Positions 1 through 64,000 of a stretch of 64,000 bases of DNA are shown here, one piece after another (within the stretch, counting starts at the first letter, position 1; the number at the start of each line of letters is the position of its first letter). Source of the stretch: a virus. Both the position numbers and the translations under genes were made by a program. Location of the stretch: the IMG/VR virus record IMGVR_UViG_3300048609_000070. One strand, given 5' to 3'. The notes beneath the pieces are model-generated. The model was not told where the DNA came from. It was given only the letters and a program-made list of their open reading frames with translations, and ran no database searches.

Positions 1-1237
1 GCAACAGCGCGTTGCGAAGCGCTGCGAGGACGCGAGACTCATGGACAGCCGCAAGAATACGTAGGGCGTTTGGCTCTACAATTGTCGAAAACGTATTTGC
101 CAAATCGACCGGAGGCAAAGCCACTGCAAAACGGCTCATATCCTTCCAATTCGTGCGAGGCATCTTTGTACCCGTGCTTGCGGCGCTGGTGTAGGCAACG
201 AAAGCGTCGCTGCTGATATGGCCTAAAACAAAGCCAAACCATTCGCGAGTATGGGGGCGGATCACAACAACATCCGTGCTACACACGCCGTCGATTGGCG
301 CGATGCCCACCTTGTGGAAATAGGGCCGGAGTTTGCCGAATAGCAGTTCGCCACGCTCGAATTGGTGTTTATTGCTGGTTACATTGCCCACTGTTCCCCA
401 GTCCCAAAGCGCTATGGATTTCTTCGGCATGTGTTCCAAACCGATGTAGGGCGTAAGTGGGTCCATAGAGGAGGGATCGGCCGGGCGGCGCGGGTGCTCC
501 ATGACCTCCCCCAAAGATCCAACATTCCATCCCATCGGCACCGGACCGATTTTTGTCTCAGCCCATTGATCAGGTAGTTTGTTGAAAACCTCCTGGGGCA
601 TGCCCGGGAACTCGACCGCTCCGGCGATCTTGGCTTTCACGGGCTCAAAACTGATGAACCACGTCTCGAATATCGTGCGAGCCATCGACTCCAATGCGTG
701 ATTCATCCGCCGGTTCAATTCGATCTTGTCGTCGAGGGAGCCGAGCATACCGGCGATGGAGCGTTGTTCTGGAAGTGGCGGGAGGGGGAGGTCTATCCTG
801 CGTAGTTCTCGTTGCTTGATTCCAAGCACCGTCGTTCCAGTTGATCGAGAGCGTAGTTCATCCTGCACGTATGCCGACTGCAGCAAGAACTTTAGAAATG
901 TGTTGTCAAGTACCTCTTTCTTCCCGCGGAGGGCGATAAGACGCTGCGCGAGAGCAATCCGTGCATCAAGAACTTGGGCTACTTCGCCGAGGGGAGCTTC
1001 GGTTGTAATTAGGACATCGCCGACTTCGGGTAGGCCGCGCCGCATCCACTCGTCATAATTAGCTGGATCTATGAATTCAGTTGGTTCATCAATTCGACCG
1101 TTCTTGACGATTTTCGCTGTTATTAGCGGGATGCCTTGGTTTGTCTTCCGAGGTGACTTGCCCCGATAATCGATAATTGCTTCCATGGCTTGCGCTAACT
1201 GGACCATGCGCCAGGTGTCTGGCCACTTACCCGCCAT
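1..1237 (-). CDS. hsdS: Type I restriction-modification specificity subunit HsdS, 5' complete, runs off window start
   Basis: Minus-strand translation from ATG at 1237 gives the conserved HsdS central helix region ([45 protein letters not shown]) flanked by TRD-like halves. The start overlaps the hsdM stop by ~11 nt. No stop codon before position 1. GC-rich. Confidence 0.8.
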
Positions 1238-2909
1238 AGCCTAGCCCCTCCAGATTTGCTTTAATCTTGCCGTCCAGTTGATCACTTTCGGCGAAGCACT
1301 CACGCAGTTCGGCGGTGAGCCGTTGCATCTTTCCCTCGAATGGCTCGCCGTCGCCCGCTACCTCGGCTGCGTCGACGTAACGGCCAGGGGTCAGAATGAA
1401 GCTATGCTTTCTGACATCATCAAGCGTGACTGACTTGCAGAAACCAGGGATATCCTCATATTCGCCCGCGCCCTCTTCGCCGCGCCAGGCGTGATACGTG
1501 CGTGCGATACGGCCGATGTCACTGTCGGGTGGCGGCTCTCCCTCTGCATCGGCCCCACTCAACACGCGCAGAACACGCGTTTGCAGACTACCCAACTGTT
1601 GAGCATCGATGAACAGTGTTTCGCCGCGCCGGTCACGTCCGGCAGGCTTGAGCTTCTTGCCGGACTTGTCGCGACTGACAAACCACAGGGTGACCGGGAT
1701 GCCAGTGGTCAGGAACAACTGGCCAGGCATAGCCACGATGCAATCCACCAGGTCAGCTTTGACAATGTTCTGGCGAATCTCCCCTTCGCCACCGCTGGTT
1801 GAGGAGAGCGAGCCGTTGGCCATAACGAAGCCGGCGATGCCGCCGCCACGCCCGTTGGGAGGGGCGAGGTGGTGAATGAAGTGCTGAATCCAGGCGTAGT
1901 TGGCGTTACCGACGGGAGGTGTGCCGAACTTCCAGCGCACATCATCGCGCAACAATTGGCCAGACCAGTCAGATACATTGAACGGCGGATTGGCGAGGAT
2001 GTAGTCGGCCTTGAGGTCTGGATGCAGGTCGCGCACAAAGCTGTCGGCGGGCTGTTCGGCAAGGTTGGCCTCTATGCCGCGGATGGCGAGGTTCATGTGC
2101 GCCAGCCGCCATGTGGTCGGGTTGGACTCCTGGCCGAAGATGGAGATGTCGCGTTTGCCTCTCGCCTTGGGGCCTTTGCCTTTCCCGTTGCCGTTCTGCG
2201 TGGCGTGGGACTCGACGAACCTCACCGACTGGACGAACATGCCACCCGACCCGCAGCATGGATCATAGACGCGGCCCTCGTAAGGTTCGATCATCTCGAC
2301 CAGCAGGCGGACGACCGAGCGCGGCGTGAAGAACTCCCCGCCCAGTTTGCCCTCGGCAGCGGCGAATTTGCCGAGGAAGTACTCATAGACTCGGCCGAGG
2401 ATATCCTTCGCGCGGGCTTCGTCGGTGCCGATGGCAATGGAGGCGATCTGGTCAATTAGGCCGCCCATGCGCTCGGCCGGGATGCCGCGTCGGGCGTAGT
2501 CGCGGGGCAGCTTGCCTTTGAGCTTGGGGTTGTCGCGCTCGATGGCGTACATTGCGTCGTCAATGAACTTGGCGATGTTGGGTTGCTTGCCCTGATTTCG
2601 AATGTTGGACCACCTAGCCTCGGGCGGCACCCAGAAGACGTTTTCTGCAGTGTATTCGTCGCGGCTTTCGAGCAAGGTCTCAGCTTGCTTGCCTTCAATT
2701 CCGTCAGCCTTGAGTTCCTCTGCCAACGTGGAACGTCGAGCTTCGAATGCATCGGAGATGTATTTGAGGAATATCAGTCCGAGAACGACGTGCTTATACT
2801 CAGCAGCATCAATTGAGCCGCGTAGCTTGTCAGCGGTCTGCCAGAGTTGCTCGGGATCGACGCCGATCTCGCTGGCGCTAACTATTGCTCCATTCTTCTC
2901 GTTCGACAT
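1227..2909 (-). CDS. hsdM: Type I R-M N6-adenine DNA methyltransferase subunit HsdM
   Basis: 560 aa. N6-MTase motif IV NPPF ([11 protein letters not shown]). AdoMet-binding region [11 protein letters not shown]-terminal HsdM_N-like region. Operon overlap with hsdS. Confidence 0.9.
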
Positions 2910-2930
2910 GGCTGCTCCTATATTGCGGCT

Positions 2931-3257
2931 CTATGTGGCCCGACAGCGCTGCGGGCAGGCGCGGAACAGGAGGTTGGAAAGTCGGTCAGCGTGAGGAGGC
3001 ACAGGATCTTTCCAATATTCTGCGGCATTTTGCAGATCCTGGAGTTCCCCTTGCAATCGATAAAGAGCCTTCCTTGCATAGTCAAGAGCGGGAGATCCCC
3101 AACGACCTGATGTTTTCAGTTTTTCTTCATAAGACTTTTCTGCAAGAGCTACTTCTTTTTCGAGTATAGCTAAGTCTTTCAGGAGCTCCTCTTTTGTTTT
3201 GTAGGTTTTGTAGATGCCTGTACCCAGAAGCTGGATCGCTGTTTTGAGATGTTTCAT
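2931..3257 (-). CDS. hypothetical small coiled-coil protein
   Basis: 108 aa ORF packed tightly between neighbouring minus-strand genes. Low GC begins here. Confidence 0.3.
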   Translation of the reverse strand: MKHLKTAIQLLGTGIYKTYKTKEELLKDLAILEKEVALAEKSYEEKLKTSGRWGSPALDYARKALYRLQGELQDLQNAAEYWKDPVPPHADRLSNLLFRACPQRCRAT

Positions 3258-4084
3258 TCTTCCTCCGAGAGATGGGTCTCTTCCAGAATTTGGATGTCGT
3301 TTGCGTCGAAGACCAGGATCTCGTCAGGAAAGGACCCTGAACGTTCAAAATAGAGTGCCTTGTAGCCAGCGTAGTTTACTTCTTGACCGATTTCGTCTAA
3401 AGAGAGGATGGTTGCTTGATTCTTCTGTTCCCAATCTTCTGCTATTTTTCTTGCAGAGGAGACGGTCAGTCTAAATTCTTCCGTACTGTCTGGAATATCT
3501 TCTAAATCGTAGGCATCTGGGATCCTGAGAGTAGTATGCACCCAGGATTCTAGCTCAGGAACGTTCTCTATAAAGATTTCGAGCGATTGGAGATAAGCAC
3601 CTGTGTCTTTGTCGTCGTTCGTGATAAGGTACTTCTGATCGTGGATATAAAAATAGAAAGGAGGGATGGGTTCTCCAACCAGGACGGAGGTGTTCTCTAG
3701 CCCTTCCACGATGTCTTGGTTTTCTGCCGAGAGGTCGAAGATGTCAGATTCCTGGAAGTTGAGGAGAACTTTATAAACATAGGGGCCATAAGAACGGGCA
3801 GTTCCATAGTTTTTGGAGACATAGACGCCTGCTCCGAGGTCTCCACCGTATTGCATCTGGGGTTTATTGGACTTGAGAGACTGAAGATCGGGGATGCTGC
3901 TTCCATGGTAAGCAGTGACTTGTGCAAGAAGATGGATGGCATTTTTGAGATTTTTCATTCTTGTAGAATACTTTGAAATTCTTGGATAGATGCAAGAAAA
4001 GTATATTTTAGACATGACATACTTCATAGAAGACGGGTTCCTCTGCAGGCGATCGTCGAGTCCAGTGTCGGAAGCGGTCGCCAT
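3254..4084 (-). CDS. hypothetical protein
   Basis: 276 aa ORF. Start and stop are contiguous with neighbouring ORFs. Confidence 0.4.
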   Translation of the reverse strand: MATASDTGLDDRLQRNPSSMKYVMSKIYFSCIYPRISKYSTRMKNLKNAIHLLAQVTAYHGSSIPDLQSLKSNKPQMQYGGDLGAGVYVSKNYGTARSYGPYVYKVLLNFQESDIFDLSAENQDIVEGLENTSVLVGEPIPPFYFYIHDQKYLITNDDKDTGAYLQSLEIFIENVPELESWVHTTLRIPDAYDLEDIPDSTEEFRLTVSSARKIAEDWEQKNQATILSLDEIGQEVNYAGYKALYFERSGSFPDEILVFDANDIQILEETHLSEEE

Positions 4085-4333
4085 GGTTCACTTCTGGGCT
4101 GGCCGGTGCGGGCCTCCCCCAAGGGATTGGAGCTGCATTTTGAGGACTCTGAAGGGCAATCTTGATGCGCGTCTGTCGTTCAATCCTGGAGATTCCCTCG
4201 ACCCGGGATCTACGGCGGTAGCGCGCATTCGATTACTTTCTCCTGAATTGCTTTATTCGTATCTACCGCTGAATGGGGTGTTTACTTTGTGGGAAGGCAA
4301 GGTCGTGGGTGATGGAAGGGTCTTTATGCATCT

Positions 4334-4930
4334 TTAGGCGCGGACACCAACAAGAAATTGCTTTGAACGTTTAGCTGGGGGACAACATGTGCATTCCCCA
4401 AACACCATGTTGGTGGGGCATGGCGCATCTAGATAGACCTTTCCACGCACGATCCTGCGATTGTGGTAGCCTGCTTTCATATAACAGCATCCTGGGTTGG
4501 TAGACCTTACTTTATCAATAGCAATCTCCGTTCGGAGTATCTCGGTCGGGAGCTCCCCATATCGCTCGAACCATTCCGCGTAAGTCCGAAGGGTAGCGGA
4601 CCAGACCAAATCGCTGGATAGCGTGCTGCCAAGATTCCGAAACATATTATTTCGCCAGACATACTGAGGTTTTGGATCTGCGGTTCCTTTACGTCCCCGG
4701 CTTCCACCGGTCCCGATTGCACTCGGGGTGCGCTGTCGAACAACAGCCCATACGGCTGACCCATCATTGAGAACCAAGACAATTTCTTGACCAACTCCAG
4801 TGAATGTCCGGGATCCAGGTGTTCTCCGTGAATAGTGGGGTCCTTTCCCAGCATGTATTCCCAATCCATCAACGACGGCAAGCGCTCGTGGATCAGAACT
4901 GGACGATAAGAGCCATTCAGTATGTTCCAT
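4334..4930 (-). CDS. hypothetical Cys-rich protein in a GC-richer patch
   Basis: 198 aa ORF with a C-terminal cysteine cluster (CPTNMVFGECTCCPP). An alternative overlapping frame exists (4507..4881), so frame assignment is uncertain. Confidence 0.25.
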   Translation of the reverse strand: MEHTEWLLSSSSDPRALAVVDGLGIHAGKGPHYSRRTPGSRTFTGVGQEIVLVLNDGSAVWAVVRQRTPSAIGTGGSRGRKGTADPKPQYVWRNNMFRNLGSTLSSDLVWSATLRTYAEWFERYGELPTEILRTEIAIDKVRSTNPGCCYMKAGYHNRRIVRGKVYLDAPCPTNMVFGECTCCPPAKRSKQFLVGVRA

Positions 4931-5123
4931 TTTTATCTTCTTGCTAGGAGTGCGCGCATTGCCGCAGATGCTTCATGTCCATTTGGGAATGTCTTGCGAT
5001 CAAGCTCTTTTTCGCAGGGTTCCGCACTGAGAAGGACCAGATCACAAGGAGCGTCGAGATCACATTCAGCTTCATCAGACCAGTTTTCTGCTACTTTCCC
5101 TTGTGGGACAATGCGAAGGATGG

Positions 5124-5561
5124 TTAACATGTCTTTTTTCCTGTAGATAAAGAATCTTTGTTGTTTGAGCATGGGACATAAAACGGCGGTTGGGACCGTA
5201 TTAGAAGATCCGAAGTGTCCTTGAGAATTGCTTCTAGTTTTGGAAGGAGAAAAGATTCATGGACAAGATCGTAGAGTTCTTTTACAGCAGGGTTCTTGGA
5301 TGAAAATATGCAGTAGACGGAGCCGATGTTAAGAAGGGCAGCATCGGAGAGTGAAAGTCCCTGGATGTCGAAGATGGTATCGTTCAGCGTGACCTCGTAA
5401 CCAGTGACGTTTTTCGTCCATACGATAGTCTTGTCCTTTGTTTTTTTGATCAGGAGATCGAGAATTGCGCTAACGGTCTGGTCAACTGTCATGGGTTTCT
5501 CCTTGTGGTTATTCATGATATCTAAAAAAGTTACGTAACTGTCAGCAACGGGTTTATTCAT
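5124..5561 (-). CDS. hypothetical protein
   Basis: 145 aa ORF in a co-directional gene string. Confidence 0.4.
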   Translation of the reverse strand: MNKPVADSYVTFLDIMNNHKEKPMTVDQTVSAILDLLIKKTKDKTIVWTKNVTGYEVTLNDTIFDIQGLSLSDAALLNIGSVYCIFSSKNPAVKELYDLVHESFLLPKLEAILKDTSDLLIRSQPPFYVPCSNNKDSLSTGKKTC

Positions 5562-5871
5562 GTTTGGAGTCCGTAACTAAATTGTAGAGCTCTTCGACGA
5601 TGGAGCCTCGGAGCAGAAATAGAAAGTCTTTGATCTTATCTCTTGCATTCAGTCGTATTTCCAGGTTCTCCTTTGACAAACTAAAATCGTAGATGTCGCA
5701 TTCGTCGGTGGCAATGTATTTGTCCTCAGAGTAGTAGATATCGCATTTATCAGTAGCCACGTATCTGTCAGAAGATTTTTTCCATATGATCTTGCCTGTT
5801 TTTGTATCGTTAAAAAGGATTCTGGCTAGATTCTGCATGAGTTGCTCTACTAATTTATCTTGTTCTGGCAT
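5554..5871 (-). CDS. hypothetical protein with internal duplicated motif (YVATDKCDIYYSEDKYIATDECDIYD)
   Basis: 105 aa ORF with an internal peptide repeat. Confidence 0.4.
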   Translation of the reverse strand: MPEQDKLVEQLMQNLARILFNDTKTGKIIWKKSSDRYVATDKCDIYYSEDKYIATDECDIYDFSLSKENLEIRLNARDKIKDFLFLLRGSIVEELYNLVTDSKHE

Positions 5872-6037
5872 TGTTGACTCCTGTACCCTGATCTGGAATT
5901 CTTTTTAGGGGAGCCTAAACCAACTGATCGTTCTTTTGTTCCCAGGACAGACCACGGGCAAAGTGGCCAAGAGCTACTTCCTGTAACAGAATGGTAGTGT
6001 TTTTTCCAAGTAGAAAGAGACGCGATATAGAGGATTA

Positions 6038-6433
6038 TCATGGGTTTTCCAGTTTAGCAATGATGCAGTCGATTGGATTTTCCATTTTTTCCACAATGCA
6101 AGCATAAAGTCTGTAGACAGGTTCTTCACAGGAAAGCTTGGCCATGATCTGCCCTTTTCTTTGGATGGTGACACAGCGGAGGGTTTCTTTAGTCAAATAG
6201 TCCTTTTCGTAGAGATCTCCGACGAACACTTCGATTTCCTCTTCTGGAAATTTGATCGAAAACCCTTCTGGGGAAGCTAACCAAACTATTTTTTTGTTCA
6301 GGGTTGCTTTGCAGAGCACGTCAATGAACAAAGTTGCTTTTTCTTTTGAGAGGAGTTGGGACATATTATTTTCTCCGTACTTTAGTCTCTGGGAGAAAAG
6401 AACGTATTGTTCCTGAGACAAGATGAACCGCAT
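6038..6433 (-). CDS. hypothetical protein
   Basis: 131 aa ORF. Confidence 0.4.
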   Translation of the reverse strand: MRFILSQEQYVLFSQRLKYGENNMSQLLSKEKATLFIDVLCKATLNKKIVWLASPEGFSIKFPEEEIEVFVGDLYEKDYLTKETLRCVTIQRKGQIMAKLSCEEPVYRLYACIVEKMENPIDCIIAKLENP

Positions 6434-7038
6434 TATTTTCGCAACTTTGTTTTGTATGCACCTTGACGTATTCCTTTCGTTGGTACAAGAACTTATTTCC
6501 GGGTCTTAGTTTTCCGAATGTTGTTTCTTTCAGTGGGGATCTTCTCATAGTATATTTTTACCTTTCGTCCTTTCCTCGTCATCTGGACGAATCTGTAACC
6601 TGGCATGTTGAGACCAGCACACAGGGCAGCTGCTCCTTGATCGGGTGCTACATCCAACTCTAGTATTTTCTGTTTAGGAAGTTTCATGGGGTTTCCTTAA
6701 GAAGATCTGCACGTTATTCTAGACTTCCATTCGCGATGCGCTACTTCTGCACGGGAGCGTCCCAAGCAAGAATAGCATCGACAATATCCTTGTTGTATAC
6801 GCATCCAGGAATTCAATTTACTCTGGAATAAGGATCCACTCAACTTGTTCCCACCATGCTGATGATTTTGATGTTTCTGTTTTTCTGTTTGAAAGACTAC
6901 GATAAGCAGAGCCGGAACACGAACGTTTAGTATTGGACTCGTGAGAAGTCCTACCGTTTGAGTTAGAACGTAAATAAGGCCAATTGTCCATTCGACTAAA
7001 CGTTCTGAGGGTGGCGCTCGTTATAGGAACAGACCGTT

Positions 7039-7455
7039 TCATTCCTCGACTCCTCGAATGACGTAGGATACCTTTTTTCCTCGGATACAAACAGTGATTT
7101 CTTTTGGAATAGCTCCTAAATCTTCAAAGTCTCCGTGTGATTTTTCACATTTTTTGCATTCCTCCTTACTGGTATGGGCTTCATGACAGATACTACACTG
7201 GTACAAAATTTTCACGTTGTTGTAGAAGTAATGAATCAGGATACAGGATGGCAGAGCAATGGTAAAAAGAATAACTATAGCAACATTCAACGGGATAATC
7301 CCTTTTTCTACTATGAATAAAAAAAGTACGAAACAAGGAAGGACTGCAATAAAACTGTTGGACATTTTATTATTCATTTTTTTAGCTTTTTGATCTCTTG
7401 TGCAAATCTTTGAAGAGTGGCTTTGACGTCTTCCAAGGAAATCTCCTTGGAACAA
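7039..7455 (-). CDS. small membrane-anchored C4 zinc-ribbon protein
   Basis: Hydrophobic N-terminal region. CSICHE...CKKCEKSHG motif. Paralogous to 10325..10735. True start may be the internal MNNKMSN. Confidence 0.35.
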   Translation of the reverse strand: MFQGDFLGRRQSHSSKICTRDQKAKKMNNKMSNSFIAVLPCFVLFLFIVEKGIIPLNVAIVILFTIALPSCILIHYFYNNVKILYQCSICHEAHTSKEECKKCEKSHGDFEDLGAIPKEITVCIRGKKVSYVIRGVEE

Positions 7456-7808
7456 TGCATATATTCAAACCCGATCGTTGTTGAACCATCCTCATTACGC
7501 CGGTAGAAATTCGCGCCTCCTGGAACTTCAATTTCTGTGATCCGAGGATCCCATGTATCGGTGAGATCTTCTGGAAATCCTTTTAGAGTGACATAAGCAC
7601 TGTAAAAAGTAGGAGGACGATCTTCTTGGAGAAGGGTACGCTCGTTGTTTACAACGTCAAATTGCATGTCACCTTCGACCCAACGGTGATGTTCTTTTCT
7701 GACAAAAAAGCTGTGGGGCTTCTGCGGTATATCTAAAAAGTTCTTATACATGTTGACTCCTTTATTGTGCATATGCCAATTTTGGGGCTGCTTGAACGTT
7801 CTTTGCAA
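7374..7808 (-). CDS. hypothetical protein, tandem paralog A
   Basis: 144 aa. Shares MYKNFLD...EHH.WEEGG..FD.V.N motifs with the adjacent upstream ORF. Confidence 0.45.
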   Translation of the reverse strand: MQRTFKQPQNWHMHNKGVNMYKNFLDIPQKPHSFFVRKEHHRWVEGDMQFDVVNNERTLLQEDRPPTFYSAYVTLKGFPEDLTDTWDPRITEIEVPGGANFYRRNEDGSTTIGFEYMHCSKEISLEDVKATLQRFAQEIKKLKK

Positions 7809-8295
7809 ATTCTTTTAGCTCTTCTCTTACCTCTTCCAGCGTGATGTCTCTTGGACTATTCACGTGTGCAAAATCGAAACCAAGCGTGATAGACCCATCT
7901 TCGTTTGTTTGCGCGAGTGTGACTCCTCCATGGCACGAAAGTTTATCTCGTAGGAATCGAAGATTAAAATCTGGTCTGAAGATCAGCAGAAATGTAACAT
8001 AAGCACAGTAATAATTTATTGGAATTATTTCGGAGAGAAATTTGGCAAAATCTTCAGGCAGGTTCAATTTATTTTTGACGATATCGAAGCGAATACCTCC
8101 TTCTTCCCAGCAATGGTGTTCTTCTCTTGTAACTAAATATTGAATGTCTTCGTTGCTGCTGTCAAGAAAGTTCTTATACATTTTCTTTCCTGTATTCTGA
8201 AGGATCGCGCAGCAGAAAGTCAGAACCCCTGACATTCTGAAATCCACGTTTTTGCAGCATCGTTGCCAATCGCTCGTTGTGGACGCACTCAACAT
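7762..8295 (-). CDS. hypothetical protein, tandem paralog B (probable true start near 8180, MYKNFLDSS)
   Basis: Homologous to 7374..7808. The N-terminal extension overlaps the GNAT gene and is probably not translated. Confidence 0.4.
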   Translation of the reverse strand: MLSASTTSDWQRCCKNVDFRMSGVLTFCCAILQNTGKKMYKNFLDSSNEDIQYLVTREEHHCWEEGGIRFDIVKNKLNLPEDFAKFLSEIIPINYYCAYVTFLLIFRPDFNLRFLRDKLSCHGGVTLAQTNEDGSITLGFDFAHVNSPRDITLEEVREELKEFAKNVQAAPKLAYAQ

Positions 8296-8545
8296 AAATG
8301 GCCGTGTCTGGACACAAGGAAATTACTTCCTCCAAAAAACGTGAAAATATTCCTTTGCCTCTCTGACTCGTGGCTACTTCAACGTTCGCGATTTCAAAAA
8401 CAGGATCGAGCAAACGGCCTTCTACACACCGTTGCGTGTATCTGACATACATCGCCGTAAAGCCTGGAACGTCGATGTACGCGCGTCGCAGCAAACTTGG
8501 CCATCGGACAGATTTGGCCTGCGTCAAAAAAGTCTTTAGGTCCAC
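8174..8545 (-). CDS. GNAT family N-acetyltransferase
   Basis: 123 aa. Acetyl-CoA motif A Q-R-G-K-G-I-F-S-R-F-L-E. Confidence 0.6.
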   Translation of the reverse strand: MDLKTFLTQAKSVRWPSLLRRAYIDVPGFTAMYVRYTQRCVEGRLLDPVFEIANVEVATSQRGKGIFSRFLEEVISLCPDTAIYVECVHNERLATMLQKRGFQNVRGSDFLLRDPSEYRKENV

Positions 8546-8631
8546 TGTGGAAACTCCTTGCGTATTTTTCCTCCTTGTGGGATCTTAGCAAAGGATGACG
8601 GGAAGTCAACAGTTTATTTTGTGGAGGAAAC

Positions 8632-9690
8632 ATGCGAAAACTGGCCACAATTCGAAAGGTATTGGACATCAAGCCCATCCCAAACGCGGATAGCATTGAA
8701 CTCGCGATGATCGGGGGTTGGCAATGCGTCGTCAAAAAGGGAGAATTCAAAATTGGTGACTTGGGGGTCTACTTCGAAATCGATTCCTTTTTACCGATAG
8801 ACGCCCGGTTCGAGTTCCTTCGGAAGTCATCCTACAAGACCCTGGCTGATGGGTCTGAAGGATTCCGTCTGAGGACGGTCAAGTTCCGAGGAGAGCTCTC
8901 TCAGGGGCTCTTGATGCCCTTGAGCACGTTTCCGGAGATGCCTGTGGATACCTACGACGTGACCAGTGCGCTCCATGTCAAGCTCTACACGCCGCCCACT
9001 CCTGCGTGCTTGTCCGGGGACGTCGTAGGGCCATTCCCTTCGTGCATACCCAAGACGGACGCGGAGAGGATCCAGAACATCCCTGACTACTTTTCCACAA
9101 TGAAAGATGAAGAATTTGAAGTCAGCGAAAAGGTCGATGGCACCAGTTTGACATGTTATTTTTTGAATGGAAAGGTTGGAGTCTGCGGCCGGAACTGGGA
9201 GTTAAAAGAAGACATGCGAAATGCTTACTGGAAGATCGCAAGTTATTTTATTCCTGCAGTGAAGGAGCTCCATTTGAATATTGCACTGCAAGGGGAGCTC
9301 TGTGGGGAGGGCATCCAGAGCAACCCTCTGAAGTTGAAAGGACAGAGATTATTTCTTTTCCATGTGTACGATCTGGATGAGAGTAAATATTACATGCCTG
9401 ATCAGCGTTGGGAATTGTTTGAGAAAATAAAATGTGATGCGCTGGATCACGTTCCGCTTATCAGTAAAAGAGTGAAAGTTTTTCAAGAATTGGATACCAT
9501 GGAAAAGATGCTGGATTATGCAGCAGGAAAGAGTTGTGTTTGTTCGCAGATGGTAACTTCAAAGTCTGTCCAAAGAAGAGTCATGGTTCAATCCACGATA
9601 GAACGTGAAGGATTGGTTTTCAAGTCTTGGAGTCATCCAGAGATTTGTTTCAAGGCGGTGAGCAATACTTATTTGTTGGGTGAGAAGTGA
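8632..9690 (+). CDS. ATP-dependent RNA ligase, Rnl-like (DraRnl/NgrRnl-type N-terminal domain)
   Basis: 352 aa. Nucleotidyltransferase motif I KVDGTS (candidate adenylylated Lys in SEKVDGTSLT). N-terminal IRKV..I.PIPNADSIELAMIGGWQCVVKKGEFKIGD resembles the Rnl5-family N-domain. Confidence 0.6.
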   Translation: MRKLATIRKVLDIKPIPNADSIELAMIGGWQCVVKKGEFKIGDLGVYFEIDSFLPIDARFEFLRKSSYKTLADGSEGFRLRTVKFRGELSQGLLMPLSTFPEMPVDTYDVTSALHVKLYTPPTPACLSGDVVGPFPSCIPKTDAERIQNIPDYFSTMKDEEFEVSEKVDGTSLTCYFLNGKVGVCGRNWELKEDMRNAYWKIASYFIPAVKELHLNIALQGELCGEGIQSNPLKLKGQRLFLFHVYDLDESKYYMPDQRWELFEKIKCDALDHVPLISKRVKVFQELDTMEKMLDYAAGKSCVCSQMVTSKSVQRRVMVQSTIEREGLVFKSWSHPEICFKAVSNTYLLGEK

Positions 9691-10046
9691 AAACATCGCG
9701 GAGAGAGACGTTGGGAGACCGGATCAAGCGAGTCCGGACGGAGCGTGAGCTTGGTCTGCGTGAGACAGCAAGAAAGGTTGGCATTTCCGCAACGTTCCTT
9801 TCGCGGGTTGAGCACAATGACAAAAGGGCCGTTCCAGGTGAGAAAGTCATACGCACGTTGTCTGTCGTGCTAGAGGATGATTTTGACACGATGATGCAGC
9901 TTGCAGGGCGCATTGCACACGATGTTGCTAGCGTGATCAAGTCCGACGTGGGGATGCCTGCTTTTCTCAGACGTGTTCGTGATCAGGGAATCTCCTCGAA
10001 TGATCTGATGAAGCTGCTGGATCTACTGGACAAGATAGGGAGGTAA
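9687..10046 (+). CDS. XRE-family helix-turn-helix transcriptional regulator
   Basis: 119 aa. HTH LRETARKVGISATFLSRVEHNDK. Start overlaps the stop of the RNA ligase. Confidence 0.6.
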   Translation: MKTSRRETLGDRIKRVRTERELGLRETARKVGISATFLSRVEHNDKRAVPGEKVIRTLSVVLEDDFDTMMQLAGRIAHDVASVIKSDVGMPAFLRRVRDQGISSNDLMKLLDLLDKIGR

Positions 10047-10054
10047 AAGGACAC

Positions 10055-10321
10055 TTATTGAAATCTGGTTCGTAAAAGCTGTTGGATGTCCTCGGTGATA
10101 TCAGCCGACCTTTTTTCAGTTAATTCCTTAGCGTAATTTTGCATAAGATACGAGTTGAGAGCAACAATGGTATCTCCAATCTCTGCTATTTTTTTAGCAG
10201 TTGGATATTTTATTCCTGTATTTGCTGCTTTGGAAAATTCTTCAAAAGATTTATTTATTATGGTCCAAGCTTCAAAAAGTTTGTCTAAGAAATCGAAATA
10301 ATTCTTTTTGGTATCAGACAT
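10055..10321 (-). CDS. hypothetical protein
   Basis: 88 aa ORF. Confidence 0.35.
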   Translation of the reverse strand: MSDTKKNYFDFLDKLFEAWTIINKSFEEFSKAANTGIKYPTAKKIAEIGDTIVALNSYLMQNYAKELTEKRSADITEDIQQLLRTRFQ

Positions 10322-10324
10322 AGA

Positions 10325-10735
10325 CTATTCCTCGTCTTCTACATATTTTTCATCAGGATCGTAAAAATCGTCGTCTAGTATGTGATAAGTAAACGTATGG
10401 TCGTGGATCTTTACTGTCAGATCCGCTGGGATAACGAAGTCATCGACTTTGCTAAAATGGTGAAAGTCTATCTCTTCGATAGTAATATCTGCTATATTTA
10501 CTTTTTTGCTGTTGAAGAATGTGTGTTCGTCTTCACATTGTAAGCATTCTTTTTCTGTCTCGAATTCTGCACTGCAATAGCTGCAACGATAAATTATTTG
10601 CATGTTAATTCCTTTGATTGCTTCCTGAGTAGGATACTTCAAGTTCTTCGCTCGAAGAAAGAACACGCTTCTTTGGGAAATACTTTCCACTCCTGGCGCA
10701 AGAAGACCCAAGGATAGGATCTCTCCGAGATGCAC
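10325..10735 (-). CDS. small C4 zinc-ribbon protein (paralog of 7039..7455)
   Basis: CSYCSAEFETEKECLQCEDEH motif. Acidic C-terminus. Confidence 0.4.
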   Translation of the reverse strand: MHLGEILSLGLLAPGVESISQRSVFFLRAKNLKYPTQEAIKGINMQIIYRCSYCSAEFETEKECLQCEDEHTFFNSKKVNIADITIEEIDFHHFSKVDDFVIPADLTVKIHDHTFTYHILDDDFYDPDEKYVEDEE

Positions 10736-10938
10736 ATATAGACTTCTTTTGATACGGTCCTTTGATTGGTGATTTCACGTTTTTCCATCCGATGTAGCTC
10801 GGAAGTTTACATGCAAAACCCAATGCGCCGACCACGAACCAGAAAAATGTTTTTTAGGTACTCCTTTCCTAGAGTATGCTAGTGATTGTGTATAATGACA
10901 CGATGCCGAATTATCTTGCACGCTATGACTTCTTTTTT

Positions 10939-11379
10939 TCACTCGCAATCCCACTCGCTAGAATGCCAATCGGGATGTACCGTTTTTTGTACTTTATCGA
11001 TCCCAGATTGTAAGCTTGCAATAACAAGAATAAACGCTGCTAGTGCAATTGAAGGGATCTTCCCTAACCAAAAATAGGTTGCTACAACGGCTGAGATTCG
11101 CAATAGGTATTTCAGGACGACCAATGTTCTTATAAAGATTTTGAAGAGATGATTCAGTTGAATTTTTAGTGCGTGATTTTCAGACCACAGCGTATCTCTG
11201 TCCTTCTCTGTCATTTTCTTCCTCTTTGTTTCTGTTGAAAATGTCCTGTGGAGCAGGTATGTATGAATCTCCGTTTGGGAACCAGAAATCGTATTTAATT
11301 TTCCAGAGCTAGAATTTGCTCTATCGTTGCAAATAGAGACATTTCTAACTTTTCGTCTATACCATATTAATTTGTGCAT
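10939..11379 (-). CDS. hypothetical membrane protein
   Basis: 146 aa with hydrophobic C-terminal segments. Confidence 0.3.
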   Translation of the reverse strand: MHKLIWYRRKVRNVSICNDRANSSSGKLNTISGSQTEIHTYLLHRTFSTETKRKKMTEKDRDTLWSENHALKIQLNHLFKIFIRTLVVLKYLLRISAVVATYFWLGKIPSIALAAFILVIASLQSGIDKVQKTVHPDWHSSEWDCE

Positions 11380-11400
11380 TAGAATTTCCCTGACCCTTCA

Positions 11401-12108
11401 TTAGTCCCCGGGTCTAACAAGGTATCGATTGCGAAATTTTTCAGCAGTGGGATCTTTATCTGGTGGAACCTCTTTGAGCTTAGACCGAGCTTCTGCCAGT
11501 CTTTTTGTTGCTTCTTCTTGCGTTTCACCAACAGAGACGAGCATTGCAGGATAATAAAATGTTGCGTGGAAACTGCCATTGGTTCCTTGAAATTGTGCTG
11601 TATAGTCGTCAAAGGAACCTTCCCATGTTGTAAATGTTCGTGTAGCATACCACGCTACCCACCACGTATTAAAGAAGTAGTCCCTGAACGTTGACTTATC
11701 ATCCCAATTAGGATCAAATACATGTTCTTCGTAGTATTCTTTTTCATACTGCTCGCTATATTTATTTTCAAGGTTTGGAAAAATGTGGTTATAGATGAAA
11801 GCATTCAGTATTGTTCCGATAGAACCGGGTAATGCGTCTATTTTAGCTACATTTTCTCCCATGTCGTTTTGGTCATACATAATATAGTCGTAGTGCGCAT
11901 CGTCGTCGGCTATCTTCAAGGAATGAACAATATTGGAATCCATCGAAAGTAAACTGATCGCAGCTTTTAAATTTTTCATTTTAATTTCCCTCTGCCCGTT
12001 AGGGCCATACCGTTGACGAACTTTTGCTTCCGGATACAGAGAATTCATTACAGAAAGGGCTTGTTCCACTTGAGGTTTGCGCGATAGATACTTCACCAAG
12101 AAGAGCAT
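11401..12108 (-). CDS. hypothetical protein
   Basis: 235 aa ORF. Confidence 0.4.
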   Translation of the reverse strand: MLFLVKYLSRKPQVEQALSVMNSLYPEAKVRQRYGPNGQREIKMKNLKAAISLLSMDSNIVHSLKIADDDAHYDYIMYDQNDMGENVAKIDALPGSIGTILNAFIYNHIFPNLENKYSEQYEKEYYEEHVFDPNWDDKSTFRDYFFNTWWVAWYATRTFTTWEGSFDDYTAQFQGTNGSFHATFYYPAMLVSVGETQEEATKRLAEARSKLKEVPPDKDPTAEKFRNRYLVRPGD

Positions 12109-13094
12109 AGTATCTGTTTAAAAAGTCTGTGACTTCCATTCCAGGTCTGGAGTTAAGATAAGGATAACCAATTCGGCGTTTCCTCATGAGATTCTGCTCC
12201 CAGAGATCGAAAGATCAATACGAGAATAATGATTTCCACTGACTGTTCGAGAAGTAGCAATCGATGAATACTTATAGCACGTATAGGAGCTACACTGACA
12301 ATTAGAGGAGCTATTTATTACCATATTTTTTGATGTGTTTCGTCGCATGAAGACCTGTAACTCCGTGTGATAGAAAATGTATACGGAAATGATTTTGAAG
12401 TAGCTGTAAGAAGAAAAGTACCGGTTCCAGCATACGATCTTCCACAACAAACTATGTTTGCCAAGCAGAATGAAGCAGGGCTTCTTCTTGATTTTTTAAT
12501 AGTTATTTCCATACATTGTCTTTTTCGAGCTAAAGGACCAAGGCGTTTTTCTTGCCAAGTTCTGAATGATAGTAGCTAAAGATTGTGAGTATGAATTATG
12601 TATGGAATCAGCTGCTGAGCTTGTTCTATCCCAGTTAAGTGAAAATGCTCTTGTGAGAGAAAAAGATGCAATACGTGATATATGTAAGTTCCTAAGTATC
12701 ATGAATTTGTTCTGCTTTCTGATCGATCAGTTTTTCTTGTTCTATATTGAATTAATTTAAACAAAGAGTGTGAAAACGACTTATGTTGAGAATCCGAGGT
12801 TGAATTTCTTCTCTTCCAAATAAGGTCAAACGATCTTGTGGATGAGTGCGATGACACATGCGATAAGTAGTAGTTATAATATTTCATTTTCCAAGCAGCC
12901 CAATGACGAAATATTCTACAAGGAGATCAGGATCAAATCCATGGTCTGCACCATTTTTTGAAGCTACGCGAATGGCCCATCTAGCAGCTTCTTTGACATC
13001 CTTCTCTATTTTTTTTCTCTTAGGAGCCCCCATGGCCACGTACATCGGCGTTGGTGGTGCATCTGTACCTTCTTTATATAGCCAATGATCTTTT

Positions 13095-13565
13095 TCAAGA
13101 GAAATTTTTTTCATACCACTCCTCAAATTCTGGAAATTTTATAGTTCTTTTTGGGTTATGCACGTCGTTCCAAGCTTTGATAGCTCCGTTTCGATCTACG
13201 AAGGATTTACCATTTTTTCGACAATTTTTGCAAAATACGACGTATTTTGACTGGATTTGTTTGATTCTAAGATTTCTCCCTTCGCACGCACAGGAATTTA
13301 GTATGTACCTATTTAGATAATACCTGTATTCATTCATAGAAATTTTGCATAGGCGCCGAACGTGGTTATCGTAAGGCTTGGATGACCCAATTTTTTGCCA
13401 GTCTTTTAGCCGGGCCTTGAGGAAGTAATAGGACTCTTCCAGATCATCGATGGAGGGTCCTTCCATAGATCCGTTTGCTGTCATGTGCAAGAAGCTAATG
13501 CACTGAAAAAGTTCGTATTTATACCTACTAACATTCTTTCCATTGATGGTATAGTAGCTCGTCAT
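13095..13565 (-). CDS. hypothetical protein with Lar-like (restriction alleviation) C-terminal zinc-ribbon domain
   Basis: 156 aa. C-terminus CKNCRKNG..NGAIKAWNDV resembles the Lar-family signature (NAAIKAWN). Confidence 0.35.
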   Translation of the reverse strand: MTSYYTINGKNVSRYKYELFQCISFLHMTANGSMEGPSIDDLEESYYFLKARLKDWQKIGSSKPYDNHVRRLCKISMNEYRYYLNRYILNSCACEGRNLRIKQIQSKYVVFCKNCRKNGKSFVDRNGAIKAWNDVHNPKRTIKFPEFEEWYEKNFS

Positions 13566-13749
13566 TTTTTTTACTCTCTCGGGCCTAGTGAACGGACTCT
13601 AGCCAGTCCCTTTCTTCTGGTGTTAGCGCGTACCAAGGTTCGTCCATTTGGTCTCGAATCTCGTCGGCTTCTTCTGAGTCTCCTTTTCCTTGCGCGATTA
13701 ACTCTTTGAGTTTTTCTTCCAATTCTAAATATTGTGCAAGCGCAGTCAT

Positions 13750-14328
13750 TTATTTCTCTTTCTGTGATCTTATAAACTCTTCCGATGGCATCCACTTTCT
13801 ATGTTCTAAGGATAATACCTCTGGAACATGCTGGATAAAGAGTGGATTATGCACGGAAGCAATGATTTGCACGTTGTGTTCTTCAACGATTTGATCGAAC
13901 AGCTTTAAAACAGTGTATGCTGATCGCACCGATAAAGACCCGTCAGGCTCGTCTTGGAATATCGTTGCGTTCTTTATCTTTTTGTTTTTCAAGCAAGAGA
14001 GAATACCTAATGTTGTTTCTCCATGCGAGGAGAACAGCGCGGAGACTTCCGCCAGTACATTATTTGAAAATCTTGGTTGAAGTCTTGGATTGTCCCTCTC
14101 GAAATCGAAGAAGTAAGTTACCGTTTTTTGATCGAATTTCAACTTTGCGAAGAACTTGCTCTTTTCTTTGTTTTCTCGATGTTGGGAATATTTTTTGCTA
14201 ACTCCTAACAGCGTAGATTTTCCAGTTCCCTGATCTCCTACGAGGAAGTTTATTCCTTTCCGGAACTCAAACTTGTCTCCTGTTTTGAAGCAACGGTGAT
14301 CGGATGCAAATGTAATTGATAGTAACAT
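13750..14328 (-). CDS. P-loop ATPase (AAA_15/ABC-like)
   Basis: 192 aa. Walker A GDQGTGKST. Walker B IFQDEPDGSL. Confidence 0.55.
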   Translation of the reverse strand: MLLSITFASDHRCFKTGDKFEFRKGINFLVGDQGTGKSTLLGVSKKYSQHRENKEKSKFFAKLKFDQKTVTYFFDFERDNPRLQPRFSNNVLAEVSALFSSHGETTLGILSCLKNKKIKNATIFQDEPDGSLSVRSAYTVLKLFDQIVEEHNVQIIASVHNPLFIQHVPEVLSLEHRKWMPSEEFIRSQKEK

Positions 14329-14506
14329 AGACTATTTCCACTTATTTTTTGGTACGATGCTAGACTTGGAGATAACTTCTGGCAGCCAACTTTTACGATC
14401 TGTTTGAGACCGTGCGTAATAGTATTGTCGCGTTTGTGCAGCAGATTTTACGTGTAGACTGCCGTATCTACTGTACGATTTGGATACCGACCAATGATTA
14501 TTCTTT

Positions 14507-14797
14507 TTAAGCATTTTTGTTTTGGTATTTGTCAAGGTCAATCCTGACATGCTCTGGAAGTTTACTTCGTTCGACAAGAAACCACGTCTTTGGTCTTCCG
14601 TCTTCTTCTATAAAGTCCTTTTTTTCTTCCGGTTTGTAGGCAATCGCCGCAGCCGTAAACATCAAGTTATCTACAAGACAGACGAGTAGAACATCGTCGT
14701 AGTCCTCATGGGCAAGTACTGCTGTTCGGCCAATGTGTGTAGCGTTCTTCTTTAGCCATTCTTCCTTGGGAATATCGGCGTTGATGTAGCAACCCAT
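14507..14797 (-). CDS. hypothetical protein
   Basis: 96 aa ORF. Confidence 0.35.
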   Translation of the reverse strand: MGCYINADIPKEEWLKKNATHIGRTAVLAHEDYDDVLLVCLVDNLMFTAAAIAYKPEEKKDFIEEDGRPKTWFLVERSKLPEHVRIDLDKYQNKNA

Positions 14798-15416
14798 TTT
14801 TCGTTCCTCCTATGCGTTTTGGGCATGCGTATCTACCTTCCGGCTAGGATTATAGCGGAAACACCGTTTTCGTCAAGCTATTTTTTTGGTGAGCTAAGGA
14901 ACGAGCGCGACAGTTACGAGACGTCCGGCGAGGTACTCGCGAAGGAAATCAGCGCTGGTAGCGAGCGCTGCAGAAACTTCTGCGACGGTGGTCCAGGTGA
15001 ACCACTTTGCAACGTCGATTGTTTGCCCTGGGTGCATGATCAGACCTGGGTAGCGATGCTTTGAAAAGTAGTTGTCTTTCAGGATCGTGATCTGGATTTC
15101 ATTTGGCGATGTATTCTTTAATCTGACAATCATTTTTTTCTCCTTATTTTTCTTTCAATTGTAGCATATTTTCTTGGACTTGCTATTAAAAACTGTTCCA
15201 AAGTTTTAGTCTAGCATTTAGTGTAGCATGGAAAACAAAGGAGAGATATCATGACACAGAAAGAACTCATGATTCTATTGGTCAAGACCAAGTTTGGAGT
15301 TACCCCCACAGAAGAGCAGCTTGCTAAACTTCAAGCATGGGCAAGAGACAAAACGATTCCTACGGATGCGTGGTTGGGACAGGCTGCAAAGCTCCTGGAA
15401 AACAAACCCGCTTAAT

Positions 15417-15719
15417 CTATTTCTTCTTCCAAAACGACAAATGTTTTTTTGCGTTCTCTACGAGTAGCCTTCCTGCAGGATCTTCTTGTTTCGATAGCTG
15501 TGCTTCAATAAAATTTACTTGGAGCTCTAGTTGTCGCTGACAGCTATCGACGGATATTTGCAGCTCTTGCTCTTCCTGGATAAGCTCTGCCTTGATCCTG
15601 CTGATGTCTTCTTGCATCTTTTTTGCATTGTAGAATAAGTTTAGCGCAGCAGCGATGAACACCAAATAGCCAACGGCTAAGGCGCTAATTGTTATAATTA
15701 CAGCTTTATTTTCGGACAT
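15417..15719 (-). CDS. hypothetical membrane/coiled-coil protein
   Basis: 100 aa. N-terminal TM segment then coiled-coil. Confidence 0.3.
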   Translation of the reverse strand: MSENKAVIITISALAVGYLVFIAAALNLFYNAKKMQEDISRIKAELIQEEQELQISVDSCQRQLELQVNFIEAQLSKQEDPAGRLLVENAKKHLSFWKKK

Positions 15720-16023
15720 TTTTGTTCCTTTTTTTAAATGCGATGTCTGCTAGTTCTACAAGGACATCTCCGTGGCAAGCTTGCGGAGAGCACCAGCATC
15801 CAAGGACCTTTCCGTGCAATCGCCATACTTTTTTGAGAAGCTCTTTATTTTTCAAAATCCATTTCTTATATTTTTCGATAACTTCGTCTCTATCTCCGTC
15901 TACGCCAATCATAAATGGATTTCCCCAGATTCCTTGTTTTCCTGTCTTTGGGCACTTTCCTCGTCCAATGTAAACATCATAAATTTGCTTTTGGCAGTGA
16001 ACAACGGAATTATTTGGTTTCAT
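15706..16023 (-). CDS. DUF4326-family protein
   Basis: 105 aa. YDVYIGR...WGNPF...CWCSPQACHGDVL signature of DUF4326. Confidence 0.5.
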   Translation of the reverse strand: MKPNNSVVHCQKQIYDVYIGRGKCPKTGKQGIWGNPFMIGVDGDRDEVIEKYKKWILKNKELLKKVWRLHGKVLGCWCSPQACHGDVLVELADIAFKKRNKNVRK

Positions 16024-16822
16024 TTTTACCTCCTTGCGTATCGAAGCTGTCGATAATGTTATTCATGATGTACTCTTTTGCAACTTCTGGATTTACTTTT
16101 TTGATTGTCAGTGCCAGATCGCGTAAGGGACATGTCAGGTTTGTACGTTGGGAAATTTCTAATAAATAAGGATTATTTACTGCATGGATATACAATGTAT
16201 ACTTACAAAGAAGCTCCCTGATTGATTGCGCTGCGGTTTCAAAACGTAATGAAAGATGGCTATGAGGGATATAACCATGGCAAATAAATTCACGCTCAGT
16301 ATTTATTATTTGATACCACATAATATGCACGTTTGTTTCTTTAATAACACGTTCAACAAATGCTTCCTCTTTTTTAGATAGTGTTTGATTGGGCATGTAA
16401 GAACTTTTGAATCCGATTTTTTCTGCGTCTTCCGAAAGCCAAGCTTTTACTTCCTTATTATCTGTCAAATTTTCCCATTCAAAATCTTGGCCAAGCAACG
16501 TGAGAGCATCGGATAGATACTCCCACGTAATATTCCCTTTTTCGTAGTCATCAATCAGAAATCTAAATAATCCTTCGTGGGACATCTTATATCCAAAGTG
16601 TAAAAGGAAATCGAAATTTCTTCTTACTTCAGGAATTTCGTGTATATGTTCAAATTTTTCTTTGTCTAAACGGGGTGGAGACTTGAATAAAATATTTGAT
16701 CTGAATAAAAGATTATTTCTGTTCTCTGCAGTGTTTGGTAGAAGCACTGGAGCAACATTTCTTCCACAAATAACGCCAATGTCCTCGTAGTCGAACATTT
16801 CTATTTCCCTCTTCCCACGCAA
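16010..16822 (-). CDS. hypothetical protein
   Basis: 270 aa ORF downstream of and overlapping the NTase gene. Confidence 0.4.
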   Translation of the reverse strand: MRGKREIEMFDYEDIGVICGRNVAPVLLPNTAENRNNLLFRSNILFKSPPRLDKEKFEHIHEIPEVRRNFDFLLHFGYKMSHEGLFRFLIDDYEKGNITWEYLSDALTLLGQDFEWENLTDNKEVKAWLSEDAEKIGFKSSYMPNQTLSKKEEAFVERVIKETNVHIMWYQIINTEREFICHGYIPHSHLSLRFETAAQSIRELLCKYTLYIHAVNNPYLLEISQRTNLTCPLRDLALTIKKVNPEVAKEYIMNNIIDSFDTQGGKNETK

Positions 16823-16919
16823 AAGAACACTAGGTAGATTATACCCGTAATAATGGATCCAGCAATAAACGAACTGATTGCAACAAGCATAAGGACGCTT
16901 CTGAAAGTATCTTTATATT

Positions 16920-18101
16920 TCAATATAGATCCCTTTCGTGTCGTTCTTTTATGACATCTTGGCATAGATCGTCCAAAAAATTGATGTCTGGAGACTTTGG
17001 AATAAACTTCAAATAAGATCCGCTCTGGTAGATGCTATCGAGCTCTGCTTCTATCGTATCTGCAAAGTCTATCAGTTCATTATACGTCCAGGCACCATTC
17101 CTAACTTCCAGTAACAATTTTGCACGTTCTTTGTCTTTAACGTTGAGTGTTCCTTTGGTTAGGATTTCCTTACATTGCATCATCAGCCGTACCAGATGAG
17201 CAGCGTGTTTGCAATCGTAGCTAAACTTTGCTTCTGACTCTGCCCTTTTTTTATTCCGTGTCAAAATCCAATTTTGGTACTGATTCCACTCTGTCAACGC
17301 ATTTCTATATTTCTTTTCTGCTTGCAGAACGACAATATAGTTTTCATCAAACTTGTACTTCTTCGATGCCGCAAGCTTTGCAAGCTCGAACAACTTTTCG
17401 CTATCGAGCATGGCAATCAGTGAGTTGCGATGCTCCATGGCAATTGCCATCATTTCCACGATTCCATCTTGGATAGAACTGACAATGCTCTTGTCAACTT
17501 CTGCTTCTTCGAGGAGCCACAGACGCGCCTGTTTCTCTAGCAAGCTCTCTGCAGCTCCTCGGTTCTCTGGAGAGATCAAGCCAACGTCAGGAAGTCCATA
17601 CTCCGACCTTTCTGGCTTATGCGTCGGAGGATGCATTAGCCAACGTCTGTGCGTATTGATTCTTTTGAGTTGCGCTCTGGCATAACCAGAAAAAGAAAAC
17701 TTGGCACGACCGGAGAGGAATTTTGTGGCGTTCTCTCGAACGGATCTTCCTGCTTCCGAGCAATACATTGTCTCGCTCGGATCGATAAAAAGAAGCTCGA
17801 TGATGCTTGGGTTGCACACTGCAGCCAATTTGAAGAACTTTCTGATGTCGTAGATAACGACGTCTGCCGGATCTTCTGAGCTGTTGTATATTTTTTTGTA
17901 GTCTTTTGGAAGCCAACGGAGATCCCGTGGAGTAATTTTTAGTTCTGTTTGCTCGAAGTTTTTGTGGAATGATCGGAAATAATCAACGGGTGGAATGCAC
18001 CAGCCACGGACATCTAAATCTGAGGTTTCTGTTGCCATTCCATAGGCGTGAGACCCGGCAATCACCAGATATTCTGTATGATCGAAAACGTCGAATTCCA
18101 T
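16920..18101 (-). CDS. Pol-beta superfamily nucleotidyltransferase, RlaP-like
   Basis: 393 aa. NTase motif GSHAYGMATETSDLDVRG (GS..G...SDxD). Paralog at 36071..36826. Confidence 0.5.
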   Translation of the reverse strand: MEFDVFDHTEYLVIAGSHAYGMATETSDLDVRGWCIPPVDYFRSFHKNFEQTELKITPRDLRWLPKDYKKIYNSSEDPADVVIYDIRKFFKLAAVCNPSIIELLFIDPSETMYCSEAGRSVRENATKFLSGRAKFSFSGYARAQLKRINTHRRWLMHPPTHKPERSEYGLPDVGLISPENRGAAESLLEKQARLWLLEEAEVDKSIVSSIQDGIVEMMAIAMEHRNSLIAMLDSEKLFELAKLAASKKYKFDENYIVVLQAEKKYRNALTEWNQYQNWILTRNKKRAESEAKFSYDCKHAAHLVRLMMQCKEILTKGTLNVKDKERAKLLLEVRNGAWTYNELIDFADTIEAELDSIYQSGSYLKFIPKSPDINFLDDLCQDVIKERHERDLY

Positions 18102-18104
18102 GGG

Positions 18105-18530
18105 CTATTCTCCTAAACAAAGATCTTTCAAGAACTGGTCAACTTTAGCTATTATCTTTGTGCAATTGGCACAAAGAGATGTTTTCCGAATCGGTAAGTT
18201 TGTCGGATCTGCTTGAAAGTTCCTGAGAAATACGTCTTTGTCAAATTCGCAAAGGAATTGATTGTTATGCCAAAGGCTCACTTTGAATTCAGGGAAGCAG
18301 ATCATGATGTCTATAGGGGTAGTTTGACTAAATTCCTTTGCATATTCTTGCGTAGCGGTCACGCTAAGTTTTATCCCATACCAGTAAAAAGTGCATAGAG
18401 AATTCTCGTTGTCTACTTCTTCTATTTTCGAAAGATTCAACGTGTCTTTGAGATGTAATTGAGAGACGTTTAAAGTTTTCATTTCTTTTCCCAAGGAAAC
18501 TTGTCTGAGATTTTGGGGACTGACATCCAA
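18105..18530 (-). CDS. hypothetical protein
   Basis: 141 aa ORF. Confidence 0.35.
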   Translation of the reverse strand: MDVSPQNLRQVSLGKEMKTLNVSQLHLKDTLNLSKIEEVDNENSLCTFYWYGIKLSVTATQEYAKEFSQTTPIDIMICFPEFKVSLWHNNQFLCEFDKDVFLRNFQADPTNLPIRKTSLCANCTKIIAKVDQFLKDLCLGE

Positions 18531-18719
18531 GCGACTATTTCTTTTTCTGCCAGTGGGCTACGACTTGCTTTCCACCACCCATGGAACCAATGGATGGTGG
18601 CAATTTCTCCCCCGCGCAAAACAGCAATAAGGACCGTGCTATCTTTTGGAGCTTTCTCTATTGGTTTCCATGGCCGGAAAGAGTTATTGACATAATCGGA
18701 AGTCATCTTGTCCTCCTTA

Positions 18720-19328
18720 TTAAACGCCCCCGTGATCTTTAGGGGGTGCCGATTCTTTTGTATATAGCCAATATAAGTGATTAATGAAAGAGTTTTCTTT
18801 AAGTGCTACCTCGTTATTTTCAGGTAGGTTTTTATTGATTGTCCAGGCGGATTCTGGACAAGATGCGTCCCAAGGTTTAGTTGGATATACGAATTTGGGA
18901 GGATCGTACCAATAAATAAGACATTTTTTAGTCTTACTGTCTATTTTTGTCATTTCGTAGAGTCCATGGTTATTATTGATTTCTATTGGAGTAAATAATA
19001 AAGAGGGTACGCCAATGAAGTCTATTCTTAGTTCCGGCATTCTTATACTGTAATTAAAATGTTGGAGTTCTTTTAAGCATACACGTGTTGTTACTAAGTA
19101 AATACTGGTGCAACCACATTCACTTTTTTGGAACATCGTTTCTATGGCATGCATTTTTATATTCGCATCGTTATACCATTCTTCTATTCGATGCATGGAT
19201 TTTTCTTGCTCTCGTGGATATTCTTGTGCTCGGGCGTTACCAATAATGCTGCGTATAGAAATTTGGTTAAATGCCATTTTAAACCTCCTCGATGGCCTGC
19301 TCCTAAAAATTTTTGAGACATTCTTCAC
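18720..19328 (-). CDS. hypothetical protein
   Basis: 202 aa ORF. Confidence 0.4.
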   Translation of the reverse strand: MKNVSKIFRSRPSRRFKMAFNQISIRSIIGNARAQEYPREQEKSMHRIEEWYNDANIKMHAIETMFQKSECGCTSIYLVTTRVCLKELQHFNYSIRMPELRIDFIGVPSLLFTPIEINNNHGLYEMTKIDSKTKKCLIYWYDPPKFVYPTKPWDASCPESAWTINKNLPENNEVALKENSFINHLYWLYTKESAPPKDHGGV

Positions 19329-19809
19329 AACGAAGAAATTTTCTTTCTAGTTGATTTCTCCCTGCAACAGATTCATAGGGTCTATCCACATTTTTTATGG
19401 AGCAGACATAAAGGAGACAATAACTATGGTCTACAAGTAGGTTTGGGCAATCTTCGATTCCGTCCTCATCATATTGACAAAACTCCCCATGGATTTTCGG
19501 TATTTCACTTGGAAAATACCAGCCACTACATAACGTCCGTTGGCCGTCACTTCTGATCTGTCGGAATCTCATGAAAATAATCTTTTGGCCCATTTCTATT
19601 TTTGACCAATCTTTTTCGGATACTCCATCGAAGCTGACTCCAAAGTAGTCTTGATCACTCGTCGTAAAAGTTTTTCCTACGCTGTCTACAGCAATAATTG
19701 TGTGTAAAACGGACGAAATTATTTGGATTTGCATGGCTATTTCTCCTTTACGCCAAAAATAAGTAAACTCACCTCTCCTTGCATTATAGCGAAATTGTCT
19801 GGAAGTCAA
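19303..19809 (-). CDS. hypothetical protein
   Basis: 168 aa ORF. Confidence 0.4.
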   Translation of the reverse strand: MTSRQFRYNARRGEFTYFWRKGEIAMQIQIISSVLHTIIAVDSVGKTFTTSDQDYFGVSFDGVSEKDWSKIEMGQKIIFMRFRQIRSDGQRTLCSGWYFPSEIPKIHGEFCQYDEDGIEDCPNLLVDHSYCLLYVCSIKNVDRPYESVAGRNQLERKFLRCEECLKNF

Positions 19810-19833
19810 GCGTTTATTTTTTGAGAAGCAGCA

Positions 19834-19860
19834 AAAAAATAGCCTGCACCATGCAGGCTA
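19834..19860 (-). terminator. rho-independent terminator (minus strand)
   Basis: Inverted repeat TAGCCTGCA/TGCAGGCTA followed on the minus strand by a U-run (plus-strand A6 at 19834-19839). Confidence 0.55.
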
Positions 19861-19949
19861 TTTCCACAGAATTCGAGCGAACACTTGAATTTTCTAGGAT
19901 ATCACAGATTTTTGCGGTTGTCAAGACTACCGGCCCGGCGGTAGTGGGG

Positions 19950-20210
19950 CTACCTAGGATAAACAAGTAAATCCATGAGCACAACTGTTACCTCGTTATT
20001 AACAGTCTCACTGATTGCAAATATTCTTAAACTCCTTCCAACGCGAAAAACGTGTATATTATTTTGGAGTAAGGCATGCTCAGGAAGGTCCTGTAGTTTA
20101 TCCCAGGATAATGTTTTAGCGCGCTCAAAAAATCGGACAAGATCATTACGTTGTTCTGTATTGACTGATTCTGCTCTCTCAAGAAATTTTTCAGGAGCAA
20201 CTATTCTCAT
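19950..20210 (-). CDS. hypothetical protein
   Basis: 86 aa ORF immediately downstream of rmlD. Confidence 0.35.
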   Translation of the reverse strand: MRIVAPEKFLERAESVNTEQRNDLVRFFERAKTLSWDKLQDLPEHALLQNNIHVFRVGRSLRIFAISETVNNEVTVVLMDLLVYPR

Positions 20211-21013
20211 TTTAAACGACCAATTTCTGCAAGGTATCGATCCATAGCATCCTGCCAGGTTGGAAGTTTACTAAGAGGAAACGAGTTCAAGGCAGAAAAT
20301 TTGAGTCGTCTTGCCGGAGCTGAAAAAGAATCACTGCAATCTGGAAATACGCGGGTTGTGCTGTTCTTTAGAATGTAACTTGCCCATTCATGGCGGCTGC
20401 AAAATCCTGAATTAGTAAGATGGTAAAGTCCATATTCTTTTGTCTTTATCAAATCAAGAATTGCAGGTGCTAGATCTGTTGTATAGCTTGGACAAGACAT
20501 CTGATCGGTAACAACCTTTATTTCTTTTTGACTTGCACAGCTTAGAATTTTTTGTACGAAATTATTTGTCACGCCTGATCCAAAGACCCAGCTAAGCCTG
20601 ATAACAAAGTGCCTCCTGCAAAAATGCTGAAGTTTACTTTTCCCATATGCGTTGATAGGGTTTGGAAGATCCGCGATCGTATAAGGAGTTCTCTTTTCTC
20701 CGTCGAAGACATAATCAGTGCTGAAATGCACCAAGGGAATGTCATGTGCTTCTGCTACAATGGCTAGATTTCTTGGGCCAAGTGCATTGACGGAAATTGC
20801 GTCTTCAACGTGTGTTTCCGCCAGATCTACATGATTGTACGCAGCGGTATTAATGATGCAATGCACTCCATCTAATTTATCTCGGATAGCACCGAGATTT
20901 TGGATATCAAGAGAAGCATGATCGTAGGCAACGACATATTTTTCCCTTTTATGGAGTTCTTTTATCAAAGCTTTTGCGAGTTGTCCGTTGCTTCCGGTAA
21001 TGAGGGTGAACAT
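20207..21013 (-). CDS. rmlD: dTDP-4-dehydrorhamnose reductase
   Basis: 268 aa. ITGSNGQL Rossmann motif. HFSTDYVFDG. YGKSK catalytic motif. Confidence 0.8.
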   Translation of the reverse strand: MFTLITGSNGQLAKALIKELHKREKYVVAYDHASLDIQNLGAIRDKLDGVHCIINTAAYNHVDLAETHVEDAISVNALGPRNLAIVAEAHDIPLVHFSTDYVFDGEKRTPYTIADLPNPINAYGKSKLQHFCRRHFVIRLSWVFGSGVTNNFVQKILSCASQKEIKVVTDQMSCPSYTTDLAPAILDLIKTKEYGLYHLTNSGFCSRHEWASYILKNSTTRVFPDCSDSFSAPARRLKFSALNSFPLSKLPTWQDAMDRYLAEIGRLK

Positions 21014-21229
21014 TGCGTACCTTCCTCGCGATCTTCTTTAGTTAGTTCTTTCTTCCATTGATTCCGCGCTTGACGTTTGATGTGGATTCGTGCGATTCTT
21101 TTTCTTCGATGTGTCTGAGATGATCTTCCGTCGAGACGGGTAACTCTCGTTTTCCGACCACATAATCTTGCACCAGAGACGTCAGTATCTCCGTATTGTA
21201 GTCTCGTCATTCCGTATGGATGCATGCCC

Positions 21230-22560
21230 TCCTCCTAAAGAGCGCGCTCTTGGGCAAGGAGACTGCCGTCTTTAGGCAGCAGAGGAATTGCCATTTTCCT
21301 TTCTGTTAGGTATTGACACACACCAGAGAAGTATCTATACTTGACGCCATGAAGCTCGTTGCGAACATCAAGTTGAAACCGACGCAGGAGCAAGCAACTA
21401 TCCTCAAGCAAACCATTGAAGTATCCAACGAAGCCTGTAATTATCTGTCTAATCGTGCTTGGACCACGAAGACATTTGGTCAGTATGCCCTGCATAAATT
21501 GGCATACCGCGAAACCAAAGAAAGATTCAAGCTTACTGCTCAGGTTGTTGTACGATCTATTGCCAAGGTTACCGATGCCTATAAGCTGGATATAAAGACT
21601 AAACCGTACTTCAGGAAATATTCTGCTCAACCCTATGACGAACGGATTATTAGATTTTCTAAAGACGATATCGTTTCGATCTGGACTATTGCTGATCGTC
21701 AAAAGATACCGTTTGTGATGGGCGAGTACCAACGCAAGTTGTTTTTCTTCCGCAAGGGAGAAGTTGACCTGATGATGATCGACGATGAATTTTACCTTGC
21801 TTGCGTCTGCGACATCAAGGACCCCGAGCTTATCCAGACCAATGATATTCTTGGAGTAGACTTTGGTATAGTCAACCTTGCTGCCGACTCCAATGGGAAA
21901 AACTACAGCGGAAAAGCAATCAACAAGAACAGATGCAAATTTTCTCACCGCAGAAGAAATCTTCAAAAGAAGAAAACCAGATCCGCCAAACGGAAGCTTC
22001 GGGGTATGTCTAGACAGCAAGAACGCTTCCAGAAGGATACCAACCACGTAATCTCGAAAGCAATCGTTGCAGATGCTAAACGCACCGTCTCTGCTATCGC
22101 TCTTGAGGATCTTCGCGGTATCAGAAAACGGGTAACGGCCAGAAAGCACCAGCGGGCGCGGTTGTCGAACTGGGGCTTCGCCCAGTTGCAAGCCTTCGTG
22201 ACGTACAAAGCGAAGAAGATGGGAATACCCATTATTCTTGTAGATCCTAAGAATACTTCTCGGGAGTGCCCTAAGTGTGGACATATCGACAAGAAGAATC
22301 GAAAGACAAGGGATGAGTTCGTTTGTATCAAGTGCGGTCTTGCTGGACCCGCTGATACAATTGCGGCATGGACAATTCGTTCCAGGGCCAGGGCTGCTGT
22401 CAATCAGCCGATGGTTTCGAGTGTTTGTGCAAGCTTGCATGACCTCTCAGAAACAAGCCGCCCGCTTTAGCTGGCGGTTATTGACAACCAACAGGTTACT
22501 CCGTTTTCTTCGGGCTGTCAAGCACTTTTTTCGGCTATCCGCGATCTGGTCCCGTCTTTT
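21230..22560 (+). mobile_element. IS605-family (IS1341-like, tnpB-only) insertion; ends approximate
   Basis: tnpB flanked by hairpin-rich subterminal sequences. Candidate omega-RNA region with hairpin CCGCCCGC...GGCGG at about 22470-22560. Lies between rmlC and rmlD. Confidence 0.5.
21313..22470 (+). CDS. tnpB: IS200/IS605-family TnpB (RNA-guided nuclease), catalytic motifs intact
   Basis: 385 aa. RuvC-I ILGVDFGIVNLA. RuvC-II AIALEDLRGIRK. Zn finger CPKCGH...CIKCG. RuvC-III PADTIAAWTI. Confidence 0.85.
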   Translation: MTHTREVSILDAMKLVANIKLKPTQEQATILKQTIEVSNEACNYLSNRAWTTKTFGQYALHKLAYRETKERFKLTAQVVVRSIAKVTDAYKLDIKTKPYFRKYSAQPYDERIIRFSKDDIVSIWTIADRQKIPFVMGEYQRKLFFFRKGEVDLMMIDDEFYLACVCDIKDPELIQTNDILGVDFGIVNLAADSNGKNYSGKAINKNRCKFSHRRRNLQKKKTRSAKRKLRGMSRQQERFQKDTNHVISKAIVADAKRTVSAIALEDLRGIRKRVTARKHQRARLSNWGFAQLQAFVTYKAKKMGIPIILVDPKNTSRECPKCGHIDKKNRKTRDEFVCIKCGLAGPADTIAAWTIRSRARAAVNQPMVSSVCASLHDLSETSRPL

Positions 22561-23113
22561 CTGTAAATGGCTGATATTCTTGGTCTTTTTTAGACAGCTT
22601 GATATTCGCGTCCCTGATCGGCCACTCGATTCCGATTGCTGGATCATTGTAACGAATTCCATCCTCGTCTTCGGGGTGGTAGACCTCTGAGCACATGTAA
22701 CTGAGTATCGTGTTCTCCGAGAGCGCAAGGAACCCGTGTGCAAAGCCTTCCGGGACGTATAGGATAGCCATCTCTTTGTCAGACAGGGTGCCCCACCACT
22801 TCCCTGCGGACAGGTAGGTCCCCCACCACTTTCCTTGGGTTTCCCCTGGACGGATGTCTACCACCACATCAAAGGCCCTTCCCTGGAGGACCGTCACGAG
22901 CTTTGCTTGTGGGTATTTTTTTTGGAAGTGCATACCTCGAAGAGTCCCCCAACAAGAAATCGATACATTATTCTGGACAAAATTTTGGTCCCCAAGGACA
23001 TCCTTCAAAGCTAATTTATGATAGGTCTCCATGAAAGTTCCACGATCGTCCCTGTGGATTTGCGGCAGGAGGAGCTTAACTCCATCAAGAGGAGTTTCTT
23101 GTATTGTAAACAT
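22535..23113 (-). CDS. rmlC: dTDP-4-dehydrorhamnose 3,5-epimerase (probable start at MFTIQETPL)
   Basis: RmlC cupin signature: ..RG.H.Q...QAKLV.V..G...DV.VD.R..S..GKW.G..LS......L.VPEGFAHGF. The ORF track extends the N-terminus to 23260. Contains a 30-bp in-frame tandem duplication (GKWWGT x2). Confidence 0.8.
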   Translation of the reverse strand: MFTIQETPLDGVKLLLPQIHRDDRGTFMETYHKLALKDVLGDQNFVQNNVSISCWGTLRGMHFQKKYPQAKLVTVLQGRAFDVVVDIRPGETQGKWWGTYLSAGKWWGTLSDKEMAILYVPEGFAHGFLALSENTILSYMCSEVYHPEDEDGIRYNDPAIGIEWPIRDANIKLSKKDQEYQPFTEKTGPDRG

Positions 23114-23114
23114 G

Positions 23115-23537
23115 TCAGTAAAGTTCTTGATCTCTCGTTGGAAGTGGCGGTGGTTGCTGCTTTTTGACAGGAGCTGCTGGCATAGTAGCGGGCAAACTTG
23201 GAAGGATCCCTGCTGCAGAAAGACGTTCCTGGAGATACGTCTTGAGCTCCGGGATTCCATAGTTTAGCATTGCTTCAAATGTTGCCCAATAGTAGGAATT
23301 ATCGAGTTCTGCGTAAACAGTAAGTAATTCTTTTCCGGTTCCAGGAATAAAACTTGTCCAATCAAAGTCGAAAGAGAAGAGGACTTCAATGGCGTCTCCT
23401 GCACGGAGATTTTCATTGAAGATTTTAGATCCTTCGCCACCTTCTTCATAGTAATGTTTAGAGATGTTTAGGTTGACTTCTCGGTAGGCAGGATCGTCGC
23501 CGCCCAGTTGTGCCAAGATTTTTCGGAGTAGCAGCAT
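23115..23537 (-). CDS. hypothetical protein
   Basis: 140 aa ORF. Its stop overlaps the rmlC start. Confidence 0.4.
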   Translation of the reverse strand: MLLLRKILAQLGGDDPAYREVNLNISKHYYEEGGEGSKIFNENLRAGDAIEVLFSFDFDWTSFIPGTGKELLTVYAELDNSYYWATFEAMLNYGIPELKTYLQERLSAAGILPSLPATMPAAPVKKQQPPPLPTRDQELY

Positions 23538-23594
23538 TCTTTCCTCCTCATAGCTAGTAATACTATGGGAAGAGGAAAGATAGTAAGATTTTGT

Positions 23595-24062
23595 TTAGGA
23601 ATTCTTCAGTAGATCAATGAGCTTTTCTGTTACCACGAAGTTGAATTCGTCGTAATATTTTACGTCCGTCACTGTTGTACGTTTGCTATGTTGATCTATG
23701 GATAGACTGGTTTTTCCTTTATTTGTGTGGAGTATTAAGAAGAACGTGTGATTACTAAAGATGAATTTAATCGACGTAATCCAGACATAATATGAAATTG
23801 CCCGTTCTACAAATGTAATGAATTCTGTAGGGATGTCACTTTGCGTTTGTTTTGTGGCGTCAGAAAGATAATCAAAAAATTTTTTTAGATTCTGCTCTTT
23901 GTCTTGGGTGAGATCACAGGTATTTTTCAAGAGTTCCTCCTTTGCGGGTACTAACGATGACGGTGATTCTAAATACGAAAAAGGACATGTCAATCCTGAA
24001 ATCTTTCGGATGTGTTGGGAAAAGTCGAATCGACCGACAGCACACTGGCAGTTAGAAGACAA
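23595..24062 (-). CDS. hypothetical protein
   Basis: 155 aa ORF. Confidence 0.4.
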   Translation of the reverse strand: MSSNCQCAVGRFDFSQHIRKISGLTCPFSYLESPSSLVPAKEELLKNTCDLTQDKEQNLKKFFDYLSDATKQTQSDIPTEFITFVERAISYYVWITSIKFIFSNHTFFLILHTNKGKTSLSIDQHSKRTTVTDVKYYDEFNFVVTEKLIDLLKNS

Positions 24063-24479
24063 TGCTGATAAAGCCGAAAGTGATTAGTCTGTATACTGAG
24101 TGGGATCACGACGTTCGAGACATTGGTGTCCATTCTTTATTTTTCTTGTACGTGATTTTCAACCTGCGTCCGTTTGTGGACGTCCTACCGTCCAGGGCCT
24201 TCGTCCGCCATCCCCCTTTGAAAAAACCTTTATGCTAGTCCTCTGGACCCCCACCCATGATGGTGGACCTTGTTGATGTGTCCGTCGAGATCATGACGTC
24301 CTGGATCATCTCATCGTGGCAGCCTAGTCTAGAGGGACGGCTAGACAGGGCTGTCTGTAACATCGTAATACAGCACCAGAGGTTGTCGCCGGTCACGCCA
24401 ACCGACGACGAGGGACATCCTCCGGGATCGAAGGGTCGTCTAGAGCCTTCAGACTGTATTGTAGCGATGTTCTCTGGGA

Positions 24480-24790
24480 AGTCAACTTAAATTTTTGGCT
24501 GGTCATGATCTATTGTCCCCGCTTCCAGTACTCCCGGTCCCGCAATCTGATGGAGCAGTGGCGCTGTCCCAGGTCCTATACCTGTGTCGCAGCATCGTCC
24601 CTGTCTATGTTTCGCCGGGTCTCGTCCCTGTGTGTCCCGTATGTCACTGGTGGTCCCGTTATGGCGTCTTCAGCCCGCCGAGCGTACAGTCTAGTCCGAG
24701 AGCTCCTTTTAGTATGGGTTGTCCCACCGGTTGATGTCTCGGTTCGTCCCAGACCGAAGCCTTCAGTTTGTCCCTTACACGTCCCTGTCT
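24480..24790. repeat. GTCCC-motif array (about 12 copies at 10-30 nt irregular spacing) downstream of the Cas12-like gene
   Basis: GTCCC recurs (GTCCCCGC.., GTCCCGCAAT.., GTCCCAGG.., GTCCCTGTC.., GTCCCGTATG.. etc.). The plus strand is pyrimidine-rich. No convincing ORF. Confidence 0.6.
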
Positions 24791-27700
24791 CAACCTAAAC
24801 TTTGATAACTTTTTGCTTCGACTGCTTTCCAGAAGACCGCGGCTTGAACCCACACGCTCGGGTCGAAGAATGTTCCGGAGGGGTCACGGAAGAGGACCAT
24901 CTTGTTTTTCTCGTTGATTTTGACATCTATCTTTTTTGTAGCCATCGCCGTGTACGTCCCATTACCGTCCTTCTTGAAAAATTCAACAGCATCACTCTTG
25001 AAGTGTCCCTGCAGAATTTTTCCGAGCTCCAGGTTCAGTAGGTGTCCGTCTGTCTCGTATGCCACAGCGCGTACAGGATTTGCACTCCCTGTCAAATAAT
25101 TCATACCGTGATTTTGAGCAGCGTTGACGTCAACGTGGATCCGTGACCCGTCGCTTGTGACAAGGTATGGCCCTCCAGGAACTGGAATCAAATCCCGTCG
25201 CTTCAGCTGTAGCAAGTCTAGCTTAGCCTCTTTTACGAATGGTCGGAGCCAATGTCCTTGCGTTTGGATCGCATTTACTTCCTCGTCACTCTTTATTTCG
25301 TAGCATGCAATCCCTGGCGTTCTTGTCCCAGCGCTAAAGATTGAGGAGAAAGCAACGGGTGCTTTGCCAATGGCAAAGCCTTCGGCTTTGGCCCTTCGTT
25401 CGATTTCTTGTGCAATAGAGCGGTGACTCCATTGTGCAAGACGGACGTTTTCCTCAAGGTCCTGATCCTCGGTGATTCTATATCGTGTCAAGTCACCGAG
25501 GACGATAATATCCACAGGAGTATACGTATGACTCCAACTTTTATTTGAATAGGTATTTCCTTTTGCCGCCTCAATTATAAATGCTGTGAGCGTCTTGATC
25601 CGATCCATCTTCAAGTTCTGGATATGGACCAATAATCGAGATGCTACCACGCCTTGGGTAGACTTTTCCATCCGGCGAACTGGATAGTCAGGGCGAGAAT
25701 GCCGATCCCACGCTCTGATGAGATCTCGCGTTTTCTCCAGATAAGCAATCCGCCATATGGACTTTCCTCCAAGAGTCATCTTCTCCTGTCGCCAATCGTG
25801 AATATCCTTGGCGATGCGTGTTTCCTCCTCGAAATAGATTGGGCGCATGATTCGTTCCCAATTCTCGTGGGGGCAACCATATAGGATGCTCAACTCTCTA
25901 TGCACATCTTTATCGAGCTTTCCTCTCATCCCATTGAGGAGCTCTTTCCTTACTTCAGGATCTTGTGTCCCGTGCAATTGCCTTAAACCTGATAGTTTAT
26001 CGAGTTCCCTCCCAATGCGCCATAACCGCTCTTGCGCTTCCTTGCGTCCTTCGATCGCTTTCTCTGCGGGCATACGCAGCAAAAACGTCTGCTCATGGTG
26101 GATCTTGTGCCCTTCGACAGACCATAGCGGGTCTGTGCTTTTTTCTGCCCCGACCTCGAAAATTGAGCATGTGGCTGACACTCTAATGCCCAGGTGGACT
26201 GCCATGATTCGAATGCCAGGGACGATAGGAGATTTTTTCTCCGCAGATCTTGTAATTTTGCTCTTTGAAAGATACCTTGCAATGTCTCTGCGATCGACCG
26301 TAGGAATTTTTGTCTTGTGCTCCTCGGTCTCTACATTGACCGAGAGCATCAAGTAGGCCATGGCTCCGGGTCGTCCATCTCGGAGCTTCCAGGCACTTGT
26401 CGGATCGGACACGAATCGAGGTGATAAGATGAGAGACGCTCCTCCGGCAATGCTGACTTTTCGTTGGATATTGTCTTGCGATTCATACGATAGATACTGC
26501 TTTTTCTTGTCGTCCCACATTTTGAGCAGACGCAATTGGTATGTTGGTGCAATCTGGAAAAAGAATTTACGAATGCAGACCCCATCTGAATCCTTAGAAA
26601 ATAACGGCAGATCTACACAGAGTCCCTGTTCATTTTGTTTGAGCGTATAAGGCGGGTTGTTTCGATTTGAAAGTCCCGAAAATAGGGTGAATCTCGGATG
26701 GGTCTCTGCATCCGGAAAAGTGAGCATTGGGAGTTCTTTTGCTTCCTGAATCTTTTTTAATACCTTGTTTTTCTTTGCCCAATGAAAAACAGCATCCGGG
26801 TCGTCGAAGGCTTCTTTGGCGAGGTCAAGTAAGATGGTGGATCCGTGGTCCCCAGCTTGTACAATTCTTTCTCTTTGGTCCGTGATACCTTTAAGCTTTT
26901 TCCAATTTTTTATCTCTCGCTCAGTGATGAGATAGGCAGATTTTTCTGCCCAATTTCCAGCTCTTTTGATCTGTTCTTCCCTTTTCTGTTCAATACAGAT
27001 CAGAGTCTGCGAGTCCCTTTCGCTATACGGATTTCCTAATTTTTCCAGTTCTGCCTCTAGATCTTGTGTCCGTGCTGTGAGATTATGCCGCCAGCTTTCC
27101 CAGGAATTGAGATGTCCAACGGCGAGGGTGAAAGCCATACGCTCGTAGGCTTGCAGAGCTGTGGTCCCTAAAATGTCAAAGAGGAATGGATCAGCAAGTG
27201 GAAGCGCCCCGAGTGAACGGATCTCGCTCACCAGCGAATCCATTATCAATTTTTCTTTATTGGATGCAACGTACTTTGTTGCTGCATCTTTCCAGCCGGG
27301 ATCTCCTGTCTTGAACAGAGTCAGCCAATGTGCTTCCCTGCCGACTGAAGGTCCCATGAAAAGGGAATTATTCTTGATCTGATCTTCCAGGTTGGATTCA
27401 CTATCCATTATTCGCTGGAGGGTCCGAACGAGATTTGCCGCGTGAGATCCTCCTTGGGATTCTTTCTGCACGAGGAGGCCCTGGTAGCCTCGGACTTCAT
27501 CGGCAGATCCAGAGCCGCCCTCGCGGTAGGACTCGACATAATAAGGATAGAGCTCCTTTAATAAGGAGCAGCATCTATCAATATTTTTTACTTTGCGTTC
27601 CTTGAGCTTTGCCTGCAATCGGGACGTCCATTCGGAGCCCGGGACAGTCTCTTTTTCGAGCCGGACGTCATCCTGACGAATGGTCACGAGCATCTTTTCA

Positions 27701-27813
27701 TAGAAACGCACCATGTCGTTCACGATCTGATGCGTATACGCTAGAGCTCTTGCCCCATCAGTATTGGATTTTCTTGGAACGTGAAGTTTTAATCGTATAG
27801 CTCTTGTGTCCAC
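24790..27813 (-). CDS. Cas12b (C2c1)-like type V effector homolog, predicted nuclease-dead (GTG start)
   Basis: 1007 aa. RuvC-I region IMAVHLGIRVSATCSIFEV matches Cas12b ..SVDLG.R.SA..SVF.V but has His in place of the catalytic Asp. RuvC-II IIVLGDLTRY compared with Cas12b ILLEELSEY. Cas12b-like RLAQWSHRS. FSSIFSAGTRTPGIACYEI compared with FSSRFDARTGAPGIRC. RuvC-III HVDVNAAQNHG is retained. RBS GAGGGAG upstream of GTG. Confidence 0.75.
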   Translation of the reverse strand: MDTRAIRLKLHVPRKSNTDGARALAYTHQIVNDMVRFYEKMLVTIRQDDVRLEKETVPGSEWTSRLQAKLKERKVKNIDRCCSLLKELYPYYVESYREGGSGSADEVRGYQGLLVQKESQGGSHAANLVRTLQRIMDSESNLEDQIKNNSLFMGPSVGREAHWLTLFKTGDPGWKDAATKYVASNKEKLIMDSLVSEIRSLGALPLADPFLFDILGTTALQAYERMAFTLAVGHLNSWESWRHNLTARTQDLEAELEKLGNPYSERDSQTLICIEQKREEQIKRAGNWAEKSAYLITEREIKNWKKLKGITDQRERIVQAGDHGSTILLDLAKEAFDDPDAVFHWAKKNKVLKKIQEAKELPMLTFPDAETHPRFTLFSGLSNRNNPPYTLKQNEQGLCVDLPLFSKDSDGVCIRKFFFQIAPTYQLRLLKMWDDKKKQYLSYESQDNIQRKVSIAGGASLILSPRFVSDPTSAWKLRDGRPGAMAYLMLSVNVETEEHKTKIPTVDRRDIARYLSKSKITRSAEKKSPIVPGIRIMAVHLGIRVSATCSIFEVGAEKSTDPLWSVEGHKIHHEQTFLLRMPAEKAIEGRKEAQERLWRIGRELDKLSGLRQLHGTQDPEVRKELLNGMRGKLDKDVHRELSILYGCPHENWERIMRPIYFEEETRIAKDIHDWRQEKMTLGGKSIWRIAYLEKTRDLIRAWDRHSRPDYPVRRMEKSTQGVVASRLLVHIQNLKMDRIKTLTAFIIEAAKGNTYSNKSWSHTYTPVDIIVLGDLTRYRITEDQDLEENVRLAQWSHRSIAQEIERRAKAEGFAIGKAPVAFSSIFSAGTRTPGIACYEIKSDEEVNAIQTQGHWLRPFVKEAKLDLLQLKRRDLIPVPGGPYLVTSDGSRIHVDVNAAQNHGMNYLTGSANPVRAVAYETDGHLLNLELGKILQGHFKSDAVEFFKKDGNGTYTAMATKKIDVKINEKNKMVLFRDPSGTFFDPSVWVQAAVFWKAVEAKSYQSLG

Positions 27814-27839
27814 GGATTTCTCACTCCCTCATTTATTTG

Positions 27840-28365
27840 GTCTCTTTTACCGTATCTGCATCAGTATTCCTTTGTCTCTAGCTTCTTTGTCGTGCTCCGG
27901 ACATTGCGTCTCGTTCTCTTTCTGTCTCTTTTTTCCGTTGGGCTGTTCGACCCGTCTCTTATCGTAGTAAATTTTTATCACCTGTCTCTTTTTTCTTTTG
28001 TTTCAAGAGGTCTCTTTTTTCCATCTTTTGTACGATAATCTACTGGTTGTATGCCGCCACGCCAGCGACATACGAGAGACATCCAGTAGGCCCCCTGGGT
28101 CGTGTAGAGCCAGGTTAGTAGATCGTACTTTATATCTCTGAATTTCAAAGAACTCTGCGCGAGTATTGTATCTTTCCCATCCATTGCCTCGTCTGTCTCA
28201 CCCCAAACCAAAAATCGCTTTCGTGTCTATTTCCGTTTTCCTCGATGTCTCAGTCCCAGCAACAACCGGCTGGGGACACGTCTCATTATTCACTCGTAAC
28301 ACTAGGCTCCAGTCTCTTTTTCGCTTTAGAGTAGAAGTTCTCATCCGGTCTCGTAATTGCCGTCT
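27840..28365. repeat. GTCTC-motif array 2 (about 18 copies; extended form GTCTCTTTTT(T)C) between the promoter and the Cas12-like start
   Basis: The plus strand is almost pure pyrimidine except G in GTCTC. Motif spacing 14-45 nt. No stop codons on plus only because of A-depletion. Transcribed on the minus strand from the promoter at 28374-28401. Confidence 0.65.
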
Positions 28366-28373
28366 CAGTATCA

Positions 28374-28401
28374 ATTCTAGCATGCCCACTTTTTTTGTCA
28401 A
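28374..28401 (-). promoter_or_regulatory. consensus sigma70 promoter (minus strand): TTGACA-16nt-TAGAAT with AT-rich UP region
   Basis: RC of 28374-28410 reads AATTAATTTTTCTCTTGACAAAAAAAGTGGGCATGCTAGAAT. Near-identical to the promoter at 30343-30370. Confidence 0.6.
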
Positions 28402-28618
28402 GAGAAAAATTAATTTACCGTAGGTTGAGTTTTTCCATGCGCGATGTCCTCGTCTTTTTCCTTCTCGTCTCTTTTTCTTTTCTCCATGCCGCGAAGCATA
28501 ATGTGCTTTTTTATGATCTCCTGCTCCTTCCTAGACCAGTAATGCTCTCGCATATGCCAGGCAATCCACAGAAGGATTGAGAAATGAAACAGCATGTTAA
28601 AGAAAGATTCCCACGAGG

Positions 28619-29395
28619 TCATGTGTTCCTCTCTGCTTGCATAGGGTCTCTTTGCATCCTCTCCAGCAGTCCGTAATATGCGGAGGCTAATCCACATTGG
28701 TCGCAAAGTTGAGTGAGTCCGACAGTCTCTATGATACTTTTTGTGCTTTCAAAAACACTCCCAATTTCCGTGCAGCTAGAGCATTCTCCGATTCTTATTT
28801 TTCCATTGACATCGATCATAGGAGAACACATTTTTCCAATTCTTTGTAATGTTCGGATCATAGTAACAAAATTCGCTTCCCGGAATTGCAATGCGAAAAG
28901 ATGAACGTTAGCGCAATGCGGAAAAACACGTTCACTTTTTGTATAGTTCTTTTTTGCTCGTCCTAAAAGTGTGATGCTAATCCCATCCTCGAAAAGTTGA
29001 GTGTTGGGGAGAGTCTCTAGCTTGAGATTTGCATGTATCACATGATAATTGGGGTAATATTTTGGGTGCGTCCTGATTTGCAAGCGTATGTTGGTAGTGG
29101 TCAGAAGATCCAACATATTGCGGTATTTTTCTTGGTCTGTATAGAACGAACCGTTACTCTGGATCATGATATCAGATTCAGGGAATACTTTACTGACGAT
29201 CTTGGCCCATGAAAAAAAGGAAGGGTGAAGTGTCGGTTCTCCACCTGTAATCTGGATTAAAATCGGTTTGACCTTCCGCAGCAATTTTAATGTAGCTGCA
29301 AAAGTCTTTTGCTCCATGTGCTCCCCGGAAGGATTTGCATCCTCCATGCAATGCGAGCAATTTTCAAGGCATCGGTTTGTAATTTTTACGAGCAT
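28619..29395 (-). CDS. radical SAM enzyme with C-terminal extra Cys cluster (twitch/SPASM-like)
   Basis: 258 aa. CxxxCxxC (CLENCSHC). GGEP motif (ITGGEPTLHP). C-terminal CSPM...GECSSCTEIG...CDQCG. Confidence 0.7.
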   Translation of the reverse strand: MLVKITNRCLENCSHCMEDANPSGEHMEQKTFAATLKLLRKVKPILIQITGGEPTLHPSFFSWAKIVSKVFPESDIMIQSNGSFYTDQEKYRNMLDLLTTTNIRLQIRTHPKYYPNYHVIHANLKLETLPNTQLFEDGISITLLGRAKKNYTKSERVFPHCANVHLFALQFREANFVTMIRTLQRIGKMCSPMIDVNGKIRIGECSSCTEIGSVFESTKSIIETVGLTQLCDQCGLASAYYGLLERMQRDPMQAERNT

Positions 29396-29399
29396 GGGT

Positions 29400-38856: not shown

Positions 38857-39540
38857 ATGAAAAAGGGCATTATTCCTACGTTCTTTTTATTTGTATTTTC
38901 TGACCTTATTCTTATTTTATTGGGTCTTACCATCTATTTCCGTGTCTCAGGATTTAGCCATATTGTCTGGGTCTCTTGTTTAGGCGTTCTTTTGGCGGCA
39001 ATTTTTTCAGCTTTTTATTTTTTTATTGTCGAGTATAACCGTCCCCCGTTATTTATAGACCATACGTTCAATATTGGCGTATGGGCTGACGATATTCTAG
39101 AACTAAACAAATCCGAAGTCAGAAATGAGTTTAGCTTTTGTATCAAGTTTTTTATCGAGAATTTTCCAAACTTATTAGAAGCTTCTTACGCAAGATCTGT
39201 GTTGGAAACTATCGTTACACCGGCAGTTCTTCAAGATGCTCTCAGTGGACTAAAATTAGAATGGAAAAGAAGATCGGTCAGCTTTCATGGCTGGGGAATG
39301 TACGTTACCGAAAAAACTGGATGCTACGATAATAAGTTTATTTTATTAACATGGCCGGGACAAGTTTCAAAGAGCGATATCTTTCATATGCTGGGACATC
39401 TTGTAGACCATTTGATTCTGGATAAAAATCCGGACAGGCACCATTTTGATACCCGCTGGTGGAGCCTACTGGAGATATTGCGAGACCGAGCTGAGGCTGC
39501 TTGGGAAAAGGTTCTCCCACGGACGTCGTTATCGGCATAG
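38857..39540 (+). CDS. hypothetical membrane protein
   Basis: 227 aa. Two N-terminal TM helices. Confidence 0.45.
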   Translation: MKKGIIPTFFLFVFSDLILILLGLTIYFRVSGFSHIVWVSCLGVLLAAIFSAFYFFIVEYNRPPLFIDHTFNIGVWADDILELNKSEVRNEFSFCIKFFIENFPNLLEASYARSVLETIVTPAVLQDALSGLKLEWKRRSVSFHGWGMYVTEKTGCYDNKFILLTWPGQVSKSDIFHMLGHLVDHLILDKNPDRHHFDTRWWSLLEILRDRAEAAWEKVLPRTSLSA

Positions 39541-41390
39541 GGGCTGACGGGTTCATCCCGTCAGTCCCCTGCCACACCACCGGACATGCGGGTCCGCATC
39601 CGGCGGTTCGGTAGGTTGAGGTTATGCCGCAAGCCTCGGTACTCCTTGTCGGTCGTAGTAGCTCGTCGGCAGCGCAGTGTTCAACAGCTTCGCGGAATTG
39701 CACCACCAGCGGCGTGAGTTCGCGGCCACCCGCCGGGCGGCCTGGTCATTCGCTCCAAGCCGCTTCATCTCCCGGTAGATGGTCTTCCCTCGTATCCACT
39801 GTTTGAGCTGTATCATCCGCAGACGATGGCGTATCCATTCGTCGAGATTCATGAAGATGCCAGGCGTCTCGGCCAGGCGGAAATACCCTTTCCACCCAAG
39901 CAGGTAAGCCCGTAGCTCCGCGAACACCCGATTCATGCTCCGCCCTCGACTCCGGGTCGTGATGTCCCGGACCCGCTGCTTCATCGCTTCAAGGGCTTTT
40001 GGCGCCACGCGCCGCCGGACGACCTTTCCCGGGGCTACCCAGAAGCTGTACCCCAGGAACTTCCTTTCCCACGGTCGTGCCACCGCGCTCTTCATCTCGT
40101 TGACTCGCAGCCGTAGTCGCGCGTACAAGTCCCGAAGGGCCCGCATCACACGCTCGCCAGCTCGCTGCGACCCAACGTACACGTTGCAGTCATCAGCGTA
40201 GCGGACAAACGCATGCCCACGCTTCTCCAGCTCCTTATCCACTTCGTCGAGGAGCACGTTCGCCAACAGCGGTGAGAGAGGGCCGCCCTGCGGCGTCCCC
40301 TCGTACCGCTCCGTTGCCACCCCTCCCGCCATGATGCCGGCTTCGAGGTAGCGCCGGATGAGCCCCAGCATCCGCCTGTCTCCAATGCGCTTCTCCAGCC
40401 TCCCCATCAGCACGTCGTGGTTGACCCGGTCGAAGAACCGCTCCAGGTCCACGTCCACCACCACCCGCCTCCCTTCCTGGACATACCGCTGCGCTTCGCA
40501 GACCGCGTCGTGTGCGCTATGCCCGGGCCGAAAGCCGTGGCTGTGCTTCGAGAAGGTCGGGTCGAACATCGGTTGCAGGACCTGCAGGATGCTCTGCTGG
40601 ATGAACCGGTCGAGCACGGTTGGGATGCCAAGCTTTCGCACCCCGCCCCCGCTCTTCGGTATCTCCGCTTCCCGCACCGGTTTCGGCTGGTAGGTGCCTT
40701 CGAGCAGCTGCGCTCGAGTCGCCTCCCAGTGTTCAATCAGGTGCTTCGGCAGCTCGTCGACGGTCATCCCGTCCACACCGGGGCTGCCCTTGTTCTGCCG
40801 TACCCGCTTCAACGCCGCCTTGGCATTGCCGCGCTCGACCACCCGTTCCATCAGGTGGTCGATTCCTGAGCGCTCATCTCCGTTCGCCGCCGTCGGGGTT
40901 TCGCCGCTCCGTTGGGCCCTCGGGGCTTCACCCCTGCCTCCCAGCGGTAGCTCCAGCTGATTGGACTTCTGGCGCCTGACCCTTCCGAGACTCACGGTTG
41001 CCTCGCTCTCCCTTCCGTTCGGCCCTTCGCCGTTGCCGGCTACTATGGCCTCTGCTGACTTCTCGGTCCGGCTTTGTGCCGTCGCCCTTTCAGGCGTGGG
41101 CCGAGATCTCCTCAGGTAAGGGTTCATGGACTTCGCCGCACAGCCGCCGGATTTACGTCGTCTGACTCTTGGTCGCGAGGGCTTCGCGGTCCTTTGCCCG
41201 CTCGCCCTTGTCGACGCCGCCTTGTATCCGGTTCTTGTTCATCGGCTCGCGGCTTCACTACCCGCTTCTTTCAGCGCCGGCCTCGCGGCCGGACCGGTCT
41301 CCCGGCTTGCCGCCTTGCGGTTCGTGTGGGTCGCTGCGACCAACTCCCCAGGGGACTTTCACCCCCTGTCCATTCCCATGCTGAGCACAC
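39538..41390 (-). mobile_element. bacterial group II intron (about 1.85 kb); boundaries approximate
   Basis: 5' end GUGUGCUCAGCAUGG... at RC of about 41390. Domain V-like hairpin CCGCCGGATGCGGACCCGCATGTCCGGTGG and domain VI GGGGACTGACGGGATGAACCCGTCAGCCCC near 39541-39620. IEP in domain IV. GC about 62% against a flank of about 38%. Confidence 0.8.
39622..41127 (-). CDS. ltrA: group II intron-encoded reverse transcriptase/maturase
   Basis: 501 aa. RT motifs: GIPTVLDRFIQQS. GFRPG.SAHDA. YADD in FVRYADDCNVYVG. Maturase X domain. Confidence 0.9.
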   Translation of the reverse strand: MNPYLRRSRPTPERATAQSRTEKSAEAIVAGNGEGPNGRESEATVSLGRVRRQKSNQLELPLGGRGEAPRAQRSGETPTAANGDERSGIDHLMERVVERGNAKAALKRVRQNKGSPGVDGMTVDELPKHLIEHWEATRAQLLEGTYQPKPVREAEIPKSGGGVRKLGIPTVLDRFIQQSILQVLQPMFDPTFSKHSHGFRPGHSAHDAVCEAQRYVQEGRRVVVDVDLERFFDRVNHDVLMGRLEKRIGDRRMLGLIRRYLEAGIMAGGVATERYEGTPQGGPLSPLLANVLLDEVDKELEKRGHAFVRYADDCNVYVGSQRAGERVMRALRDLYARLRLRVNEMKSAVARPWERKFLGYSFWVAPGKVVRRRVAPKALEAMKQRVRDITTRSRGRSMNRVFAELRAYLLGWKGYFRLAETPGIFMNLDEWIRHRLRMIQLKQWIRGKTIYREMKRLGANDQAARRVAANSRRWWCNSAKLLNTALPTSYYDRQGVPRLAA

Positions 41391-41534
41391 AAAGAATTAG
41401 GGCCGGTCTGGCTAACCGGCCCTTTCCAGGCGCTGTGGCAACTTTTCTCGTTATGTTGCCCTACAGGATAGGCAAAGAGGATCTAGATGTCAAGAAGAAT
41501 TTTCTGAAAATTTTTTATTAGATCTTTCAATTAC

Positions 41535-41774
41535 TTACCAGTCAAAAGAATCAGATCGTGTGGAGTACCTGCTTTCTCCCCACGAAACAGATTTGGCGCA
41601 CCACACGTTGTATCTCGTGCAAGCTACTGAAGTTATTACTGCTTTTTCGTGTTTTTTTCTTGAACGTGAAGTGGGTTCGCATCCGTCCAATGCTCCAGTA
41701 CTTGAACGGGGAAATGCAAAGTAGAGCAGATCCGCGAGAACCCCACGTGCTTGTAAACACATCATATTTTTCAC
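41535..41774 (-). CDS. small Cys-containing protein, tandem paralog 1 (..ACTRY..CAKS.S.G.S.Y..RSDSFDW)
   Basis: 79 aa. Shares a conserved C-terminus with the adjacent 78 aa ORF despite diverged DNA. Confidence 0.4.
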   Translation of the reverse strand: MKNMMCLQARGVLADLLYFAFPRSSTGALDGCEPTSRSRKKHEKAVITSVACTRYNVWCAKSVSWGESRYSTRSDSFDW

Positions 41775-42007
41775 CAGTCAAAGGAATCAGACCGAGAGAA
41801 ATAACCGCTTTTCCCCCGAGAGCCAGACTTTGCACAATGTATCTCGTATTTTGTACAAGCTCCTGAATATCTTATAGATTTTTCTTGTTGTTTTCTTGAA
41901 AACGACTTGATTCCTGAAAGTGTTTGTGAAAACAATGAATTAGCGCGTTGTTGTGTACGTGAATGGGAAGATCCAAGGTAGATAAAATTTGATTGTAAAT
42001 ACCGCAC
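41771..42007 (-). CDS. small Cys-containing protein, tandem paralog 2
   Basis: 78 aa. The about 236-bp repeat unit is duplicated in tandem. Confidence 0.4.
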   Translation of the reverse strand: MRYLQSNFIYLGSSHSRTQQRANSLFSQTLSGIKSFSRKQQEKSIRYSGACTKYEIHCAKSGSRGKSGYFSRSDSFDW

Positions 42008-42018
42008 GTTACTCTCCT

Positions 42019-42056
42019 AAAAAAGAAGGCCGTTCTTGATGTCAGAAACGGCCTTC
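42019..42056 (-). terminator. rho-independent terminator (minus strand)
   Basis: GAAGGCCGTT...AACGGCCTTC stem followed on the minus strand by U6 (plus-strand A6 at 42019-42024). Lies 3' of 42078..42503. Confidence 0.6.
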
Positions 42057-42077
42057 TACGCGGGATAGCAGATCGTC

Positions 42078-42503
42078 CTACTTCGGCTCCAGCGGGAGCT
42101 CGTGACGCCATTCCAGCCAGTCACAGATGGACTCTAGCGAAACCCGGACGACTGCCTCGGGGGGATACGGTTCGACCTCGCGGAACTCGCCGTCCCGGAG
42201 GGAGGAGTGAAACCGCCCGGTGTCCGCAATCCAGGCAGCTTGAGTCAGATACACCGTTTTCTCGTCCAGGCCAACAACCTTTCCTGTGTAGTAGTTGTTT
42301 ATGCCTCGGATGAAGTAGTTCTTTCCGATGTCAAAATTCATGAACGTCTCTGCCATGGTTGTTTCTCCTTGTGGGATTAATACTGCGTCTTTACAAAAAC
42401 TCCCGTGATTGGGGGTTTGGCTCCAAGGATTAGGATTATATTGTATTACAACTTCACGGTACTCCCAGCTACGTTTGTCCTTAGACATTTTTTCCATTCT
42501 CAA
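42078..42503 (-). CDS. hypothetical protein
   Basis: 141 aa ORF followed by a terminator. Confidence 0.45.
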   Translation of the reverse strand: MRMEKMSKDKRSWEYREVVIQYNPNPWSQTPNHGSFCKDAVLIPQGETTMAETFMNFDIGKNYFIRGINNYYTGKVVGLDEKTVYLTQAAWIADTGRFHSSLRDGEFREVEPYPPEAVVRVSLESICDWLEWRHELPLEPK

Positions 42504-42701
42504 AAAATATTGTAGGATGCTGGAAATGAGAATAAGAACGAAATACCAAATACATATATTTACTTAATTGTCCTGACTTATAAAAATATGAATTCCTTTT
42601 TGTTGCCGAAAAAGATTGTGTAAGTCGCATACCAGTTAGGCTAAATTTGCATGCCCAACGCATTGTTCTAGACATAGAGATTTGTTTTTTAGGTATTCTT
42701 A

Positions 42702-42908
42702 TCAATATTTTTCTCCAAGTAATTTCCAGGAGTAAGATCGATATTCTTTGTATCCATATCTATTTGTTTGCCTTGACCGTCCGCGTATACTATTGCTTGT
42801 TTCTGCATAGGATTGGGTCATTTCCTCGTAAGTTGCAGTATTTGCACAACTTGTGTTGGAACCAAACGCTCCCGAGTGTATTACTCGAAATTTAAGTATT
42901 TGTTTCAT
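42702..42908 (-). CDS. small protein, paralog 1 (..QSYAET...SWKLLGEK)
   Basis: 68 aa. Sits within an about 130-bp direct repeat shared with 43066-43180. Confidence 0.35.
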   Translation of the reverse strand: MKQILKFRVIHSGAFGSNTSCANTATYEEMTQSYAETSNSIRGRSRQTNRYGYKEYRSYSWKLLGEKY

Positions 42909-43077
42909 AGTTTAATTTTCGTAACATTCCTGCGTGGATAAAAGTGGCTGCGACTGAAAGAGACGTAGGATAAAGCCATATATGTATAGGACTGGTTATT
43001 TGGTATACAACTTATACTGTAGCTACATGTTCGCCGTTCTGTTTGTGACCTAGAAATTGGCCTTTTAGGTACTTTTA

Positions 43078-43299
43078 TCAAGATTTTTCTCCTGGTAATT
43101 TCCAAGAGTGTGATCTTCTACATCTATTTGCTTGGCTTGACCGAAATGGAAAACCGGGTCTTGTCTCTGCGTAGGATTGGTTAAGCTCTACGTAATATCC
43201 GGTCCTCGCAGAACTTATCGCATCGTTTCCTTTTTTCCATATTATGCTGGATAAAAGATCAGTGATGAAGGACCTCGATTTAGCAGGTTTGCACATCAT
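43078..43299 (-). CDS. small protein, paralog 2
   Basis: 73 aa. Conserved ..NQSYAET.....SWKLPGEK. Confidence 0.35.
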   Translation of the reverse strand: MMCKPAKSRSFITDLLSSIIWKKGNDAISSARTGYYVELNQSYAETRPGFPFRSSQANRCRRSHSWKLPGEKS

Positions 43300-43770
43300 T
43301 AAGCATTCTCAGCGCATTTAGTTTTTGACCAATGTGGATAAGATATTCCATGCGCTGCTCCTGTATGCTTAGAAGAATTATTCGTTGCATATGAATACGC
43401 TTGCCACACGTCTTTCTTACTAGCAGCTGAAAAAAAACAAGGAAAATCATCCCTTGTTCTACCATGGGAAAGGTCTCCGTAGAAAGCATTATTCTGTGAT
43501 TTGTTGCATAGATTCATTCTACACCCCAAAAATTTCTCTCCAAGTTATGCCCAATGGACTACGATACTTCCGTTCAGATCTAGAACGCTTGCTGTAAGTT
43601 GTCTTACTCCAACAAATCGAACTTTTGTATGCTACTGACTTCGGATGATAAAGGAACATTATTTATACCTTATTTGCAGGAATATTAAATACTCTTTTTG
43701 AAAAGTCATTCACATACCCTGCTATTTTTCCATCGTTGACATCCTCCCCGCCTTGAAAGACGGGGATTCC

Positions 43771-44811
43771 CTAGGCTAGGTTTGCTAGTGGCTTACCTAA
43801 CTTCAAAGGCGTTTGATGTCCCAAACGGAGTATGTTTTGAGCCGCATTAATATCGCGACTGTGAGTTTGCCCACAACTCTCACAAGTCCATACTCTTACG
43901 GAAAGGTCTGTCAGATCCTTCGGCCCCGACCTTTCCAGGCATTGACCACACGTTTGCGTAGTATATGCTTCGCTGACCAAGTGGAAGGCACCTTGCCGTC
44001 TACTGACCTTATATTCAAGGAGCCTTATCAGTCCTCGGTAAGCAGTATCATTGGTAGATTTACCACTTTGCAACTTCAAATCACCAACATAGATTTCTTG
44101 GTAAGTGCTGGCTAACTTGGTGGATATCTTATGGAGGTTATCCTGACGTTGACGCTGAACCTTACGAGCAAGATGCTTATGTTGCTTAGACTTTCTAAAC
44201 CGTTGGAGATTACCTAGCTTGACTACGCTTTTTCGAAAGCATTTAGGATTGTCAAAGACTTCTCCGTTAGAAGATACAGCAATACTGTTTAGTCCAAGGT
44301 CGATACCTACATGCACAGAGATTAGTGCTTTGGGTAGCAACTCAACCTCGCAAACCAATGTCAAATACCAATCTCCACAAGCATCTTCTACGAAGCTCCC
44401 TGTACATACTTTTCCTTCTAGTTCACGGGATTTGAAGAATTTGAACCAAGTACCATTGAACTTTACTTTATTATCTTTGACCTTGATAGAAATTGCCTTG
44501 AAAGGAATCCATCCTAAAGACTTCCTTGTGCGCCACTTTAGTTTACGACGGCATGTTTGTTTGCGAGATTTAGCATAAGTTTCATCGATTGCCTGTATAG
44601 TAGTAGCAGGTATCTTTAGAAGTTTACAGGAACCAGCAGTCAGGTTGTTCAAGTCAAATCCGGTTAGGAATTTATAGTGAGATTTAATCGCCTTACAGGA
44701 AGTTTCGTTGTCGTAGTTCCAGACAAAGTTAACTTTGGAAGCAGCTACGCGCAAGTGGCGCAGCTTGGAACGCGAAAGTTTGAACTTGTAAGTCGTATAC
44801 ATAACGTTCAC
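43771..44811 (-). CDS. tnpB: IS200/IS605-family TnpB homolog with non-canonical RuvC-II (GDL in place of EDL)
   Basis: 346 aa. RuvC-I VGIDLGL. RuvC-II position reads EIYVGDLKL. Zn finger CGQC...CESCG. RuvC-III SRDINAAQNIL. Hairpin CCCCGCCTTGAAAGACGGGG about 20 bp downstream of the stop. Confidence 0.8.
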   Translation of the reverse strand: MNVMYTTYKFKLSRSKLRHLRVAASKVNFVWNYDNETSCKAIKSHYKFLTGFDLNNLTAGSCKLLKIPATTIQAIDETYAKSRKQTCRRKLKWRTRKSLGWIPFKAISIKVKDNKVKFNGTWFKFFKSRELEGKVCTGSFVEDACGDWYLTLVCEVELLPKALISVHVGIDLGLNSIAVSSNGEVFDNPKCFRKSVVKLGNLQRFRKSKQHKHLARKVQRQRQDNLHKISTKLASTYQEIYVGDLKLQSGKSTNDTAYRGLIRLLEYKVSRRQGAFHLVSEAYTTQTCGQCLERSGPKDLTDLSVRVWTCESCGQTHSRDINAAQNILRLGHQTPLKLGKPLANLA

Positions 44812-45137
44812 TATATGTGGAGAAGCAAGTTATGTCAAGCAACAAAATTCATCCCCTACCTGAAGGAAGGGGGGTTTTCTTTTGAGGAGTAGGATAAAGT
44901 AACATTATTTACACTGGTCCTTTCCCGTAACTTTTCCAATTGATAGATCTTTTAGATCCTGCAAAGGAACAATTTTTGAACGTATATGGAGTTTTCGTAT
45001 GGGTTCTAGACGACGAATACCGCTGAAAGATAGGTCCGCACCGTCCATAAGAGCAATAAACTTCTCCACACAACGACCGATGCGCCCATGTAAATAGCGC
45101 AAGCTCCGCCATACTTTCTTTTGTTGTGCCGTAGAAT

Positions 45138-45557
45138 TTACATTTTCGAGTTTTCATGCGGATCTTTTATTTCGTAAAAAAATTTCCCAATTTGAGTCCA
45201 AAAACGGTTGCAGGTTTTACATTGCTGTTCTGCAAGAGTACACGTACAGATCGTTGCTGTATGTCCACATGGTGTAATCAATAGTTTAGGTCCTTTTAGA
45301 ACTCCGTATGTTGGCTTTCCAACTATTTTTAGTCTTTTTCCAAATTTTACGATCTCTGTTTTTTGTTCTGTAGCAGCTAAAGTTACTTGAAGCGTATTTT
45401 TTGTTATCCCTTCTAATATCCCTTTAGTCAGTCTATCCGCTACATAAAATACCGTCGTTTTTCTGCTAAGATCGTACACACGCCAAACATTACAATCTTG
45501 GCTCCATGCAAATTCTCGTGCATCCTCAAGTTCAAACTCTGTGTACCAGCGTCCCAT
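45138..45557 (-). CDS. hypothetical protein
   Basis: 139 aa ORF. Confidence 0.35.
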   Translation of the reverse strand: MGRWYTEFELEDAREFAWSQDCNVWRVYDLSRKTTVFYVADRLTKGILEGITKNTLQVTLAATEQKTEIVKFGKRLKIVGKPTYGVLKGPKLLITPCGHTATICTCTLAEQQCKTCNRFWTQIGKFFYEIKDPHENSKM

Positions 45558-46235
45558 TTATTTCCAAATATGCTGTAGGATTTGGTCACGAACTTCTTCT
45601 TTTGTTTGTTTCCCATTTATACTAATTAATGGACGCATCAAAAAAGGTGCAAAGTTAGCCAATTTTTGTGAGTCCTCGTGACAAAGCGGGTTGTCTTTAT
45701 ATTCATGCAAAATTACAGAAAGTATTGTATAGCCTTCTACAATCTTAGTAATAGATTCTTTTTTTTCAAAGATATCTCGATCACTGTCCCTAGAATTTAA
45801 ACGATTCAAAGCAGTCTCTTCATCCACGTTCAGAATGAATATCATGTCCGGTGGCAAAATATATTTATTTACCTGTAATAAAAAGCTAAGATCAACTCCG
45901 CTCAAAAAATGTTGATAAACTATGCTTGAATACACATATCGATCACATACAACCCATGTCCCAGCTGCCAAGATAGGTTTCAACTTCTCGATATGATTAT
46001 AGCGATCTGCTGCAAATAGGCAAGTAAAACCTTTAGCATCTGGGGGATTTTTGGCGGAAAGGAACTGCCGTATGAGCCTTCCAATGGGGTATTCAGTAGG
46101 TTCAGCTGAAAGAACGGTAGGAATACCGTTCTTGACTAGCGCGTCTGTGACGAGACTCGCCTGTGTTGTTGTTCCAGATCCGTCGCAGCCTTCAATAACG
46201 ATGAATTTACCCTGCATGATTACTTGCCCTTGCAT
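45558..46235 (-). CDS. tmk: dTMP (thymidylate) kinase
   Basis: P-loop FIVIEGCDGSGTTTQ. LSAEPTEYPIGRLIRQFL. DRY motif. Probable start at the second Met (MQGKF). Confidence 0.8.
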   Translation of the reverse strand: MQGQVIMQGKFIVIEGCDGSGTTTQASLVTDALVKNGIPTVLSAEPTEYPIGRLIRQFLSAKNPPDAKGFTCLFAADRYNHIEKLKPILAAGTWVVCDRYVYSSIVYQHFLSGVDLSFLLQVNKYILPPDMIFILNVDEETALNRLNSRDSDRDIFEKKESITKIVEGYTILSVILHEYKDNPLCHEDSQKLANFAPFLMRPLISINGKQTKEEVRDQILQHIWK

Positions 46236-46507
46236 TCAACTAATTTCTGATCTTTGTTTAGCATTGGAAGAACAGAAAATTTATGATGATTCCACGATGA
46301 CGTGAAAATGTAATAATAAAATCCGTCTAAGCATATTTTGTATATTTTTTTGTCAATAATCTTTACTTCTCCGACAGCTACCGTGGGAATAGATCTTATT
46401 TCTTCTGTATGTGCTATTTTGTTGTAGAAAAATTTCCAAGGAAATAGTAACGAAGCTACAACAATTATAATTACAAAAATTAAGTAAATAAAACCTTTCA
46501 AAAGCAT
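46220..46507 (-). CDS. hypothetical small membrane protein
   Basis: 95 aa with a TM segment. Confidence 0.3.
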   Translation of the reverse strand: MLLKGFIYLIFVIIIVVASLLFPWKFFYNKIAHTEEIRSIPTVAVGEVKIIDKKIYKICLDGFYYYIFTSSWNHHKFSVLPMLNKDQKLVECKGK

Positions 46508-46590
46508 AGCAACGACCTCCGTTTTTCTCTCTAGATATAGATTATAGCAGTCTGCGGAAAAAAGGCAAGGGAAAATTTTTCTAAAGTTAC

Positions 46591-46968
46591 CTATACCAAC
46601 GCGCTAATGAACGTCCACGCACTTGACCCGGGTGGTGCTTGCATGTCTTTTCTACCGCGCGATTTCGCGAGCTGCTTACCAAGTAGCCCATCCAGTTCCT
46701 CGCCTGTTGGAAAGCGCCAGCTACATGTATAAATACCGATACTGCCCGGGTCGTCTGGATCGTTGAGAAGCTCCAATTCTGCAACCCACAGACCGCCAGC
46801 CTTTGGGGGCTGGACTGCATACTCGTTAAGCCAGCTCGCGATGGCATCTTCACCTTGCTCCTTGATAATGATTCGTGCCCTGGCTGTTGACGCTAACGGA
46901 ATGCACGTTCCGTAACTGATGCAACCGTGTTTTCCGTCACCAACCATCGCGAATAAGATTTTTTCCAC
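46591..46968 (-). CDS. hypothetical protein (GC-richer segment)
   Basis: 125 aa ORF. Confidence 0.35.
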   Translation of the reverse strand: MEKILFAMVGDGKHGCISYGTCIPLASTARARIIIKEQGEDAIASWLNEYAVQPPKAGGLWVAELELLNDPDDPGSIGIYTCSWRFPTGEELDGLLGKQLAKSRGRKDMQAPPGSSAWTFISALV

Positions 46969-47043
46969 GGCATTCTCCCGATGGCATAAGACATGTGAAG
47001 TGTAGAAATAGGCAGGATGTTGAGGACTGCGTTCAAGAAAGAG

Positions 47044-47292
47044 TTACTTCGGTCCAAAGACTTTCAGCACGAAGGGGACTCTTTTCTTGGTATCCGCATT
47101 CATGCACTTTTTGTGGATATCCTCCAAATGCGCCTTCATCGCAGCGAGTTCGGGGTCAGAGAGCCCAAGCTTGCTCGCAATCCTGCACAGATTGACGAGT
47201 CTCTCACCTGTAGCGAAAATCTTCTCCGCAATCTCTTCCTTCTTCTGATCTGGGGTCTTCCGCTGTCTCGTTTTTTTCTCTGGTTCGGTCAT
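47044..47292 (-). CDS. hypothetical small protein
   Basis: 82 aa. Preceded by a promoter at 47323-47350. Confidence 0.35.
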   Translation of the reverse strand: MTEPEKKTRQRKTPDQKKEEIAEKIFATGERLVNLCRIASKLGLSDPELAAMKAHLEDIHKKCMNADTKKRVPFVLKVFGPK

Positions 47293-47322
47293 TTTTTTCG
47301 TCTCCTTTGCCGTTGTCGAGAA

Positions 47323-47350
47323 TCCTAGCTTTGGGGCTCTTCCCTGTCAA
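47323..47350 (-). promoter_or_regulatory. sigma70 promoter (minus strand): TTGACA-16nt-TAGGAT
   Basis: RC reads AAAAATTTTTCTTGACAGGGAAGAGCCCCAAAGCTAGGAT. Same AT-rich UP element family as the other promoters. Confidence 0.5.
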
Positions 47351-47359
47351 GAAAAATTT

Positions 47360-47674
47360 TTAGGGCCAGACAATTTGAGCAAGCTTGTTGATCTCTCGCT
47401 TAGCCTCCTTTATACTTTCTTTTGGGAACTTCCGAAAAGAAAAATTTTCAAGATAGTCAAAATTTCGGATCGTTTCCTTTTGGAGCTTTTTTTTGTACTT
47501 CTTATTCCTTTTTAGAAAACCGAGCATAGATTGTCTTGCCCGGTTAATATCTGTTCCATCCAAAAAGTTTAGGATGAACACGAGCGACTGCAATTTTACG
47601 AGTTCCCACTGTGGCACGTATTTTTGTTCCTGCAGGATCGGTTGTTGCACTGAAAATTTTTTCCTCCGTGACAT
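47360..47674 (-). CDS. hypothetical protein
   Basis: 104 aa ORF. Confidence 0.35.
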   Translation of the reverse strand: MSRRKKFSVQQPILQEQKYVPQWELVKLQSLVFILNFLDGTDINRARQSMLGFLKRNKKYKKKLQKETIRNFDYLENFSFRKFPKESIKEAKREINKLAQIVWP

Positions 47675-48198
47675 CAGTTGCGCCTCTCGATTTCGGCGAT
47701 TTCTTCATCTGTGAATGGAAAGCATCCTGGAAATAAGATCTCAAGAGCTCCATCCAGGATCCGCAAGAAGGAGTAATGCGATCTCGACTCTGGAACGTAG
47801 AAATCGTTATATGCTAGAACCTTCTTGATTCGCTCCCACGAAAACTCACGCATTCCCCCCGCGCCTGTCAGGATGCAATCCAAGATGTCCAATCGGAGTT
47901 TACCTTCTTGTGTTTCCCAGTCTTCTGACGTTGCCAAGTTCCACGCTTCCTTTACCTGTCCTGGTCCTGCGGCTTTGAAGATTCTACGAATCCTTATAGG
48001 ATCTGTGTATTTCGATCGAAGGAATTCATACTGCTCTCTTGCGAAATGTTTTTTTTGCTCTGCGTCCTTGATCGATGCGTCATCTGTGTAAATAGGAATT
48101 TCGTCGTCCATTAAAACTGCAGCTGTCATGGTAGTAACCCCTTCTTGAAACGGTTTGTGATGTCCTTGACTACAATTTCTAAACCATCTTCTAGACAC
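47674..48198 (-). CDS. hypothetical protein
   Basis: 174 aa ORF. Confidence 0.4.
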   Translation of the reverse strand: MSRRWFRNCSQGHHKPFQEGVTTMTAAVLMDDEIPIYTDDASIKDAEQKKHFAREQYEFLRSKYTDPIRIRRIFKAAGPGQVKEAWNLATSEDWETQEGKLRLDILDCILTGAGGMREFSWERIKKVLAYNDFYVPESRSHYSFLRILDGALEILFPGCFPFTDEEIAEIERRN

Positions 48199-49112
48199 AT
48201 TTTAGGGCACCAATCCAATCTCCTGTGTGCTTTTGCACAATTTAAAGCATACCTTCGATCATGCCCTGGCCTGTCTGGAACGAAAGATATTAGATCTTCT
48301 GACTTATTCATTATTTTCAAGACTGTTTTGACAAGACTTAGATTATCTATTCTGACCGAGCTGCCAAAATGAAATAGATCGTTCAGTACCATCTCCTTTT
48401 CTGAAAAGTATTTATTAATAATAAGGTCTATTCCATTCGTAAAGTCGTCTACCCACAGCCACTCCCGTTTATTCCGACCCTCCCCGTAAATTGGAATCTT
48501 ATTTCCTATGAGAGCATTTGAAATAACCGTGGGAAGGAATTTTTCCTTATTCTGATTTGGACCGTAATTATTTGCTGCCCTGCAAATAACATAATCAAAA
48601 TCAGAAAAGCTGTGGTGTATCGCTCTAATGATTAGCTCCGCAGACGCTTTTGTTGCGGCATAAAAATTATTTGGAGCTAAAAGCTGGTCTTCTGCGTATT
48701 CTTCTACCGATTCAAACGGAAGGTCCCCTAGAACTTCGTCTGTTGAGATCTGAATAAAAAGGATCTTTTTGCCGGTGTCCCTCTGGTAGTTCCTGATCTC
48801 TGCGATAGTACGCTGTACTCCCAAGACGTTTGAATGAATAAACACTTTTGCTTCTTTGTCTTGTAGAGACCGATCTACAAATGTTTCTCCTGCATAATTA
48901 ATAATGACGTCTGGTTCTGCCTCGTCGAGGATAGCTCGCCAGTTCAGGATGCTAATGTCTCCCCACCATAGTTTTACAGTTTCAGGCACGCGAGAAAAAT
49001 CTCCTGCGTAGGTGAAACAGTCTACAACATGCACCGCTTGTCCCTTGCGTAGAAAATATTCAATTGCGTTCGATCCGATAAATCCAGCTCCTCCTGTGAT
49101 AATGATGTTCAT
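48126..49112 (-). CDS. rmlB: dTDP-glucose 4,6-dehydratase
   Basis: 328 aa. TGGAGFIGSN Rossmann motif. YAATKAS (YxxxK). SDR extended family. Confidence 0.85.
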   Translation of the reverse strand: MNIIITGGAGFIGSNAIEYFLRKGQAVHVVDCFTYAGDFSRVPETVKLWWGDISILNWRAILDEAEPDVIINYAGETFVDRSLQDKEAKVFIHSNVLGVQRTIAEIRNYQRDTGKKILFIQISTDEVLGDLPFESVEEYAEDQLLAPNNFYAATKASAELIIRAIHHSFSDFDYVICRAANNYGPNQNKEKFLPTVISNALIGNKIPIYGEGRNKREWLWVDDFTNGIDLIINKYFSEKEMVLNDLFHFGSSVRIDNLSLVKTVLKIMNKSEDLISFVPDRPGHDRRYALNCAKAHRRLDWCPKMCLEDGLEIVVKDITNRFKKGLLP

Positions 49113-49299
49113 GATCTCTCCAATCTTCTTATAACTCCTAAAATTTTATCTACGATCAGTTCGATCAATGTGCTACTTCCTTGTATATTGTCTAGTTCCT
49201 TTATTATATTTTTCAAAGTTGCTATACTCTCCCTTATCTTCTCTCGATTATCAACATACTCTAATCTTACGTCCGATGTAACAGTCGTGTCATTTTCTG

Positions 49300-49767
49300 T
49301 CACGGAGACGCCCCATTATAATATTTATAGATCCAAGTTTTTATCTCCGCAGCCATATAGGTGACAAGACCATGCACTTTCTGTTGCGGCCTTCGGAAAA
49401 TGACATGGGATTTTATGTACATTTCTTGGACATAATTACTTTCTATGCCTAGAAAAATTGGTTTTGCCATTTCAAGTCCCATTCCAAGCTTGATTAGTGC
49501 CTCTGCCCAAATTCCACCGACTGGAAGCCAGAAACAAAGACTGTCCGCGTGAATTATTTTTTCGCGTTCCCATGTCTGCAGGTTATTTTGAAGGACAGGA
49601 TTTGTGGTAATTGCATATTTAGGACGTGGATTGAAAACATTGATTTTCTCTCCAGATAAGTACTCTACCACTTCGGCTTGCCAGTCAGAGCAGCCGATGG
49701 TAGGTCCAATCAGACAAATGGACAATCCTGAAGTCGGATCAGGACATGGAATGGGTATCTCTCTCAT
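49300..49767 (-). CDS. hypothetical protein
   Basis: 155 aa ORF. Confidence 0.3.
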   Translation of the reverse strand: MREIPIPCPDPTSGLSICLIGPTIGCSDWQAEVVEYLSGEKINVFNPRPKYAITTNPVLQNNLQTWEREKIIHADSLCFWLPVGGIWAEALIKLGMGLEMAKPIFLGIESNYVQEMYIKSHVIFRRPQQKVHGLVTYMAAEIKTWIYKYYNGASP

Positions 49768-50594
49768 GGCACAATTAAATATTCCGTTACTAAAGACCGT
49801 TCTTGTCCTTTTGAATTGATTCTTCTGGGGGACTGCACTTCGATGCGTGTATACTTACGAAATATTTTCCGTGTCAAAGGACTCGAAGACGCGGAAAGAA
49901 TAACTTTAACGCCCTTTTTCGTAAGGAAATGCATTGTCCTTTCCAGTCTTTCATGGTCAGCTACTGTAAATGAAGCTTTTGTGTAACTAACAAAAGACGT
50001 TGGTTTTATTGGCAGGTATGGCGGATCGAAATAAACAAGATCTCCTTTTTTGGCATCTTGAACAGACTCTTCAAAATCTGCACAAAAAATCCTTACATTT
50101 TTGAGCGCCTTTGATACTTCCAAGATCAATGGTTCATTGCACAACGTAGGGTTCTGGTAACTGCCATAAGGGGCATTGAATTCTCCTGACTTATTAACTC
50201 GGAAAAGACCGTTATAGCACGTTTTGTTCAAATAAATAAACTTTGCCGCTTGAGTTGCAGGATTCCCGCTCTGCACAGTTTCTCGGACGTGATAATATAA
50301 AGATGCTGCATACCCTGTTTTTCTCAAGAGGTTCATATGCCGTGTAGAGAGGCTCTTTAGGACATCAAGGACGGCATAGGGATTTTTCTTGAGTTGAAGG
50401 TATGTATTCATGAGAGGCTGCACTGTATCCGAAATAACTGCCTTCTCGATTCGTTTCATCTCTAGCAATCGAAAGAGAAGAGCTCCTCCGCCTACCATTG
50501 GCTCGTAGTAGGTATTGATCGAAGAAGGAAGCAATTTTTCAATGCATGGAAGCAGAAACGTTTTTCCGCCTGCCCATTTGACGAATGGTTTCAC
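49764..50594 (-). CDS. dam: DNA adenine methyltransferase (Dam-like, N6-MTase)
   Basis: 276 aa. KWAGGK N-terminal motif. DPPY catalytic motif. Confidence 0.85.
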   Translation of the reverse strand: MKPFVKWAGGKTFLLPCIEKLLPSSINTYYEPMVGGGALLFRLLEMKRIEKAVISDTVQPLMNTYLQLKKNPYAVLDVLKSLSTRHMNLLRKTGYAASLYYHVRETVQSGNPATQAAKFIYLNKTCYNGLFRVNKSGEFNAPYGSYQNPTLCNEPLILEVSKALKNVRIFCADFEESVQDAKKGDLVYFDPPYLPIKPTSFVSYTKASFTVADHERLERTMHFLTKKGVKVILSASSSPLTRKIFRKYTRIEVQSPRRINSKGQERSLVTEYLIVP

Positions 50595-51340
50595 GAGATC
50601 ACCGGTAGCCTTTTTAGCCCTTTCTTTCCAAATTTTTTGATGAAAGTATCTGGATCATACCCACGTTTCAAGATGACTGTCCCTCCGAATATACCTATTT
50701 CTTCAAGCCGTTCCTTTGCCCGTGTCCCTGCGCGTTTTCCGCTGTTATCTCCATCAAACAGCGTAAACACTTTATTGGTGTACCTCTTCAAGAGCATTGC
50801 CTGCTTCTTTGTCAGGCTTGACCCACAAACTGCACAGCAGTTCTTTATTCCTTCGGAATATAAACTAATGACATCGAAATAACCTTCAACAACGATGGCG
50901 TAGCCTGCCCTGTAAATATGTTCTCGCGCTCGATCAAGACCGTAGAGAACCTGTCCCTTTTGATAAAGTACTGAATTCTTAGAATTCAGGTATTTAATCT
51001 CGCTGTCTGGATCCAGCGCTCTTCCGCCAAATCCGACCAATCTTCGTGCATGATAGATAGGAATCATGATACGATTAGAAAATACATTTCTGTATACTTT
51101 GTTGAACTTATCATCAAAATCGAATGTTATTAAGCCTATGCCTTCTGCGTCCCTCAAGTCGGTGTTCTCTAGCCAGTCTAGCCCTGTCTGTGGGCAATAC
51201 CCGAGCCTGAATTTGATTGTAGTGTCTTCCCCAAGGCGCTTGTGGAGATAGTCCCGTGCTTCCTTGTGCTCATCCAGACTTGCAAGAAAGAACTGCAAGG
51301 CCGATTTGTTTATTTCAATAAGTTTTTCTATCTTCTTCAT
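50591..51340 (-). CDS. DnaG-like primase, TOPRIM domain protein (no N-terminal Zn-binding domain)
   Basis: 249 aa. TOPRIM: VVEGYFDVISL and TLFDGDNSGKRA. Confidence 0.65.
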   Translation of the reverse strand: MKKIEKLIEINKSALQFFLASLDEHKEARDYLHKRLGEDTTIKFRLGYCPQTGLDWLENTDLRDAEGIGLITFDFDDKFNKVYRNVFSNRIMIPIYHARRLVGFGGRALDPDSEIKYLNSKNSVLYQKGQVLYGLDRAREHIYRAGYAIVVEGYFDVISLYSEGIKNCCAVCGSSLTKKQAMLLKRYTNKVFTLFDGDNSGKRAGTRAKERLEEIGIFGGTVILKRGYDPDTFIKKFGKKGLKRLPVIS

Positions 51341-51376
51341 GCCCAGTATTATAGTCTGAAAAATAGAAAAATCAAG

Positions 51377-51709
51377 TCATTTTTTCCAGTATTGCTCCTG
51401 TGATATCCAAAAAATGAAAGAAAGACACATGACGGAGCCTAACCACCCAAGAATATTTGCAACGACGGATGTATGTTGCCAAATCATGGGAACAAAAAAT
51501 ACAAAAAAACATAAGAAAAGCCCAATGATTAGTAGCTTTGGCAGATTTTCATTTAGACCAAATTTTACCGTGTTTTTTGTTGACTTTTTTACATACATGC
51601 CGTAGTCTGGATCTTTTTCCACAGAGAATTTCCTTCCAATCTTTGGACTGGAACATCGAGAGTCTGTCCAACACATTCTGGAGATCTTGGCCAATTGATT
51701 ACTTTGCAA
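51377..51709 (-). CDS. hypothetical membrane protein
   Basis: 110 aa with two TM segments. Confidence 0.35.
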   Translation of the reverse strand: MQSNQLAKISRMCWTDSRCSSPKIGRKFSVEKDPDYGMYVKKSTKNTVKFGLNENLPKLLIIGLFLCFFVFFVPMIWQHTSVVANILGWLGSVMCLSFIFWISQEQYWKK

Positions 51710-52195
51710 ATTGCTAATTTTTCTTTTTCGATTATACGCAAAATAGACAACGTTACGTCTGTAAGATGCATCTGATACACGTCACCGGGATGCATGGTTG
51801 ATTCCTCTCGGGTTTATCCGAGTGTAACATTGTTGTAACCTGGATCTTAAAAAAAGAATGGCGTGCAAGCTCCTTGCCCATTCCCAGGACCCGGTTTGCA
51901 CGCCATCCCGTTTTTCAATCGGTTTACAGCCGATTTGGCTTCCCAGATGCCCCCTGAGAAACGGGGTCCTCCAGCAGTATCTTGCTTCCCAGCTTGTTTA
52001 GGCTAAGTTCTGTCAGTGTACTTCTATTGTACGACCCGGACATATGGGGTCCGGGGCAGGACTTGCACCTGTATTTCTAACAGTTAGTTCTGCTGCAAGC
52101 TCAATGCTGCCTTCCAGATTTAGGAGTTTGTTGGAAAAAACACTAACTACTTCAGCTCCAGTGACGATGACACTAAGTTTGAGTTTGATCCAACT

Positions 52196-52954
52196 CTAAG
52201 CTCCTTTGTTTATGTAATCGATGAGTTTCTTTCCAATGCTGACCGGAACGATCTCCTCGTTGTTTGCACGCATACGGGCCTTTTTGCATGCTTCGATCAT
52301 GATGTCAATTCGCGCCATCCTCTTTGATTTTTCTGCTGGAGTGATCATTCCGGACCACTTTTCCGTTGCATATTTGCCAACAGGAACTTGGTCTGTCCAC
52401 TTCTCGATCTGCGCCGGATGCTTATCGGTTGCATCGTAAACAACCTTGTGCCTGACCTGCTGCTCTGTTTTCAGGCGTTCTTCGACAACAGATGCTTTGT
52501 ACACACCCGCGCGCTCGGTTGTTGTTGGCTCCCACTTGATTCCAGGCTGCAGCGTGGGGATTACTTCGTACATCTGCCGGATCTTTTTCAACTTGTCTTC
52601 GAGACCAAGAAGAAACGTCACTGGAAGGTCTTTCCCAAAGACAACCCCATCAACAATCAGATCTGCTTTCGCTTTCTGATTTGTTACTTCTTTTTGTACA
52701 ACAACATCCAAGTAGGCTACTGCAAAAGAAAGAGCGTAATCCAACTTCTCATCGACGGTGGAGACGAGCTCTTTGGTCTCCAATCCGGATGTCTCTTCAT
52801 TTTCCCTCTCTGCGGAGAACATCTTCAAAGTCTTTACGTGTCCTTGGAAATGTTCTGTCTTCTTAGAGAACGTGTTGAAGGCTTCGCTCATCATTTTTTC
52901 GTAAGTAGCCTTTTTTTCAGTTTCTACCGCTAACAGTTCGTGAAGGTGCCCCAT
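52196..52954 (-). CDS. hypothetical protein
   Basis: 252 aa ORF. Confidence 0.45.
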   Translation of the reverse strand: MGHLHELLAVETEKKATYEKMMSEAFNTFSKKTEHFQGHVKTLKMFSAERENEETSGLETKELVSTVDEKLDYALSFAVAYLDVVVQKEVTNQKAKADLIVDGVVFGKDLPVTFLLGLEDKLKKIRQMYEVIPTLQPGIKWEPTTTERAGVYKASVVEERLKTEQQVRHKVVYDATDKHPAQIEKWTDQVPVGKYATEKWSGMITPAEKSKRMARIDIMIEACKKARMRANNEEIVPVSIGKKLIDYINKGA

Positions 52955-52968
52955 ATTTTCCTCCGTAG

Positions 52969-53301
52969 CTATTTTTCGATTTTTGAAATTACAGCATTAA
53001 GCTTGAACTTTTTATTAATGCCCTTGCTCTCCAAGTAGTAGGAATTGATCCTCCGAACGATCTTCGTGATCCTTCTCAGACTCGGTTCATGCACGTAGAG
53101 AACGGAAGGAACCTTCTTTATTTGTTGAGTGCAATACGATAATATCGAGAAGAATTTTTTAATGTCCCCTTTTTCTTCGATCGTATTGCTTATGGAAAAG
53201 GTCTTATATTTTTCAGAATATAAAGCCTTTTTCATTCTGGAGATCGAAGTAATTTTTTCCCACTTGATTGGATGTAGCTTCGTCGAGGCATAAAGTGCCA
53301 T
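52969..53301 (-). CDS. hypothetical protein
   Basis: 110 aa ORF. Confidence 0.35.
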   Translation of the reverse strand: MALYASTKLHPIKWEKITSISRMKKALYSEKYKTFSISNTIEEKGDIKKFFSILSYCTQQIKKVPSVLYVHEPSLRRITKIVRRINSYYLESKGINKKFKLNAVISKIEK

Positions 53302-53360
53302 TGGGTTTCTCCATTGTGTCTGCGGGGTATTGTAGCTAGAAAATCGGGAAAGTCAACAGA

Positions 53361-53960
53361 TTATTTTTCGATGGAGGCCAGCTTGTCGTAGTAGGCGGGA
53401 TCTTCTTTAAGGTGTGCCCACGCAATTTTCCCTGTTAATTTTGGACAATCGTGGGTGACATCCGTCTCTGGATCATGACTCCCGTGCTCAATCTCCACGA
53501 GGAGTCCCTTCCGGAGCTGCTCTGGGGAGAACGGGGAGTCCTCCCAATGGATTCCAATCTGCGTCCCTAGATCCTTGGCGAACTCGTCCGTGATTTCTTC
53601 TGGCCGGTAGGCGTCTCCGGAAGCGCCATCATCGTGGACATCCACCGGGGCGTCTTCTTCCTCATCGGCGACCTCGGCGAGCGCTGGAGGCTCGTCATAG
53701 GGGCTCCTCGTCGGGGTCGGCTCGCCGAACATCTGCCCGGTGAGTCCGCGCATGGGCTGGACCTGTCCCGGGTAGGTCGGGGGCTGCCCCAGTGGTTCCG
53801 GCGGTTTGTCGGGTTCCGGCGGAAGTGTCGGTGTTGTCGTCCCTGTTTGTGCATCGGTCAAGAGCTTTGTGATCTCTTTGACTTTATTGTCCGGGATGTT
53901 TTGTTTTCTGAGAATTTCTTCCAAGATTTTCGGTTCAAGTTTCTGTGCTCTTTTTTTCAT
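53361..53960 (-). CDS. hypothetical protein with Pro-rich linker
   Basis: 199 aa. GC-rich, Pro-rich middle (PTLPPEPDKPPEPLGQPPTYPGQ). Confidence 0.4.
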   Translation of the reverse strand: MKKRAQKLEPKILEEILRKQNIPDNKVKEITKLLTDAQTGTTTPTLPPEPDKPPEPLGQPPTYPGQVQPMRGLTGQMFGEPTPTRSPYDEPPALAEVADEEEDAPVDVHDDGASGDAYRPEEITDEFAKDLGTQIGIHWEDSPFSPEQLRKGLLVEIEHGSHDPETDVTHDCPKLTGKIAWAHLKEDPAYYDKLASIEK

Positions 53961-54665
53961 CTATAGCCTCGTCAAAAATTCTTCGTTTGGAGCGTTGTTA
54001 ATTGCGAAGTCCGCAGATGGCACGGAAATATCAGCTCCGCACCGTGGACATTTTTTTGCTCCTGCTGCAAACTCTTCAGATTCAATTCCGCAAAACGGAC
54101 AAGCATGGACGAAACTATCTGGATTTCTCTCAGATGGTTGATAGGGACCAGCAAAAGCGTCTGAAATAAGCTTGATTGCCGCATGAAGATGCCGCATGCT
54201 ATTTTTTTCCATTGTTTTTTCTCCAAGCTCTATCCAGCACTCCGGAGCTTTAAATATTTTTCCGTAGTCTTGGAAGATCTCCAGGTTCCCTTCCTCGTCA
54301 TCGATAAAAACTAAATCTTTATGATCTTTTAGTTTATTTTCTACCATTGACTTTTTGAATTTGGAAGGAGGGGTATGATCGTCCCGTAAAAATAAATGGT
54401 CATTGTCTACGTCAAAATCGTAATGCTTCTTGAGCCAATCCTTTGTTGTTTCCCTTAATGTTTCTCTCCTTCCAGAAATAAAATAAACATCGTCAAAGAT
54501 CTTTGTCATTTTAGGAAGGACTTTTTGAGCTTCTGGAAAAGGAGAATCTTTTTCTACCATGTCCGGAGAAAAAAAGGCGTCCCAATCTGGTTTTTCACAT
54601 TCAACAAGATGAGCACGATGGTCCGTGTTAGCGAGTGTCCCGTCAATGTCAAGGACAAGAATCAT
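53961..54665 (-). CDS. HAD-superfamily phosphatase (PNK-phosphatase-like) with C-terminal zinc ribbon
   Basis: 234 aa. Motif I LVLDIDGTL. C-terminal CPFCG...CPRCG. Confidence 0.6.
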   Translation of the reverse strand: MILVLDIDGTLANTDHRAHLVECEKPDWDAFFSPDMVEKDSPFPEAQKVLPKMTKIFDDVYFISGRRETLRETTKDWLKKHYDFDVDNDHLFLRDDHTPPSKFKKSMVENKLKDHKDLVFIDDEEGNLEIFQDYGKIFKAPECWIELGEKTMEKNSMRHLHAAIKLISDAFAGPYQPSERNPDSFVHACPFCGIESEEFAAGAKKCPRCGADISVPSADFAINNAPNEEFLTRL

Positions 54666-54672
54666 TCTTTCC

Positions 54673-57600
54673 TCACTCTATAATCCGTACAGGCCATAAA
54701 TCTGTTACGTCGTAAAATCGCCACTCCTCTTCTCCAACATTATAAGTATACTGCCCCTTCGGATTTTCACGTGGGGAGTTTTTAGAATAGTCAACTGGCG
54801 CAACTGCGACTTCAACAATTCCTACGTCATCCATTTTCCGAGATCGCAGATGCTCTGGAAAATCTCCCATAACAAGTGGCAAGTTACTGTAATGAGCAAG
54901 TGATTTTGTAAAATTCCATTTCCGTTCAAGATCTTGTTCTTCAGAAATTGGCTGATCGTAAAAGTCAAGTTTATTAATTGCCTTTTCCAGTAACCATTCT
55001 TTCCCTTCTGGAGTTTTACGAAATTTCTCTACCTTCTGTATGGGCACAAGGGGTTCTTCCGCCAAGCTTTGGGCTAAGGGCAGGTATTCTGAAATATACG
55101 AATTAGCTTCGTCAATCACATTTTTTAGCGCATCTGACAGAGATAACCTTGGATATTTATCTAGTGTGTCTTGGTAGTCGCCTGTTACATAAGTATTCCC
55201 AAAGAAACTAAAAAATTCATTATCCATAATATGAATTAACGAATTCTGTGCTGCTTCAGCTGTTGCCCCTAATTTCTTTATTTCCTCAAAAGCCTCTGGA
55301 TAATCTAATTCTCCATTGGCCATTCCAACAACGAATCTGATTCCATTTTTGTAGGCGACAGCATTTTGATAATTTGTAGTAGAAATACTGCTTGCTTCAC
55401 CGAAGGCGCCTAACGTCGTTTTTGTTGGGTCAACAATAAAACCTTGTTCTAATATTTCTTTTGCATAAGGGGACACATGATAGACATACCCAATTGGTTC
55501 TGGAACTTTCGTATAGTTATCAACTTGCTTTTCTGGGTATTCCTCTTGTTGGGAAAGAATCTTCAAGGCTTTTAAAAAATGTTCTTTGTAGAAATTTCTA
55601 TTTTTTTGAGAGTTTATTGCACTCTGTATTATTTTGAACATACCGGTATTTCTGAATATTTGCCAGGTATCCTTATACGAGAATTCTTCCAAGGTTCCAG
55701 GAGCAGGAACGAGATCATATCCCAGCGTCTCAAAAAGTATGATAGCCATTTCCTCTTTTGTTTTTGCAAATTCGTGCCCGATAAATCCGTCTGGTGTATA
55801 CCACGTAACCCGATAGGGTTCCTTACCGTATGCATCGAGCGACGTAACTCCAAACCGCGTTCCTTCTATATTGGAATACTCTTGTCCAATGTCAATAATA
55901 GAAGAAAGTTCGTCGAACTTTTCTTCTCTTACGTGCTTCCATTTTTCTATGTCTTTAAAGCTTATTTGCCAGCTTTCGTTATTTTCTTCAACTTGTTGGG
56001 CAAGTATCTGCAAAGCTTGTTGCAGATGCATCGTTGCTTCTACAGGATGACCTAACCATTGCGCTAATTCTTTGTTCCATGGTTGTGTAAATTCATCTTC
56101 GGATAAAGAGTCTAATATTTCCTTTCCTTGTCCGGGCATTCCAAGTAAATGGTCTGCCATTATCCCACTGTAATGAATTTCACTAAGTGCTTCTTGGAAT
56201 ATCATGATCTTTTCATCTAATGAATTGGCTGAAACTAATCTATCGAGTGTTTCGCGTTTAGGAATTACTACGGTTTTGTAAAGTTCATTTTGAGTCATAT
56301 ACAGTTCTTTTAATTTATCTACAATTTCTTCTGTGTGGTCATTAATAGTATCAGGAAAAATTTTCGTTAGCTCACTTATGTCATCATTATACAAATATGT
56401 CAATAAACTTGCAGAGTTTGGATACTCATTTTTGATTTCGTCTTTGCCTCTGTTTGGAAATAAAAGTGAAAGAGATATATCCGCAAATGGCGAAAGTACG
56501 TCGTCAACTGTAAGATCGCTTGCAATTGCGTCTATAATTGCCATAGCCACAGATGCTTTATCAAGACCTTCTACTCTTATTTTCATCATTTTTGGAATAA
56601 TGGAGGAAAGATCTTTTTCGCTCGTTAGCTTTTGGAGAAAAGATAGGAAGTTTTCTTCCATTTCATGCGATTCGATCCATTTTTGGTATGTAACTATTAA
56701 TTCTTTAATTCCAATATCCAGTTGCCTTGAAAGAATTTCTTTAATTTGTTCTTTTGCTAGGTATGCCTGATCTGGTAAAGATCCAAGATTTCTTTCTTCT
56801 GCAAGAATCCAGCCGTATTTGTAAGTAAATTCATATATCGTTTTTAATACATCAAATGATAAGGTAGCGTTCCGATATATGGATGATTTTTTTTCTTTAT
56901 TTTCTTTTGCTTCCTCAGTCAAACACTCTTCTATATTTTCCGGTTTTTCTCGGCAAAGCAATTCTACCGCGCTTGCCTGATTGTGCGCATCTTCGTAAAT
57001 GGTCCCTTCTTGCATCAGCGATCGTTCGTGCATTTCATGCATCAAAACGTATAGAATTTCGTCTTCTGCGGTATCGTCATCGATCCAGATTTCATCCTCT
57101 GGAATAAATTCGTAGACGTATCCATGTCCACCTAAAGTAAAGTCTATATTACAGTGTTCCCTAACCTTTTTTCCGTCTACAAGCCAGATAGTGAAATCAA
57201 CAGGTAGTCCCAAATCAAGCTCTTTGAGGTATACATCTTTATCAGAAGCTTCTTTTGTTTGGTTCATCCATGGTTTTGGCAGTTCACCATGATCATATAA
57301 AAAATCCATTAGCTGGGGTCCTTCAAGAACTCTATCTGGCATGATACCTTCATTGCTATACCAATCCCCAGGTTCTACTGTCATTGGATATTCTGTGTAG
57401 AAATCTTCTTTCTCATTTTCAGGACGGTGTTCAAATTTACCATAGCCAAAATCTATTATTGCGAGTAAACCATTTTGACGGATATCATCTTCTGTAACAT
57501 CATGAAAGGATTTTCCCAATTTTTTTCCGGTATTATAGATAATAGCGCCAACAGATTTATCTAAACTATAAACATCAGCAAGGAATACTAATTTTTTGAC

Positions 57601-57837
57601 TGCCTGTTCGTAATCTTCTTCAGTTTCGAACTCAGTTCCGTAAGAATCTGCAACCCAATTTCCAATTCCAGGTATCAAACCGTCATCCATGATACTTTGC
57701 TTATTGTCAACTATGGTTCCATGGAACAGCATTAACTTGTCTGGAGAAATTACAGGTTCTCGTTCTATATACTCTACATTGTATGGTAAATCTCCCTGCT
57801 GTCCAAGAATGTGTAATACTTTTTGTAAATTGTTCAT
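54673..57837 (-). CDS. large hypothetical protein (1054 aa)
   Basis: Long uninterrupted ORF with no recognised motifs. Confidence 0.5.
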   Translation of the reverse strand: MNNLQKVLHILGQQGDLPYNVEYIEREPVISPDKLMLFHGTIVDNKQSIMDDGLIPGIGNWVADSYGTEFETEEDYEQAVKKLVFLADVYSLDKSVGAIIYNTGKKLGKSFHDVTEDDIRQNGLLAIIDFGYGKFEHRPENEKEDFYTEYPMTVEPGDWYSNEGIMPDRVLEGPQLMDFLYDHGELPKPWMNQTKEASDKDVYLKELDLGLPVDFTIWLVDGKKVREHCNIDFTLGGHGYVYEFIPEDEIWIDDDTAEDEILYVLMHEMHERSLMQEGTIYEDAHNQASAVELLCREKPENIEECLTEEAKENKEKKSSIYRNATLSFDVLKTIYEFTYKYGWILAEERNLGSLPDQAYLAKEQIKEILSRQLDIGIKELIVTYQKWIESHEMEENFLSFLQKLTSEKDLSSIIPKMMKIRVEGLDKASVAMAIIDAIASDLTVDDVLSPFADISLSLLFPNRGKDEIKNEYPNSASLLTYLYNDDISELTKIFPDTINDHTEEIVDKLKELYMTQNELYKTVVIPKRETLDRLVSANSLDEKIMIFQEALSEIHYSGIMADHLLGMPGQGKEILDSLSEDEFTQPWNKELAQWLGHPVEATMHLQQALQILAQQVEENNESWQISFKDIEKWKHVREEKFDELSSIIDIGQEYSNIEGTRFGVTSLDAYGKEPYRVTWYTPDGFIGHEFAKTKEEMAIILFETLGYDLVPAPGTLEEFSYKDTWQIFRNTGMFKIIQSAINSQKNRNFYKEHFLKALKILSQQEEYPEKQVDNYTKVPEPIGYVYHVSPYAKEILEQGFIVDPTKTTLGAFGEASSISTTNYQNAVAYKNGIRFVVGMANGELDYPEAFEEIKKLGATAEAAQNSLIHIMDNEFFSFFGNTYVTGDYQDTLDKYPRLSLSDALKNVIDEANSYISEYLPLAQSLAEEPLVPIQKVEKFRKTPEGKEWLLEKAINKLDFYDQPISEEQDLERKWNFTKSLAHYSNLPLVMGDFPEHLRSRKMDDVGIVEVAVAPVDYSKNSPRENPKGQYTYNVGEEEWRFYDVTDLWPVRIIE

Positions 57838-64000: not shown

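Follow-up and report, generated by a model that had tools for sequence, protein, structure and literature searches.

Several described systems resemble, in part, the locus analysed here. TldRs are nuclease-dead repressors, and RNA anti-CRISPRs are solitary, phage-encoded repeat units that mimic repeats and sequester Cas components. A CRISPR array does not strictly require adaptation genes in its vicinity. For Cas12b it is established that short repeat and short anti-repeat form a 5-bp pairing located between the guide and the long duplex (PMC11246509). Reprogrammed Cas12b tracrRNAs (Rptr/PUMA) are an engineered tool, and scrambling of the long anti-repeat of BhCas12b led to loss of targeting in all constructs tested but one (PMC11246509); a pairing of only 5 bp is in itself weak. 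An inactivated V-B variant, Cas12b3, is described from Actinomyces conjugative plasmids, with a mini CRISPR array whose repeats are normal (Makarova et al. 2025, PMC12669027).

The DNA studied here is a window of 64,000 nt, the whole stretch of IMG/VR record IMGVR_UViG_3300048609_000070 that was analysed, and it includes a Cas12b-like gene of 1007 aa on the minus strand (24790-27813). The ORF matched the NCBIfam Cas12b profile NF033949 (4e-92) and PADLOC Cas12b (1e-129), and contains the Pfam C2c1 RuvC, helical and Nuc-II domains. Alignment with AacC2c1 structures and 44 homologues showed that the RuvC-I aspartate is replaced by histidine (H540) and the RuvC-II glutamate by glycine (G773), with the RuvC-III aspartate (D895) kept; the D-E-D triad is intact in 33 of these homologues. 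Because two of the three RuvC catalytic residues are replaced, the protein is probably nuclease-dead. The homologue encoded on the sister-strain contig L001 has the same glycine at RuvC-II and the same aspartate at RuvC-III, and comparison of the two genes (dN/dS 0.049, dS 0.26) indicates that the gene is under strong purifying selection.

Contig L001 was the sole find of a metagenome scan for relatives of the locus, and a first genome scan returned none. No relative with >37% identity was present in a library of 1.84 billion representatives, and no DNA similar to the locus was found among the phages and plasmids searched. Exact-protein look-ups for a third strain yielded Logan contigs 100% identical to the window. 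Since that independent assembly (Logan SRR33185868, loci L198 and L199) reproduced the motif arrays and both RNA scaffolds described below at 100% identity, these features are not an assembly artefact. The neighbours of the Cas12b-like gene include a radical SAM gene and vault-protein-like genes. A check of the neighbours for known defence systems gave only weak viperin-like matches, for the radical SAM protein. Restriction-modification genes are also present in the window.

We searched the window with a covariance model, CM R1, trained solely on the tracrRNA cores of 13 other Cas12b loci. Covariation backs 19 of the 22 pairs in the structure behind the model, and the observed value was reached in none of 500 shuffles. 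CM R1 matched the window in exactly two places, both on the minus strand: 24450→24370, downstream of the gene (tracr-2; 26.6 bits, E = 1.8e-4, or 2.6e-5 with filters off), and 28114→28034, upstream of it (the paralogous tracr-1; 28.5 bits, E = 6e-5, or 9e-6 with filters off). No matches were obtained in 752 kb of unrelated DNA, and 12 of 29 untrained Cas12b loci gave one match each (25-66 bits), on the same strand as the gene and downstream of it. A comparison of both scaffolds with 4227 Rfam families gave no match, whether gathering or E-value thresholds were applied.

Under the model, both cores adopt the fold of a Cas12b tracrRNA, with an H1 hairpin, a P1 helix around the short anti-repeat and a second hairpin. 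The tracr-2 helices are GAAGG/CCUUC (H1), CCGGAGG/CCUCUGG (P1) and GUCGUCGG/CCGGCGAC (second hairpin), and compensatory changes relative to tracr-1, L180 and L011 were seen at 17 of the 22 pairs. The tracr-2 core is identical to that of L001 at 81 of 81 positions, beside a gene with a dS of 0.26. The short anti-repeat reads GUCCC in tracr-2 (24416→24412) and GUCUC in tracr-1 (28080→28076). The original prediction, made from the sequence alone, had pointed to a GC-richer block with local inverted repeats as a candidate for the cognate guide-RNA scaffold, to be compared with Cas12b tracrRNAs. The block has a GC content of 0.63 over 24370-24450, and both of the quoted inverted repeats are present: GAAGG...CCTTC is helix H1, and GTCTAG...CTAGAC forms a hairpin in the 3' extension of tracr-2. 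The CM R1 match, its clean background and the predicted promoter support the classification of the GC-rich block 24450→24370 as a tracrRNA homologue.

The promoter in question is of the sigma-70 type (TTGACT-16-TACAAT, 24485-24458 on the minus strand) and is conserved in L001. It predicts a transcript start at approximately 24450-24452, and the start of the CM R1 match at 24450 falls within the usual 6-8 nt downstream. The stretch upstream of tracr-1 (TTGAAA-15-TACGAT) aligns to this promoter, and tracr-1 itself is positioned inside the leader of the Cas12b-like gene. Both scaffolds, the predicted promoters and all three motif arrays are on the minus strand, as is the Cas12b-like gene. The layout of tracr-2 beside the gene agrees with that of L002-L005 and L180.

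As in TnpB omega-RNAs and TldR guides, the tracr-2 scaffold is encoded just 3' of a gene for a RuvC-family protein, and such RNAs had been named in the original prediction beside Cas12b tracrRNAs. However, tracr-2 does not overlap the gene, begins 340 nt past its stop codon, on the same strand, behind its own predicted promoter, matches the tracrRNA model and has no evident fixed 3' guide; it is a tracrRNA homologue and not an omega-RNA or TldR-type scaffold fused to the gene.

Downstream of its core, tracr-2 continues into an extension (24369 to about 24222, minus strand) that is identical to L001 at 132 of 141 positions and contains a U-run at 24228-24223. The position of the long anti-repeat in this extension reads UGCUGUAUUACGAUG. 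In the predicted fold, a second GUCCC (24338→24334) occupies the loop of the hairpin GUCUAG-CCGUCCCU-CUAGAC. The MFE fold of the entire tracr-2 RNA was no better than that of shuffles (z = -1.0). The interval originally singled out (24090-24790) belongs to the RNA module with the exception of approximately 24090-24220, which corresponds to the 3' part of an HTH gene in antisense orientation. The remnant of this Xre-type gene (23899-24087, plus strand), which is intact in L001 and truncated here, lies outside the module. A supposed 'GGAC array' downstream of tracr-2 was dropped, as the stretch belongs to the HTH gene remnant.

The second component of the tail is an array of short motifs (array C, 24791-24515 on the minus strand) that runs from the stop codon of the Cas12b-like gene and is probably part of its 3' UTR. 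It consists of 11 GGGAC and 3 GAGAC motifs at intervals of 5-68 nt, read on the plus strand as 11 GTCCC and 3 GTCTC (24515-24789). The anticipated array of about 12 GTCCC motifs at 10-30 nt spacing is real, with 11 copies and with the proposed spacing roughly correct. From the rest of the window, 0.36 GTCCC copies would be expected in array C (Poisson p = 2e-13), and no opposite-strand copies occur inside it. The plus-strand ORFs at 24257-24798, dismissed from the start as skew artefacts, are indeed not kept in L001, where array C differs by indels that are not multiples of three and by replaced blocks.

GTCCC had also been described as a C-variant of an upstream GTCTC motif, and GAGAC is dense upstream, with 27 copies in 29400-30335 and 13 in 27814-28375, against approximately one per kb elsewhere. 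The 13 copies, with one GGGAC, make up array B (28366-27840, minus strand), which forms two blocks either side of tracr-1, between a promoter at 28401-28374 and the start of the Cas12b-like gene. The 27 copies, with 7 GGGAC, make up array A (30310-29412, minus strand; p = 2e-33), between a promoter at 30370-30343 and the radical SAM gene. Array A motifs are often preceded by an A-run; no minus-strand reading frame is open throughout this array or the others, and CM R1 found no third scaffold in it, even with filters off.

In total, arrays A-C contain about 60 GRGAC motifs on a single strand, one per 21-28 nt. The intervals range from 5 to 91 nt; 30 of 58 fall within 20-36 nt, against 27% expected (p = 6e-5), and one third are <20 nt. 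The unit common to the array copies is only 5 nt, or approximately 10 nt with the A-run, and in predicted folds the motifs are slightly more accessible than their surroundings. The inter-motif sequences of arrays A and B are alike and purine-rich (68% purine on the minus strand), and the units private to L001 look like diverged duplicates, which suggests that array units arise by local duplication and not by capture of foreign DNA. A search of IMG/VR for the pattern of three AAAGAGAC copies returned only chance matches or ordinary repeats, and L033, a candidate for a similar motif array, was rejected as a normal CRISPR array.

What connects the arrays to the scaffolds is base complementarity. 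The short anti-repeats GUCCC and GUCUC are the exact complements of the recurring GGGAC and GAGAC, and the variants co-vary: GUCCC is found beside the GGGAC array and GUCUC inside the GAGAC arrays. GUCUC can pair with GAGAC, and with GGGAC via one G·U pair. In eight related loci, including the closest relatives, each normal CRISPR repeat of ~36 nt ends in GGGAC, GAGAC or GGAAC directly before the spacer, and the tracrRNAs carry the complement of this 5-mer at a fixed place. Likewise, in all 13 loci behind CM R1 the tracrRNA short anti-repeat is exactly complementary to the 5 nt with which the repeat ends (repeat end/anti-repeat: GGGAC/GUCCC in L002, L004 and L005; GAGAC/GUCUC in L003; GGCAC/GUGCC in the other nine). 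The exact complement also occurs in L180 and L193, and in L192 and L194 the pairing is made partly via one G·U. The GTCCC array is not scaffold; its motif corresponds to the 5-nt short repeat found ahead of guides in this Cas12b clade, and is complementary to the GUCCC of the scaffold.

The rest of a CRISPR locus is missing from the window. Tandem Repeats Finder and direct-repeat searches revealed no CRISPR array in the whole window: there are no repeats of ~23-55 nt at regular spacing and no unique spacers of uniform length, the array units being compositionally biased and related to each other. Queries with the Cas4-Cas1 and Cas2 regions of six loci (tblastn) gave no match in the window, and the canonical leader octamer was not found. 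RNAduplex, exact-helix and mismatch searches of the 64-kb window for a long repeat complementary to either scaffold gave nothing above shuffled background except one tracr-1 8-mer, and no complement of the tracr-2 long-anti-repeat stretch occurs anywhere in the window. As this stretch is conserved, its partner, a normal array, could lie outside the window.

The tracr-1 exception is a possible mini-crRNA handle in cis (27966-27954, minus strand), in which UACGAUAA is complementary to UUAUCGUA (28038-28031), straight after the tracr-1 core. The two would form an 8-bp helix in canonical geometry (p about 0.01), and UACGAUAA is followed at once by GAGAC and then by the candidate guide GGGUCGAACAGCCCAACGG (from 27953). 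No target of this cis unit was found in the window or in IMG/VR. The 16 nt after each motif gave one chance-level match in the window at ≤2 mismatches, a search of IMG/VR with the best candidate guide yielded nothing beyond chance matches of 16-17 nt, and no targets were found in phage and plasmid collections.

The locus therefore resembles a type V-B (Cas12b/C2c1) dual-guide system in its effector family, in the core fold of its scaffolds (by CM R1 match), in the position of the short anti-repeat, in a 5-nt motif identical to the short repeat of its nearest relatives, and in a scaffold beside the gene with its own predicted promoter. Unlike type V-B, the window has no long repeat/anti-repeat duplex, 36-nt repeats, regular spacers or cas4/1/2, and it carries two scaffold paralogues with differing anti-repeats, motif arrays in mRNA leaders and a 3' UTR, and a probably inactivated RuvC.

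Relatives in the same clade share some of these features. L192 (P0004, Q/N/R), L194 (P0015, N at RuvC-I) and L011 (H at RuvC-I) share altered catalytic residues and a lack of adaptation genes, and in L194 the tracrRNA is present in several copies, whose anti-repeats come in two variants (GUUCC and GUCCC). In contrast to our locus, all three keep ~36-nt repeats with long-repeat pairing: two repeats in L192, one good and two degenerate in L011, and six tracr-plus-mini-array modules in L194. Cas12b3, which is predicted to bind and not cut, likewise has RuvC-I and RuvC-II substitutions and no adaptation genes (PMC12669027); compared by description only, our locus differs in coming from an organism of 40-50% GC and in lacking a normal repeat. 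Short base pairing between a scaffold and any RNA with a repeat-like motif is the principle of Rptr/PUMA, yet for neither this tool nor the RNA anti-CRISPRs is a native array of 5-nt motifs known next to the cognate effector. Motif arrays without full repeats were absent from the related loci examined and from the literature searched.

Taken together, we consider it rather likely that the tail serves as the RNA module of a type V-B (Cas12b) derivative that is probably nuclease-dead and whose repeats have been reduced to a 5-nt motif. In the mechanism that we propose, the Cas12b-like protein would bind both scaffolds, and the short anti-repeat of each would pair with GRGAC in the array transcripts, namely the 5' leaders that contain arrays A and B and the 3' UTR that contains array C. 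This pairing would create the 5-bp pseudoknot that directly precedes the guide in Cas12b, so that the ~20 nt downstream of a motif would be presented as guide. Lacking an active RuvC, the complex would bind DNA but leave it uncut, with silencing or regulation as the outcome. On this view the arrays would be guide arrays in which nothing but the short repeat is left of each repeat. Delivery of guides by the arrays, rather than docking or titration, is the weakest step of this proposal. Only tentatively do we suggest, in more specific terms, either that the repeat was cut to 5 nt and the scaffolds use a 5-bp pseudoknot to capture any part of the long transcripts rich in GRGAC, with a dead Cas12b guided by the adjoining RNA, or that the arrays are a regulatory or structural platform for multiple complexes, possibly tied to the radical SAM and vault-protein-like genes.

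The best-surviving alternative, which we regard as possible though not likely, is that the arrays are docking or decoy ('sponge') sites, with many single-stranded GRGAC motifs in the UTRs of both cas12b and the radical SAM operon binding the short anti-repeat of the scaffold-protein complex. The complex would be titrated, or would feed back on its own mRNAs, and the scaffolds would obtain their real guide from another source, such as the cis unit at 27966-27954 or an array beyond the window. Arrays A and B, purine-rich and poorly structured, with about 40 accessible motifs downstream of strong predicted promoters and within mRNA leaders, would suit such a role, and many of the intervals are too short for a guide. 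Comparison of array C with L001 bears on this alternative in both directions. The middle 143 nt are largely swapped for other units that retain the motif, and the motif number is kept (14 here, 16 in L001), so that intervening sequence made of apparently diverged local duplicates turns over around a maintained number of sites. However, the first 73 nt, inter-motif sequence included, are identical at 73 of 73 positions despite a dS of 0.26, which speaks for the importance of the particular sequences. The final 73 nt are conserved for the most part, and the conserved units, which are candidate guides, include AAACUGAAGGCUUCGGUCU and AUCAACCGG. The clustering of intervals at 20-36 nt also speaks against simple docking sites, for which we found no precedent in the literature searched.

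That the arrays are ordinary CRISPR arrays, decayed and non-functional after loss of adaptation, with the tracrRNA and perhaps one guide still working, seems improbable to us. The absence of cas1/2/4 genes and of the canonical leader octamer, the retention of only mini-arrays in the relatives L192 and L011, with their dead or impaired RuvC, and the instability of the middle of array C between strains are all consistent with decay. Yet decay would not spare the final 5 nt of the repeat while removing the rest, and it would leave at most one motif per ~72 nt, not the one per 21-28 nt found here. Nor would it account for some 60 motifs that are always on one strand, in a variant that fits the anti-repeat of the adjacent scaffold, or for the perfect conservation of parts of an array; we also infer that it would be unusual for a bacterial genome to keep ~1.7 kb of spacer-like DNA without function.

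Lastly, the motifs could act as DNA unconnected with the RNA scaffold, as protein-binding sites or clustered type IIS restriction or methylation sites (GGGAC is the BsmFI site and GTCTC the BsmAI site), but in spite of their shortness and strand specificity, reminiscent of some arrays of protein sites, and of the restriction-modification genes in the window, this is highly improbable given the exact complement at the short anti-repeat of two scaffolds, which changes with the array variant, the same 5-mers at the repeat ends of relatives, and an irregular spacing unlike that of iterons.

The preferred reading, a V-B system with its repeats reduced to 5 nt, would have consequences for the Cas12b family. 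The locus offers a compact (1007 aa) natural Cas12b that is probably unable to cut, together with two predicted scaffold RNAs of different 5-nt specificities and about 60 candidate docking or guide sites, and CM R1 offers a means of detecting Cas12b tracrRNAs where no Rfam family matched either scaffold. If a 5-nt motif suffices for guide loading, Cas12b would not be strictly dependent on the duplex of the long repeat, guide arrays could take up far less sequence than CRISPR arrays do, and a route to guides from ordinary transcripts would be suggested. The use of GRGAC transcripts as guides would, if true, be a native counterpart of the engineered reprogrammed tracrRNAs. If the arrays are instead decoys or feedback sites, they would represent a mode of control for an RNA-guided protein that is without description in the literature searched. 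Either way, the locus would exemplify a third outcome for CRISPR effectors that lose their nuclease, besides transposon recruitment and mini-array repressors.

All features of the RNA module lie on the minus strand, and everything is read in that sense. The Cas12b ORF (24790-27813, minus strand) encodes a protein of 1007 aa that matched the NCBIfam Cas12b family (4e-92) and contained the Pfam C2c1 RuvC, helical and Nuc-II domains; its best PDB relative was AacC2c1 (7e-43). Catalytic residues were read by alignment to AacC2c1 and 44 homologues. RuvC-I has VHLG in place of VDLG, RuvC-II has LGDL in place of LEDL, and the RuvC-III aspartate is retained. With two of the three catalytic residues lost in this alignment, RuvC is probably inactivated. 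The protein shares 97% amino acid identity with that of the sister-strain contig L001 across residues 555-1007, and a dN/dS of 0.049 at a dS of 0.26 between the two genes indicates that cas12b is under purifying selection and is not decaying. The triad has also been lost, independently, in homologues P0004, P0012, P0015, P0020 and P0037, and the 2025 CRISPR classification includes a natural inactivated V-B variant, 'Cas12b3' (PMC12669027).

The motif array proposed 3' of the Cas12-like gene was confirmed. Array C (24791→24515, minus strand) directly follows the cas12b stop codon and contains 11 GGGAC and 3 GAGAC motifs, whereas the density in the remainder of the window predicts 0.36 GGGAC (p = 2e-13); the opposite strand of the array has none. 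Upstream of cas12b, two similar but much larger arrays occupy the minus strand: array A (30310→29412; 27 GAGAC and 7 GGGAC) and array B (28366→27840; 13 GAGAC and 1 GGGAC), each preceded by its own near-consensus promoter, TTGACA-16-TAGAAT. All minus-strand reading frames are interrupted within the arrays. In predicted ensembles the motifs are slightly more accessible than their flanking sequence, and the region was reproduced exactly in independent assemblies.

Two stems make up the Cas12b crRNA–tracrRNA duplex: a long repeat/anti-repeat stem and, between it and the guide, a short repeat/anti-repeat stem of 5 bp that forms a pseudoknot (PMC11246509). In each of the 13 ordinary Cas12b loci behind our model, the repeat ends in five bases that are exactly complementary to the tracrRNA at one fixed position, and the motifs of the window are those used by its closest relatives. 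Repeats ending in GGGAC accompany GUCCC in the tracrRNA at L002, L004 and L005 (about 30% identity) and at L180 (P0003, 37%), while GAGAC accompanies GUCUC at L003 (about 30% identity) and L193 (P0007). L192 (P0004) combines GGGAC with GUCUC, and L194 (P0015) has GGAAC or GGGAC with GUUCC or GUCCC.

A promoter, TTGACT-16-TACAAT (24485-24458, minus strand), follows array C and is conserved in L001; the almost invariant stretch after it was the first hint of a scaffold. Genomic relatives usually show cas12b, a gap of ~400 nt and then a CRISPR array, and these gaps contain an alignable RNA. Alignment of 13 such sequences gave a structure of three helices (H1, P1 and a hairpin that P1 encloses), with 82% of cells paired, compensatory changes in 19 of 22 pairs and none of 500 shuffles matching the observed covariation. 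A covariance model, R1, trained on those 13 sequences only, gave two matches across the 64 kb window and no others up to E = 10, both on the minus strand: tracr-2 (core 24450→24370; 26.6 bits, E = 1.8e-4, or 2.6e-5 with filters off) and tracr-1 (core 28114→28034; 28.5 bits, E = 6e-5, or 9e-6 with filters off). These E-values are rough, owing to a shortened calibration, and the argument is carried by the bit scores and two controls. No match at E ≤ 10 was found in 752 kb of unrelated viral contigs, and 12 of 29 untrained Cas12b loci gave exactly one match each (25-66 bits), always on the strand of the gene and downstream of it.

The tracr-2 core begins at the expected transcript start, within the usual 6-8 nt 3' of the promoter -10, and is identical to L001 at 81/81 positions, against a dS of 0.26 for the neighbouring gene. 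The two cores align as paralogues. In a model-fitted alignment of both with L180 and L011, which leans toward the R1 structure, 91% of cells are paired, and both sides of the pair have changed in 17 of 22 cases. Rfam gave no match in the scaffold and array region, and the minimum free energy of the whole tracr-2 RNA was no better than that of shuffles. A conserved 150 nt extension follows the tracr-2 core, and the 3' end of the RNA is not defined. A second GUCCC (24334-24338, minus strand) occupies the 8 nt loop of a conserved hairpin in this extension (24347-24326); in L001 the loop is invariant and the stem loses two pairs.

By sequence, then, the GC-rich block is a tracrRNA homologue with the predicted Cas12b tracrRNA fold, which supports and sharpens the proposal of a guide-RNA scaffold site in the tail. 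Within the non-coding tail originally described (24090-24790), ~24090-24220 belongs to the remnant of an antisense HTH gene and not to the RNA module. This Xre-type gene survives as a C-terminal remnant (23899-24087, plus strand), with ~330 nt missing relative to L001; the L001 copy (1997-2413, minus strand) is intact, encodes 138 aa, runs antisense to the tracrRNA and has a promoter region of its own.

At the short anti-repeat position tracr-2 reads AU-GUCCC-UC and abuts the GGGAC array, whereas tracr-1 reads AU-GUCUC-UC and is embedded in a GAGAC array. The motif variant is thus a matched change in scaffold and array, in agreement with the earlier description of GTCCC as a C-variant of the upstream motif. 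With one G·U pair, pairing of GUCUC with GGGAC is possible too, but GUCCC cannot pair with GAGAC.

The window contains no CRISPR array and no cas4, cas1 or cas2 homologues; a normal array could lie outside it, since the source contig is 136 kb. To look for long-repeat partners of the two scaffolds in the window, we used blastn-short and exact-helix searches, ran RNAduplex on the 30 nt preceding each motif, and searched for sequences complementary to the stretch that follows P1 with up to 3 mismatches; the results were background only, with one exception at tracr-1. Directly after the tracr-1 core, UUAUCGUA is the complement of UACGAUAA, and UACGAUAA lies immediately next to the GAGAC at 27958, as in the canonical geometry (p about 0.01 when this geometry is required). 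From this complementarity, the unit may be a cis mini-crRNA with the guide GGGUCGAACAGCCCAACGG, for which no target was found in the window or IMG/VR.

Relatives with a dead or impaired RuvC (L192, L011 and L194) all retain normal repeats, and among all loci compared only the window locus has repeats reduced to the 5-mer. L192 has a mini-array of two repeats; that of L011, with one intact and two degenerate repeats, is much like those described for Cas12b3. L011 carries a Thermoguttaceae Cas12b with H at RuvC-I, and in the stretch 13441-13900 it combines this mini-array with a strong tracrRNA match (51 bits). In L194, six tandem modules (7744-12987) follow a Cas12b in which N replaces the RuvC-I aspartate, each with its promoter, one tracrRNA copy that scores 25-39 bits and has GUUCC or GUCCC as anti-repeat, and a mini CRISPR array with repeats ending in GGAAC or GGGAC; gene calling gave no adaptation gene at this locus. 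Beyond the ordinary CRISPR arrays of the close relatives L180 (12480-12580 and 12760-12880) and L004 (4620-4720) lie short purine-rich clusters with an A-run and GCGGACA, GGGCACA or GGCACG motifs, including four 23 nt tandem units containing CGGAC in L004. These clusters resemble the window arrays and may be of the same nature, here alongside normal arrays. In Cas12b loci from different phyla (L002, L004, L005, L007, L019, L026, L027 and L035), the segment that separates the tracrRNA from the first repeat, presumably the CRISPR leader, carries 2-3 copies of the octamer GGTTCGCG or of its complement CGCGAACC; the single copy in the window is far from the Cas12b locus.

A radical SAM protein of 258 aa with weak viperin-like matches (28619-29395, minus strand) is encoded in the interval separating array A from array B. 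Immediately upstream of array A are genes for a vault-like protein of 835 aa with Major Vault Protein shoulder and Vault_3 repeat domains (30392-32899, minus strand) and, preceding it, a 210 aa protein of unknown family (32951-33583, minus strand). Near-identical TTGACA-16-TAGAAT promoters for each transcription unit raise the possibility that these genes and Cas12b form one system. Two TnpB (IS605 OrfB) genes (21313-22470, plus strand; 43771-44811, minus strand), a group II intron (41022-41292, minus strand), HsdM, an RNA ligase, an RlaP-type nucleotidyltransferase and rhamnose-pathway genes are also present, a content that suggests a defence and mobile-element island.

We propose that Cas12b would bind the tracr-1 and tracr-2 scaffolds, whose short anti-repeat would pair with GRGAC (GGGAC or GAGAC) in array transcripts; the RNA downstream of the motif would be presented as a guide, and the complex would bind DNA without cutting. 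Alternatively, the complex could dock on the arrays in the UTRs, or be drawn to them as decoys, and so be titrated or subject to feedback. The purine-rich (68%), duplicative character of arrays A and B, whose units resemble one another, and the many short motif intervals speak for this alternative. In both arrays an A-run often precedes the motif. The motif intervals are irregular (5-91 nt) but not random, with a mode at 20-36 nt (30 of 58, against 27% expected; p = 6e-5). In the comparison with L001, the one divergent sister sequence, which covers the tail only, the first 73 nt of array C are identical and the last 73 nt are mostly conserved; over the middle 143 nt, different units have taken the place of those in the window with GGGAC kept, and some of them look like diverged duplicates of their neighbours. 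The motif and some specific units therefore appear to be selected, and other units to turn over by local duplication rather than capture of foreign DNA. The perfectly conserved array C units and the 20-36 nt mode speak for guides, and we regard docking or decoy sites as the main, though less likely, alternative. Simple decay of old CRISPR arrays, or action of the motifs at the DNA level, fits poorly with the motif density, strand specificity and co-variation with the anti-repeat. The locus is best described as a type V-B derivative in which RuvC is probably inactivated, the tracrRNAs are duplicated with two specificities and the arrays consist of the short repeat only.

Follow-up and report, generated by a model that had tools for sequence, protein, structure and literature searches.

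The window analysed here, a 64-kb stretch of DNA, encodes a protein that by its sequence is a bona fide Cas12b lacking two of the three RuvC catalytic carboxylates. The first-pass annotation called this effector an orphan; it is in fact flanked by three blocks of pentamers (GRGAC) that derive from repeats, and by two genes for tracrRNA-like RNAs. The "exotic short-motif arrays" mentioned there, judged from their sequence, are the CRISPR-derived RNA part of the system. We lean towards the view that a type V-B system, having shed its adaptation genes and normal arrays, no longer cuts DNA but binds it under the direction of RNA guides that bear pentamer tags. The features of the locus are listed below.

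24220..24451, minus strand: tracr-A, a tracrRNA-like RNA of ~230 nt with a 75-nt core (24376-24450) and anti-repeat GUCCC, ending in a U-tract
24458..24485, minus strand: sigma-70-like promoter TTGACT-N16-TACAAT, heading tracr-A and conserved in L001
24515..24795, minus strand: pentamer block 1, beginning at the cas12b stop codon, with 14 GRGAC (11 GGGAC, 3 GAGAC) spaced 5-68 nt
24790..27813, minus strand: predicted nuclease-dead Cas12b gene (1007 aa; RuvC triad H540 / G773 / D895)
27840..28475, minus strand: pentamer block 2, the cas12b leader, with 15 GRGAC (14 GAGAC, 1 GGGAC), mostly AAAAA-GAGAC, and containing tracr-B
28040..28114, minus strand: tracr-B core, 75 nt, a paralog of tracr-A with anti-repeat GUCUC, inside block 2
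28374..28401, minus strand: promoter TTGACA-N16-TAGAAT, heading block 2, tracr-B and cas12b
28619..29395, minus strand: radical SAM protein, 258 aa, between blocks 3 and 2
29412..30314, minus strand: pentamer block 3, with 34 GRGAC (27 GAGAC, 7 GGGAC), typically spaced 20-40 nt
30343..30370, minus strand: promoter TTGACA-N16-TAGAAT, heading block 3

Effector protein

The cas12b open reading frame starts with GTG behind a GGGAG ribosome-binding site, and the N-terminus of its product (MDTRAIRLKL) is like those of canonical Cas12b proteins. That this is a full-length Cas12b homolog, as had been claimed, is borne out by the NCBIfam equivalog NF033949, whose curated cutoff of 150 bits is well exceeded (310 bits; 4.1e-92), by the PADLOC Cas12b model (1.3e-129), by Pfam C2c1_RuvC-like (1.9e-37) and by hhalign, which gives a probability of 100% over 1018 columns. 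The AacCas12b structures (PDB chains) were matched at 7e-43 using HMMER. The C2c1 RuvC-like, helical and Nuc-II domains of Pfam are all present, and a TnpB-related model scored 19 bits, under its own cutoff.

When the protein is aligned to the PDB chains by HMMER, its residues H540, G773 and D895 occupy the columns that were made Ala in the catalytically dead crystallisation constructs; the motifs of the latter, MSV[D/A]LG, LILL[E/A]ELS and IHA[D/A]LNAAQN, correspond to MAVHLG, IVLGDL and HVDVNAAQN in the window protein. An alignment of 106 sequences and hhalign led to the same triad assignment. The protein does not possess the intact D-E-D triad of an active nuclease: the RuvC-I Asp is replaced by His and the RuvC-II Glu by Gly, while the RuvC-III Asp is retained, just as the first-pass annotation had read them. 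The comparison with AacCas12b that it had proposed as a check places His, Gly and Asp on the catalytic columns, with significant similarity to Cas12b. The 106-sequence alignment also contains about 20 other Cas12b cluster representatives from the metagenome library with broken triads, one of which (P0012) has the same H/G pair and has lost the third Asp too.

It is very improbable that the protein is still a nuclease by way of other residues, for example His540, Asp774 and Asp895. The RuvC-III Asp is there, the residue after Gly773 is an Asp, and His is able to coordinate metal, but D570A or E848A alone inactivates AacCas12b for crystallography, and the same columns are changed here. Asp774 is no replacement residue because it is a conserved neighbour in active enzymes as well (LEDL motif), and the recurrence of the H/G pair in P0012, where the third Asp is also lost, argues against such a rescue. 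A DNA-binding, non-cleaving role, suggested from the start, appears the most reasonable reading of the sequence.

A copy of the 3′ half of cas12b and the downstream region, 94% identical, was found in another metagenome (L001). The window Cas12b, dead as it appears, is under strong purifying selection, since dN/dS is about 0.05 (0.049 across 453 codons against L001, with a dS of 0.26).

Missing modules and genomic context

The earlier statement that adaptation genes, Tn7 genes and a canonical array are missing stands. Probes for Cas4-Cas1 and Cas2 from canonical loci (Pfam-confirmed) found nothing in the window by tblastn, Tn7 and transposase domains (including tnsB, tnsC and tniQ) were absent from the ~40 scanned open reading frames, and neither TRF nor a direct-repeat search of the 64 kb revealed a tandem or direct-repeat CRISPR array with ~36-nt repeats. 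Nor were type IV genes seen among the scanned frames.

The description of the surroundings as a phage-like genome found no support: PHROGs identified no virion genes in the window, IMG/VR contained no relatives of the protein or of the tracrRNAs, and phage records gave no match. The gene content of the window (HsdM, TnpB, a primase, a methyltransferase and a group II intron) is suggestive of a mobile or defence-rich region.

Pentamer blocks

Sixty-three GRGAC pentamers, all counted on the gene strand and strand-specific, are grouped in the three blocks at irregular spacings (about 5-50 nt). The short-motif arrays are real in that all three blocks exceed the dinucleotide-shuffle counts: 14, 15 and 34 copies were observed in blocks 1, 2 and 3, against 3.8, 3.1 and 5.9 in the shuffles. 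An unbiased scan of 5-mers placed GAGAC (p=1e-12) and GGGAC (p=2e-10) at the top, and within the 64 kb the enrichment is limited to this locus. The units share no repeat longer than the pentamer (~10 nt counting the A-tract), and the sequences between the tags show no excess pairwise similarity that would indicate an origin by duplication. Purines make up 63% of the latter, which are also rich in A, a composition not expected of protospacers acquired at random, and about 18 of the 63 spacings are below 14 nt and thus too short for guides.

The two flavours of the pentamer are the last five bases of the repeat in the closest canonical relatives. Arrays beside the nearest relatives (L002, L003, L005, L034, L035 and L036) end in ...GGGAC, those of the neighbouring clade (L069 and L071), which have a period of 72-75 nt, end in ...GTTGAGAC, and more distant Cas12b arrays end in ...GGCAC; the two nearest Cas12b clades thus have repeat ends to match both GGGAC and GAGAC. 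The anti-repeat changes along with the repeat end, GGCAC being paired with GUGCC at nine loci, GGGAC with GUCCC at four, and GGAAC with GUUCC in L005. In Cas12b guide RNA this 5-bp short repeat/anti-repeat duplex, a pseudoknot, lies between the long stem and the guide (PMC11246509).

Dead Cas12b homologs elsewhere retain arrays or mini-arrays (L061, L063, L064 and L067) or degenerate GGGAC units (L066), and these can be arranged as a gradient of array decay running from full arrays (L063, L064, L067 and L069) through degenerate ones (L005 and L066) and a two-repeat mini-array (L061) to the pentamer-only state of the window. The two-repeat mini-array described for Cas12b3 represents the same decay step as L061 (PMC12669027). 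Pentamer clusters were not found beside three other impaired relatives (L041, L023 and L059); pentamer-only arrays were seen in one lineage only, in three samples.

The proportion of GGGAC to GAGAC differs among the blocks, being 11/3 in block 1, which adjoins the GUCCC of tracr-A, and 1/14 and 7/27 in blocks 2 and 3, which adjoin the GUCUC of tracr-B. At the level of sequence, each block is shown to match in flavour the anti-repeat of its neighbouring tracr copy. We regard it as highly doubtful that the blocks are unrelated to CRISPR, serving as sites for another RNA- or DNA-binding protein or as UTR elements, with a coincidental identity to repeat ends. Five bases are few, a radical SAM gene also lies between blocks, and the pairing of tags is a prediction; such a coincidence would, however, have to extend to both flavours, to the agreement of each block with the adjacent anti-repeat and to the confinement of the enrichment to this one locus in 64 kb.

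tracrRNA-like RNAs and promoters

The 75-nt cores of tracr-A and tracr-B align gap-free, and each of the 22 proposed base pairs forms in either copy. Half of these (11/22) are changed on both sides, i.e., compensatory, where slid controls gave at most one; the unpaired segments are conserved between the two. The predicted layout is of the Cas12b type, with a 5′ hairpin followed by a closing stem around the unpaired anti-repeat pentamer and an inner hairpin. Each RNA combines a structure supported by covariation with an anti-repeat matching its local repeat tag (GUCCC/GGGAC and GUCUC/GAGAC).

We relied on the paralog comparison and a covariance model because the alignment of divergent tracr candidates was too poor for a MAFFT and RNAalifold consensus fold, which gave no structure. 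The model, built solely from the two window copies, matched sites on the same strand downstream of cas12b in L040 (4e-4), L063 (0.007) and L070 (0.0095), and more weakly in L004 (0.056), L010 (0.07), L066 (0.07) and L061 (0.14). These loci, canonical ones among them, are independent of the window and, where their repeats are known, carry the anti-repeat expected from them. A shared tracr structure is thus suggested mainly by the two window paralogs, together with model matches of weak to moderate strength. Folding of tracr-A as a single sequence gave a z-score of only -1.0, and Rfam searches of the window at gathering and permissive thresholds returned only the group II intron plus one chance match.

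One promoter consensus heads blocks 3 and 2 and tracr-A; it occurs seven times in the window against 0.12 expected. The radical SAM gene is probably co-transcribed with block 3, and its product is an unproven candidate for a part of the system.

Comparison of strains and search for guide targets

An independent assembly (L072) matches the window at 100% identity from 30694 to 27461, a segment that takes in blocks 3 and 2, tracr-B and the start of the gene. In L001, where the gene adjacent to tracr-A has diverged to a dS of 0.26, the tracr-A core is 100% identical and the entire ~230 nt is conserved, including the GGAC-tagged 3′ segments. Block 1 retains its motifs (GGGAC tags) in that strain, and the units between them differ or are gained or lost in a manner resembling array turnover; some units are 100% conserved and others turn over.

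Searches for targets of these units were unsuccessful. Within the 64 kb, exact 11-13-mers and 16-mers with at most two mismatches gave nothing above shuffle level, five long spacers had no exact match in IMG/VR, and BLAST of block 3 against phages and plasmids gave chance-level matches only (E at least 0.3). A 19-nt spacer match in viral contig L060 was dismissed as being at chance level and having neither a seed-proximal match nor a PAM.

These empty searches would fit blocks that act as decoys or sponges and not as guides, either titrating tracrRNA-dCas12b as a form of autoregulation or, together with a dominant-negative dead Cas12b, soaking up the tracrRNA or effector of a host V-B system, in effect an RNA-plus-protein anti-CRISPR on a mobile element. 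The tags are dense, irregular and in many cases too close together for guides, the composition of the blocks is unstructured and A-rich, and the context is mobile or defence-rich; the 2025 classification raises the possibility of anti-CRISPR activity for a phage Cas9 whose RuvC domain is inactivated (PMC12669027). We nevertheless think a decoy function rather unlikely. The locus has its own two tracr paralogs, whose anti-repeats covary with the adjacent blocks, as one would expect if the system were complete in itself and did not imitate one of the host. Moreover, the complete conservation of some units at a dS of 0.26 while others turn over suggests that the sequence between tags matters.

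Another conceivable arrangement is that only a few fixed guides function, as with TldR or tracr-L: tracr-B joined to the unit next downstream, and tracr-A by way of its conserved 3′ tail, would be natural single-guide RNAs, and most pentamers would be functionless debris of former arrays. The tracr-B core is followed by ~25 nt with a small hairpin and then, in cis, by AAAAAA-GAGAC units, giving it the topology of an sgRNA; conservation of the whole of tracr-A in L001, tagged segments included, and the two-repeat mini-arrays of dead relatives (L061; Cas12b3) are of the same tenor. We consider this improbable, since debris would hardly hold 63 strand-specific exact pentamers, at 4-6x the shuffle level, with all else lost, nor would it keep its tags while the sequence between them changes. 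The putative built-in guide at the 3′ end of tracr-A also has no target in the window.

Proposed mode of action

To return to the reading that we favour, in which the units would act as guides, the TTGACA-N16-TAGAAT promoters would drive synthesis of long leader or trailer RNAs from the blocks. A GRGAC tag would be recognised by the dCas12b-tracr complex via the 5 bp formed between short repeat and anti-repeat, and the ~14-30 nt downstream of the tag would serve as the guide; tracr-B, fused in cis to the first units, may resemble a natural single-guide RNA. The target would be bound without cleavage, blocking its transcription or replication. Such guides would be hard-wired and evolve in place, not being acquired by Cas1-Cas2. 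Interference by binding alone is within the reach of inactivated type V effectors (V-C and V-M), Cas12b3 being a possible further case (PMC12669027).

Against guide function, the pentamer units are without a long-repeat segment, and in BhCas12b scrambling of the long anti-repeat abolished targeting (PMC11246509). The long repeat/anti-repeat stem would here have to be dispensable, or be replaced by hairpins inside the tracrRNA. A bolder proposal, which we put forward only tentatively, is that the 5-nt tag alone suffices as a repeat, so that a dead Cas12b with a self-sufficient tracr scaffold takes its guide from any RNA after GRGAC; the system would then carry dozens of hard-wired guides in its own leader RNAs, with two orthogonal tag/anti-tag pairs (GGGAC/GUCCC and GAGAC/GUCUC).

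Relation to known systems

With the canonical V-B systems of AacCas12b and BhCas12b the locus shares full-length homology of the effector, the domain set, the layout of the tracrRNA with a 5-bp short repeat/anti-repeat by the guide, and the placement of genes and RNA elements on one strand. Unlike them it has no RuvC-I Asp, RuvC-II Glu, Cas4-Cas1 or Cas2; in place of ~36-nt repeats with a ~72-nt period it contains the terminal pentamer only, in 63 copies, and it possesses two tracr paralogs with different anti-repeats.

The closest published counterpart is Cas12b3 (V-B variant B3), an inactivated protein that is substituted in both RuvC-I and RuvC-II and is accompanied by a mini-array (PMC12669027, Extended Data Fig. 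7, Makarova et al. 2025). Substitutions in RuvC-I and -II (here D->H and E->G), a reduced array, the absence of adaptation genes nearby and a mobile element are common to both, and Cas12b3 is predicted to interfere by binding, as is the window system. Cas12b3, however, resides on conjugative plasmids of Actinomyces beside type IV-B and has a recognisable mini CRISPR array, for which the window has no equivalent; pentamer-only arrays and dual tracrRNAs lie outside its description. Assignment to Cas12b3 by similarity was not sustained: tblastn of the window protein against PLSDB yielded no Actinomyces plasmid match, only an Alicyclobacillus cas12b, and the comparison is with Cas12b3 as described. 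By its scores the window protein is an ordinary Cas12b. The inactivation seen here is most likely independent of that in Cas12b3.

RNA-guided DNA binding without target cleavage, proposed for the window, is shared with V-C (Cas12c), V-M (Cas12m) and V-K (Cas12k), which are other Cas12 families. V-C and V-M keep normal arrays, and V-K also uses atypical or truncated repeats. V-K is, however, tied to Tn7-like transposition genes, absent from the window, and the window protein matches Cas12b and not Cas12k. TldR and dCas12f-sigmaE are likewise nuclease-dead kin of RNA-guided nucleases, exapted as regulators with hard-wired guides; they are of the modest size of TnpB or Cas12f, have one omega-RNA or guide each, and lie near conserved target genes. 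The window has instead a 1007-aa Cas12b, well beyond TnpB size, with tracrRNAs in place of an omega-RNA and dozens of candidate guides. The likening to Cas12k and TldR made in the first-pass annotation holds by analogy only, the protein itself being a Cas12b by sequence. Its suggestion that nothing of the kind had been described was too strong, in view of Cas12b3 (PMC12669027) and the ~20 library representatives with broken triads: an inactivated Cas12b was already published in 2025, and what is new here are the pentamer-only arrays and the paired tracrRNAs.

Significance

Even if the blocks were decoys, the paired flavours of tracrRNA and tag would be a clear case of RNA-RNA co-evolution inside one locus. 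Should the units truly act as guides, loading would need a handle of no more than 5 nt, which would redefine the minimum size of a CRISPR "repeat" and explain why standard array finders see nothing beside some "orphan" effectors. For dCas12b tools, the locus would then be a model from nature of how to build compact multiplexed guide arrays, two orthogonal tag/anti-tag pairs included, and would itself be a natural, adaptation-free, multiplexed CRISPRi-like regulator or silencer, the counterpart of engineered tracrRNA reprogramming.

Cas12b homolog

The protein under study (the query, dCas12b) is encoded by a single gene.

24790..27813, minus strand: dCas12b gene, 1007 aa, GTG start, GGGAG ribosome-binding site upstream

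The 1007-aa reading is to be preferred to the 974-aa call of the JGI record (P0001), because its N-terminus, MDTRAIRLKL..., agrees with those of canonical Cas12b proteins. Every library searched assigns the query to Cas12b, which confirms the first-pass annotation: Pfam returns C2c1_RuvC-like (1.9e-37) together with helical and Nuc-II domains, the NCBIfam Cas12b equivalog scores 310 bits (cutoff 150), PADLOC Cas12b matches at 1.3e-129, and the AacCas12b and BthCas12b structures are matched at E = 7e-43 to 2e-39.

The catalytic columns were set by the alanine substitutions that inactivate the enzyme in PDB chains (MSV[D/A]LG, LILL[E/A]ELS and IHA[D/A]LNAAQN), and in the alignment to these chains the query reads MAV-H-LG, IVL-G-DL and HV-D-VNAAQN. 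The same columns are obtained from a 106-sequence alignment and from a profile-profile comparison (probability 100%). The triad of the query is therefore H540 / G773 / D895, so that the RuvC-I Asp has indeed become His, the RuvC-II Glu is lost and the RuvC-III Asp is kept, as had been claimed. Residual nuclease activity is unlikely. The Asp following Gly773 was considered as a replacement catalytic residue and rejected, since the same Asp is conserved beside the Glu in active enzymes (LEDL).

In a second metagenome, locus L001 contains the 3′-most 453 codons of the gene, 94% identical in nucleotides and 97% in amino acids, with dS 0.26, dN 0.013 and dN/dS 0.049. Judged from these codons the gene is functional and not decaying, and its product is predicted to be a dead Cas12b that is yet under selection. 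In a third assembly (L072), 30694->27461 of the window is reproduced at 100% identity, and the flanking features there are therefore not assembly artefacts.

The first-pass annotation had also reported no canonical array, adaptation genes or Tn7 genes nearby, and this holds more widely: the full 64 kb contain no canonical CRISPR array, nothing in the window matches Cas4-Cas1 or Cas2 (probed with Pfam-verified proteins from canonical loci), and there is no Tn7-type gene among the approximately 40 ORFs scanned.

Pentamer blocks and promoters

GAGAC and GGGAC (together GRGAC, the tag) come out at the top of an unbiased scan of 5-mers. They are concentrated in three gene-free blocks.

24515-24795, minus (gene) strand: block 1, beginning at the cas12b stop codon; 14 GRGAC against 3.8 in dinucleotide shuffles
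27840-28475, minus (gene) strand: block 2, the cas12b leader; 15 GRGAC against 3.1
29412-30314, minus (gene) strand: block 3, the leader for a radical SAM gene located between blocks 3 and 2; 34 GRGAC against 5.9

The complement of GRGAC is nearly missing from the gene strand of the blocks. Within the dCas12b coding sequence (24796-27813, minus strand) the tag is mildly enriched, with 16 copies where shuffles give 7.7 +/- 2.7. When the window is compared with L001, the first ~70 nt and the last units of block 1 are kept; in the middle of the block (147 nt against 208 nt) the GGGAC tags are retained, but the intervening sequence has changed and units have been gained or lost. In this comparison block 1 behaves like an array. 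The spacers between tags have a median length of ~19-20 nt; 45 of the 63 reach 14 nt or more and ~18 are too short for guides. No two are duplicates of one another, and they are purine-rich, unlike randomly acquired protospacers.

Blocks 3 and 2 are headed by identical predicted promoters, TTGACA-N16-TAGAAT, and a third (TTGACT-N16-TACAAT) lies 3′ of block 1, ahead of the tracrRNA-like candidate tracr-A. The consensus TTGAC-N17-TAnAAT occurs seven times in the window, against 0.12 expected (14849, 23966, 24458, 28374, 30343, 33612 and 53329), four of these within the 24-30.4 kb region. By their placement, the predicted promoters would transcribe the tracr paralogs and the tags.

The gene of the 258-aa radical SAM protein (28619-29395, minus strand) appears to be transcribed after block 3. 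The N-terminus of this protein weakly resembles viperin (PADLOC pVip, 3.9e-8), and it matches no equivalog. Directly upstream of block 3 is an 835-aa protein (30392-32899, minus strand) with the major-vault-protein domains MVP_shoulder (1.6e-19) and Vault_3 (1.1e-9) and no match in PHROG, NCBIfam or PADLOC; vault-like proteins are unusual in a prokaryotic or mobile-element setting. A metallo-beta-lactamase-fold gene (33661-34374, plus strand) is predicted to be driven by another promoter of this consensus (33612-33639); its product matches, below threshold, the anti-Pycsar Apyc1 family (44.6 bits, cutoff 50) and RNase Z.

Two tracrRNA-like genes

24220..24451, minus strand: tracr-A, core 24376-24450
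28040..28114, minus strand: tracr-B core, in the only long motif-free gap of block 2

The ~230 nt that follow the TTGACT promoter (24451->24220) are nearly unchanged in L001, and the 75-nt core of tracr-A is 100% identical there, against a 26% synonymous-site difference in the adjoining gene. It carries GGAU-GUCCC-UCG; the motif GGR-R-GUCCC-UCG is also found in the gap between cas12b and the array at L002, L003, L034 and L036. The tracr-B core (28114->28040) aligns with it without gaps over 75 nt and has the anti-repeat GUCUC.

Both copies share a fold in which a hairpin at the 5′ end is followed by a closing stem of 7 bp, which surrounds unpaired AU-GUCYC-UC and a hairpin of 10 bp. Each of the 22 pairs forms in either copy, and 11 pairs are changed on both sides, against at most one in a slid-partner control; loops and anti-repeat region are conserved in sequence. 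The locus holds two structured tracr paralogs. The fold fits the layout of the published AacCas12b sgRNA, CAACGGG-U-GUGCC-AAU-hairpin-AAAG-CCCGUUG, a resemblance that is a lead and not a test. After tracr-B come 25 nt with a small hairpin and then AAAAAA-GAGAC units in cis, which gives tracr-B and its downstream units a predicted single-guide RNA topology.

A covariance model trained on the two window copies only finds same-strand matches downstream of cas12b in independent loci. A MAFFT alignment of divergent tracr candidates yielded no consensus fold.

Covariance-model matches in independent Cas12b loci (locus; E value; anti-repeat)
L040; 4e-4; GUCCC
L063; 0.007; GUCCC (repeats end GGGAC)
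L070; 0.0095; GUCUC
L004; 0.056; GUCCC
L010; 0.07; GUGCC (repeats end GGCAC)
L066; 0.07; GUCCC
L061; 0.14; GUCUC

Origin of the tags

At the nearest canonical loci (L002, L003, L005, L034, L035 and L036) cas12b is closely followed, on its own strand, by a normal CRISPR array with repeats that end ...GGGAC; at more distant Cas12b loci the repeats end ...GGCAC, and in a neighbouring clade (L069, L071), with arrays of 72-75 nt period, they end ...GTTGAGAC. Both window pentamers therefore correspond to the 3′-terminal, guide-proximal five bases of V-B repeats. In the Cas12b guide RNA, which has a long repeat/anti-repeat stem, a 5-bp short repeat/anti-repeat duplex lies between stem and guide and forms a pseudoknot (PMC11246509).

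Across loci, repeat end and anti-repeat are matched as GGCAC/GUGCC (n=9), GGGAC/GUCCC (n=4) and GGAAC/GUUCC (n=1), the last at L005, where some repeats end GGAAC and the anti-repeat is GUUCC in place of GUCCC. The window repeats this pattern internally. Block 1, adjoining tracr-A (GUCCC), has 11 GGGAC against 3 GAGAC; around tracr-B (GUCUC) the ratio GGGAC:GAGAC is 1:14 in block 2 and 7:27 in block 3. GUCUC pairs perfectly with GAGAC and, via G-U wobble, also with GGGAC; for GUCCC, GGGAC is the sole pairing partner of the two tags. These comparisons indicate that the tags are repeat-derived and match in flavour the neighbouring anti-repeat; that they are unrelated to CRISPR is very improbable.

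Other inactivated Cas12b loci

Among 105 full-length cluster representatives, ~20 have broken triads and lie at scattered positions in a crude NJ tree, and the H and G substitutions of the query recur in one other protein (P0012). Loci of dead homologs differ in the state of their arrays. Those at L063, L064, L067 and L069 are normal. At L005 (7952-8856), where RuvC-I has D->N, a degenerate six-repeat array ending GGGAC or GGAAC has a tracr-like copy with GUUCC on each side, two in all. Of two other RuvC-impaired loci, L061 (4076-4172) has a mini-array of two repeats, conserved only in ...GCAATTGTGGGAC, and L066 (3489-3700) has repeat remnants 9-11 nt apart, then lone GGGAC/GGAC tags. The window lies at the far end of this series.

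The first-pass annotation overstated the novelty of a dead Cas12b. The 2025 classification already includes Cas12b3, an inactivated V-B variant found on conjugative plasmids of Actinomyces, which is substituted at RuvC-I and RuvC-II and has a mini-array (PMC12669027). Both motifs are altered in the query as well, but the window has pentamer tags where Cas12b3 has a mini-array. The query shows no similarity to Actinomyces plasmids in PLSDB, and most likely represents an independent inactivation.

Genomic context

The phage-like setting was likewise overstated: no virion genes were found in the window, and no relatives in IMG/VR or phage records. It encodes HsdM, TnpB, a group II intron, a phage-type primase, a DNA methyltransferase, RNA-repair-type enzymes, sugar-nucleotide genes and many ORFans, and is better described as a mobile or defence-rich region. 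The intron (39622-41292, minus strand) has Rfam domains D1-D4 (114 bits) and an RT/maturase ORF. The separate TnpB (43771-44811, minus strand; 346 aa; OrfB_IS605 and a Cas12f1-like TNB domain) lies ~16 kb from dCas12b. The RNA-repair-type enzymes, an RNA ligase, two RlaP nucleotidyltransferases and a polynucleotide kinase, are scattered.

8632-9690, plus strand; 16920-18101, minus strand; 36071-36826, minus strand; 53961-54665, minus strand: RNA-repair-type enzymes

Proposed mechanism

Inactivation has occurred repeatedly among type V effectors, which can interfere by binding alone (PMC12669027). We propose that the GRGAC tag would dock the dCas12b-tracr complex through 5-bp pairing, that the sequence downstream of the tag would serve as guide, and that dCas12b would bind DNA without cutting it. 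The first-pass reading, a dead Cas12b that binds and does not cut, is partly right; it missed that the flanking motif arrays and two tracrRNA genes would form the RNA half of the system.

Three points count against the guide model: the units have no long-repeat segment, which BhCas12b needs (PMC11246509), some spacings are very short, and no targets of the units were found in the window, by spacer scans of IMG/VR or by BLAST of block 3 against phage and plasmid records. One IMG/VR sequence (L060, UViG_3300031808_000100, 215-233) agrees exactly with 19 nt in the PAM-distal portion of a block 1 unit; it was rejected as a target, the five seed-nearest nucleotides being mismatched, no T-rich PAM lying ahead, and ~0.4 such matches being expected by chance. 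That the blocks act as a sponge or an anti-CRISPR is doubtful, and it is quite unlikely that only a few fixed guides, fused in cis, are in use. The tag-docking model is preferred. The novelty lies in a V-B derivative in which only the 5-nt short-repeat tag is left of the arrays and in which two tracr/tag pairs co-vary.

Follow-up and report, generated by a model that had tools for sequence, protein, structure and literature searches.

Guide RNAs of Cas12b (C2c1), the effector of type V-B CRISPR systems, make two contacts with the tracrRNA, a long repeat/anti-repeat stem and a 5-bp short repeat/anti-repeat duplex that adjoins the guide, and scrambling the long anti-repeat of BhCas12b led to loss of activity in most cases (PMC11246509). 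Cas12b also functions in vitro with a scaffold and a separate, repeat-less guide RNA, which makes a very short tag biochemically plausible (PMC12246129). An inactivated V-B variant, Cas12b3, has been described from Actinomyces conjugative plasmids, with RuvC-I/II substitutions, a mini array, and predicted binding without cleavage (Makarova et al. 2025, PMC12669027). RNA-guided binding without cleavage is likewise known for Cas12m, Cas12c, TldR, and sigma-associated dCas12f, with guide loci reduced or remodeled after nuclease loss (PMC10691335, PMC10705468).

Here, we analyzed 64,000 nucleotides of the virus record IMGVR_UViG_3300048609_000070 (this whole stretch is referred to as the window), in which four blocks totaling 62 pentamer units (GAGAC or GGGAC, minus strand) flank a Cas12b-family gene. 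Every unit lies on the same strand as that gene, the scaffolds, and the promoters. Listed from high to low coordinates, the features are as follows.

30343-30370, minus strand: promoter P2 (TTGACA-16-TAGAAT), the twin of P1, driving array B and the radical SAM gene
29412-30310, minus strand: array B, 34 units (27 GAGAC, 7 GGGAC), within a purine-rich leader ahead of the radical SAM gene
28619-29395, minus strand: gene for a radical SAM protein of 258 aa, between arrays B and A
28374-28401, minus strand: promoter P1 (TTGACA-16-TAGAAT, extended TG), 11 of 12 consensus matches
28195-28366, minus strand: upstream half of array A, 7 units (6 GAGAC, 1 GGGAC), the first at the predicted transcript start
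28122-28149, minus strand: a degenerate, promoter-like sequence belonging to T2 (TTTGAA-16-TACGAT), a homologue of the T1 promoter in the T1/T2 alignment
28030-28114, minus strand: T2, a tracrRNA-like scaffold found by an architecture scan and covariance model R2, with hairpin 1 from 28114, stem A at 28089-28083, short anti-repeat GUCUC at 28080-28076, then hairpin 2, stem A' at 28046-28040, and tail AUUAUCGUAC at 28039-28030
27840-28014, minus strand: downstream half of array A, 7 units, all GAGAC, separating T2 from the start codon of Cas12b
24790-27813, minus strand: Cas12b-family gene, 1007 aa, RuvC-I and RuvC-II residues replaced
24515-24791, minus strand: array C, 14 units (11 GGGAC, 3 GAGAC), beginning on the Cas12b stop codon
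24458-24485, minus strand: T1 promoter (TTGACT-16-TACAAT)
24358-24450, minus strand: T1, a tracrRNA-like scaffold and paralogue of T2, downstream of the Cas12b gene with its own promoter, with hairpin 1 from 24450, stem A at 24425-24419, short anti-repeat GUCCC at 24416-24412, then hairpin 2, stem A' at 24382-24376, and the tail, and a strong hairpin beyond it at about 24356-24320
24131-24301, minus strand: 8 weak candidate degenerate units (NGGAC), downstream of T1

The initial annotation had covered the stretch from P1 to the Cas12b start and had missed array B with its twin promoter, the GTCCC-rich array C, and the tracrRNA-like elements. Its promoter at 28374-28401 is present as described, on the minus strand; the transcription start that it had placed on a GTCTC copy, if about 7 nt downstream of P1, would coincide with the GAGAC at 28366-28362 or immediately precede it. 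When aligned, P1 and P2 have a block in common (TTTCTCTTGACAAA...GCTAGAAT). The radical SAM protein matched generic radical SAM models only, all below their equivalog cut-offs.

The product of the Cas12b-family gene scored 310 bits against NCBIfam NF033949 (cut-off 150), matched the Pfam C2c1 RuvC-like, helical, and Nuc-II domains, and aligned to PDB C2c1 chains at E=7e-43. Its RuvC triad, corresponding to D570, E848, and D977 of AacCas12b, reads H, G, D, while in an alignment of relatives the first site is D in 80 of 99 sequences and the second is E in 79 of 99. Consistent with the dead Cas12b-like gene first proposed here, the substitutions are thus D to H in RuvC-I and E to G in RuvC-II, and because two RuvC carboxylates are missing we propose that the protein binds DNA without cleaving it. 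The nearest relative is 37% identical. Close relatives were found neither by a word-indexed protein search, which returned the protein itself alone, nor by a single-protein scan of genomes; INPHARED phages gave no match, and tblastn against PLSDB recovered only a canonical Alicyclobacillus cas12b at 27% identity. LR756500, one of the huge phages LR756500-3 that share the vault-like protein, was set aside at 24% GC and without a comparable motif cluster. The layout of the window was seen in none of 85 other Cas12b loci.

The pentamer is clustered and strand-specific, as the initial annotation had claimed, although its count of about 18 GTCTC copies is reduced to 13 exact ones. All 13 lie on the plus strand of 27840-28401, where about one is expected; composition-preserving shuffles (n=5000) averaged 1.0 copies and never exceeded 7, and GAGAC occurs on the plus strand of this stretch in one copy only, at 28076. 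Across 27600-30400 the strand bias of GTCTC is 45 to 1. An extended motif, GTCTCTTT, is found 18 times in the 64-kb window, with 18 of 18 copies inside 27647-30306, and the longest repeated unit is a 13-nt sequence, GTCTCTTTTTTCC, in 5 copies. In an unbiased scan of all 5-mers, minus-strand GAGAC and GGGAC formed the top non-homopolymer chains. Outside the arrays there are 54 GTCTC copies in about 61 kb, a background level, neither avoided nor enriched, so that the cluster cannot be put down to a generally high frequency of the motif. The description of the plus strand as almost pure C/T, with G nearly confined to GTCTC, does not hold: pyrimidines make up 64% of 27840-28401 and 13 of its 100 G residues fall within the motif.

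Spacing is irregular with a preferred range. Intervals of 20-36 nt are over-represented both in 27840-28401 (8 of 13, P=0.002 vs random placement) and in array B (P=0.0007), where 27 GTCTC copies stand against 2.3 expected. About 30% of the intervals are below 19 nt, too short for a normal guide, few are below 12 nt, and the spacing is more regular than random; helical phasing was not found. The pentamer often follows an A-rich stretch. Segments between the motifs are A-rich in arrays A and B and 60-73% purine, with array B at 66% once the motifs are removed vs 53-56% in neighboring coding regions. On this composition they should be unstructured. Coding or decayed coding sequence was rejected as the source of the region, which holds short ORFs only, has spacing that is not in multiples of three, and gave no family hits; 1-kb bins rich in GTCCC at 22-23 kb and 53-54 kb were likewise discarded as ordinary coding sequence with wide spacing. 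At gathering thresholds no Rfam family matches the array region. In the whole window, Rfam matched nothing but group II intron domains, at 41022-41292.

Within 27840-28401, a motif-free gap of 185 nt (28030-28190) holds the structured tracrRNA-like element T2. The succession of stem A, anti-repeat, hairpin, stem A', and tail recurs across many Cas12b loci and is seen in the window at 28089-28030. To score such elements we used covariance model R2, built from 29 tracrRNA cores of other Cas12b genomes with zero window sequence; these cores were first aligned with a rough model and then realigned to it. R2 matched T1 at 27.2 bits (E=9.8e-5 in the whole window, E=3.5e-6 in an 8-kb search). For T2 the score was 14.3 bits (E=0.017), second in rank over the 8 kb with filters off and ahead of a next match at 7.8 bits. 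Between T1 and T2, 21 of 21 base pairs are kept, 11 of them with compensatory changes, while shifted-partner controls gave at most 1; this pattern points to ongoing selection on both scaffolds. Prediction also gave each scaffold a closing helix between promoter region and tail, of 7+5 bp in T1 and 7 bp in T2, which was not counted as co-variation, since the registers differ.

GTCTC on the plus strand is GAGAC on the transcribed strand, and GAGAC forms the last five bases of Cas12b repeats. In Cas12b crRNAs it sits immediately 5' of the guide and pairs with a short anti-repeat of five bases within the tracrRNA pseudoknot. In the window, GAGAC pairs with GUCUC of T2 and GGGAC with GUCCC of T1, a GUCUC-GGGAC pairing also being possible through G-U, and the two scaffolds share here a 13-nt block that is identical but for a single position, GGAUGUC[C/U]CUCGU. 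The composition of the arrays tracks the neighboring scaffold, with 11 GGGAC to 3 GAGAC in array C and 1 to 13 in array A (Fisher P=3e-4; P=3e-5 for array C vs arrays A and B together). The same complementarity between repeat end and anti-repeat is seen in other loci, as GGCAC/GUGCC, GGGAC/GUCCC, and GAGAC/GUCUC. GGCAC ends the repeats in more than 40 Cas12b genome loci; among the highest tblastn relatives in the genome scan, taken together with the locus of P0003, the repeats end in GGGAC in L086, L092, L093, and L097 and in GAGAC in L091 and L211. We consider it probable that the motif is, through this pairing, part of the Cas12b RNA system. Candidate long-repeat partners of the T2 tail are two units of array A (27966-27954 and 27856-27840) that carry UACGAUAA or UACGGUAA, complementary to it over 8 bp each; their pairing energies rank among the top few percent of the null distribution without exceeding it, and no long-repeat partner for the T1 tail was found among the units.

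The locus resembles type V-B in passing the curated Cas12b model, in its tracrRNA core, in a pentamer equal to the 3' end of the repeat and complementary to the short anti-repeat, and in having scaffold then units on the strand of the gene, which is the usual order of tracrRNA and array. It departs from type V-B in the loss of two RuvC carboxylates, in two tracrRNA paralogues with different anti-repeats, in units that sit in mRNA leaders and a trailer, in its phage-like carrier, and in having no 36-nt repeat, no period of about 72 nt, and no cas1, cas2, or cas4. A canonical array, in which about 36 nt of repeat alternate with about 35 nt of spacer, is absent and TRF was negative, while the same script found arrays in 50 other loci; no Cas1, Cas2, or Cas4 domain was detected in ORFs within about 10 kb on each side of the effector. 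A search of IMG/VR for the pattern GTCTCTTTTT-N10-40-GTCTCTTTTT (85 loci) returned single chance matches or unrelated tandem repeats (e.g. L066).

Among other dead Cas12b proteins, those of L211 (P0036) and L089 (P0004) are 29-37% identical to the window protein, and their loci show intermediate forms. L211 has a GUCUC tracrRNA upstream and purine-rich repeat ends (...GGGAAGAGAGAC), and its dead gene, too, is flanked on both sides by arrays; these two arrays are canonical, with repeats ending in AGAGGGAAGAGAGAC, so that L211, unlike the window, retains 36-nt repeats at the canonical period. In L089, a GUCUC tracrRNA-like core is accompanied by reduced units as it is here, but these number only two, sharing 13 nt (GCAATTGTGGGAC), in contrast to the dozens in the window. 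Truncated or degenerate repeats that keep the tracrRNA-pairing part are also known from delocalized, atypical crRNAs of type V-K CAST, from CreR, and from Cas9 tracr-L, which have fixed non-immune targets and comprise one or two units per locus with a repeat of 12-17 nt, whereas our locus has dozens of 5-nt units. Compared by description, Cas12b3 is similar in its RuvC-I and RuvC-II substitutions, its mobile element, and its reduced array, but its mini array consists of CRISPR repeats (figure legend, PMC12669027), where here a pentamer is present in about 62 copies. Cas12m, Cas12c, TldR, and dCas12f belong to other protein lineages and use a full scaffold or repeat per guide, and none is reported with a 5-nt repeat. 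Finally, the split Cas12b guide (tracrDR + Spacer, PMC12246129) also combines a scaffold with a separate short guide that has no long repeat, though it is engineered, contains the repeat within the scaffold, and has an untagged guide in place of one with a 5-nt tag.

Our preferred reading, to which we give about an even chance, is that the region belongs to a derived type V-B RNA-guided system on a phage-like element, with minimal-repeat guide arrays and binding without cutting. The usual 36-nt repeat would have shrunk to a pentamer, of which about 62 copies, mostly 20-36 nt apart, occupy leaders and a trailer in two transcription units with near-consensus promoters. The long purine-rich transcripts would be cut into short RNAs with a pentamer at the start of each; the pentamer would dock on the scaffold anti-repeat inside the Cas12b protein, the following 10-30 nt would function as the guide, and the protein would bind DNA uncut and so silence or occupy its targets. 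That the units themselves serve as guides has an even chance or slightly below. A guide or processing array was among the roles first suggested for the motif, and it is favored by the identity of the pentamer with the Cas12b short repeat and by two scaffolds carrying its complement, while the check for spacer-like matches proposed for the inter-motif segments turned up no target for any unit. In the 64-kb window the best 18-mer matches of the units contain 2-5 mismatches, with seed counts at the chance expectation, and one metagenome scan and six scans of IMG/VR likewise gave only chance-level matches, the best in IMG/VR being 18/18 (21/24) in a terminase-like gene with no T-rich flank. The purine- and A-rich composition of the segments also speaks against guides, being odd for captured spacers and a better fit to an unstructured RNA platform. 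So do the intervals too short for a guide, the lack of adaptation genes nearby, and the effect of scrambling the long anti-repeat of BhCas12b. More tentatively, a 5-nt tag read by dedicated scaffolds could allow a phage some 60 guides in 1.7 kb of mRNA leaders and trailer and massively multiplexed, cleavage-free silencing of host or rival genes, with two orthogonal tag/anti-repeat pairs sorting the guides.

Such an RNA platform is what our first alternative calls for: abundant purine-rich transcripts would act as a decoy or sponge that titrates tracrRNA-Cas12b complexes, the segments between motifs carrying no information. The complexes titrated may be those of the element itself, setting their free level, or type V-B complexes of the host, in which case the transcripts may amount to an RNA anti-CRISPR with the dead Cas12b as its dominant-negative partner; we counted in support of this the 2025 classification, in which a phage Cas9 carrying a dead domain is suggested as a possible anti-CRISPR (PMC12669027). 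Purine- and A-rich inter-motif sequence in arrays A and B, irregular spacing with many short intervals, near-consensus promoters ahead of both arrays, and the targets not found in the window, a metagenome scan, or IMG/VR would all follow. Yet the pentamers fit the element's own scaffolds, each array its neighbor, and do not match the GGCAC/GUGCC of most Cas12b systems, Bacillota included, and a pure sponge needs neither spacing more regular than random nor a scarcity of intervals below 12 nt. We regard titration as possible but unlikely.

Next in rank, and unlikely as well, is cis-regulation, in which T1 and T2, with or without the protein, would pair with the pentamers of the radical SAM and Cas12b mRNAs and tune their stability or translation. 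The arrays do lie within mRNA leaders and a trailer, with no separate array transcript, and the last unit of array A (27844-27840) directly precedes the ribosome-binding site of the Cas12b gene. In a feedback variant, T2 and the first unit that follows it may form a natural single guide repressing P1 and P2; there is precedent in Cas9 tracr-L and CreR RNAs, which repress cas promoters through partial matches. The guide of that first unit, CUCUUGAAACAAAAG, begins with 7 bases identical to the -35 region of P1 and P2, right after TTT, and matches P1 at 12 of 16 and P2 at 10 of 16 positions. This 7-base seed match is not significant, since 24% of trials with shuffled guides yielded one or more such seed hits; the R-loop would extend poorly past the mismatches at positions 8 and 10, and a promoter match was not found for any other guide seed. 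Sixty-two sites far exceed what feedback would need.

We consider it very unlikely that the arrays are a decaying relic, the functionless leftovers of earlier CRISPR arrays or coding sequence, as might be supposed from adaptation genes, canonical repeats, and targets all going unfound. Repeats of 36 nt at about 72 nt would not decay to 62 exact pentamers at about 25-30 nt, nor would decay preserve the scaffold-matching base in each array, and the near-consensus promoters, the intact pairing of T1 and T2 with its compensatory changes, and the lack of any long ORF or frame periodicity in the array region argue in the same direction. Least credible of all is a DNA-level element, whether the iterons or centromere that the initial annotation had listed as candidates, a packaging site, or a cluster of type IIS restriction sites (GTCTC being the BsmAI/Alw26I recognition site), for although short motifs in many copies in intergenic DNA would suit it, strand specificity is strict, two variants each stand beside the scaffold with their complement, spacing is irregular without helical phasing, GTCTC is at background elsewhere in the window, and the genes next to the arrays yielded no DNA-binding partner of the Par, Rep, terminase, or HTH kind.

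If the pentamer-tagged segments are guides, no shorter natural CRISPR repeat would be known, and theirs would be the first to be reduced to the short repeat/anti-repeat contact alone. The locus would then reveal the extent to which Cas12b can relax its rules for guide loading, point toward CRISPR interference with multiplex guide arrays of very compact form, and bring a phage-borne, cleavage-free Cas12b into the growing set of RNA-guided regulators. If they instead form a sponge or a feedback device, they would represent a new kind of RNA-level control over a type V effector. In both cases, the one-base co-variation of scaffold and array offers a clean and directly testable prediction.

The motif cluster is much larger than was reported by the initial annotation, which described a GTCTC array at 27840-28401 upstream of a dCas12b-like gene. 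Genes and promoters lie on the minus strand, on which the motif reads G[A/G]GAC; its 62 units fall into four blocks. An unbiased scan of all 5-mers ranked minus-strand GAGAC and GGGAC first in the window by length of non-homopolymer chain, and relative to random placement, unit intervals of 20-36 nt were over-represented while those below 12 nt were under-represented. Most units in arrays A and B carry an A-rich stretch 5' of the pentamer, and the segments of these arrays are 60-73% purine.

Features of the locus (window coordinates; array motifs as read on the plus strand)
24366-24425, minus: core of T1, a tracrRNA-like scaffold; best match in the window to covariance model R2 (27.2 bits, E=9.8e-5)
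24515-24791, minus: array C, 11 GTCCC and 3 GTCTC; begins on the Cas12b stop codon
24790-27813, minus: Cas12b gene, 1007 aa; NCBIfam Cas12b 310 bits (cut-off 150), Pfam C2c1 domains match
27840-28014 and 28195-28366, minus: array A
28030-28089, minus: layout of T2, a second scaffold, by pattern scan; CUACUGG au GUCUC ... CCAGUAG a UUAUCGUA
28374-28401, minus: promoter P1
29412-30310, minus: array B, intergenic, upstream of a radical SAM gene; 27 GTCTC and 7 GTCCC
30343-30370, minus: promoter P2, twin of P1, with array B behind it

Within 27840-28401 the plus strand holds 13 exact GTCTC copies, fewer than the roughly 18 first described, against a mean of 1.0 and a maximum of 7 in 5000 shuffles of the region; the reverse complement appears a single time, at 28076. 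The strand had been called almost pure C/T with G nearly confined to the motif, but it is 64% pyrimidine, and GTCTC accounts for only 13 of its 100 G residues. The proposed sigma70 promoter (P1, 28401-28374, minus strand, TTGACA-16-TAGAAT) is borne out by its consensus match, and a start about 7 nt past it would place initiation just before the first GTCTC copy. Across the window, 45 of 99 GTCTC copies lie inside 27600-30400, as do all 18 copies of GTCTCTTT (27647-30306). Because the 54 copies outside the arrays, in about 61 kb, represent background level, the enrichment does not reflect a comparable GTCTC frequency elsewhere, the objection that the initial annotation had itself raised.

Alignment of the window Cas12b to AacCas12b structures and 98 relatives shows the RuvC-I aspartate replaced by H and the RuvC-II glutamate by G, with the RuvC-III aspartate retained. 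The protein is isolated in sequence space: among 5.8 billion proteins it matched only itself and one other at 25% identity, and its nearest relative in an exhaustive HMMER search shares 37% identity. CRISPR repeats extracted from about 80 Cas12b loci, gathered from genomes by tblastn, nearly all end in GGCAC. Where the end is readable among the four loci of highest tblastn score (L090-L093) and that of relative P0003 (L086), it is GGGAC (L086, L092, L093) or GAGAC (L091); the L090 repeat runs off the contig, leaving its end unreadable. The lower-ranked L097 also ends in GGGAC. In the Cas12b guide RNA, a long repeat/anti-repeat stem is joined by a 5-bp short repeat/anti-repeat duplex immediately beside the guide, in a pseudoknot (PMC11246509). 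Given this short duplex and the repeat ends of the top relatives, the window pentamers are the two short-repeat variants of this Cas12b family branch.

A pattern scan for stem A, 0-3 nt, the reverse complement of the repeat end, a hairpin, stem A', 0-3 nt and 8 repeat-complementary nt found this tracrRNA layout between the cas genes and the array in many loci, and in the window at T2, the motif-free centre of 27840-28401. Model R2 was built from tracrRNA cores of other genomes, which avoids circularity, and widened to 29 loci by model-based realignment. Its best match, T1, had gone unseen before this search; T1 follows the Cas12b gene on the downstream side and has a promoter of its own (TTGACT-16-TACAAT); T2 was the second-best match in 8 kb with filters off (14.3 bits, E=0.017; next match 7.8 bits). 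T1 and T2 share about 73% identity, promoter regions included, and all 21 pairs of their three helices are kept, 11 having changed on both sides and none being broken, while shifted-partner controls gave at most one both-side-changed pair. The two are paralogous structured RNAs under selection. A strong hairpin follows T1, and in its loop (24340-24333, minus) the anti-repeat context GUCCCUC recurs, which might give GGGAC a second place to dock.

The block GGAUGUC[C/U]CUCGU is common to both scaffolds, differing only at the bracketed base, which gives the anti-repeats GUCCC in T1 and GUCUC in T2. Array C, adjoining T1, has GGGAC in 11 of 14 units, and array A, around T2, has GAGAC in 13 of 14 (Fisher P=3e-4; P=3e-5 with array B included). 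By means of a G-U pair GUCUC is able to bind GGGAC as well, a possible reason for the minority GGGAC units of array B. The single-base co-variation between scaffolds and arrays provides the best evidence for pentamers acting by pairing with the scaffolds. We consider it quite probable that the Cas12b RNA system is what the motif belongs to.

The reading that we favor, and hold to be about evenly balanced between right and wrong, is that the blocks are minimal-repeat guide arrays. Long transcripts from P1 and P2 would be cut into short RNAs, the pentamer would dock on the scaffold anti-repeat within the Cas12b protein, and the bases after it would guide DNA binding without cleavage; processing, loading, DNA binding and targets are all inferred. 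The plausibility of such a model gains support from an in-vitro study in which Cas12b functions with a scaffold and a separate repeat-less guide (PMC12246129). For Cas12c and Cas12m, interference by binding alone is established; for Cas12b3, an inactivated V-B variant, it has been proposed (PMC12669027).

Several results count against the guide model. No target for the units was found within the 64-kb window, one metagenome scan and six IMG/VR scans of public collections gave only chance-level matches, and about 30% of the intervals between units leave too little room for a guide. The purine richness of the segments in arrays A and B is also less in keeping with captured spacers than with an unstructured RNA platform. 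Behind the GGGAC at 24570, the segment at 24565-24542 (minus; AGCGCCACTGCTCCATCAGATTGC) matches a terminase-large-subunit-like gene at 18/18 positions (21/24) in four related IMG/VR contigs of 40-42% GC (L204-L207); the 5' flank, CCATAACA, is not T-rich, and the number of matches is the chance expectation for an 18-mer. 

No canonical CRISPR array was found in the window, where TRF returned nothing and no repeated unit is longer than the 13-nt GTCTCTTTTTTCC. Stretches complementary to the T2 tail occur in only two units (27966-27954 and 27856-27840; UACGAUAA, UACGGUAA), with duplex energies not beyond the null distribution, and no unit complementary to the T1 tail was found.

A sponge or decoy RNA would explain both the array composition and the short intervals; it leaves unexplained the regular spacing and the match to the element's own scaffolds instead of the common GGCAC/GUGCC pair. 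The position of the arrays in leaders and a trailer hints at a cis-regulatory role, and so does the first unit after T2. Its guide (28009-27990, minus) starts with CUCUUGA, seven contiguous bases of the P1 -35 region, and matches P1 (28404-28385) at 12 of 16 bases directly after a T-rich stretch (TTT); the same start is found against P2 (30373-30354; 10 of 16). Shuffled guides do equally well in 24% of trials, so this match, not significant alone, is only a lead. The complete strand bias and the scaffold-linked motif variants are at odds with DNA-level iterons or a restriction-site cluster, as are the near-consensus promoters, exact pentamers and compensatory changes in T1 and T2 with a decaying relic.

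The surroundings of the Cas12b gene look phage-like, with an RNA ligase, a nucleotidyltransferase, a methyltransferase, a vault-shoulder protein with counterparts in huge phages, and numerous small ORFs that match no family. No structural genes were identified among them, and "phage-like element" is therefore the safe wording; cas1, cas2 and cas4 were not found among the nearby ORFs. The vault-domain protein (835 aa, 30392-32899, minus), directly upstream of P2, combines major-vault-protein shoulder and repeat domains and shares 39% identity over >90% of its length with ORFs of huge-phage genomes LR756500-LR756503. Just downstream of the Cas12b/T1 locus are dTDP-rhamnose pathway genes (20207-23260, minus; RmlD 20207-21013, RmlC-like 22535-23260). 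The phage-like region also carries a transposase-like gene (43771-44811, minus; PHROG 506, E=2e-60). A group II intron (39622-41292, minus) comprises a reverse transcriptase/maturase ORF (39622-41127) and Rfam D1-D4 matches (41022-41292). A metallo-beta-lactamase-fold protein (33661-34374, plus) weakly matches RNase Z and cyclic-nucleotide phosphodiesterase, and its match to the anti-Pycsar Apyc1 family stays below threshold (44.6 bits, cut-off 50). An RNA-repair-like set (8632-9690, 16920-18101, 36071-36826, 37465-38505) consists of an RNA ligase, a nucleotidyltransferase, an RlaP-family polymerase-beta-fold protein and a DHH phosphoesterase.

A chain of at least five short-repeat pentamers at intervals of at most 45 nt, outside coding sequence or a normal array, is absent from all of the 85 other Cas12b loci. 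Two dead Cas12b relatives look like intermediates. L211 (P0036; 1990-6480, JGI 3300045115) encodes a RuvC-dead Cas12b with an upstream tracrRNA that carries GUCUC and has UCUUCCCUCU as its tail; the gene is flanked on each side by a canonical array ending AGAGGGAAGAGAGAC, whose repeats end in GAGAC and pair perfectly with the tracrRNA tail. In L089 (P0004), a tracrRNA-like core is accompanied by two units with only 13 nt in common, GCAATTGTGGGAC. The L211 Cas12b locus adjoins an MmeI-like restriction-modification gene. At L172 (7744-10700), P0015 is a Cas12b with RuvC-I D changed to N; behind it lie several distinct canonical arrays, with repeats ending in either GGGAC or GGAAC, and R2 gives several weak tracrRNA-like matches there.

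In conclusion, the parts of this system are already known in kind: Cas12b, tracrRNA, and nuclease loss with array reduction. As far as the sampled loci and searched literature show, the array design is new: the repeat is 5 nt long, the units number about 62, the two paralogous scaffolds have matched tags, and the arrays sit within mRNA leaders and a trailer.

Follow-up and report, generated by a model that had tools for sequence, protein, structure and literature searches.

A complete gene for a radical SAM (rSAM) enzyme lies in this phage DNA between two promoter-like modules, each carrying an irregular array of a short GAGAC motif, and is followed immediately downstream by the gene for a Cas12b homologue, probably a nuclease-dead one. 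The question is whether the enzyme works within an RNA-guided system or is the product of an independent gene that shares its regulation with its neighbor. A reading of the sequence alone had leaned toward the first, proposing that the enzyme could modify the array-derived RNA or the DNA motif itself. The window referred to below is the whole stretch of 64,000 nucleotides (IMG/VR record IMGVR_UViG_3300048609_000070). We conclude, with a probability that we put at about 0.7, that the gene encodes a functional stand-alone rSAM enzyme of the SPASM/twitch class belonging to a family of large phages, and that the gene for the putatively nuclease-dead Cas12b (dCas12b) is a probably co-regulated neighbor.

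The rSAM gene occupies positions 28619–29395 on the minus strand, with an ATG at 29395 and a stop codon at 28619–28621, and encodes a complete protein of 258 aa that starts MLVKITNRCLENCSHCMEDANPSG and has all of the family-conserved residues. Over residues 4–100 it matches the Pfam Radical_SAM model (PF04055) at 38.5 bits, where the gathering threshold is 29.5 (E = 1.7e-9). Both features that define the superfamily, a CxxxCxxC motif near the N-terminus and a GGE motif, are present. The family alignment places the first at C9-x3-C13-x-H15-C16 (CxxxCxHC; codons at 29348–29371, minus strand), the predicted ligands of the SAM-cleaving [4Fe-4S] cluster, and the SAM-binding 'GGE' motif at G51-G52-E53-P54-T55 (29231–29245, minus strand), and these correspond to the CxxxCxxC and GGEP motifs picked out in the sequence-only reading. 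The beta/alpha pattern of the rSAM core is also present in an AlphaFold2 model. In the public (JGI) annotation the protein, P0001 on a contig of 136,545 bp, is only 242 aa long and begins at M17, and thus leaves out the cysteine triad; the longer 258-aa reading frame is the correct one, since M1 and L2 are invariant among homologues in the family alignment. On sequence criteria the gene is real and intact.

Relatives of this protein are numerous. A word-indexed protein search recovered 35, all metagenomic and 150–280 aa in length, and an exhaustive profile search gave 482 clusters (50% identity level) at E ≤ 1e-30; among the top 150, nearly all are full-length and 219–288 aa long. One longer protein, P0066 (386 aa), was considered as a domain fusion but is probably a gene-caller merge with an upstream ORF, because its rSAM part opens with its own MLVKIT. 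Conservation was scored in 177 family members that are 23–46% identical to the window rSAM. The triad C9/C13/C16 is conserved in 94–98% of these (and is invariant in alignment A1), G51 and G52 in 100%, and E53 in 99%. The C-terminal part of the window rSAM contains six cysteines, C161, C190, C205, C208, C231 and C234, each conserved in at least 99% of members with the exception of C205. At the 85% level the conserved positions are C9, C13, H15, C16, M27, GGEPT, H57, P58, N81, G82, Q106, Y114, G145-R146-A147, C161, N163, C190, P192, G198, E204, C208, G212, C231 and C234, and the window rSAM retains every one of them, which makes it very likely that the enzyme is catalytically active.

The family appears to be confined almost entirely to large and huge phages. 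Searches of deposited phages with tBLASTn matched an uncultured phage of 462 kb (LR756500.1, at 41% identity) and gp91 of Bacteroides phage BS-TP1, and IMG/VR holds 41 full-length family loci, many of them on contigs of 100–470 kb; metagenomic family members lie in phage-like runs of small co-oriented genes. When 185,579 species genomes (one per bacterial or archaeal species) were scanned, no full-length member was found among the best 80 matches listed, which cover only 81–188 N-terminal residues and represent other rSAM enzymes, consistent with a large, unannotated and essentially phage-restricted family.

The surroundings of the gene in the window have an unusual organization. In gene-strand order, and all on one strand, promoter-like site P2 (30343–30370, minus strand) is followed by array A, the rSAM gene, promoter-like site P1 (28374–28401, minus strand), array B, the dCas12b gene and array C; a gene for an MVP-shoulder/vault-repeat protein (30392–32899) comes before P2. 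Both promoter-like sites have the form TTGACA-N16-TAGAAT, P2 matching the consensus at 11 of 12 positions and P1 having in addition a TG extension, and they are the top two promoter matches in 24000–33700; sites of this type occur three times in the window (0.06 expected). P2 heads the rSAM leader, a non-coding segment of 947 nt with 27 copies of GAGAC (array A; 29396–30342, minus strand), and P1, which lies between the rSAM stop codon and array B, heads the dCas12b leader of 560 nt with 13 copies (array B; 27814–28373, minus strand). The gap of 217 nt between the rSAM stop and P1 (28402–28618) contains no predicted terminator. The two modules are related in sequence, sharing a 34-nt promoter segment (repeat family D7) and a 27-nt segment common to arrays A and B at 93% identity (repeat family D1). 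No other supported gene is present between them in the ORF list, in keeping with the sequence-only reading's description of the rSAM gene as the only one between the modules. A third array of 14 G[AG]GAC motifs (11 GGGAC and 3 GAGAC), which that description did not include, lies directly 3' of the dCas12b stop codon (array C; 24515–24787, minus strand).

The GTCTC motifs seen in the flanks are GAGAC on the gene strand and have a single orientation throughout. There are 27 copies in 29412–30310 and 14 in 27840–28471, the fourteenth of which, at 28471, is upstream of P1 and therefore outside leader B proper. Spacing between copies is irregular, ranging from 5 to 101 nt in array A and from 5 to 105 nt over arrays A and B, and the sense strand of array A is purine-rich (39% A, 29% G). 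The window contains 21 copies of the sequence GTCTCTTT, compared with 4.07 ± 2.31 expected; 17 of these copies are in 27840–30313, including one at 28646 within the rSAM coding sequence. Arrays A and B are not CRISPR arrays, since there is no long repeat unit and the spacing is irregular. Coding under an alternative genetic code is likewise ruled out by stop codons in every sense frame of the leaders; all frames but one contain all three stop codons, and the exception lacks TAG but has 13 other stops. Comparison of the array 'spacers' with the rest of the window gave chance-level 13-mers only, a 23-nt array segment had no match among metagenome contigs, array-like patterns in IMG/VR were either chance matches or tandem coding repeats (e.g. 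L197), and Rfam gave no match in the locus.

The next gene downstream of the rSAM gene, at a distance of 805 bp, encodes the Cas12b homologue (24790–27813, minus strand; 1007 aa), which we treat here as context and at most as a possible functional partner. It scores 310 bits with the NCBIfam model NF033949 (cutoff 150) and 432 bits with the PADLOC Cas12b model. Alignment to AacCas12b shows replacement of the RuvC-I residue D570 by H and of the RuvC-II residue E848 by G, with D977 kept, such that two of the three RuvC catalytic residues are lost and the protein is probably nuclease-dead; the dCas12b-like neighbor of the sequence-only reading is thus supported both by the models and by the alignment. 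A search of 5.8 billion proteins gave no relative closer than 25% identity, IMG/VR gave no relative, and the 727-nt region 3' of dCas12b has no unusual folding (z = 0.32). In the protein, IMG/VR and metagenome collections searched, the whole rSAM/dCas12b/array locus is a singleton.

Could the enzyme then be a working part of this module, with all three arrays belonging to one system and the enzyme modifying the array RNA, the GTCTC DNA or the Cas12b protein? The tight order of the elements on one strand, the lack of a predicted terminator between the rSAM stop and P1, and the paralogous promoters and leaders of the rSAM and dCas12b genes (repeat families D1 and D7) are what such a system might look like, and since the locus is a singleton there is no counter-example among close relatives. 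The family as a whole argues otherwise. We compared 48 other family loci with flanks of up to 10 kb, together with three loci of the closest clade whose flanks are shorter. Cas12b is present in none of the 48, nor in the three closest-clade loci, which give the same picture. TnpB is found in three of the 48 at varying distances, once beside a resolvase, an arrangement typical of IS607-type elements. GAGAC occurs 27 times within 1 kb upstream of the rSAM gene in the window but 0–2 times at the other loci, and at most of these the rSAM gene is no more than 60 bp from its upstream neighbor. The family therefore shows no recurrent co-occurrence with Cas12b or other type V genes of the kind expected of a type V-B accessory gene, and we regard its membership of the dCas12b/GRGAC module as unlikely.

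Nor does any other gene accompany the family consistently. An all-versus-all BLAST comparison of ORFs from 49 loci identified no widely common neighbor, with DUF2829/Tad2-like genes at nine loci and RtcB at six; an ORF cluster spanning 16 loci proved to be an artefact, since it runs antisense within the rSAM gene itself. In a Pfam census of 150 neighbors no family occurred more than three times, and jackhmmer searches with candidate partners placed Tad2-like proteins at eight non-redundant loci and cytidylyltransferase-like proteins at three. Among small ORFs (25–140 aa, same strand, within 800 bp) none is common to more than two loci.

With no Cas12b, array or constant neighbor at about 50 other loci, a link between the enzyme and the module rests on position and a common promoter and leader in one phage. 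Family-level evidence thus argues against functional dependence on the Cas12 module, whereas adjacency and the common promoter and leader make a lineage-specific functional link between rSAM and dCas12b possible. One form of this would be recruitment of the enzyme, in this phage lineage only, into an RNA-guided module, where it would modify array RNA or GTCTC DNA or act as an effector under dCas12b control; we consider this improbable, although the enzyme could be regulated cargo of dCas12b. The paralogous promoters and leaders suggest instead that the two genes are probably co-regulated and are not parts of one machine, with the rSAM gene expressed from its own putative sigma-70-type promoter through a GAGAC-rich leader of about 950 nt. 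Of the sequence-only proposal, then, the identity of the enzyme, its very probable auxiliary cluster (see below), its position between the modules and the probably dead Cas12b neighbor are supported; its membership of an RNA-guided system and its proposed action on array RNA or DNA are not supported, given that no Cas12b is present at any of the 48 other loci, TnpB at only three, and no GAGAC array (two upstream copies at most) elsewhere.

To which class does the enzyme belong? The search against rSAM subfamily models that had been proposed alongside the sequence-only reading reached no curated subfamily, and the housekeeping assignment that would have counted against that reading did not emerge: Pfam, NCBIfam, PHROGs and PADLOC gave generic N-terminal matches only. 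The scores are well short of the model cutoffs for ArsS (46 bits, cutoff 300), HxsC (45, cutoff 268), MoaA (32, cutoff 284), YydG (NCBIfam rSAM_yydG; 27, cutoff 300), viperin (NF038283; 25.4, cutoff 180, residues 5–98 only) and NrdG (20, cutoff 131). The PHROGs matches and the PADLOC pVip match (31 bits, residues 4–98) are likewise generic and confined to about 100 N-terminal residues. The SPASM model PF13186 gave no Pfam match at E ≤ 0.1, NCBIfam SPASM/maturase models scored 15–46 bits against cutoffs of 250–850, and NCBIfam twitch models were not significant either. When the family profile was compared with all PDB sequences, only residues 5–113 aligned, matching at least 20 solved rSAM enzymes that include YydG/EpeE (the best, E = 5.5e-11), GDGT-MAS, SkfB, viperin, PqqE and MoaA.

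A confident AlphaFold2 model built from a 27-sequence alignment (pLDDT 93.5, pTM 0.89) is nearest to EpeE, SkfB, SuiB, BtrN, viperin and SpeY, all of which but viperin are twitch or SPASM enzymes, and Foldseek gives TM scores of about 0.5 with EpeE, BtrN (246 aa), SuiB and SpeY at 11–19% identity. The predicted fold is thus more similar to solved twitch/SPASM enzymes than to other rSAM classes. The C-terminal cysteines fit this assignment. In the twitch layout, cysteines before and after a beta-hairpin form the pattern CX9-15GX4C and are followed by a helix and then by further cysteines (SkfB structure paper, PMC6231123). The window rSAM has C190-x12-G203-x4-C208, with predicted hairpin strands at 199–201 and 210–213, a helix at 218–227 and then C231-x2-C234; G203 is near-invariant in the closest members and is S or A in a few, and C161 is an additional cysteine upstream of the pattern. 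The second half of the seven-cysteine SPASM motif (CX2CX5CX3C) is absent from its sequence. This twitch layout without a second SPASM half points to a minimal twitch-type enzyme with one predicted auxiliary cluster, encoded by the twitch-like region from C161 to C234 (28694–28915, minus strand; assigned from the cysteine pattern and predicted topology). The five conserved C-terminal cysteines are enough for one cluster with one to spare, and an auxiliary Fe-S cluster is very probably present, as the sequence-only reading had supposed from the C-terminal cysteines, given their conservation (at least 99% for each of the five) and the predicted topology.

By analogy with known enzymes, C9, C13 and C16 would hold a [4Fe-4S] cluster at which SAM is cleaved reductively to give a 5'-deoxyadenosyl radical, and four of C161, C190, C208, C231 and C234 would bind one auxiliary [4Fe-4S] cluster in the minimal twitch domain. 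The radical would abstract a hydrogen atom from the substrate and an electron would then pass to the auxiliary cluster, so that the substrate is dehydrogenated in the manner of BtrN, SpeY and anSME. In another version, a hydrogen atom might be given back by the spare fifth cysteine, resulting in epimerization as in EpeE. These chemistries are extrapolated from folds with TM scores of about 0.5 and identities of 11–19%, and may be read accordingly as candidates.

One alternative is that the enzyme is a RiPP maturase in the style of EpeE/YydG, SkfB or SuiB, acting on a small phage-encoded peptide. A protein of about 250 aa whose rSAM core begins at residue 1 has no room for a RiPP-recognition element, however; no same-strand ORF of 25–140 aa within 800 bp is common to more than two loci, no larger neighbor is conserved, and the window flanks of the rSAM gene are non-coding in all frames, so that this explanation has little chance of being correct. 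Another is a viperin-like or other nucleotide-modifying enzyme, converting an NTP to a modified nucleotide for phage DNA or RNA modification or for poisoning or evading host processes. The viperin match (25 bits against the cutoff of 180) covers residues 5–98 only and leaves the C-terminal nucleotide-binding part uncovered, viperins lack an auxiliary cluster whereas the phage family has five extra conserved cysteines, and the Pfam neighbor census shows no conserved kinase or nucleotide-pathway partner; we regard this as very unlikely. A phage-carried housekeeping enzyme (QueE, MoaA, an RlmN/Cfr methylase or a NrdG/PflA-type glycyl-radical activase) is effectively refuted, even though there are weak N-terminal matches to MoaA, NrdG and QueE-like models and a NrdD gene is found some 2 kb away from one homologue: no curated model, housekeeping or other, fits the protein, the QueE matches are marginal (phrog_2076, E = 0.0074 with no significant stretch; PDB QueE, E = 0.002, N-terminal only), QueC, QueD and DpdA are absent from the first 25 neighbor families listed, and there is no full-length similarity to RlmN/Cfr including its N-terminal domain and methyl-carrying cysteine pair.

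What a stand-alone twitch-type enzyme might do for these phages is suggested by the company it keeps. Neighbors at family loci include AcrVA2-like, NUDIX and glycosyltransferase genes as well as the Tad2-like and RtcB genes noted above; closest-clade loci have nicotinamidase, NAD synthase and NMNAT-like genes, one family locus has NrdD, GyrB and a dNMP kinase, and another has an adenylosuccinate-synthase-like gene. The window itself is a region of this type, is mosaic in composition (GC3 from 0.30 to 0.78) and contains genes for HsdM, an RNA ligase, two RlaP-type nucleotidyltransferases, a PNK-like kinase, a DHH phosphoesterase and an Apyc1-like MBL protein, as well as a thymidylate kinase, a primase, a DNA methyltransferase, two TnpB genes and a group II intron. 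The best reading is of a partner-less enzyme that appears to move among variable accessory regions, often with anti-defence, RNA-repair and nucleotide or NAD genes. Because the family travels alone through such regions, the likeliest substrates are ubiquitous molecules of the host or phage, such as nucleotides, nucleotide-sugars or cofactors, nucleic acids or host proteins. The most likely role is in host takeover or counter-defence, the latter being judged by the neighbors of the gene in accessory regions so dense that nearly any gene may lie close by.

Phage rSAM enzymes have barely been explored, and a compact protein of roughly 250 aa, predicted to bind two Fe-S clusters, that is represented by hundreds of sequence clusters in large phages and by no full-length member among the best cellular-genome matches listed must serve something specific to infection; nucleotide, cofactor or macromolecule chemistry in takeover or counter-defence would be plausible. 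With no dedicated partner gene, the family should be easy to test by expression against defence panels and by in vitro substrate screens. The oddity of the locus is the probably dead Cas12b with its three GRGAC arrays and not the rSAM enzyme, whose gene is best regarded as sharing a promoter and leader with that module and perhaps being regulated alongside it; were the recruitment described above to prove true, it would be the first rSAM enzyme tied to a Cas12-type system. By its sequence relationships, the enzyme is a new, uncharacterized example of the known twitch/SPASM class, notable mainly as a member of a large family that is phage-only by the best 80 species-genome matches listed.

Comparison with described systems places both the locus and the enzyme. 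TldRs are phage-encoded, nuclease-dead RNA-guided regulators derived from TnpB, and the neighboring Cas12b homologue resembles them in being phage-borne and, judged from sequence alone, apparently RuvC-dead. It differs in being a full-length Cas12b-type protein of 1007 aa and in being flanked by irregular GRGAC arrays where TldR has a single guide scaffold, and we know of no radical SAM gene in described TldR loci. For the enzyme itself, the minimal twitch-domain dehydrogenases BtrN (butirosin 2-deoxy-scyllo-inosamine dehydrogenase) and SpeY are among the closest known, although they are only 12–15% identical to the window rSAM, BtrN is not matched in the PDB profile search, their conserved C-terminal cysteines number four as opposed to five in the phage family, and they belong to bacterial antibiotic biosynthetic clusters whereas the phage-borne family has no such cluster. 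The peptide epimerase EpeE/YydG and the RiPP maturases SkfB and SuiB are also among the closest known enzymes; EpeE is larger (about 320–344 aa) and acts on a peptide encoded in its own operon, whereas the phage rSAM has no adjacent conserved peptide or transporter genes. Viperin and pVip are host defence genes, whereas the family described here is encoded by the phages and carries five additional conserved cysteines.

A third short-motif array lies on the (-) strand at 24515-24787, directly 3' of the stop codon of the Cas12b homologue (24790-27813, (-)), and the probably nuclease-dead Cas12b therefore has motif arrays on both of its flanks. This array contains 14 G[AG]GAC motifs in approximately 275 nt, 11 of them GGGAC and three GAGAC, all in the sense orientation, and it is followed by a promoter-like TTGACT-N16-TACAAT sequence (24485 to 24458). 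Alignment of the homologue to AacCas12b shows that the RuvC-I aspartate D570 is replaced by histidine (MAVHLGIR) and the RuvC-II glutamate E848 by glycine (VLGDLT), while D977 is retained. The protein is an orphan with only 25% identity to its nearest match among 5.8 billion proteins, and a search of IMG/VR found no relatives. Cumulative GC skew across the whole window, calculated in 2-kb bins, rises to about 24 kb and then falls steadily, with a turning point that coincides with the dCas12b/array region; the turn occurs even though genes on both sides of it are mostly on the (-) strand. Scanning for the GTCTCTTT pattern gave a match in an unrelated viral contig (L197, 7096-9390, (+)), which we rejected as an analogue of the arrays as it is a tandem coding repeat that forms part of a 764-aa ORF.

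For the radical SAM gene at 28619-29395, the gene call in the public JGI record (P0001) begins at M17 and thus lacks the CxxxCxxC motif, which probably explains the empty precomputed Pfam field for this record. In two closest-clade loci encoding members of the same family (L292, 250-4915; L293, 690-3810), isochorismatase-family and CTP_transf_like genes, possibly encoding a nicotinamidase and an NMNAT-type enzyme respectively, are located 2-7 kb from the radical SAM gene, and in L292 a gene for NAD synthase is also nearby. Together these may constitute a phage NAD-salvage set, but such genes accompany the radical SAM gene in only three to four loci, so the partnership is not a conserved one. 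RtcB is encoded within 10 kb of the radical SAM gene in six of the 49 family loci. The window itself has a dispersed set of RNA-repair-type genes (8632-9690, 16920-18101, 36071-36826 and 53961-54665) coding for an RNA ligase, two RlaP-like nucleotidyltransferases and a polynucleotide-kinase-like protein.

A group II intron (39622-41292, (-); Rfam D1-D4 matches) contains a reverse transcriptase/maturase ORF (RVT_1 and GIIM) and has a conspicuous GC content of 0.64, compared with about 0.42 nearby. Two TnpB-type ORFs (21313-22470, (+), and 43771-44811, (-)) each match OrfB_IS605 and Cas12f1-like TNB, and the first is overlapped by a 401-aa antisense ORF (21235-22440) that is probably spurious. 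The gene at 30392-32899 (-), which ends 22 nt before the promoter-like site P2, codes for an 835-aa protein with major-vault-protein shoulder and vault-repeat domains (PF11978, 70.5 bits; PF17795, 38.7 bits) and no PHROG match; a major-vault-protein domain is unusual in a phage-like element. At 33661-34374 (+) is a metallo-beta-lactamase-fold protein resembling Apyc1, an anti-Pycsar nuclease (PF23023, 44.6 bits, just under the cutoff of 50; phrog_392, E 3.7e-34), and it could be an anti-defence protein that degrades cyclic nucleotides.

Follow-up and report, generated by a model that had tools for sequence, protein, structure and literature searches.

Locus organisation and intron boundaries

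The window (the whole stretch of 64,000 nt that was analysed) contained on its minus strand a complete group II intron carrying a reverse transcriptase (RT)/maturase gene, with a stem-loop in its 5′ exon and its 3′ end inside a plus-strand ORF (Table 1). A group II intron on this strand had been proposed in the preliminary description of the sequence, and matches to RF02001, RF01998 and RF00029, the 5′ GUGUG and a protein with RVT_1 and GIIM domains bore this out.

Table 1. Coordinates of the intron, its parts and the neighbouring features in the window.
Feature	Position	Strand	Basis or remark
ORF, 227 aa	38857..39540	+	no family match; last 10 nt including TAG now antisense intron
Putative IBS3 (A), first nucleotide of 3′ exon	39530	-	position set by boundary
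Complete group IIC (class C) intron, 1,860 nt	39531..41390	-	5′ GUGUG to 3′ GAU
Domain VI with bulged UA	39533..39574	-	branch-point A predicted at 39538, 8 nt from 3′ end
Domain V, about 30-32 nt	39576..39607	-	RF00029 alignment and fold
RT/maturase, 457 aa from GTG at 40995	39622..40995	-	YADD motif, no endonuclease domain
Conserved ribozyme region upstream of domain IV	41022..41102	-	RF01998, 47.8 bits (Rfam), 41102-41022
Conserved domain I region	41122..41292	-	RF02001, 114.4 bits (Rfam), 41292-41122
EBS1 (AAAG), intron nt 196-199	41192..41195	-	loop of hairpin GCGGGC-AAAGGA-CCGC
IBS1 (CUUU), last 4 nt of 5′ exon	41391..41394	-	complementary to EBS1; 9 nt past stem
5′-exon stem-loop GGGCCGGTCTGGCTAACCGGCCC	41400..41422 (extendable to 41399-41423)		target motif
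Candidate sigma-70-like promoter TTGACA-17-TATCCT	41465..41493	-	consensus scan; ~70 nt upstream of intron

A related metagenome contig from another sample (L124), with about 95% nucleotide identity to the flanks, had window position 39530 joined directly to 41391 and represented an empty site. This uninterrupted site fixed both intron boundaries to the base, a 1-nt ambiguity being settled using the GUGYG...AY consensus. The intron started with GUGUG at 41390, and its 3′ end, CCCCUAU[GC]CCGAU, was kept in 57 relatives. The predicted splice junction was ...CUAAUUCUUU/AACGACGU... (slashes mark junctions). The junctions of the occupied site read ...CCCTAATTCTTT/GTGTGCTCAG... and ...CTATGCCGAT/AACGACGTCC..., and the junction of the empty site, or of the spliced exons, ...CCCTAATTCTTT/AACGACGTCC.... 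The interval given previously, 39538-41440, therefore had to be corrected: it included 50 nt of 5′ exon (41391-41440), and its 3′ end at 39538 was the predicted branch-point A of domain VI rather than the intron terminus at 39531. This occupied and empty pair, in genomes that are about 95% identical, provides an unusually clean natural before-and-after view of a precise class C insertion.

The same pair revealed the effect on the opposite-strand gene. In the empty site the 227-aa ORF ended in ...PRTSLKN-TAG, its original stop codon being the TAG at 41398-41400, and in the window it ended in ...PRTSLSA-TAG. Since the 3′ end of the intron lies at 39531 and not at 39538, the intron does not abut the opposite-strand stop codon as had been described. 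The TAG at 39538-39540 lies within the intron, which runs 7 nt deeper into the ORF. The insertion turned LKN into LSA, the new TAG being supplied from intron domain VI, and put 1.86 kb between the gene and its terminator-like hairpin.

The target hairpin and the insertion

The 5′-exon stem-loop had a 7-bp all-GC stem (GGGCCGG/CCGGCCC) and a 9-nt loop. It was terminator-like on both strands, and a consensus scan marked it as such on the minus strand. The preliminary description had correctly singled out this sequence, which occurs once in the window and is not expected by chance, but had misplaced it by one position. The 45 nt upstream of the intron had a folding energy of -21.0 kcal/mol, which ranks among the top 0.19% of the window's 45-mers. 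On the plus strand the hairpin directly followed the original stop codon and was itself followed by TTTCC (TTTTCC in L124), and it also looks like the terminator of gene 38857-39540. On the minus strand it was followed by UAAUUCUUU, whose tail is a weak T-run, and then by the intron. The target can thus be written as the hairpin followed by TAATTCTTT/A, with the insertion point 9 nt past the stem and the stem-loop lying where IBS2 would be expected.

Placement after a hairpin was common among the relatives. In the non-redundant set, a hairpin of 6 bp or more preceded 63 of the 72 introns at a distance of 0-10 nt, and the 45 nt upstream of the relatives folded with -21.3 kcal/mol, against -12.0 kcal/mol in controls (p 5e-27). 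The clade as a whole targets terminators. The earlier reading of the element as a class C, terminator-targeting intron was upheld by this preference together with the CGC triad and short distal stem of domain V, the IIC-like protein and the 4-bp EBS1-IBS1 pairing. Neither of the two outcomes named beforehand as refuting it was observed: a covariance model did match domains V/VI, and the affinity of the protein, judged by its scores against solved RTs, was to class C.

How the intron was inserted is something that we infer, as are its splicing and mobility at present, the taxon that donated it and the origin of its transcription. The intron RNA-protein particle would recognise the DNA stem-loop by its shape, here a stem-loop between two convergent transcription units, directly after the stop codon of the plus-strand gene. 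EBS1 would then pair with the CTTT 9 nt past the stem, and reverse-splicing into that strand would follow. The intron-encoded protein lacks an endonuclease domain, so a host-supplied primer would be needed for copying into DNA, and this was probably available at a replication fork. Because the intron entered the other strand, it landed within the last three codons of gene 38857-39540. Where two convergent units share a hairpin, it can serve as a target from the “wrong” side, so that the supposedly harmless strategy of inserting after terminators can clip the opposite gene at its end and part it from its terminator.

The candidate promoter upstream of the intron was conserved in L124 and, judging from its sequence, may give rise to transcripts that read through into the intron. 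None of the Rfam families matched the repeat region upstream of the intron.

The ribozyme and the intron-encoded protein

The domain V/VI hairpins named in the preliminary description were missed by the Rfam search at gathering thresholds and were recovered by a permissive one. A local search placed RF00029 at 39608-39531 with 35.8 bits (E 8e-5), below the gathering score of 40. Relatives that belong to the same lineage beyond doubt scored 33-41.5 bits on this model, and sub-threshold scores are typical of the lineage because domain V of class C introns lacks 4 nt of the model's length. The alignment to RF00029 had CCGC in the window opposite GAGC in the model, that is, CGC replacing the AGC triad, and 4 nt were missing from the distal stem and loop, giving 30-32 nt rather than 34. 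Domain V had its CGC triad at 39605-39603 (with a G.U wobble in the middle position), a 2-nt bulge, a shortened distal stem and a GACC loop. In IIC introns generally, the basal stem of domain V has CGC where other introns have the AGC catalytic triad, and the distal stem lacks 2 bp compared with IIA and IIB introns (PMC1702495). Domains V and VI together folded with -51.3 kcal/mol (z = -6.05).

EBS1 was the best-pairing block of columns in the alignment and covaried with IBS1. The 74 introns compared formed 260 of the 296 pairs possible, against 160 +/- 7 after shuffling, and 0 of 5,000 shuffles reached the observed count. In the window, EBS1 (AAAG, 41195-41192) and IBS1 (CUUU, 41394-41391) matched perfectly over 4 bp, short pairings of 3-4 bp being a class C feature; the hairpin-sited insertion of the occupied and empty pair is accompanied by a perfect 4-bp EBS1-IBS1 match. 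Other exon contacts were less evident. No column covaried with the first base of the 3′ exon in a search for EBS3, the best one, an invariant A column, reaching 58% Watson-Crick pairs. This base is A in the window, and T is the commonest base in the relatives. A search of intron nt 1-400 for EBS2-like complements of at least 6 nt to the exon gave 7 GC-rich matches, close to chance with 3.1 expected (p 0.06), and none of them fell in a plausible domain I loop.

The epsilon-prime region of class C introns has an 11-nt bulge with a conserved AGGAA (PMC1702495). In the window this region read CUGAAAGAAGCG, with AAGAA instead of the canonical AGGAA, and GAAAGAAG is the window's version of the bulge, located inside the domain I region. 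AAGAA or AAGCA was found in the closest subclade and AGGAA in more distant relatives. The region falls in the RF02001 match, and the RF02001 consensus contains GAAGGAA.

Alternative starts of the intron-encoded protein were ATG at 41127 (501 aa, the JGI call) and ATG at 40851 (409 aa). Its only Pfam domains were RVT_1 (156-361) and GIIM (380-457). No HNH-type domain was found by Pfam, with just 44 residues following GIIM, and the match to TIGR04416 scored 402.8 bits. Compared with PDB by phmmer, the protein was clearly of class C as judged by bit scores: over its full length it matched the GsI-IIC RT with 476 bits, and it matched the group II intron RT 7uim, which we take to be the E. rectale IIC protein, with 331 bits. 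The RT-domain fragments 5hhl and 5hhj gave 272-275 bits, and the maturase/RT 6me0, presumably that of the IIB intron T.el4h, and the IIA protein LtrA gave 131 and 127 bits, respectively (the PDB table gives neither organism nor class for 7uim).

Relatives, arrival and host replicon

The nearest relatives were 89.7% and 86.5% identical in nucleotide sequence, 1,861 nt long and flanked by DNA of 60-73% GC. Related class C copies were found in metagenome contigs L126-L129 and in the Deltaproteobacteria MAG JACRCY010000503 (L044). The best named genomes with a related intron were this Deltaproteobacteria MAG, Archangium, and Polyangiales and Myxococcales MAGs. The copies from GC-rich bacteria belong to the same family, with protein identity from 81% down to 57% in named genomes. 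They have in common the 5′ GUGYGCCCAGCAUGG and 3′ CCCCUAUGCCGAU ends, and all are located after hairpins. Unlike these copies, which lie in DNA of 60-73% GC, the window copy is located in DNA of about 40% GC with phage-like genes. More distant class C relatives, on plasmids of S. meliloti and P. putida (pKF715A), were located directly after hairpin-plus-T-run motifs.

Characterised class C members include B.h.I1 of Bacillus halodurans, GsI-IIC of Geobacillus stearothermophilus and the Eubacterium rectale IIC intron. The window intron, about 1.86 kb long, is only distantly related in sequence to these Firmicutes introns, but has in common with them the CGC triad, the short distal stem, the 4-bp EBS1-IBS1 pairing, a 5′-exon stem-loop where IBS2 would be expected and an RT/maturase lacking an endonuclease domain. 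Its insertion 9 nt past the stem is inside the range of 3-11 nt reported for B.h.I1. It differs from the characterised introns in having AAGAA rather than AGGAA in the epsilon-prime bulge, and in lying on the strand opposite to the gene that precedes the hairpin, where it clips the last codons of that gene instead of sitting harmlessly downstream. It is a new copy of a known and common type, not a new kind of intron. About one in two group II introns of bacteria is of class C (PMC7306698), and for this reason one more copy changes nothing that is known of the class.

The intron had a GC content of 64.2%, whereas its 3-kb flanks had 39-42% and the window outside the intron 43.4%. This agrees with the contrast noted before (about 62% and about 38%). 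GC3 was 78.8% in the intron protein gene and 30-61% in host genes. The suggestion that the intron arrived recently was likewise sustained, both by the unameliorated GC content and by the empty site in a genome with flanks that are about 95% identical. We consider it very likely, with a probability of roughly 0.93, that the element is an intact class C retroelement that came from a GC-rich lineage into a low-GC genome by the usual class C route.

The same abrupt step from 64% to about 40% GC, in a contig from a metagenome, could also arise if the GC-rich intron of another organism had been misjoined into a low-GC contig during assembly. However, both edges of the GC-rich block coincide exactly with canonical intron termini, the independent contig L124 from another sample has the two flanks joined to the base, and EBS1 can pair with the 4 nt that immediately precede the intron. 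A precise, target-matched insertion is not what a chimeric join would give, and we regard this explanation as very improbable. Membership of another group II class such as D, E or F, with the hairpin nearby by coincidence, deserves hardly any credence. Classes D, E and F also lack an endonuclease domain, and the first nucleotide search matched many plasmids of Sinorhizobium and E. coli, on which non-C introns occur as well. Nevertheless, the CGC triad and short distal stem in domain V are IIC-specific, the bit scores of the protein are 3.5-fold higher for IIC RTs than for IIA or IIB proteins, the Sinorhizobium and Pseudomonas relatives lie directly after terminators, and the preference for hairpins is clade-wide. 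Within class C, the IIC-attC introns (e.g. S.ma.I2) have the same type of ribozyme and protein and also recognise a DNA stem-loop, so that a class C intron adjoining an inverted repeat might be assigned to this sublineage. Their target is the integron attC site, whereas the target in the window is a short terminator-like hairpin without integron context: a perfect 7-bp GC stem with a 9-nt loop (23 nt in all) and a T-rich tail, directly after a stop codon and between convergent genes. No integrase domain was detected in the neighbouring ORFs scanned, and the relatives follow classical hairpin-plus-T-run terminators. An attC-targeting intron is accordingly about as improbable as one of another class. 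The precise target-matched junctions, the IIC features of RNA and protein and the terminator-like hairpin led us to reject all three of these explanations.

A less remote alternative is that the intron, although of class C, is a dead copy that no longer splices or moves and is decaying in a foreign host. Of 110 highly conserved positions in the 5′ ribozyme it deviated at 5, the family median being 1, and on this sequence comparison ribozyme activity may be reduced. In addition, domains V and VI scored under the Rfam threshold, the 64-kb window held a single intron copy, and the protein had R159H and G350R at otherwise invariant positions. Yet the 457-codon ORF was unbroken, with YADD and all other family-invariant residues kept. 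The two private changes are typical for the family, in which they range from 1 to 9, and in the ribozyme the close relatives L045 and L003 deviate at more positions (7 and 12). Domains V and VI fold strongly (z = -6), EBS1 matches IBS1 perfectly and there was no GC amelioration. On balance a dead copy is unlikely, and an intact class C retroelement remains the preferred reading.

The contig with this retroelement was recorded as 136.5 kb, with nearly all large ORFs on one strand. One possible scenario, which we put forward with considerable doubt, is that the replicon is a large low-GC phage or phage-like extrachromosomal element and that the intron jumped from the high-GC (Myxococcota-like) chromosome of its host during co-residence. 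If this were so, we would have a rare instance of a phage with a class C intron, and the intron would act as a natural marker of host linkage and capture the transfer of an intron by a phage over a GC gap of more than 20 points. According to a 2012 review, no group II intron was known in an active phage (PMC3429520). In searches relating to the phage question, PHROGs detected no structural proteins, the flank had no nucleotide match in phage records, no relatives of the 227-aa ORF or of the DUF7873 protein were found in IMG/VR, and the 1,054-aa and 470-aa ORFs had essentially no phage matches. The nearest homologues of RmlB were 53% identical. The replicon encoded DUF7873, DUF5661 and DUF5662 proteins, a primase, an RNA ligase, a polynucleotide kinase, a Dam methylase, a thymidylate kinase, an Apyc1-like protein and an array-less Cas12b, no CRISPR array having been found near the latter. 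Group II introns are rare in phage genomes, and the window intron crossed a large GC gap into a genome with phage-like gene content. A related RT (E 1e-20 or better) was present in only 36 of 50,697 phage records.

Boundaries and class of the intron

A GC-rich block on the minus strand of window 39300-41700 begins GUGUGCUCAGCAUGGG at 41390 and matched two group II intron ribozyme families, RF02001 and RF01998 (table below). A permissive scan with RF00029 placed the 3′ intron end at 39531 (...CCUAUGCCGAU). We queried JGI metagenome contigs with the protein of the opposite-strand 227-aa ORF and recovered an uninterrupted site in L124, a 1,834 bp contig from a separate sample, whose protein was 99% identical and whose flanking nucleotides were ~95% identical. 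Its sequence, GGTTCTCCCACGGACGTCGTT followed immediately by AAAGAATTAGGGCCGGTCTGGCTAACCGGCC, was window 39510-39530 fused directly to 41391 onward. Since L124 joins 39530 to 41391, the inserted segment is 39531-41390, 1,860 nt. There was no target duplication between the two sequences, and a 1-base ambiguity in the boundary was decided by the GUGYG...AY consensus. The nearest intron relatives were 1,861 nt in length, and its 3′ terminus, CCCCUAU[GC]CCGAU, was common to 57 related introns. The interval of the preliminary description, 39538-41440, was therefore wrong at both ends, including 50 nt of 5′ exon and stopping 7 nt short at the 3′ side. Position 39538 is a bulged A in domain VI, the predicted branch point. 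With these coordinates corrected, the overall interpretation was supported.

Features of the intron and its surroundings (window coordinates)
Feature	Position	Strand	Details
Group II intron	39531-41390	-	RT/maturase ORF
RF02001 match	41292-41122	-	114.4 bits, Rfam curated thresholds
RF01998 match	41102-41022	-	47.8 bits, Rfam curated thresholds
RF00029 (domain V/VI) match	39608-39531	-	35.8 bits, E 8e-5, permissive scan; gathering score 40
EBS1 AAAG	41195-41192	-	4 Watson-Crick pairs with IBS1
IBS1 CUUU	41394-41391	-	Pairs with EBS1 AAAG
5′ exon hairpin	41400-41422	-	Terminator-like (consensus scan)
227-aa ORF	38857-39540	+	
Segment missing from L124	37429-38492		
346-aa ORF	37465-38505	+	Weakly DHH-like
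Two-copy repeat	41530-41900		Unit ~135-240 nt; copies 236 nt apart, 71% identical
Terminator hairpin of 141-aa ORF	42024-42057	-	Strong
141-aa ORF	42078-42503	-	3′ half ~57% GC; overall GC3 61%
TnpB / IS605 OrfB-type ORF	43771-44811	-	Cas12f1-like TNB and OrfB_IS605 domains; 2.4 kb from intron
Cas12b/C2c1 effector	24790-27813	-	Full length; PADLOC 432 bits; Pfam RuvC-like, helical and Nuc-II domains
Radical SAM protein	28619-29395	-	Weak viperin (pVip) similarity
835-aa ORF	30392-32899	-	Pfam MVP_shoulder 70.5 bits, Vault_3 38.7 bits (major vault protein shoulder/repeat)
Metallo-beta-lactamase-fold protein	33661-34374	+	Sub-threshold similarity to anti-Pycsar nuclease Apyc1

Class IIC introns are small, with CGC for AGC in domain V, a distal stem 2 bp shorter, an AGGAA bulge in the epsilon-prime region, an EBS1-IBS1 pairing of 3-4 bp, no EBS2 and a terminator stem-loop occupying the IBS2 position (PMC1702495). 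Their proteins lack an endonuclease domain (PMC4424553). In domain V of the window intron the CGC triad was present with a G.U wobble, and the distal stem carried a 4-nt deletion. The domain V/VI match anticipated earlier was present, if below the gathering score; relatives scored 33-41.5 bits in 4 of 5 scanned, and the sub-threshold score is a trait of the lineage. The epsilon-prime motif was AAGAA, not AGGAA, a variant common to the closest subclade, with AGGAA in more distant relatives.

The intron ORF contained RVT_1 and GIIM domains and no others, an endonuclease domain not being found, and scored 402.8 bits on the NCBIfam group II RT/maturase equivalog. Among all PDB sequences, its best match was the GsI-IIC RT (476 bits, full length). 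The second best was the group II intron RT 7uim (331 bits), listed in the PDB table without organism or class, which we take to be the E. rectale IIC protein. The 6me0 maturase/RT, presumably that of the IIB intron T.el4h, scored 131 bits and the IIA protein LtrA 127 bits, so that the comparison of 476 with 127 bits upheld the class C assignment. The intron thus belongs to an already known kind.

Target site and the opposite-strand gene

The hairpin reported 5′ of the intron was real, occurring once in the window against a chance expectation of none. Relatives were gathered from plasmids, IMG/VR and GTDB genomes, their 5′ ends placed with nhmmer, and 76 non-redundant 5′ ribozyme halves were aligned. 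The best pairing with the last 4 exon nucleotides was a single 4-column block in the loop of a conserved hairpin. These EBS1-IBS1 pairs numbered 260 of 296 in 74 introns, compared with 160 +/- 7 when exons were shuffled among introns (0 of 5,000 shuffles as high). No EBS3 was found when covariation was sought among the relatives, and a search of the window intron for an EBS2-like complement gave GC-rich matches at about the level of chance (7 observed, 3.1 expected, p 0.06).

For 72 relatives, the folding energy of the 45 nt upstream averaged -21.3 kcal/mol, whereas control 45-mers taken from these loci averaged -12.0 (Mann-Whitney p 5e-27); the last 10 nt held 6.3 T versus 1.9 in controls. 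In 63 of the 72, the insertion point lay 0-10 nt beyond the end of a hairpin of 6 bp or longer, most commonly 5-7 nt. The window site conforms to this pattern: its GC stem is 7 bp long, the spacer measures 9 nt, and the fold, at -21.0 kcal/mol, ranks in the top 0.19% of window 45-mers. The spacer lies inside the 3-11 nt insertion range reported for B.h.I1 (PMC1702495).

At the uninterrupted site of L124, the last residues encoded by the plus-strand ORF are P R T S L K N, and its TAG directly adjoins the hairpin, itself followed by TTTTCC; this is how a gene with its own intrinsic terminator is arranged. The window version of the ORF closes with P R T S L S A TAG. The preliminary description had the intron abutting this stop codon. 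The last 10 nt of the ORF, stop included, are antisense of intron domain VI; the TAG therefore falls inside the intron. The intron entered the last three codons from the other strand, giving a new stop, and the gene is now 1.86 kb away from its hairpin. The consensus scan found no plus-strand terminator-like site inside the intron, so transcripts of the gene would be expected to read antisense across it. Such use of a shared hairpin from the strand opposite the preceding gene, at a small cost to that gene, is slightly beyond routine, as is a base-precise pair of occupied and empty sites.

Upstream of the insertion (window 41391-41493, minus strand), a sigma-70-like promoter match TTGACA-17-TATCCT precedes two hairpins, first a small one (GGCAAC...GUUGCC) and then the terminator-like one, in a region identical in L124. 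The region could encode a small ~70-nt transcript, its terminator being what the intron targeted, and could supply read-through transcription into the intron. In L044, a Deltaproteobacteria MAG locus with the closest named relative (1895-2030), the intron follows a tRNA gene (Rfam tRNA, 53 bits) and that gene's terminator-like hairpin, with ~60 nt between gene and intron. In a Roseateles MAG (L109, ~1810-1870), a related class C intron begins directly 3′ of another copy's end (...CCCCUAUGCCGAU); the second intron seems to have used the domain VI hairpin of the first as its stem-loop target, which would make the pair a tandem insertion.

Composition, integrity and origin

GC content of the intron was 64.2%, compared with 39-42% in the 3-kb flanks and 43.4% in the rest of the window, and GC3 of its protein gene was 78.8% against 30-61% in host ORFs. 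The closest copies, with nucleotide identities of 89.7% (L126) and 86.5% (L127-L129), reside in 60-73% GC DNA downstream of hairpins, and one adjoins an IS91 transposase and an integrase. The best named genome was a Deltaproteobacteria MAG (81% protein identity), followed by Archangium, Polyangiales and Myxococcales MAGs. Because its composition is unameliorated and a ~95% identical genome has the empty site, the intron, as first proposed, is probably a recent arrival; the data support acquisition from a GC-rich lineage, with the actual donor outside the sampled relatives. An assembly chimera is very unlikely: the GC-rich block starts and stops precisely at the intron termini, an independent contig has both flanks joined, and EBS1 is complementary to the upstream exon.

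The ORF is uninterrupted over 457 codons from GTG 40995, the start adopted for most relatives, and keeps YADD. Compared with 18 relatives, the protein had two private changes at otherwise invariant positions, R159H and G350R (family range 1-9). In the 5′ ribozyme half, 5 of 110 highly conserved columns deviated (family median 1; close relatives 3-12), and domains V-VI folded at -51.3 kcal/mol (z = -6). Judged from its sequence, the element looks functional.

Neighbouring elements and the host replicon

The segment 37429-38492, which bears the 346-aa ORF, was missing from L124 (~95% identity) and L125 (~88%), where 37428/37450 joins straight to ~38493/38501. It is a second presence/absence polymorphism, ~1 kb from the intron. 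Between the 5′ exon and the upstream gene lie the repeat units, of which L124 has one, window 41771-42019 being missing there. The unit had no Rfam match, and an ncRNA, a promoter module or a mobile miniature element are candidates for its nature. The 141-aa ORF, 97% conserved in L124, had no family match; its region (42020-42503) may be a further foreign fragment. The TnpB ORF is another mobile element near the intron.

The window's gene mix was phage-like and defence-related. It included an RNA ligase (~42% identical to cyanophage ligases), polynucleotide kinase, two RlaP nucleotidyltransferases, a DnaG-like primase, thymidylate kinase, a nucleoside deoxyribosyltransferase-like protein, Dam and HsdM methylases, dTDP-rhamnose pathway genes and the function-unknown DUF7873, DUF5661 and DUF5662 proteins. 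The DUF7873 protein was 44-49% identical to counterparts in Rhizobium phages of 100-207 kb. No structural phage genes were seen among the scanned ORFs, and by gene content the replicon appears phage-like. Group II introns are rare in phage genomes: a related RT was present in 36 of 50,697 phage records, and a 2012 review recorded none in an active phage (PMC3429520). That this intron bridged a wide GC difference to enter a phage-like genome is slightly beyond routine.

Near the Cas12b effector no CRISPR array was detectable (22.5-30.5 kb), nor was cas1 or cas2 found among its scanned neighbours. The viperin-like radical SAM protein and the Apyc1-like protein point to a cluster of defence or counter-defence genes. 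The major vault protein domains of the 835-aa ORF are unusual in a prokaryotic or viral setting.

Follow-up and report, generated by a model that had tools for sequence, protein, structure and literature searches.

The window, the whole 64,000-nucleotide stretch of IMG/VR virus record IMGVR_UViG_3300048609_000070 that was analysed, carries a tnpB gene on its minus strand, enclosed between the two ends of a transposable element of the IS200/IS605 type. The element, its gene and its ends are arranged as follows.

43736..44892: IS200/IS605-type element with tnpB as its only gene, 1157 bp
44893..44898, minus strand: probable TAM TTTATC, directly 5' of the left end, placed by the loss of identity in multi-copy relatives
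44812..44892, minus strand: left end (LE), with a subterminal hairpin and a sigma-70-like promoter
44853..44872, minus strand: LE subterminal hairpin CCCCCCTTCCTTCAGGTAGGGG, kept in position and shape in six related loci (L082, L083, L085, L003, L030 and L072)
44838..44810, minus strand: promoter TTGACA-17-TATAGT, score 11/12
43771..44811, minus strand: tnpB open reading frame, 346 aa from GTG 44811 or 343 aa from ATG 44802
43736..43770, minus strand: right end (RE) GGAAUCCCCGUCUUUCAAGGCGGGGAGGAUGUCAA, kept in 27 related loci, with covarying hairpin pairs
43746..43765, given in plus-strand letters: RE subterminal hairpin CCCCGCCTTGAAAGACGGGG, 6–25 nt past the tnpB stop codon
43736..43739, minus strand: terminal TCAA of the RE

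ATG 44802 is more likely to be the start of the gene than GTG 44811, because it agrees with the JGI gene call (P0001) and because residues 1–3 of the longer form are gapped in most relatives. The –10 box of the promoter ends 7 nt before this ATG, in the same layout as in two relatives (L082 and L083), and this spacing suggests a leaderless mRNA. The product matches the Pfam families OrfB_IS605 (PF01385, 45.2 bits) and Cas12f1-like_TNB (PF07282, 67.9 bits) and scores 167.5 bits against the NCBIfam model guided_TnpB (NF040570), for which the cut-off is 100. An AlphaFold2 (AF2) model calculated from 72 homologues has a mean pLDDT of 92.1. It shows the WED-REC-RuvC-TNB fold of TnpB, and the top solved structure found for it by Foldseek is the ternary complex of ISDra2 TnpB (8h1j, TMq 0.79, E = 2e-21). 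With the motifs in place, the AF2 model and the structural match to ISDra2 TnpB, the product of 43771..44811 is therefore a complete TnpB and not a truncated derivative. The family is large: over 1000 homologues pass E < 1e-5, and its loci number at least 492 in IMG/VR and at least 535 in bacterial genomes, in some cases as multiple copies. Its range is wide and takes in Proteobacteria as well as viral contigs.

The residues around which the interpretation turns are encoded at the following positions.

44299..44301, minus strand: codon of RuvC-I Asp171 (VGIDLGL), invariant in the family alignments and Asp in 86/86 sequences of related loci
44083..44085, minus strand: codon of Gly243 (IYVGDLK) at the RuvC-II site, aligned to ISDra2 E278, invariant in 121/121 sequences, at the C-terminal end of strand 239–244
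43969..43971, minus strand: codon of Glu281 (VSEAYTTQTC), the candidate alternative glutamate (altE), invariant in 121/121 and 72/72 sequences, aligned to ISDra2 Pro323
43873..43950, minus strand: C4 zinc finger of the TNB domain (CGQC...CESCG; C288, C291, C310 and C313), all four Cys invariant, within PF07282
43852..43854, minus strand: codon of RuvC-III Asp320 (SRDINAAQN), invariant in the family alignments

The canonical D-E-D triad is incomplete at its standard positions: D171 and D320 are present, and the RuvC-II site is occupied by Gly243. The preliminary description of this locus, made from the letters alone, had read a glycine at the RuvC-II glutamate (VGDL) and had called VGIDLGL, the zinc finger and SRDINAAQN conserved. 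It was right on each count. The phmmer alignment to ISDra2 TnpB (8bf8/8exa, E = 1.5e-20) places G243 exactly on E278 (IYVGDLK against IGTEHLK), and D171, the C4 finger and D320 are all there, with one minor deviation in the RuvC-III context, which is SRD here and usually DRD in the family. It had also proposed an alignment with ISDra2 in search of an alternative glutamate, and the same phmmer alignment provides one: E281 falls on Pro323 of ISDra2, which a 2026 preprint gives as the site of the altE. E281 lies 38 residues after G243 and seven residues ahead of the first CxxC. In the secondary structure assigned to the AF2 model by DSSP, G243 closes strand 239–244 and E281 comes immediately after the next strand, 275–280.

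No variation is seen at G243, E281, D171, D320 or the four Cys, either in the 72 homologues or in a 121-sequence alignment, which consists of the query and the best 120 of the more than 1000 homologues. Because Gly243 is invariant in 121/121 sequences, and because the same gene sequence was recovered in an independent sample (L001), the alignments tell us that this glycine is neither a chance change nor a sequencing error. A wider view comes from a pooled set of 278 non-redundant relatives, composed of homologous proteins and of proteins translated from loci on viral contigs or in bacterial genomes. The combination D-G-E-D is found in 228/278 of these and D-E-(R/K/P/T/S)-D in 37/278, so that the canonical and the alternative glutamate are mutually exclusive (228 G+E versus 37 E+non-E). 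Gly occupies the canonical site in 238/278 sequences, counting those outside the complete D-G-E-D set of 228; the few sequences with neither combination are truncated where a contig ends or carry F at position 171 (two) or N at position 320 (one). Not one complete sequence among the 278 relatives has Gly without Glu281, and not one has both glutamates together. A separate alignment of 86 sequences from related loci (the query plus viral and metagenome loci) agrees on both points and has Gly at the canonical site in 63/86. The residue at the Glu281 position of the canonical TnpBs is Pro, Arg or Lys. The window holds a second TnpB, at 21313..22470 on the plus strand, with a canonical ALEDL motif and a Pro in VDPKNTS, which serves as an internal control.

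Rearrangements of this kind have been published. Altae-Tran et al. 2023 (PMC10691335) describe large TnpB clades (RIIr-3, RIIr-5 and, among other branches, RIIr-4, which is associated with viruses) in which the RuvC-II Glu is changed to Gly and compensated, according to AlphaFold models, by a Glu on strand β5 and not β4, as in RuvX. Jiang et al. 2023 (PMC10530073) name the rearranged clades TnpB2 and place the alternative Glu about 45 residues downstream; in their work the E467A mutation of ApmFNuc abolished cleavage, and the rearranged TvTnpB showed TAM-specific DNA cleavage without collateral activity. The 2026 preprint gives the corresponding pair in ApmFz2 as G416/E467 and states that canonical TnpBs usually have Pro at the altE position. 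The alignment of E281 with Pro323 agrees with the latter statement, and the strand positions of G243 and E281 match the published relocation from β4 to β5 (PMC10691335). The TnpB described here has an inert residue at the RuvC-II Glu throughout its clade and a downstream Glu after the next strand and before the first CxxC. Judged by its motifs it thus belongs to the published RIIr or "TnpB2" (D-altE-D) kind, to which we assign it as a whole. The locus is a new, uncharacterised TnpB whose rearrangement is already described in the literature.

Comparison with individual systems bears this out in most respects. Like the RIIr-3, -4 and -5 and TnpB2 proteins, it has Gly at the RuvC-II Glu and an altE on the next strand, keeps the C4 zinc finger and a DRDxN-type RuvC-III motif, has IS200/IS605-type ends and belongs to a mobile kind that is frequent in viruses (RIIr-4). 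The spacing from Gly to Glu is 38 residues here, compared to "approximately 45" in the paper and about 40–50 for the kind. TvTnpB of Thermoplasma volcanium shares the D-altE-D logic, the association with IS605 and an omega-RNA at the right end, but it is archaeal, has the TAM NTGAC and an adjoining TnpA, whereas the element here is tnpB-only with the probable TAM TTTATC. ApmFz2 (ApmFNuc), the Fanzor2 of Acanthamoeba polyphaga mimivirus (PDB 9b0l), corresponds in G416/E467 to G243/E281 here. Foldseek matches the AF2 model to 9b0l with TMq 0.70, and the family profile matches it with E = 1.5e-26; by coordinate arithmetic, profile position 138, the Glu of the family, would fall on chain residue 467 of 9b0l if the stretch is ungapped. 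ApmFz2 differs in being larger (520 aa), in coming from a eukaryotic virus and in its transposon context. Both tested proteins, TvTnpB and ApmFz2, are distant relatives of the TnpB here. ISDra2 TnpB (8exa/8h1j), the top structural match, has the same domain order, zinc finger and RuvC-I and -III motifs, an omega-RNA that shares sequence with the 3' end of its gene and a TAM on the 5' side of the left end; it differs in its canonical E278, in Pro323 at the altE position, in its length of 408 aa and in its TAM, TTGAT.

The limits of the element are set at 43736..44892 and its TAM at 44893..44898 because multi-copy relatives fix the ends. The conserved RE motif is GGAATCCCCG..TTTAG..CGGGGAGGA[T/C]GTCAA, and similarity ends abruptly after GTCAA in 27 loci. 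The hairpin within this end resembles the one at the left end. One element occurs in different flanking DNA on each of two metagenome contigs (L083 and L084); its left boundary lies directly after TTTATC and its right boundary directly after GGATGTCAA, and the two copies in Acinetobacter thermotolerans (L117 and L118) have the same ends. The left boundary follows TTTAAC in L126, L128 and L129 and TTATC in L144 and L146; three copies in a Psychromonas MAG have TTTAAC at the left. TTTATC and the LE hairpin are 18 nt apart in the window versus 15–17 nt in relatives. Since near-identical copies are found at different sites, the family is mobile. A regex scan found no Y1 TnpA in the window, and in the family this gene stands beside a few distant relatives only. 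The element is present in a single copy in the window and, going by its gene content, is a non-autonomous, tnpB-only element; its transposition would need a Y1 TnpA provided in trans.

Where tnpB runs into the right end, the sequence has an omega-RNA-like structure.

43736..43955 (5' limit approximate), minus strand: omega-RNA-like scaffold, formed by the 3' part of tnpB and the right end
43810..43827, minus strand: covarying internal stem-loop CGUUUGGGACAUCAAACG within the RLGHQT codons, with 7–15 double-sided changes in 6/7 pairs over 25 sequences
43716..43735, minus strand: predicted guide of the omega-RNA, CGAUGGAAAAAUAGCAGGGU, from flanking DNA, placed by the RE boundary and the known architecture of TnpB systems

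In the RNAalifold consensus for 25 loci (the last ~220 nt plus flank), compensatory changes occur in 13 of the 24 pairs. They affect the stem in the RLGHQT codons, as well as the terminal hairpin and, beside the guide junction, a long-range pairing. Folded as a single sequence, the region reaches –76.8 kcal/mol (z = –3.16), better than all 200 shuffled versions. Sub-threshold Rfam matches at 43723..43887 on the minus strand are to HgcC (25.7 bits) and sot0042 (25 bits), RNAs whose first known examples lay at the 3' ends of tnpB genes of IS605/IS1341. These features fit an omega-RNA whose scaffold would end at ...GGAUGUCAA and whose guide would start at 43735. A hairpin had been reported earlier about 20 bp 3' of the stop codon, where an omega-RNA was expected. 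The location stands, as it is the subterminal hairpin of the RE and the last stem of the covarying structure; the distance is to be corrected to 6–25 nt. The window contains no second match to the guide at up to 3 mismatches.

Outside the element lie a direct repeat and the neighbouring genes.

43647..43668 and 44893..44914: 22-nt direct repeat GATAAAG[G/T]AACATTATTTA[T/C]AC, two matches where 0.01 is expected by chance
Predicted junction of the empty allele: ...AATGTTACTTTATC joined directly to CGATGGAAAAATAGC

The copy of the repeat at 44893..44914 abuts the LE and includes the TAM, and the copy at 43647..43668 lies 67 nt beyond the end of the RE. In the simplest reading the local repeat, which contains TATAAATA, was already there, and the element would have inserted at the TTTATC in one of its copies. 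A target-site duplication was considered and rejected as first choice, given the 67 nt that separate the RE-side copy from the RE and the fact that IS200/IS605 elements make none. Neither an empty-site allele nor a related genome was found by blastn against phages, the 22-nt flank pattern gave no match in IMG/VR, and the guide-flank 25-mer gave none in metagenome contigs. Thymidylate kinase is encoded upstream of the element, and uncharacterised open reading frames without a family match lie on both sides. The wider surroundings include a primase, polynucleotide kinase, DNA methyltransferases, an RNA ligase, the thymidylate kinase and a group II intron, which suggests a phage or other mobile genome; no structural genes were identified among the open reading frames tested. 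A repetitive stretch at 42.7–43.5 kb was considered as a possible tRNA or CRISPR array region and discarded: ARAGORN finds no tRNA and TRF no tandem array there, and Rfam returns the group II intron only. The only TRF match is an 18-nt repeat at 53794–53831.

From the alignments, the structural model and the published work we propose the following mechanism. Gly243 would have replaced the canonical Glu of strand 4, and Glu281, at the far end of the next strand, would provide the third active-site carboxylate and complete a triad of D171-altE281-D320. The placement of Glu281 near D171 and D320 in three dimensions is deduced from its position in the secondary structure of the model and from the literature. 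Transcription of the omega-RNA would begin in the 3' end of tnpB and run through the RE, its scaffold stopping at ...GGAUGUCAA and its guide being the adjoining flank DNA from 43735 downward. The complex of TnpB and RNA would then cut DNA in which the guide sequence comes after TTTATC. Such DNA is the element-free allele, and recombinational repair of the cut would restore or spread the element. The analysis itself shows the family, the fold, the conserved and mutually exclusive residues, the ends of the element and the covariation of the RNA; that the protein cleaves DNA, that it is specific for this TAM, that the RNA is expressed and that the element homes are predictions of this scheme. Its core, namely a RuvC-II-rearranged TnpB that is catalytically competent, in a 1157-bp element with an omega-RNA and a flank-derived guide, has in our estimate a probability of about 0.8.

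A further and tentative step would be to see in the single tnpB-only copy a homing or competition device, in which the D-altE-D nuclease with its fixed flank guide cuts the TTTATC-adjacent alleles of co-infecting element-free relatives, so that the element is copied in. We regard this as unlikely on present evidence. If it were true, the rearranged site, reportedly without collateral cleavage of ssDNA, might make the nuclease tolerable in a replicating phage genome.

Another reading accepts an active TnpB and holds that the copy carried by this phage has been domesticated. It would have ceased to transpose, and the host genome would profit from its fixed guide, for instance through the cutting of insertion-free co-infecting relatives. 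The single copy without TnpA, the phage-like genes around it, the frequency of the family in viral contigs and the identical locus in a second sample would all suit such a role. Yet the ends are canonical and the same as those of mobile relatives, tnpB-only copies are the norm in the family, the searches with the IMG/VR flank pattern and the metagenome-contig 25-mer yielded no target or empty allele, and the phage identity of the genome, among whose tested open reading frames no structural genes were identified, is only putative. We consider domestication rather improbable.

For the glycine the preliminary description had left two readings side by side, a clade with a relocated Glu and a nuclease-dead regulator. 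The first is borne out by the invariant Glu281 and its mutual exclusion with the canonical Glu in 278 sequences. The second supposes that Gly243 kills catalysis and that the protein, like a TldR, uses its guide RNA to bind DNA and repress a target gene. The absent canonical RuvC-II Glu is the only likeness to TldRs, and a single copy without TnpA in the window would also be expected of a regulator. TldRs, however, have no functional triad and no transposon ends and lie beside partner genes, none of which is true here. Wiegand et al. 2024 are said to have found in them lost active-site residues and C-terminal truncation. The protein here is of full length with D171, D320 and the zinc finger intact, and its altE is invariant and never coexists with the canonical Glu. 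Its gene lies between an intact LE and RE with a TAM, its relatives are multi-copy mobile elements, and its annotated neighbours are thymidylate kinase and uncharacterised open reading frames, with no flagellin or oligopeptide-transporter partner genes among them. A TldR-like role is therefore very improbable, and this TnpB is probably not a dead enzyme. The preliminary description had named a compensating Glu together with nuclease activity as what would overturn the idea of inactivation, and at the level of the family both are on record, through TvTnpB and ApmFz2 (PMC10691335, PMC10530073). The idea of a decaying pseudogene, in which a dying IS copy has recently been inactivated by the mutation to Gly, has nothing for it beyond the absent canonical Glu and can be practically dismissed, as the Gly is invariant over hundreds of homologues down to ~35% identity and the open reading frame is intact, of full length and keeps all other conserved residues.

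The window also encodes a large Cas12b-like protein, and the GDL pattern that it shares with the TnpB had been taken as a hint of kinship between the two. The pattern itself is confirmed: the motif reads IIVLGDLTRY, and G773 aligns with E848 of AacCas12b. The kinship finds no support. BLASTP of the Cas12b-like protein against the TnpB gives a best E-value of 0.91. Its RuvC-I Asp is replaced by His (H540; MAVHLGIR versus SVDLGLR), and the strand-5 site of the relocated Glu is occupied by Val (PVAFSS), so that it has no compensating Glu. A word-indexed search returned one relative only, a canonical one. An exhaustive HMMER search returned 361, with up to 37% identity; most of these have D/E/D, a scattered few have lost residues and one (P0132) has the same H and G. 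Because the RuvC-I D is changed to H as well, no altE is present and most relatives keep D/E/D, the Gly of this protein is an independent, lineage-specific loss, and the GDL shared with the TnpB is convergent. No CRISPR array was found for it, and from its sequence the protein looks like a nuclease-dead, array-less derivative of Cas12b. It is a more interesting lead than the TnpB.

The discovery value of the tnpB locus is small, and its meaning lies elsewhere. The window sets two TnpBs, one canonical and one rearranged, beside a Cas12b-like protein that is apparently dead. With defined ends (TTTATC outside the LE and GGATGTCAA closing the RE), a family profile and a covarying RNA scaffold, the element offers a compact D-altE-D nuclease of 343 aa as a candidate genome editor. 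For the family at large, a TnpB with a "missing" RuvC-II Glu should be checked at the strand-5 position before it is called inactivated.

The window encodes a protein related to Cas12b that has lost two of the three catalytic residues expected in RuvC nucleases (canonically D/E/D).
24790..27813 (-), Cas12b-like protein of 1007 aa, 310 bits against the NCBIfam Cas12b profile
The RuvC-I Asp is replaced by His (H540) and the RuvC-II Glu by Gly (G773), while the RuvC-III Asp (D895) is retained; the protein lacks a compensating Glu. Most of the 361 relatives recovered in an exhaustive HMMER search keep D/E/D. Residue loss also occurs in a few others among them, and one relative, P0132, shares both the His and the Gly. 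No CRISPR array was found near the gene or anywhere else in the window. The protein appears to be a Cas12b derivative that is nuclease-dead and has no array.

The surroundings of this gene contain two further features.
27917..28020 and 29591..29901, intergenic, copies of the short recurring motif GTCTCTTTTTT
30392..32899 (-), protein of 835 aa carrying the shoulder and repeat domains of Major Vault Protein
Some copies of the motif precede the Cas12b-like gene and others lie around a radical-SAM ORF (28619..29395); the motif may be a regulatory element. The 835-aa gene lies near both of these genes; its product scores 70.5 bits against PF11978 and 38.7 bits against PF17795. Major Vault Protein domains are unusual in a phage or prokaryotic setting.

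A second TnpB of the window has the canonical RuvC-II Glu (ALEDL).
21313..22470 (+), TnpB, 385 aa
The position that holds the relocated catalytic Glu in RuvC-II-rearranged TnpB proteins is Pro here (VDPKNTS), and RuvC-III is of the PADTIAA type. This TnpB gene lies antisense to a 401-aa ORF (21235..22440, -) for which no Pfam match was found, and one of the two overlapping ORFs is therefore probably spurious.

A group II intron and genes for RNA repair are also found in the window.
39622..41300 (-), group II intron with an RT/maturase ORF and Rfam matches
8632..9690 (+), RNA ligase (DRB0094 type)
16920..18101 (-), RlaP nucleotidyltransferase
53961..54665 (-), polynucleotide kinase
The 501-aa reverse transcriptase/maturase encoded in the intron has RVT_1 and GIIM domains, the Rfam group-II D1-D4 matches fall at 41022..41292, and the segment around the intron is GC-rich (local GC 0.58). 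The three RNA-repair genes are dispersed over the window.

Two kinds of repeat occur close to the IS, the 1157-bp tnpB-only IS200/IS605-type element.
42690..43560, just downstream of the IS, a repeat unit of ~370 nt in two to three diverged copies
43647..43668 and 44893..44914, 22-nt imperfect direct repeat (20/22 identical)
The ~370-nt copies share a conserved block of ~170 nt that ends in ...GGAAATTAC..GGAGAAAAAT.TTGATAA. They gave no tRNA or Rfam match and may be small paralogous genes or RNAs. The 22-nt repeat, which contains TATAAATA (minus strand), is placed asymmetrically, adjoining the left end of the IS and lying 67 nt past its right end. Searches of IMG/VR with the 22-nt flank pattern and of metagenome contigs with the guide-flank 25-mer found no empty site (an allele without the insertion). 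The 22-nt sequence is probably a local repeat that predates the IS.
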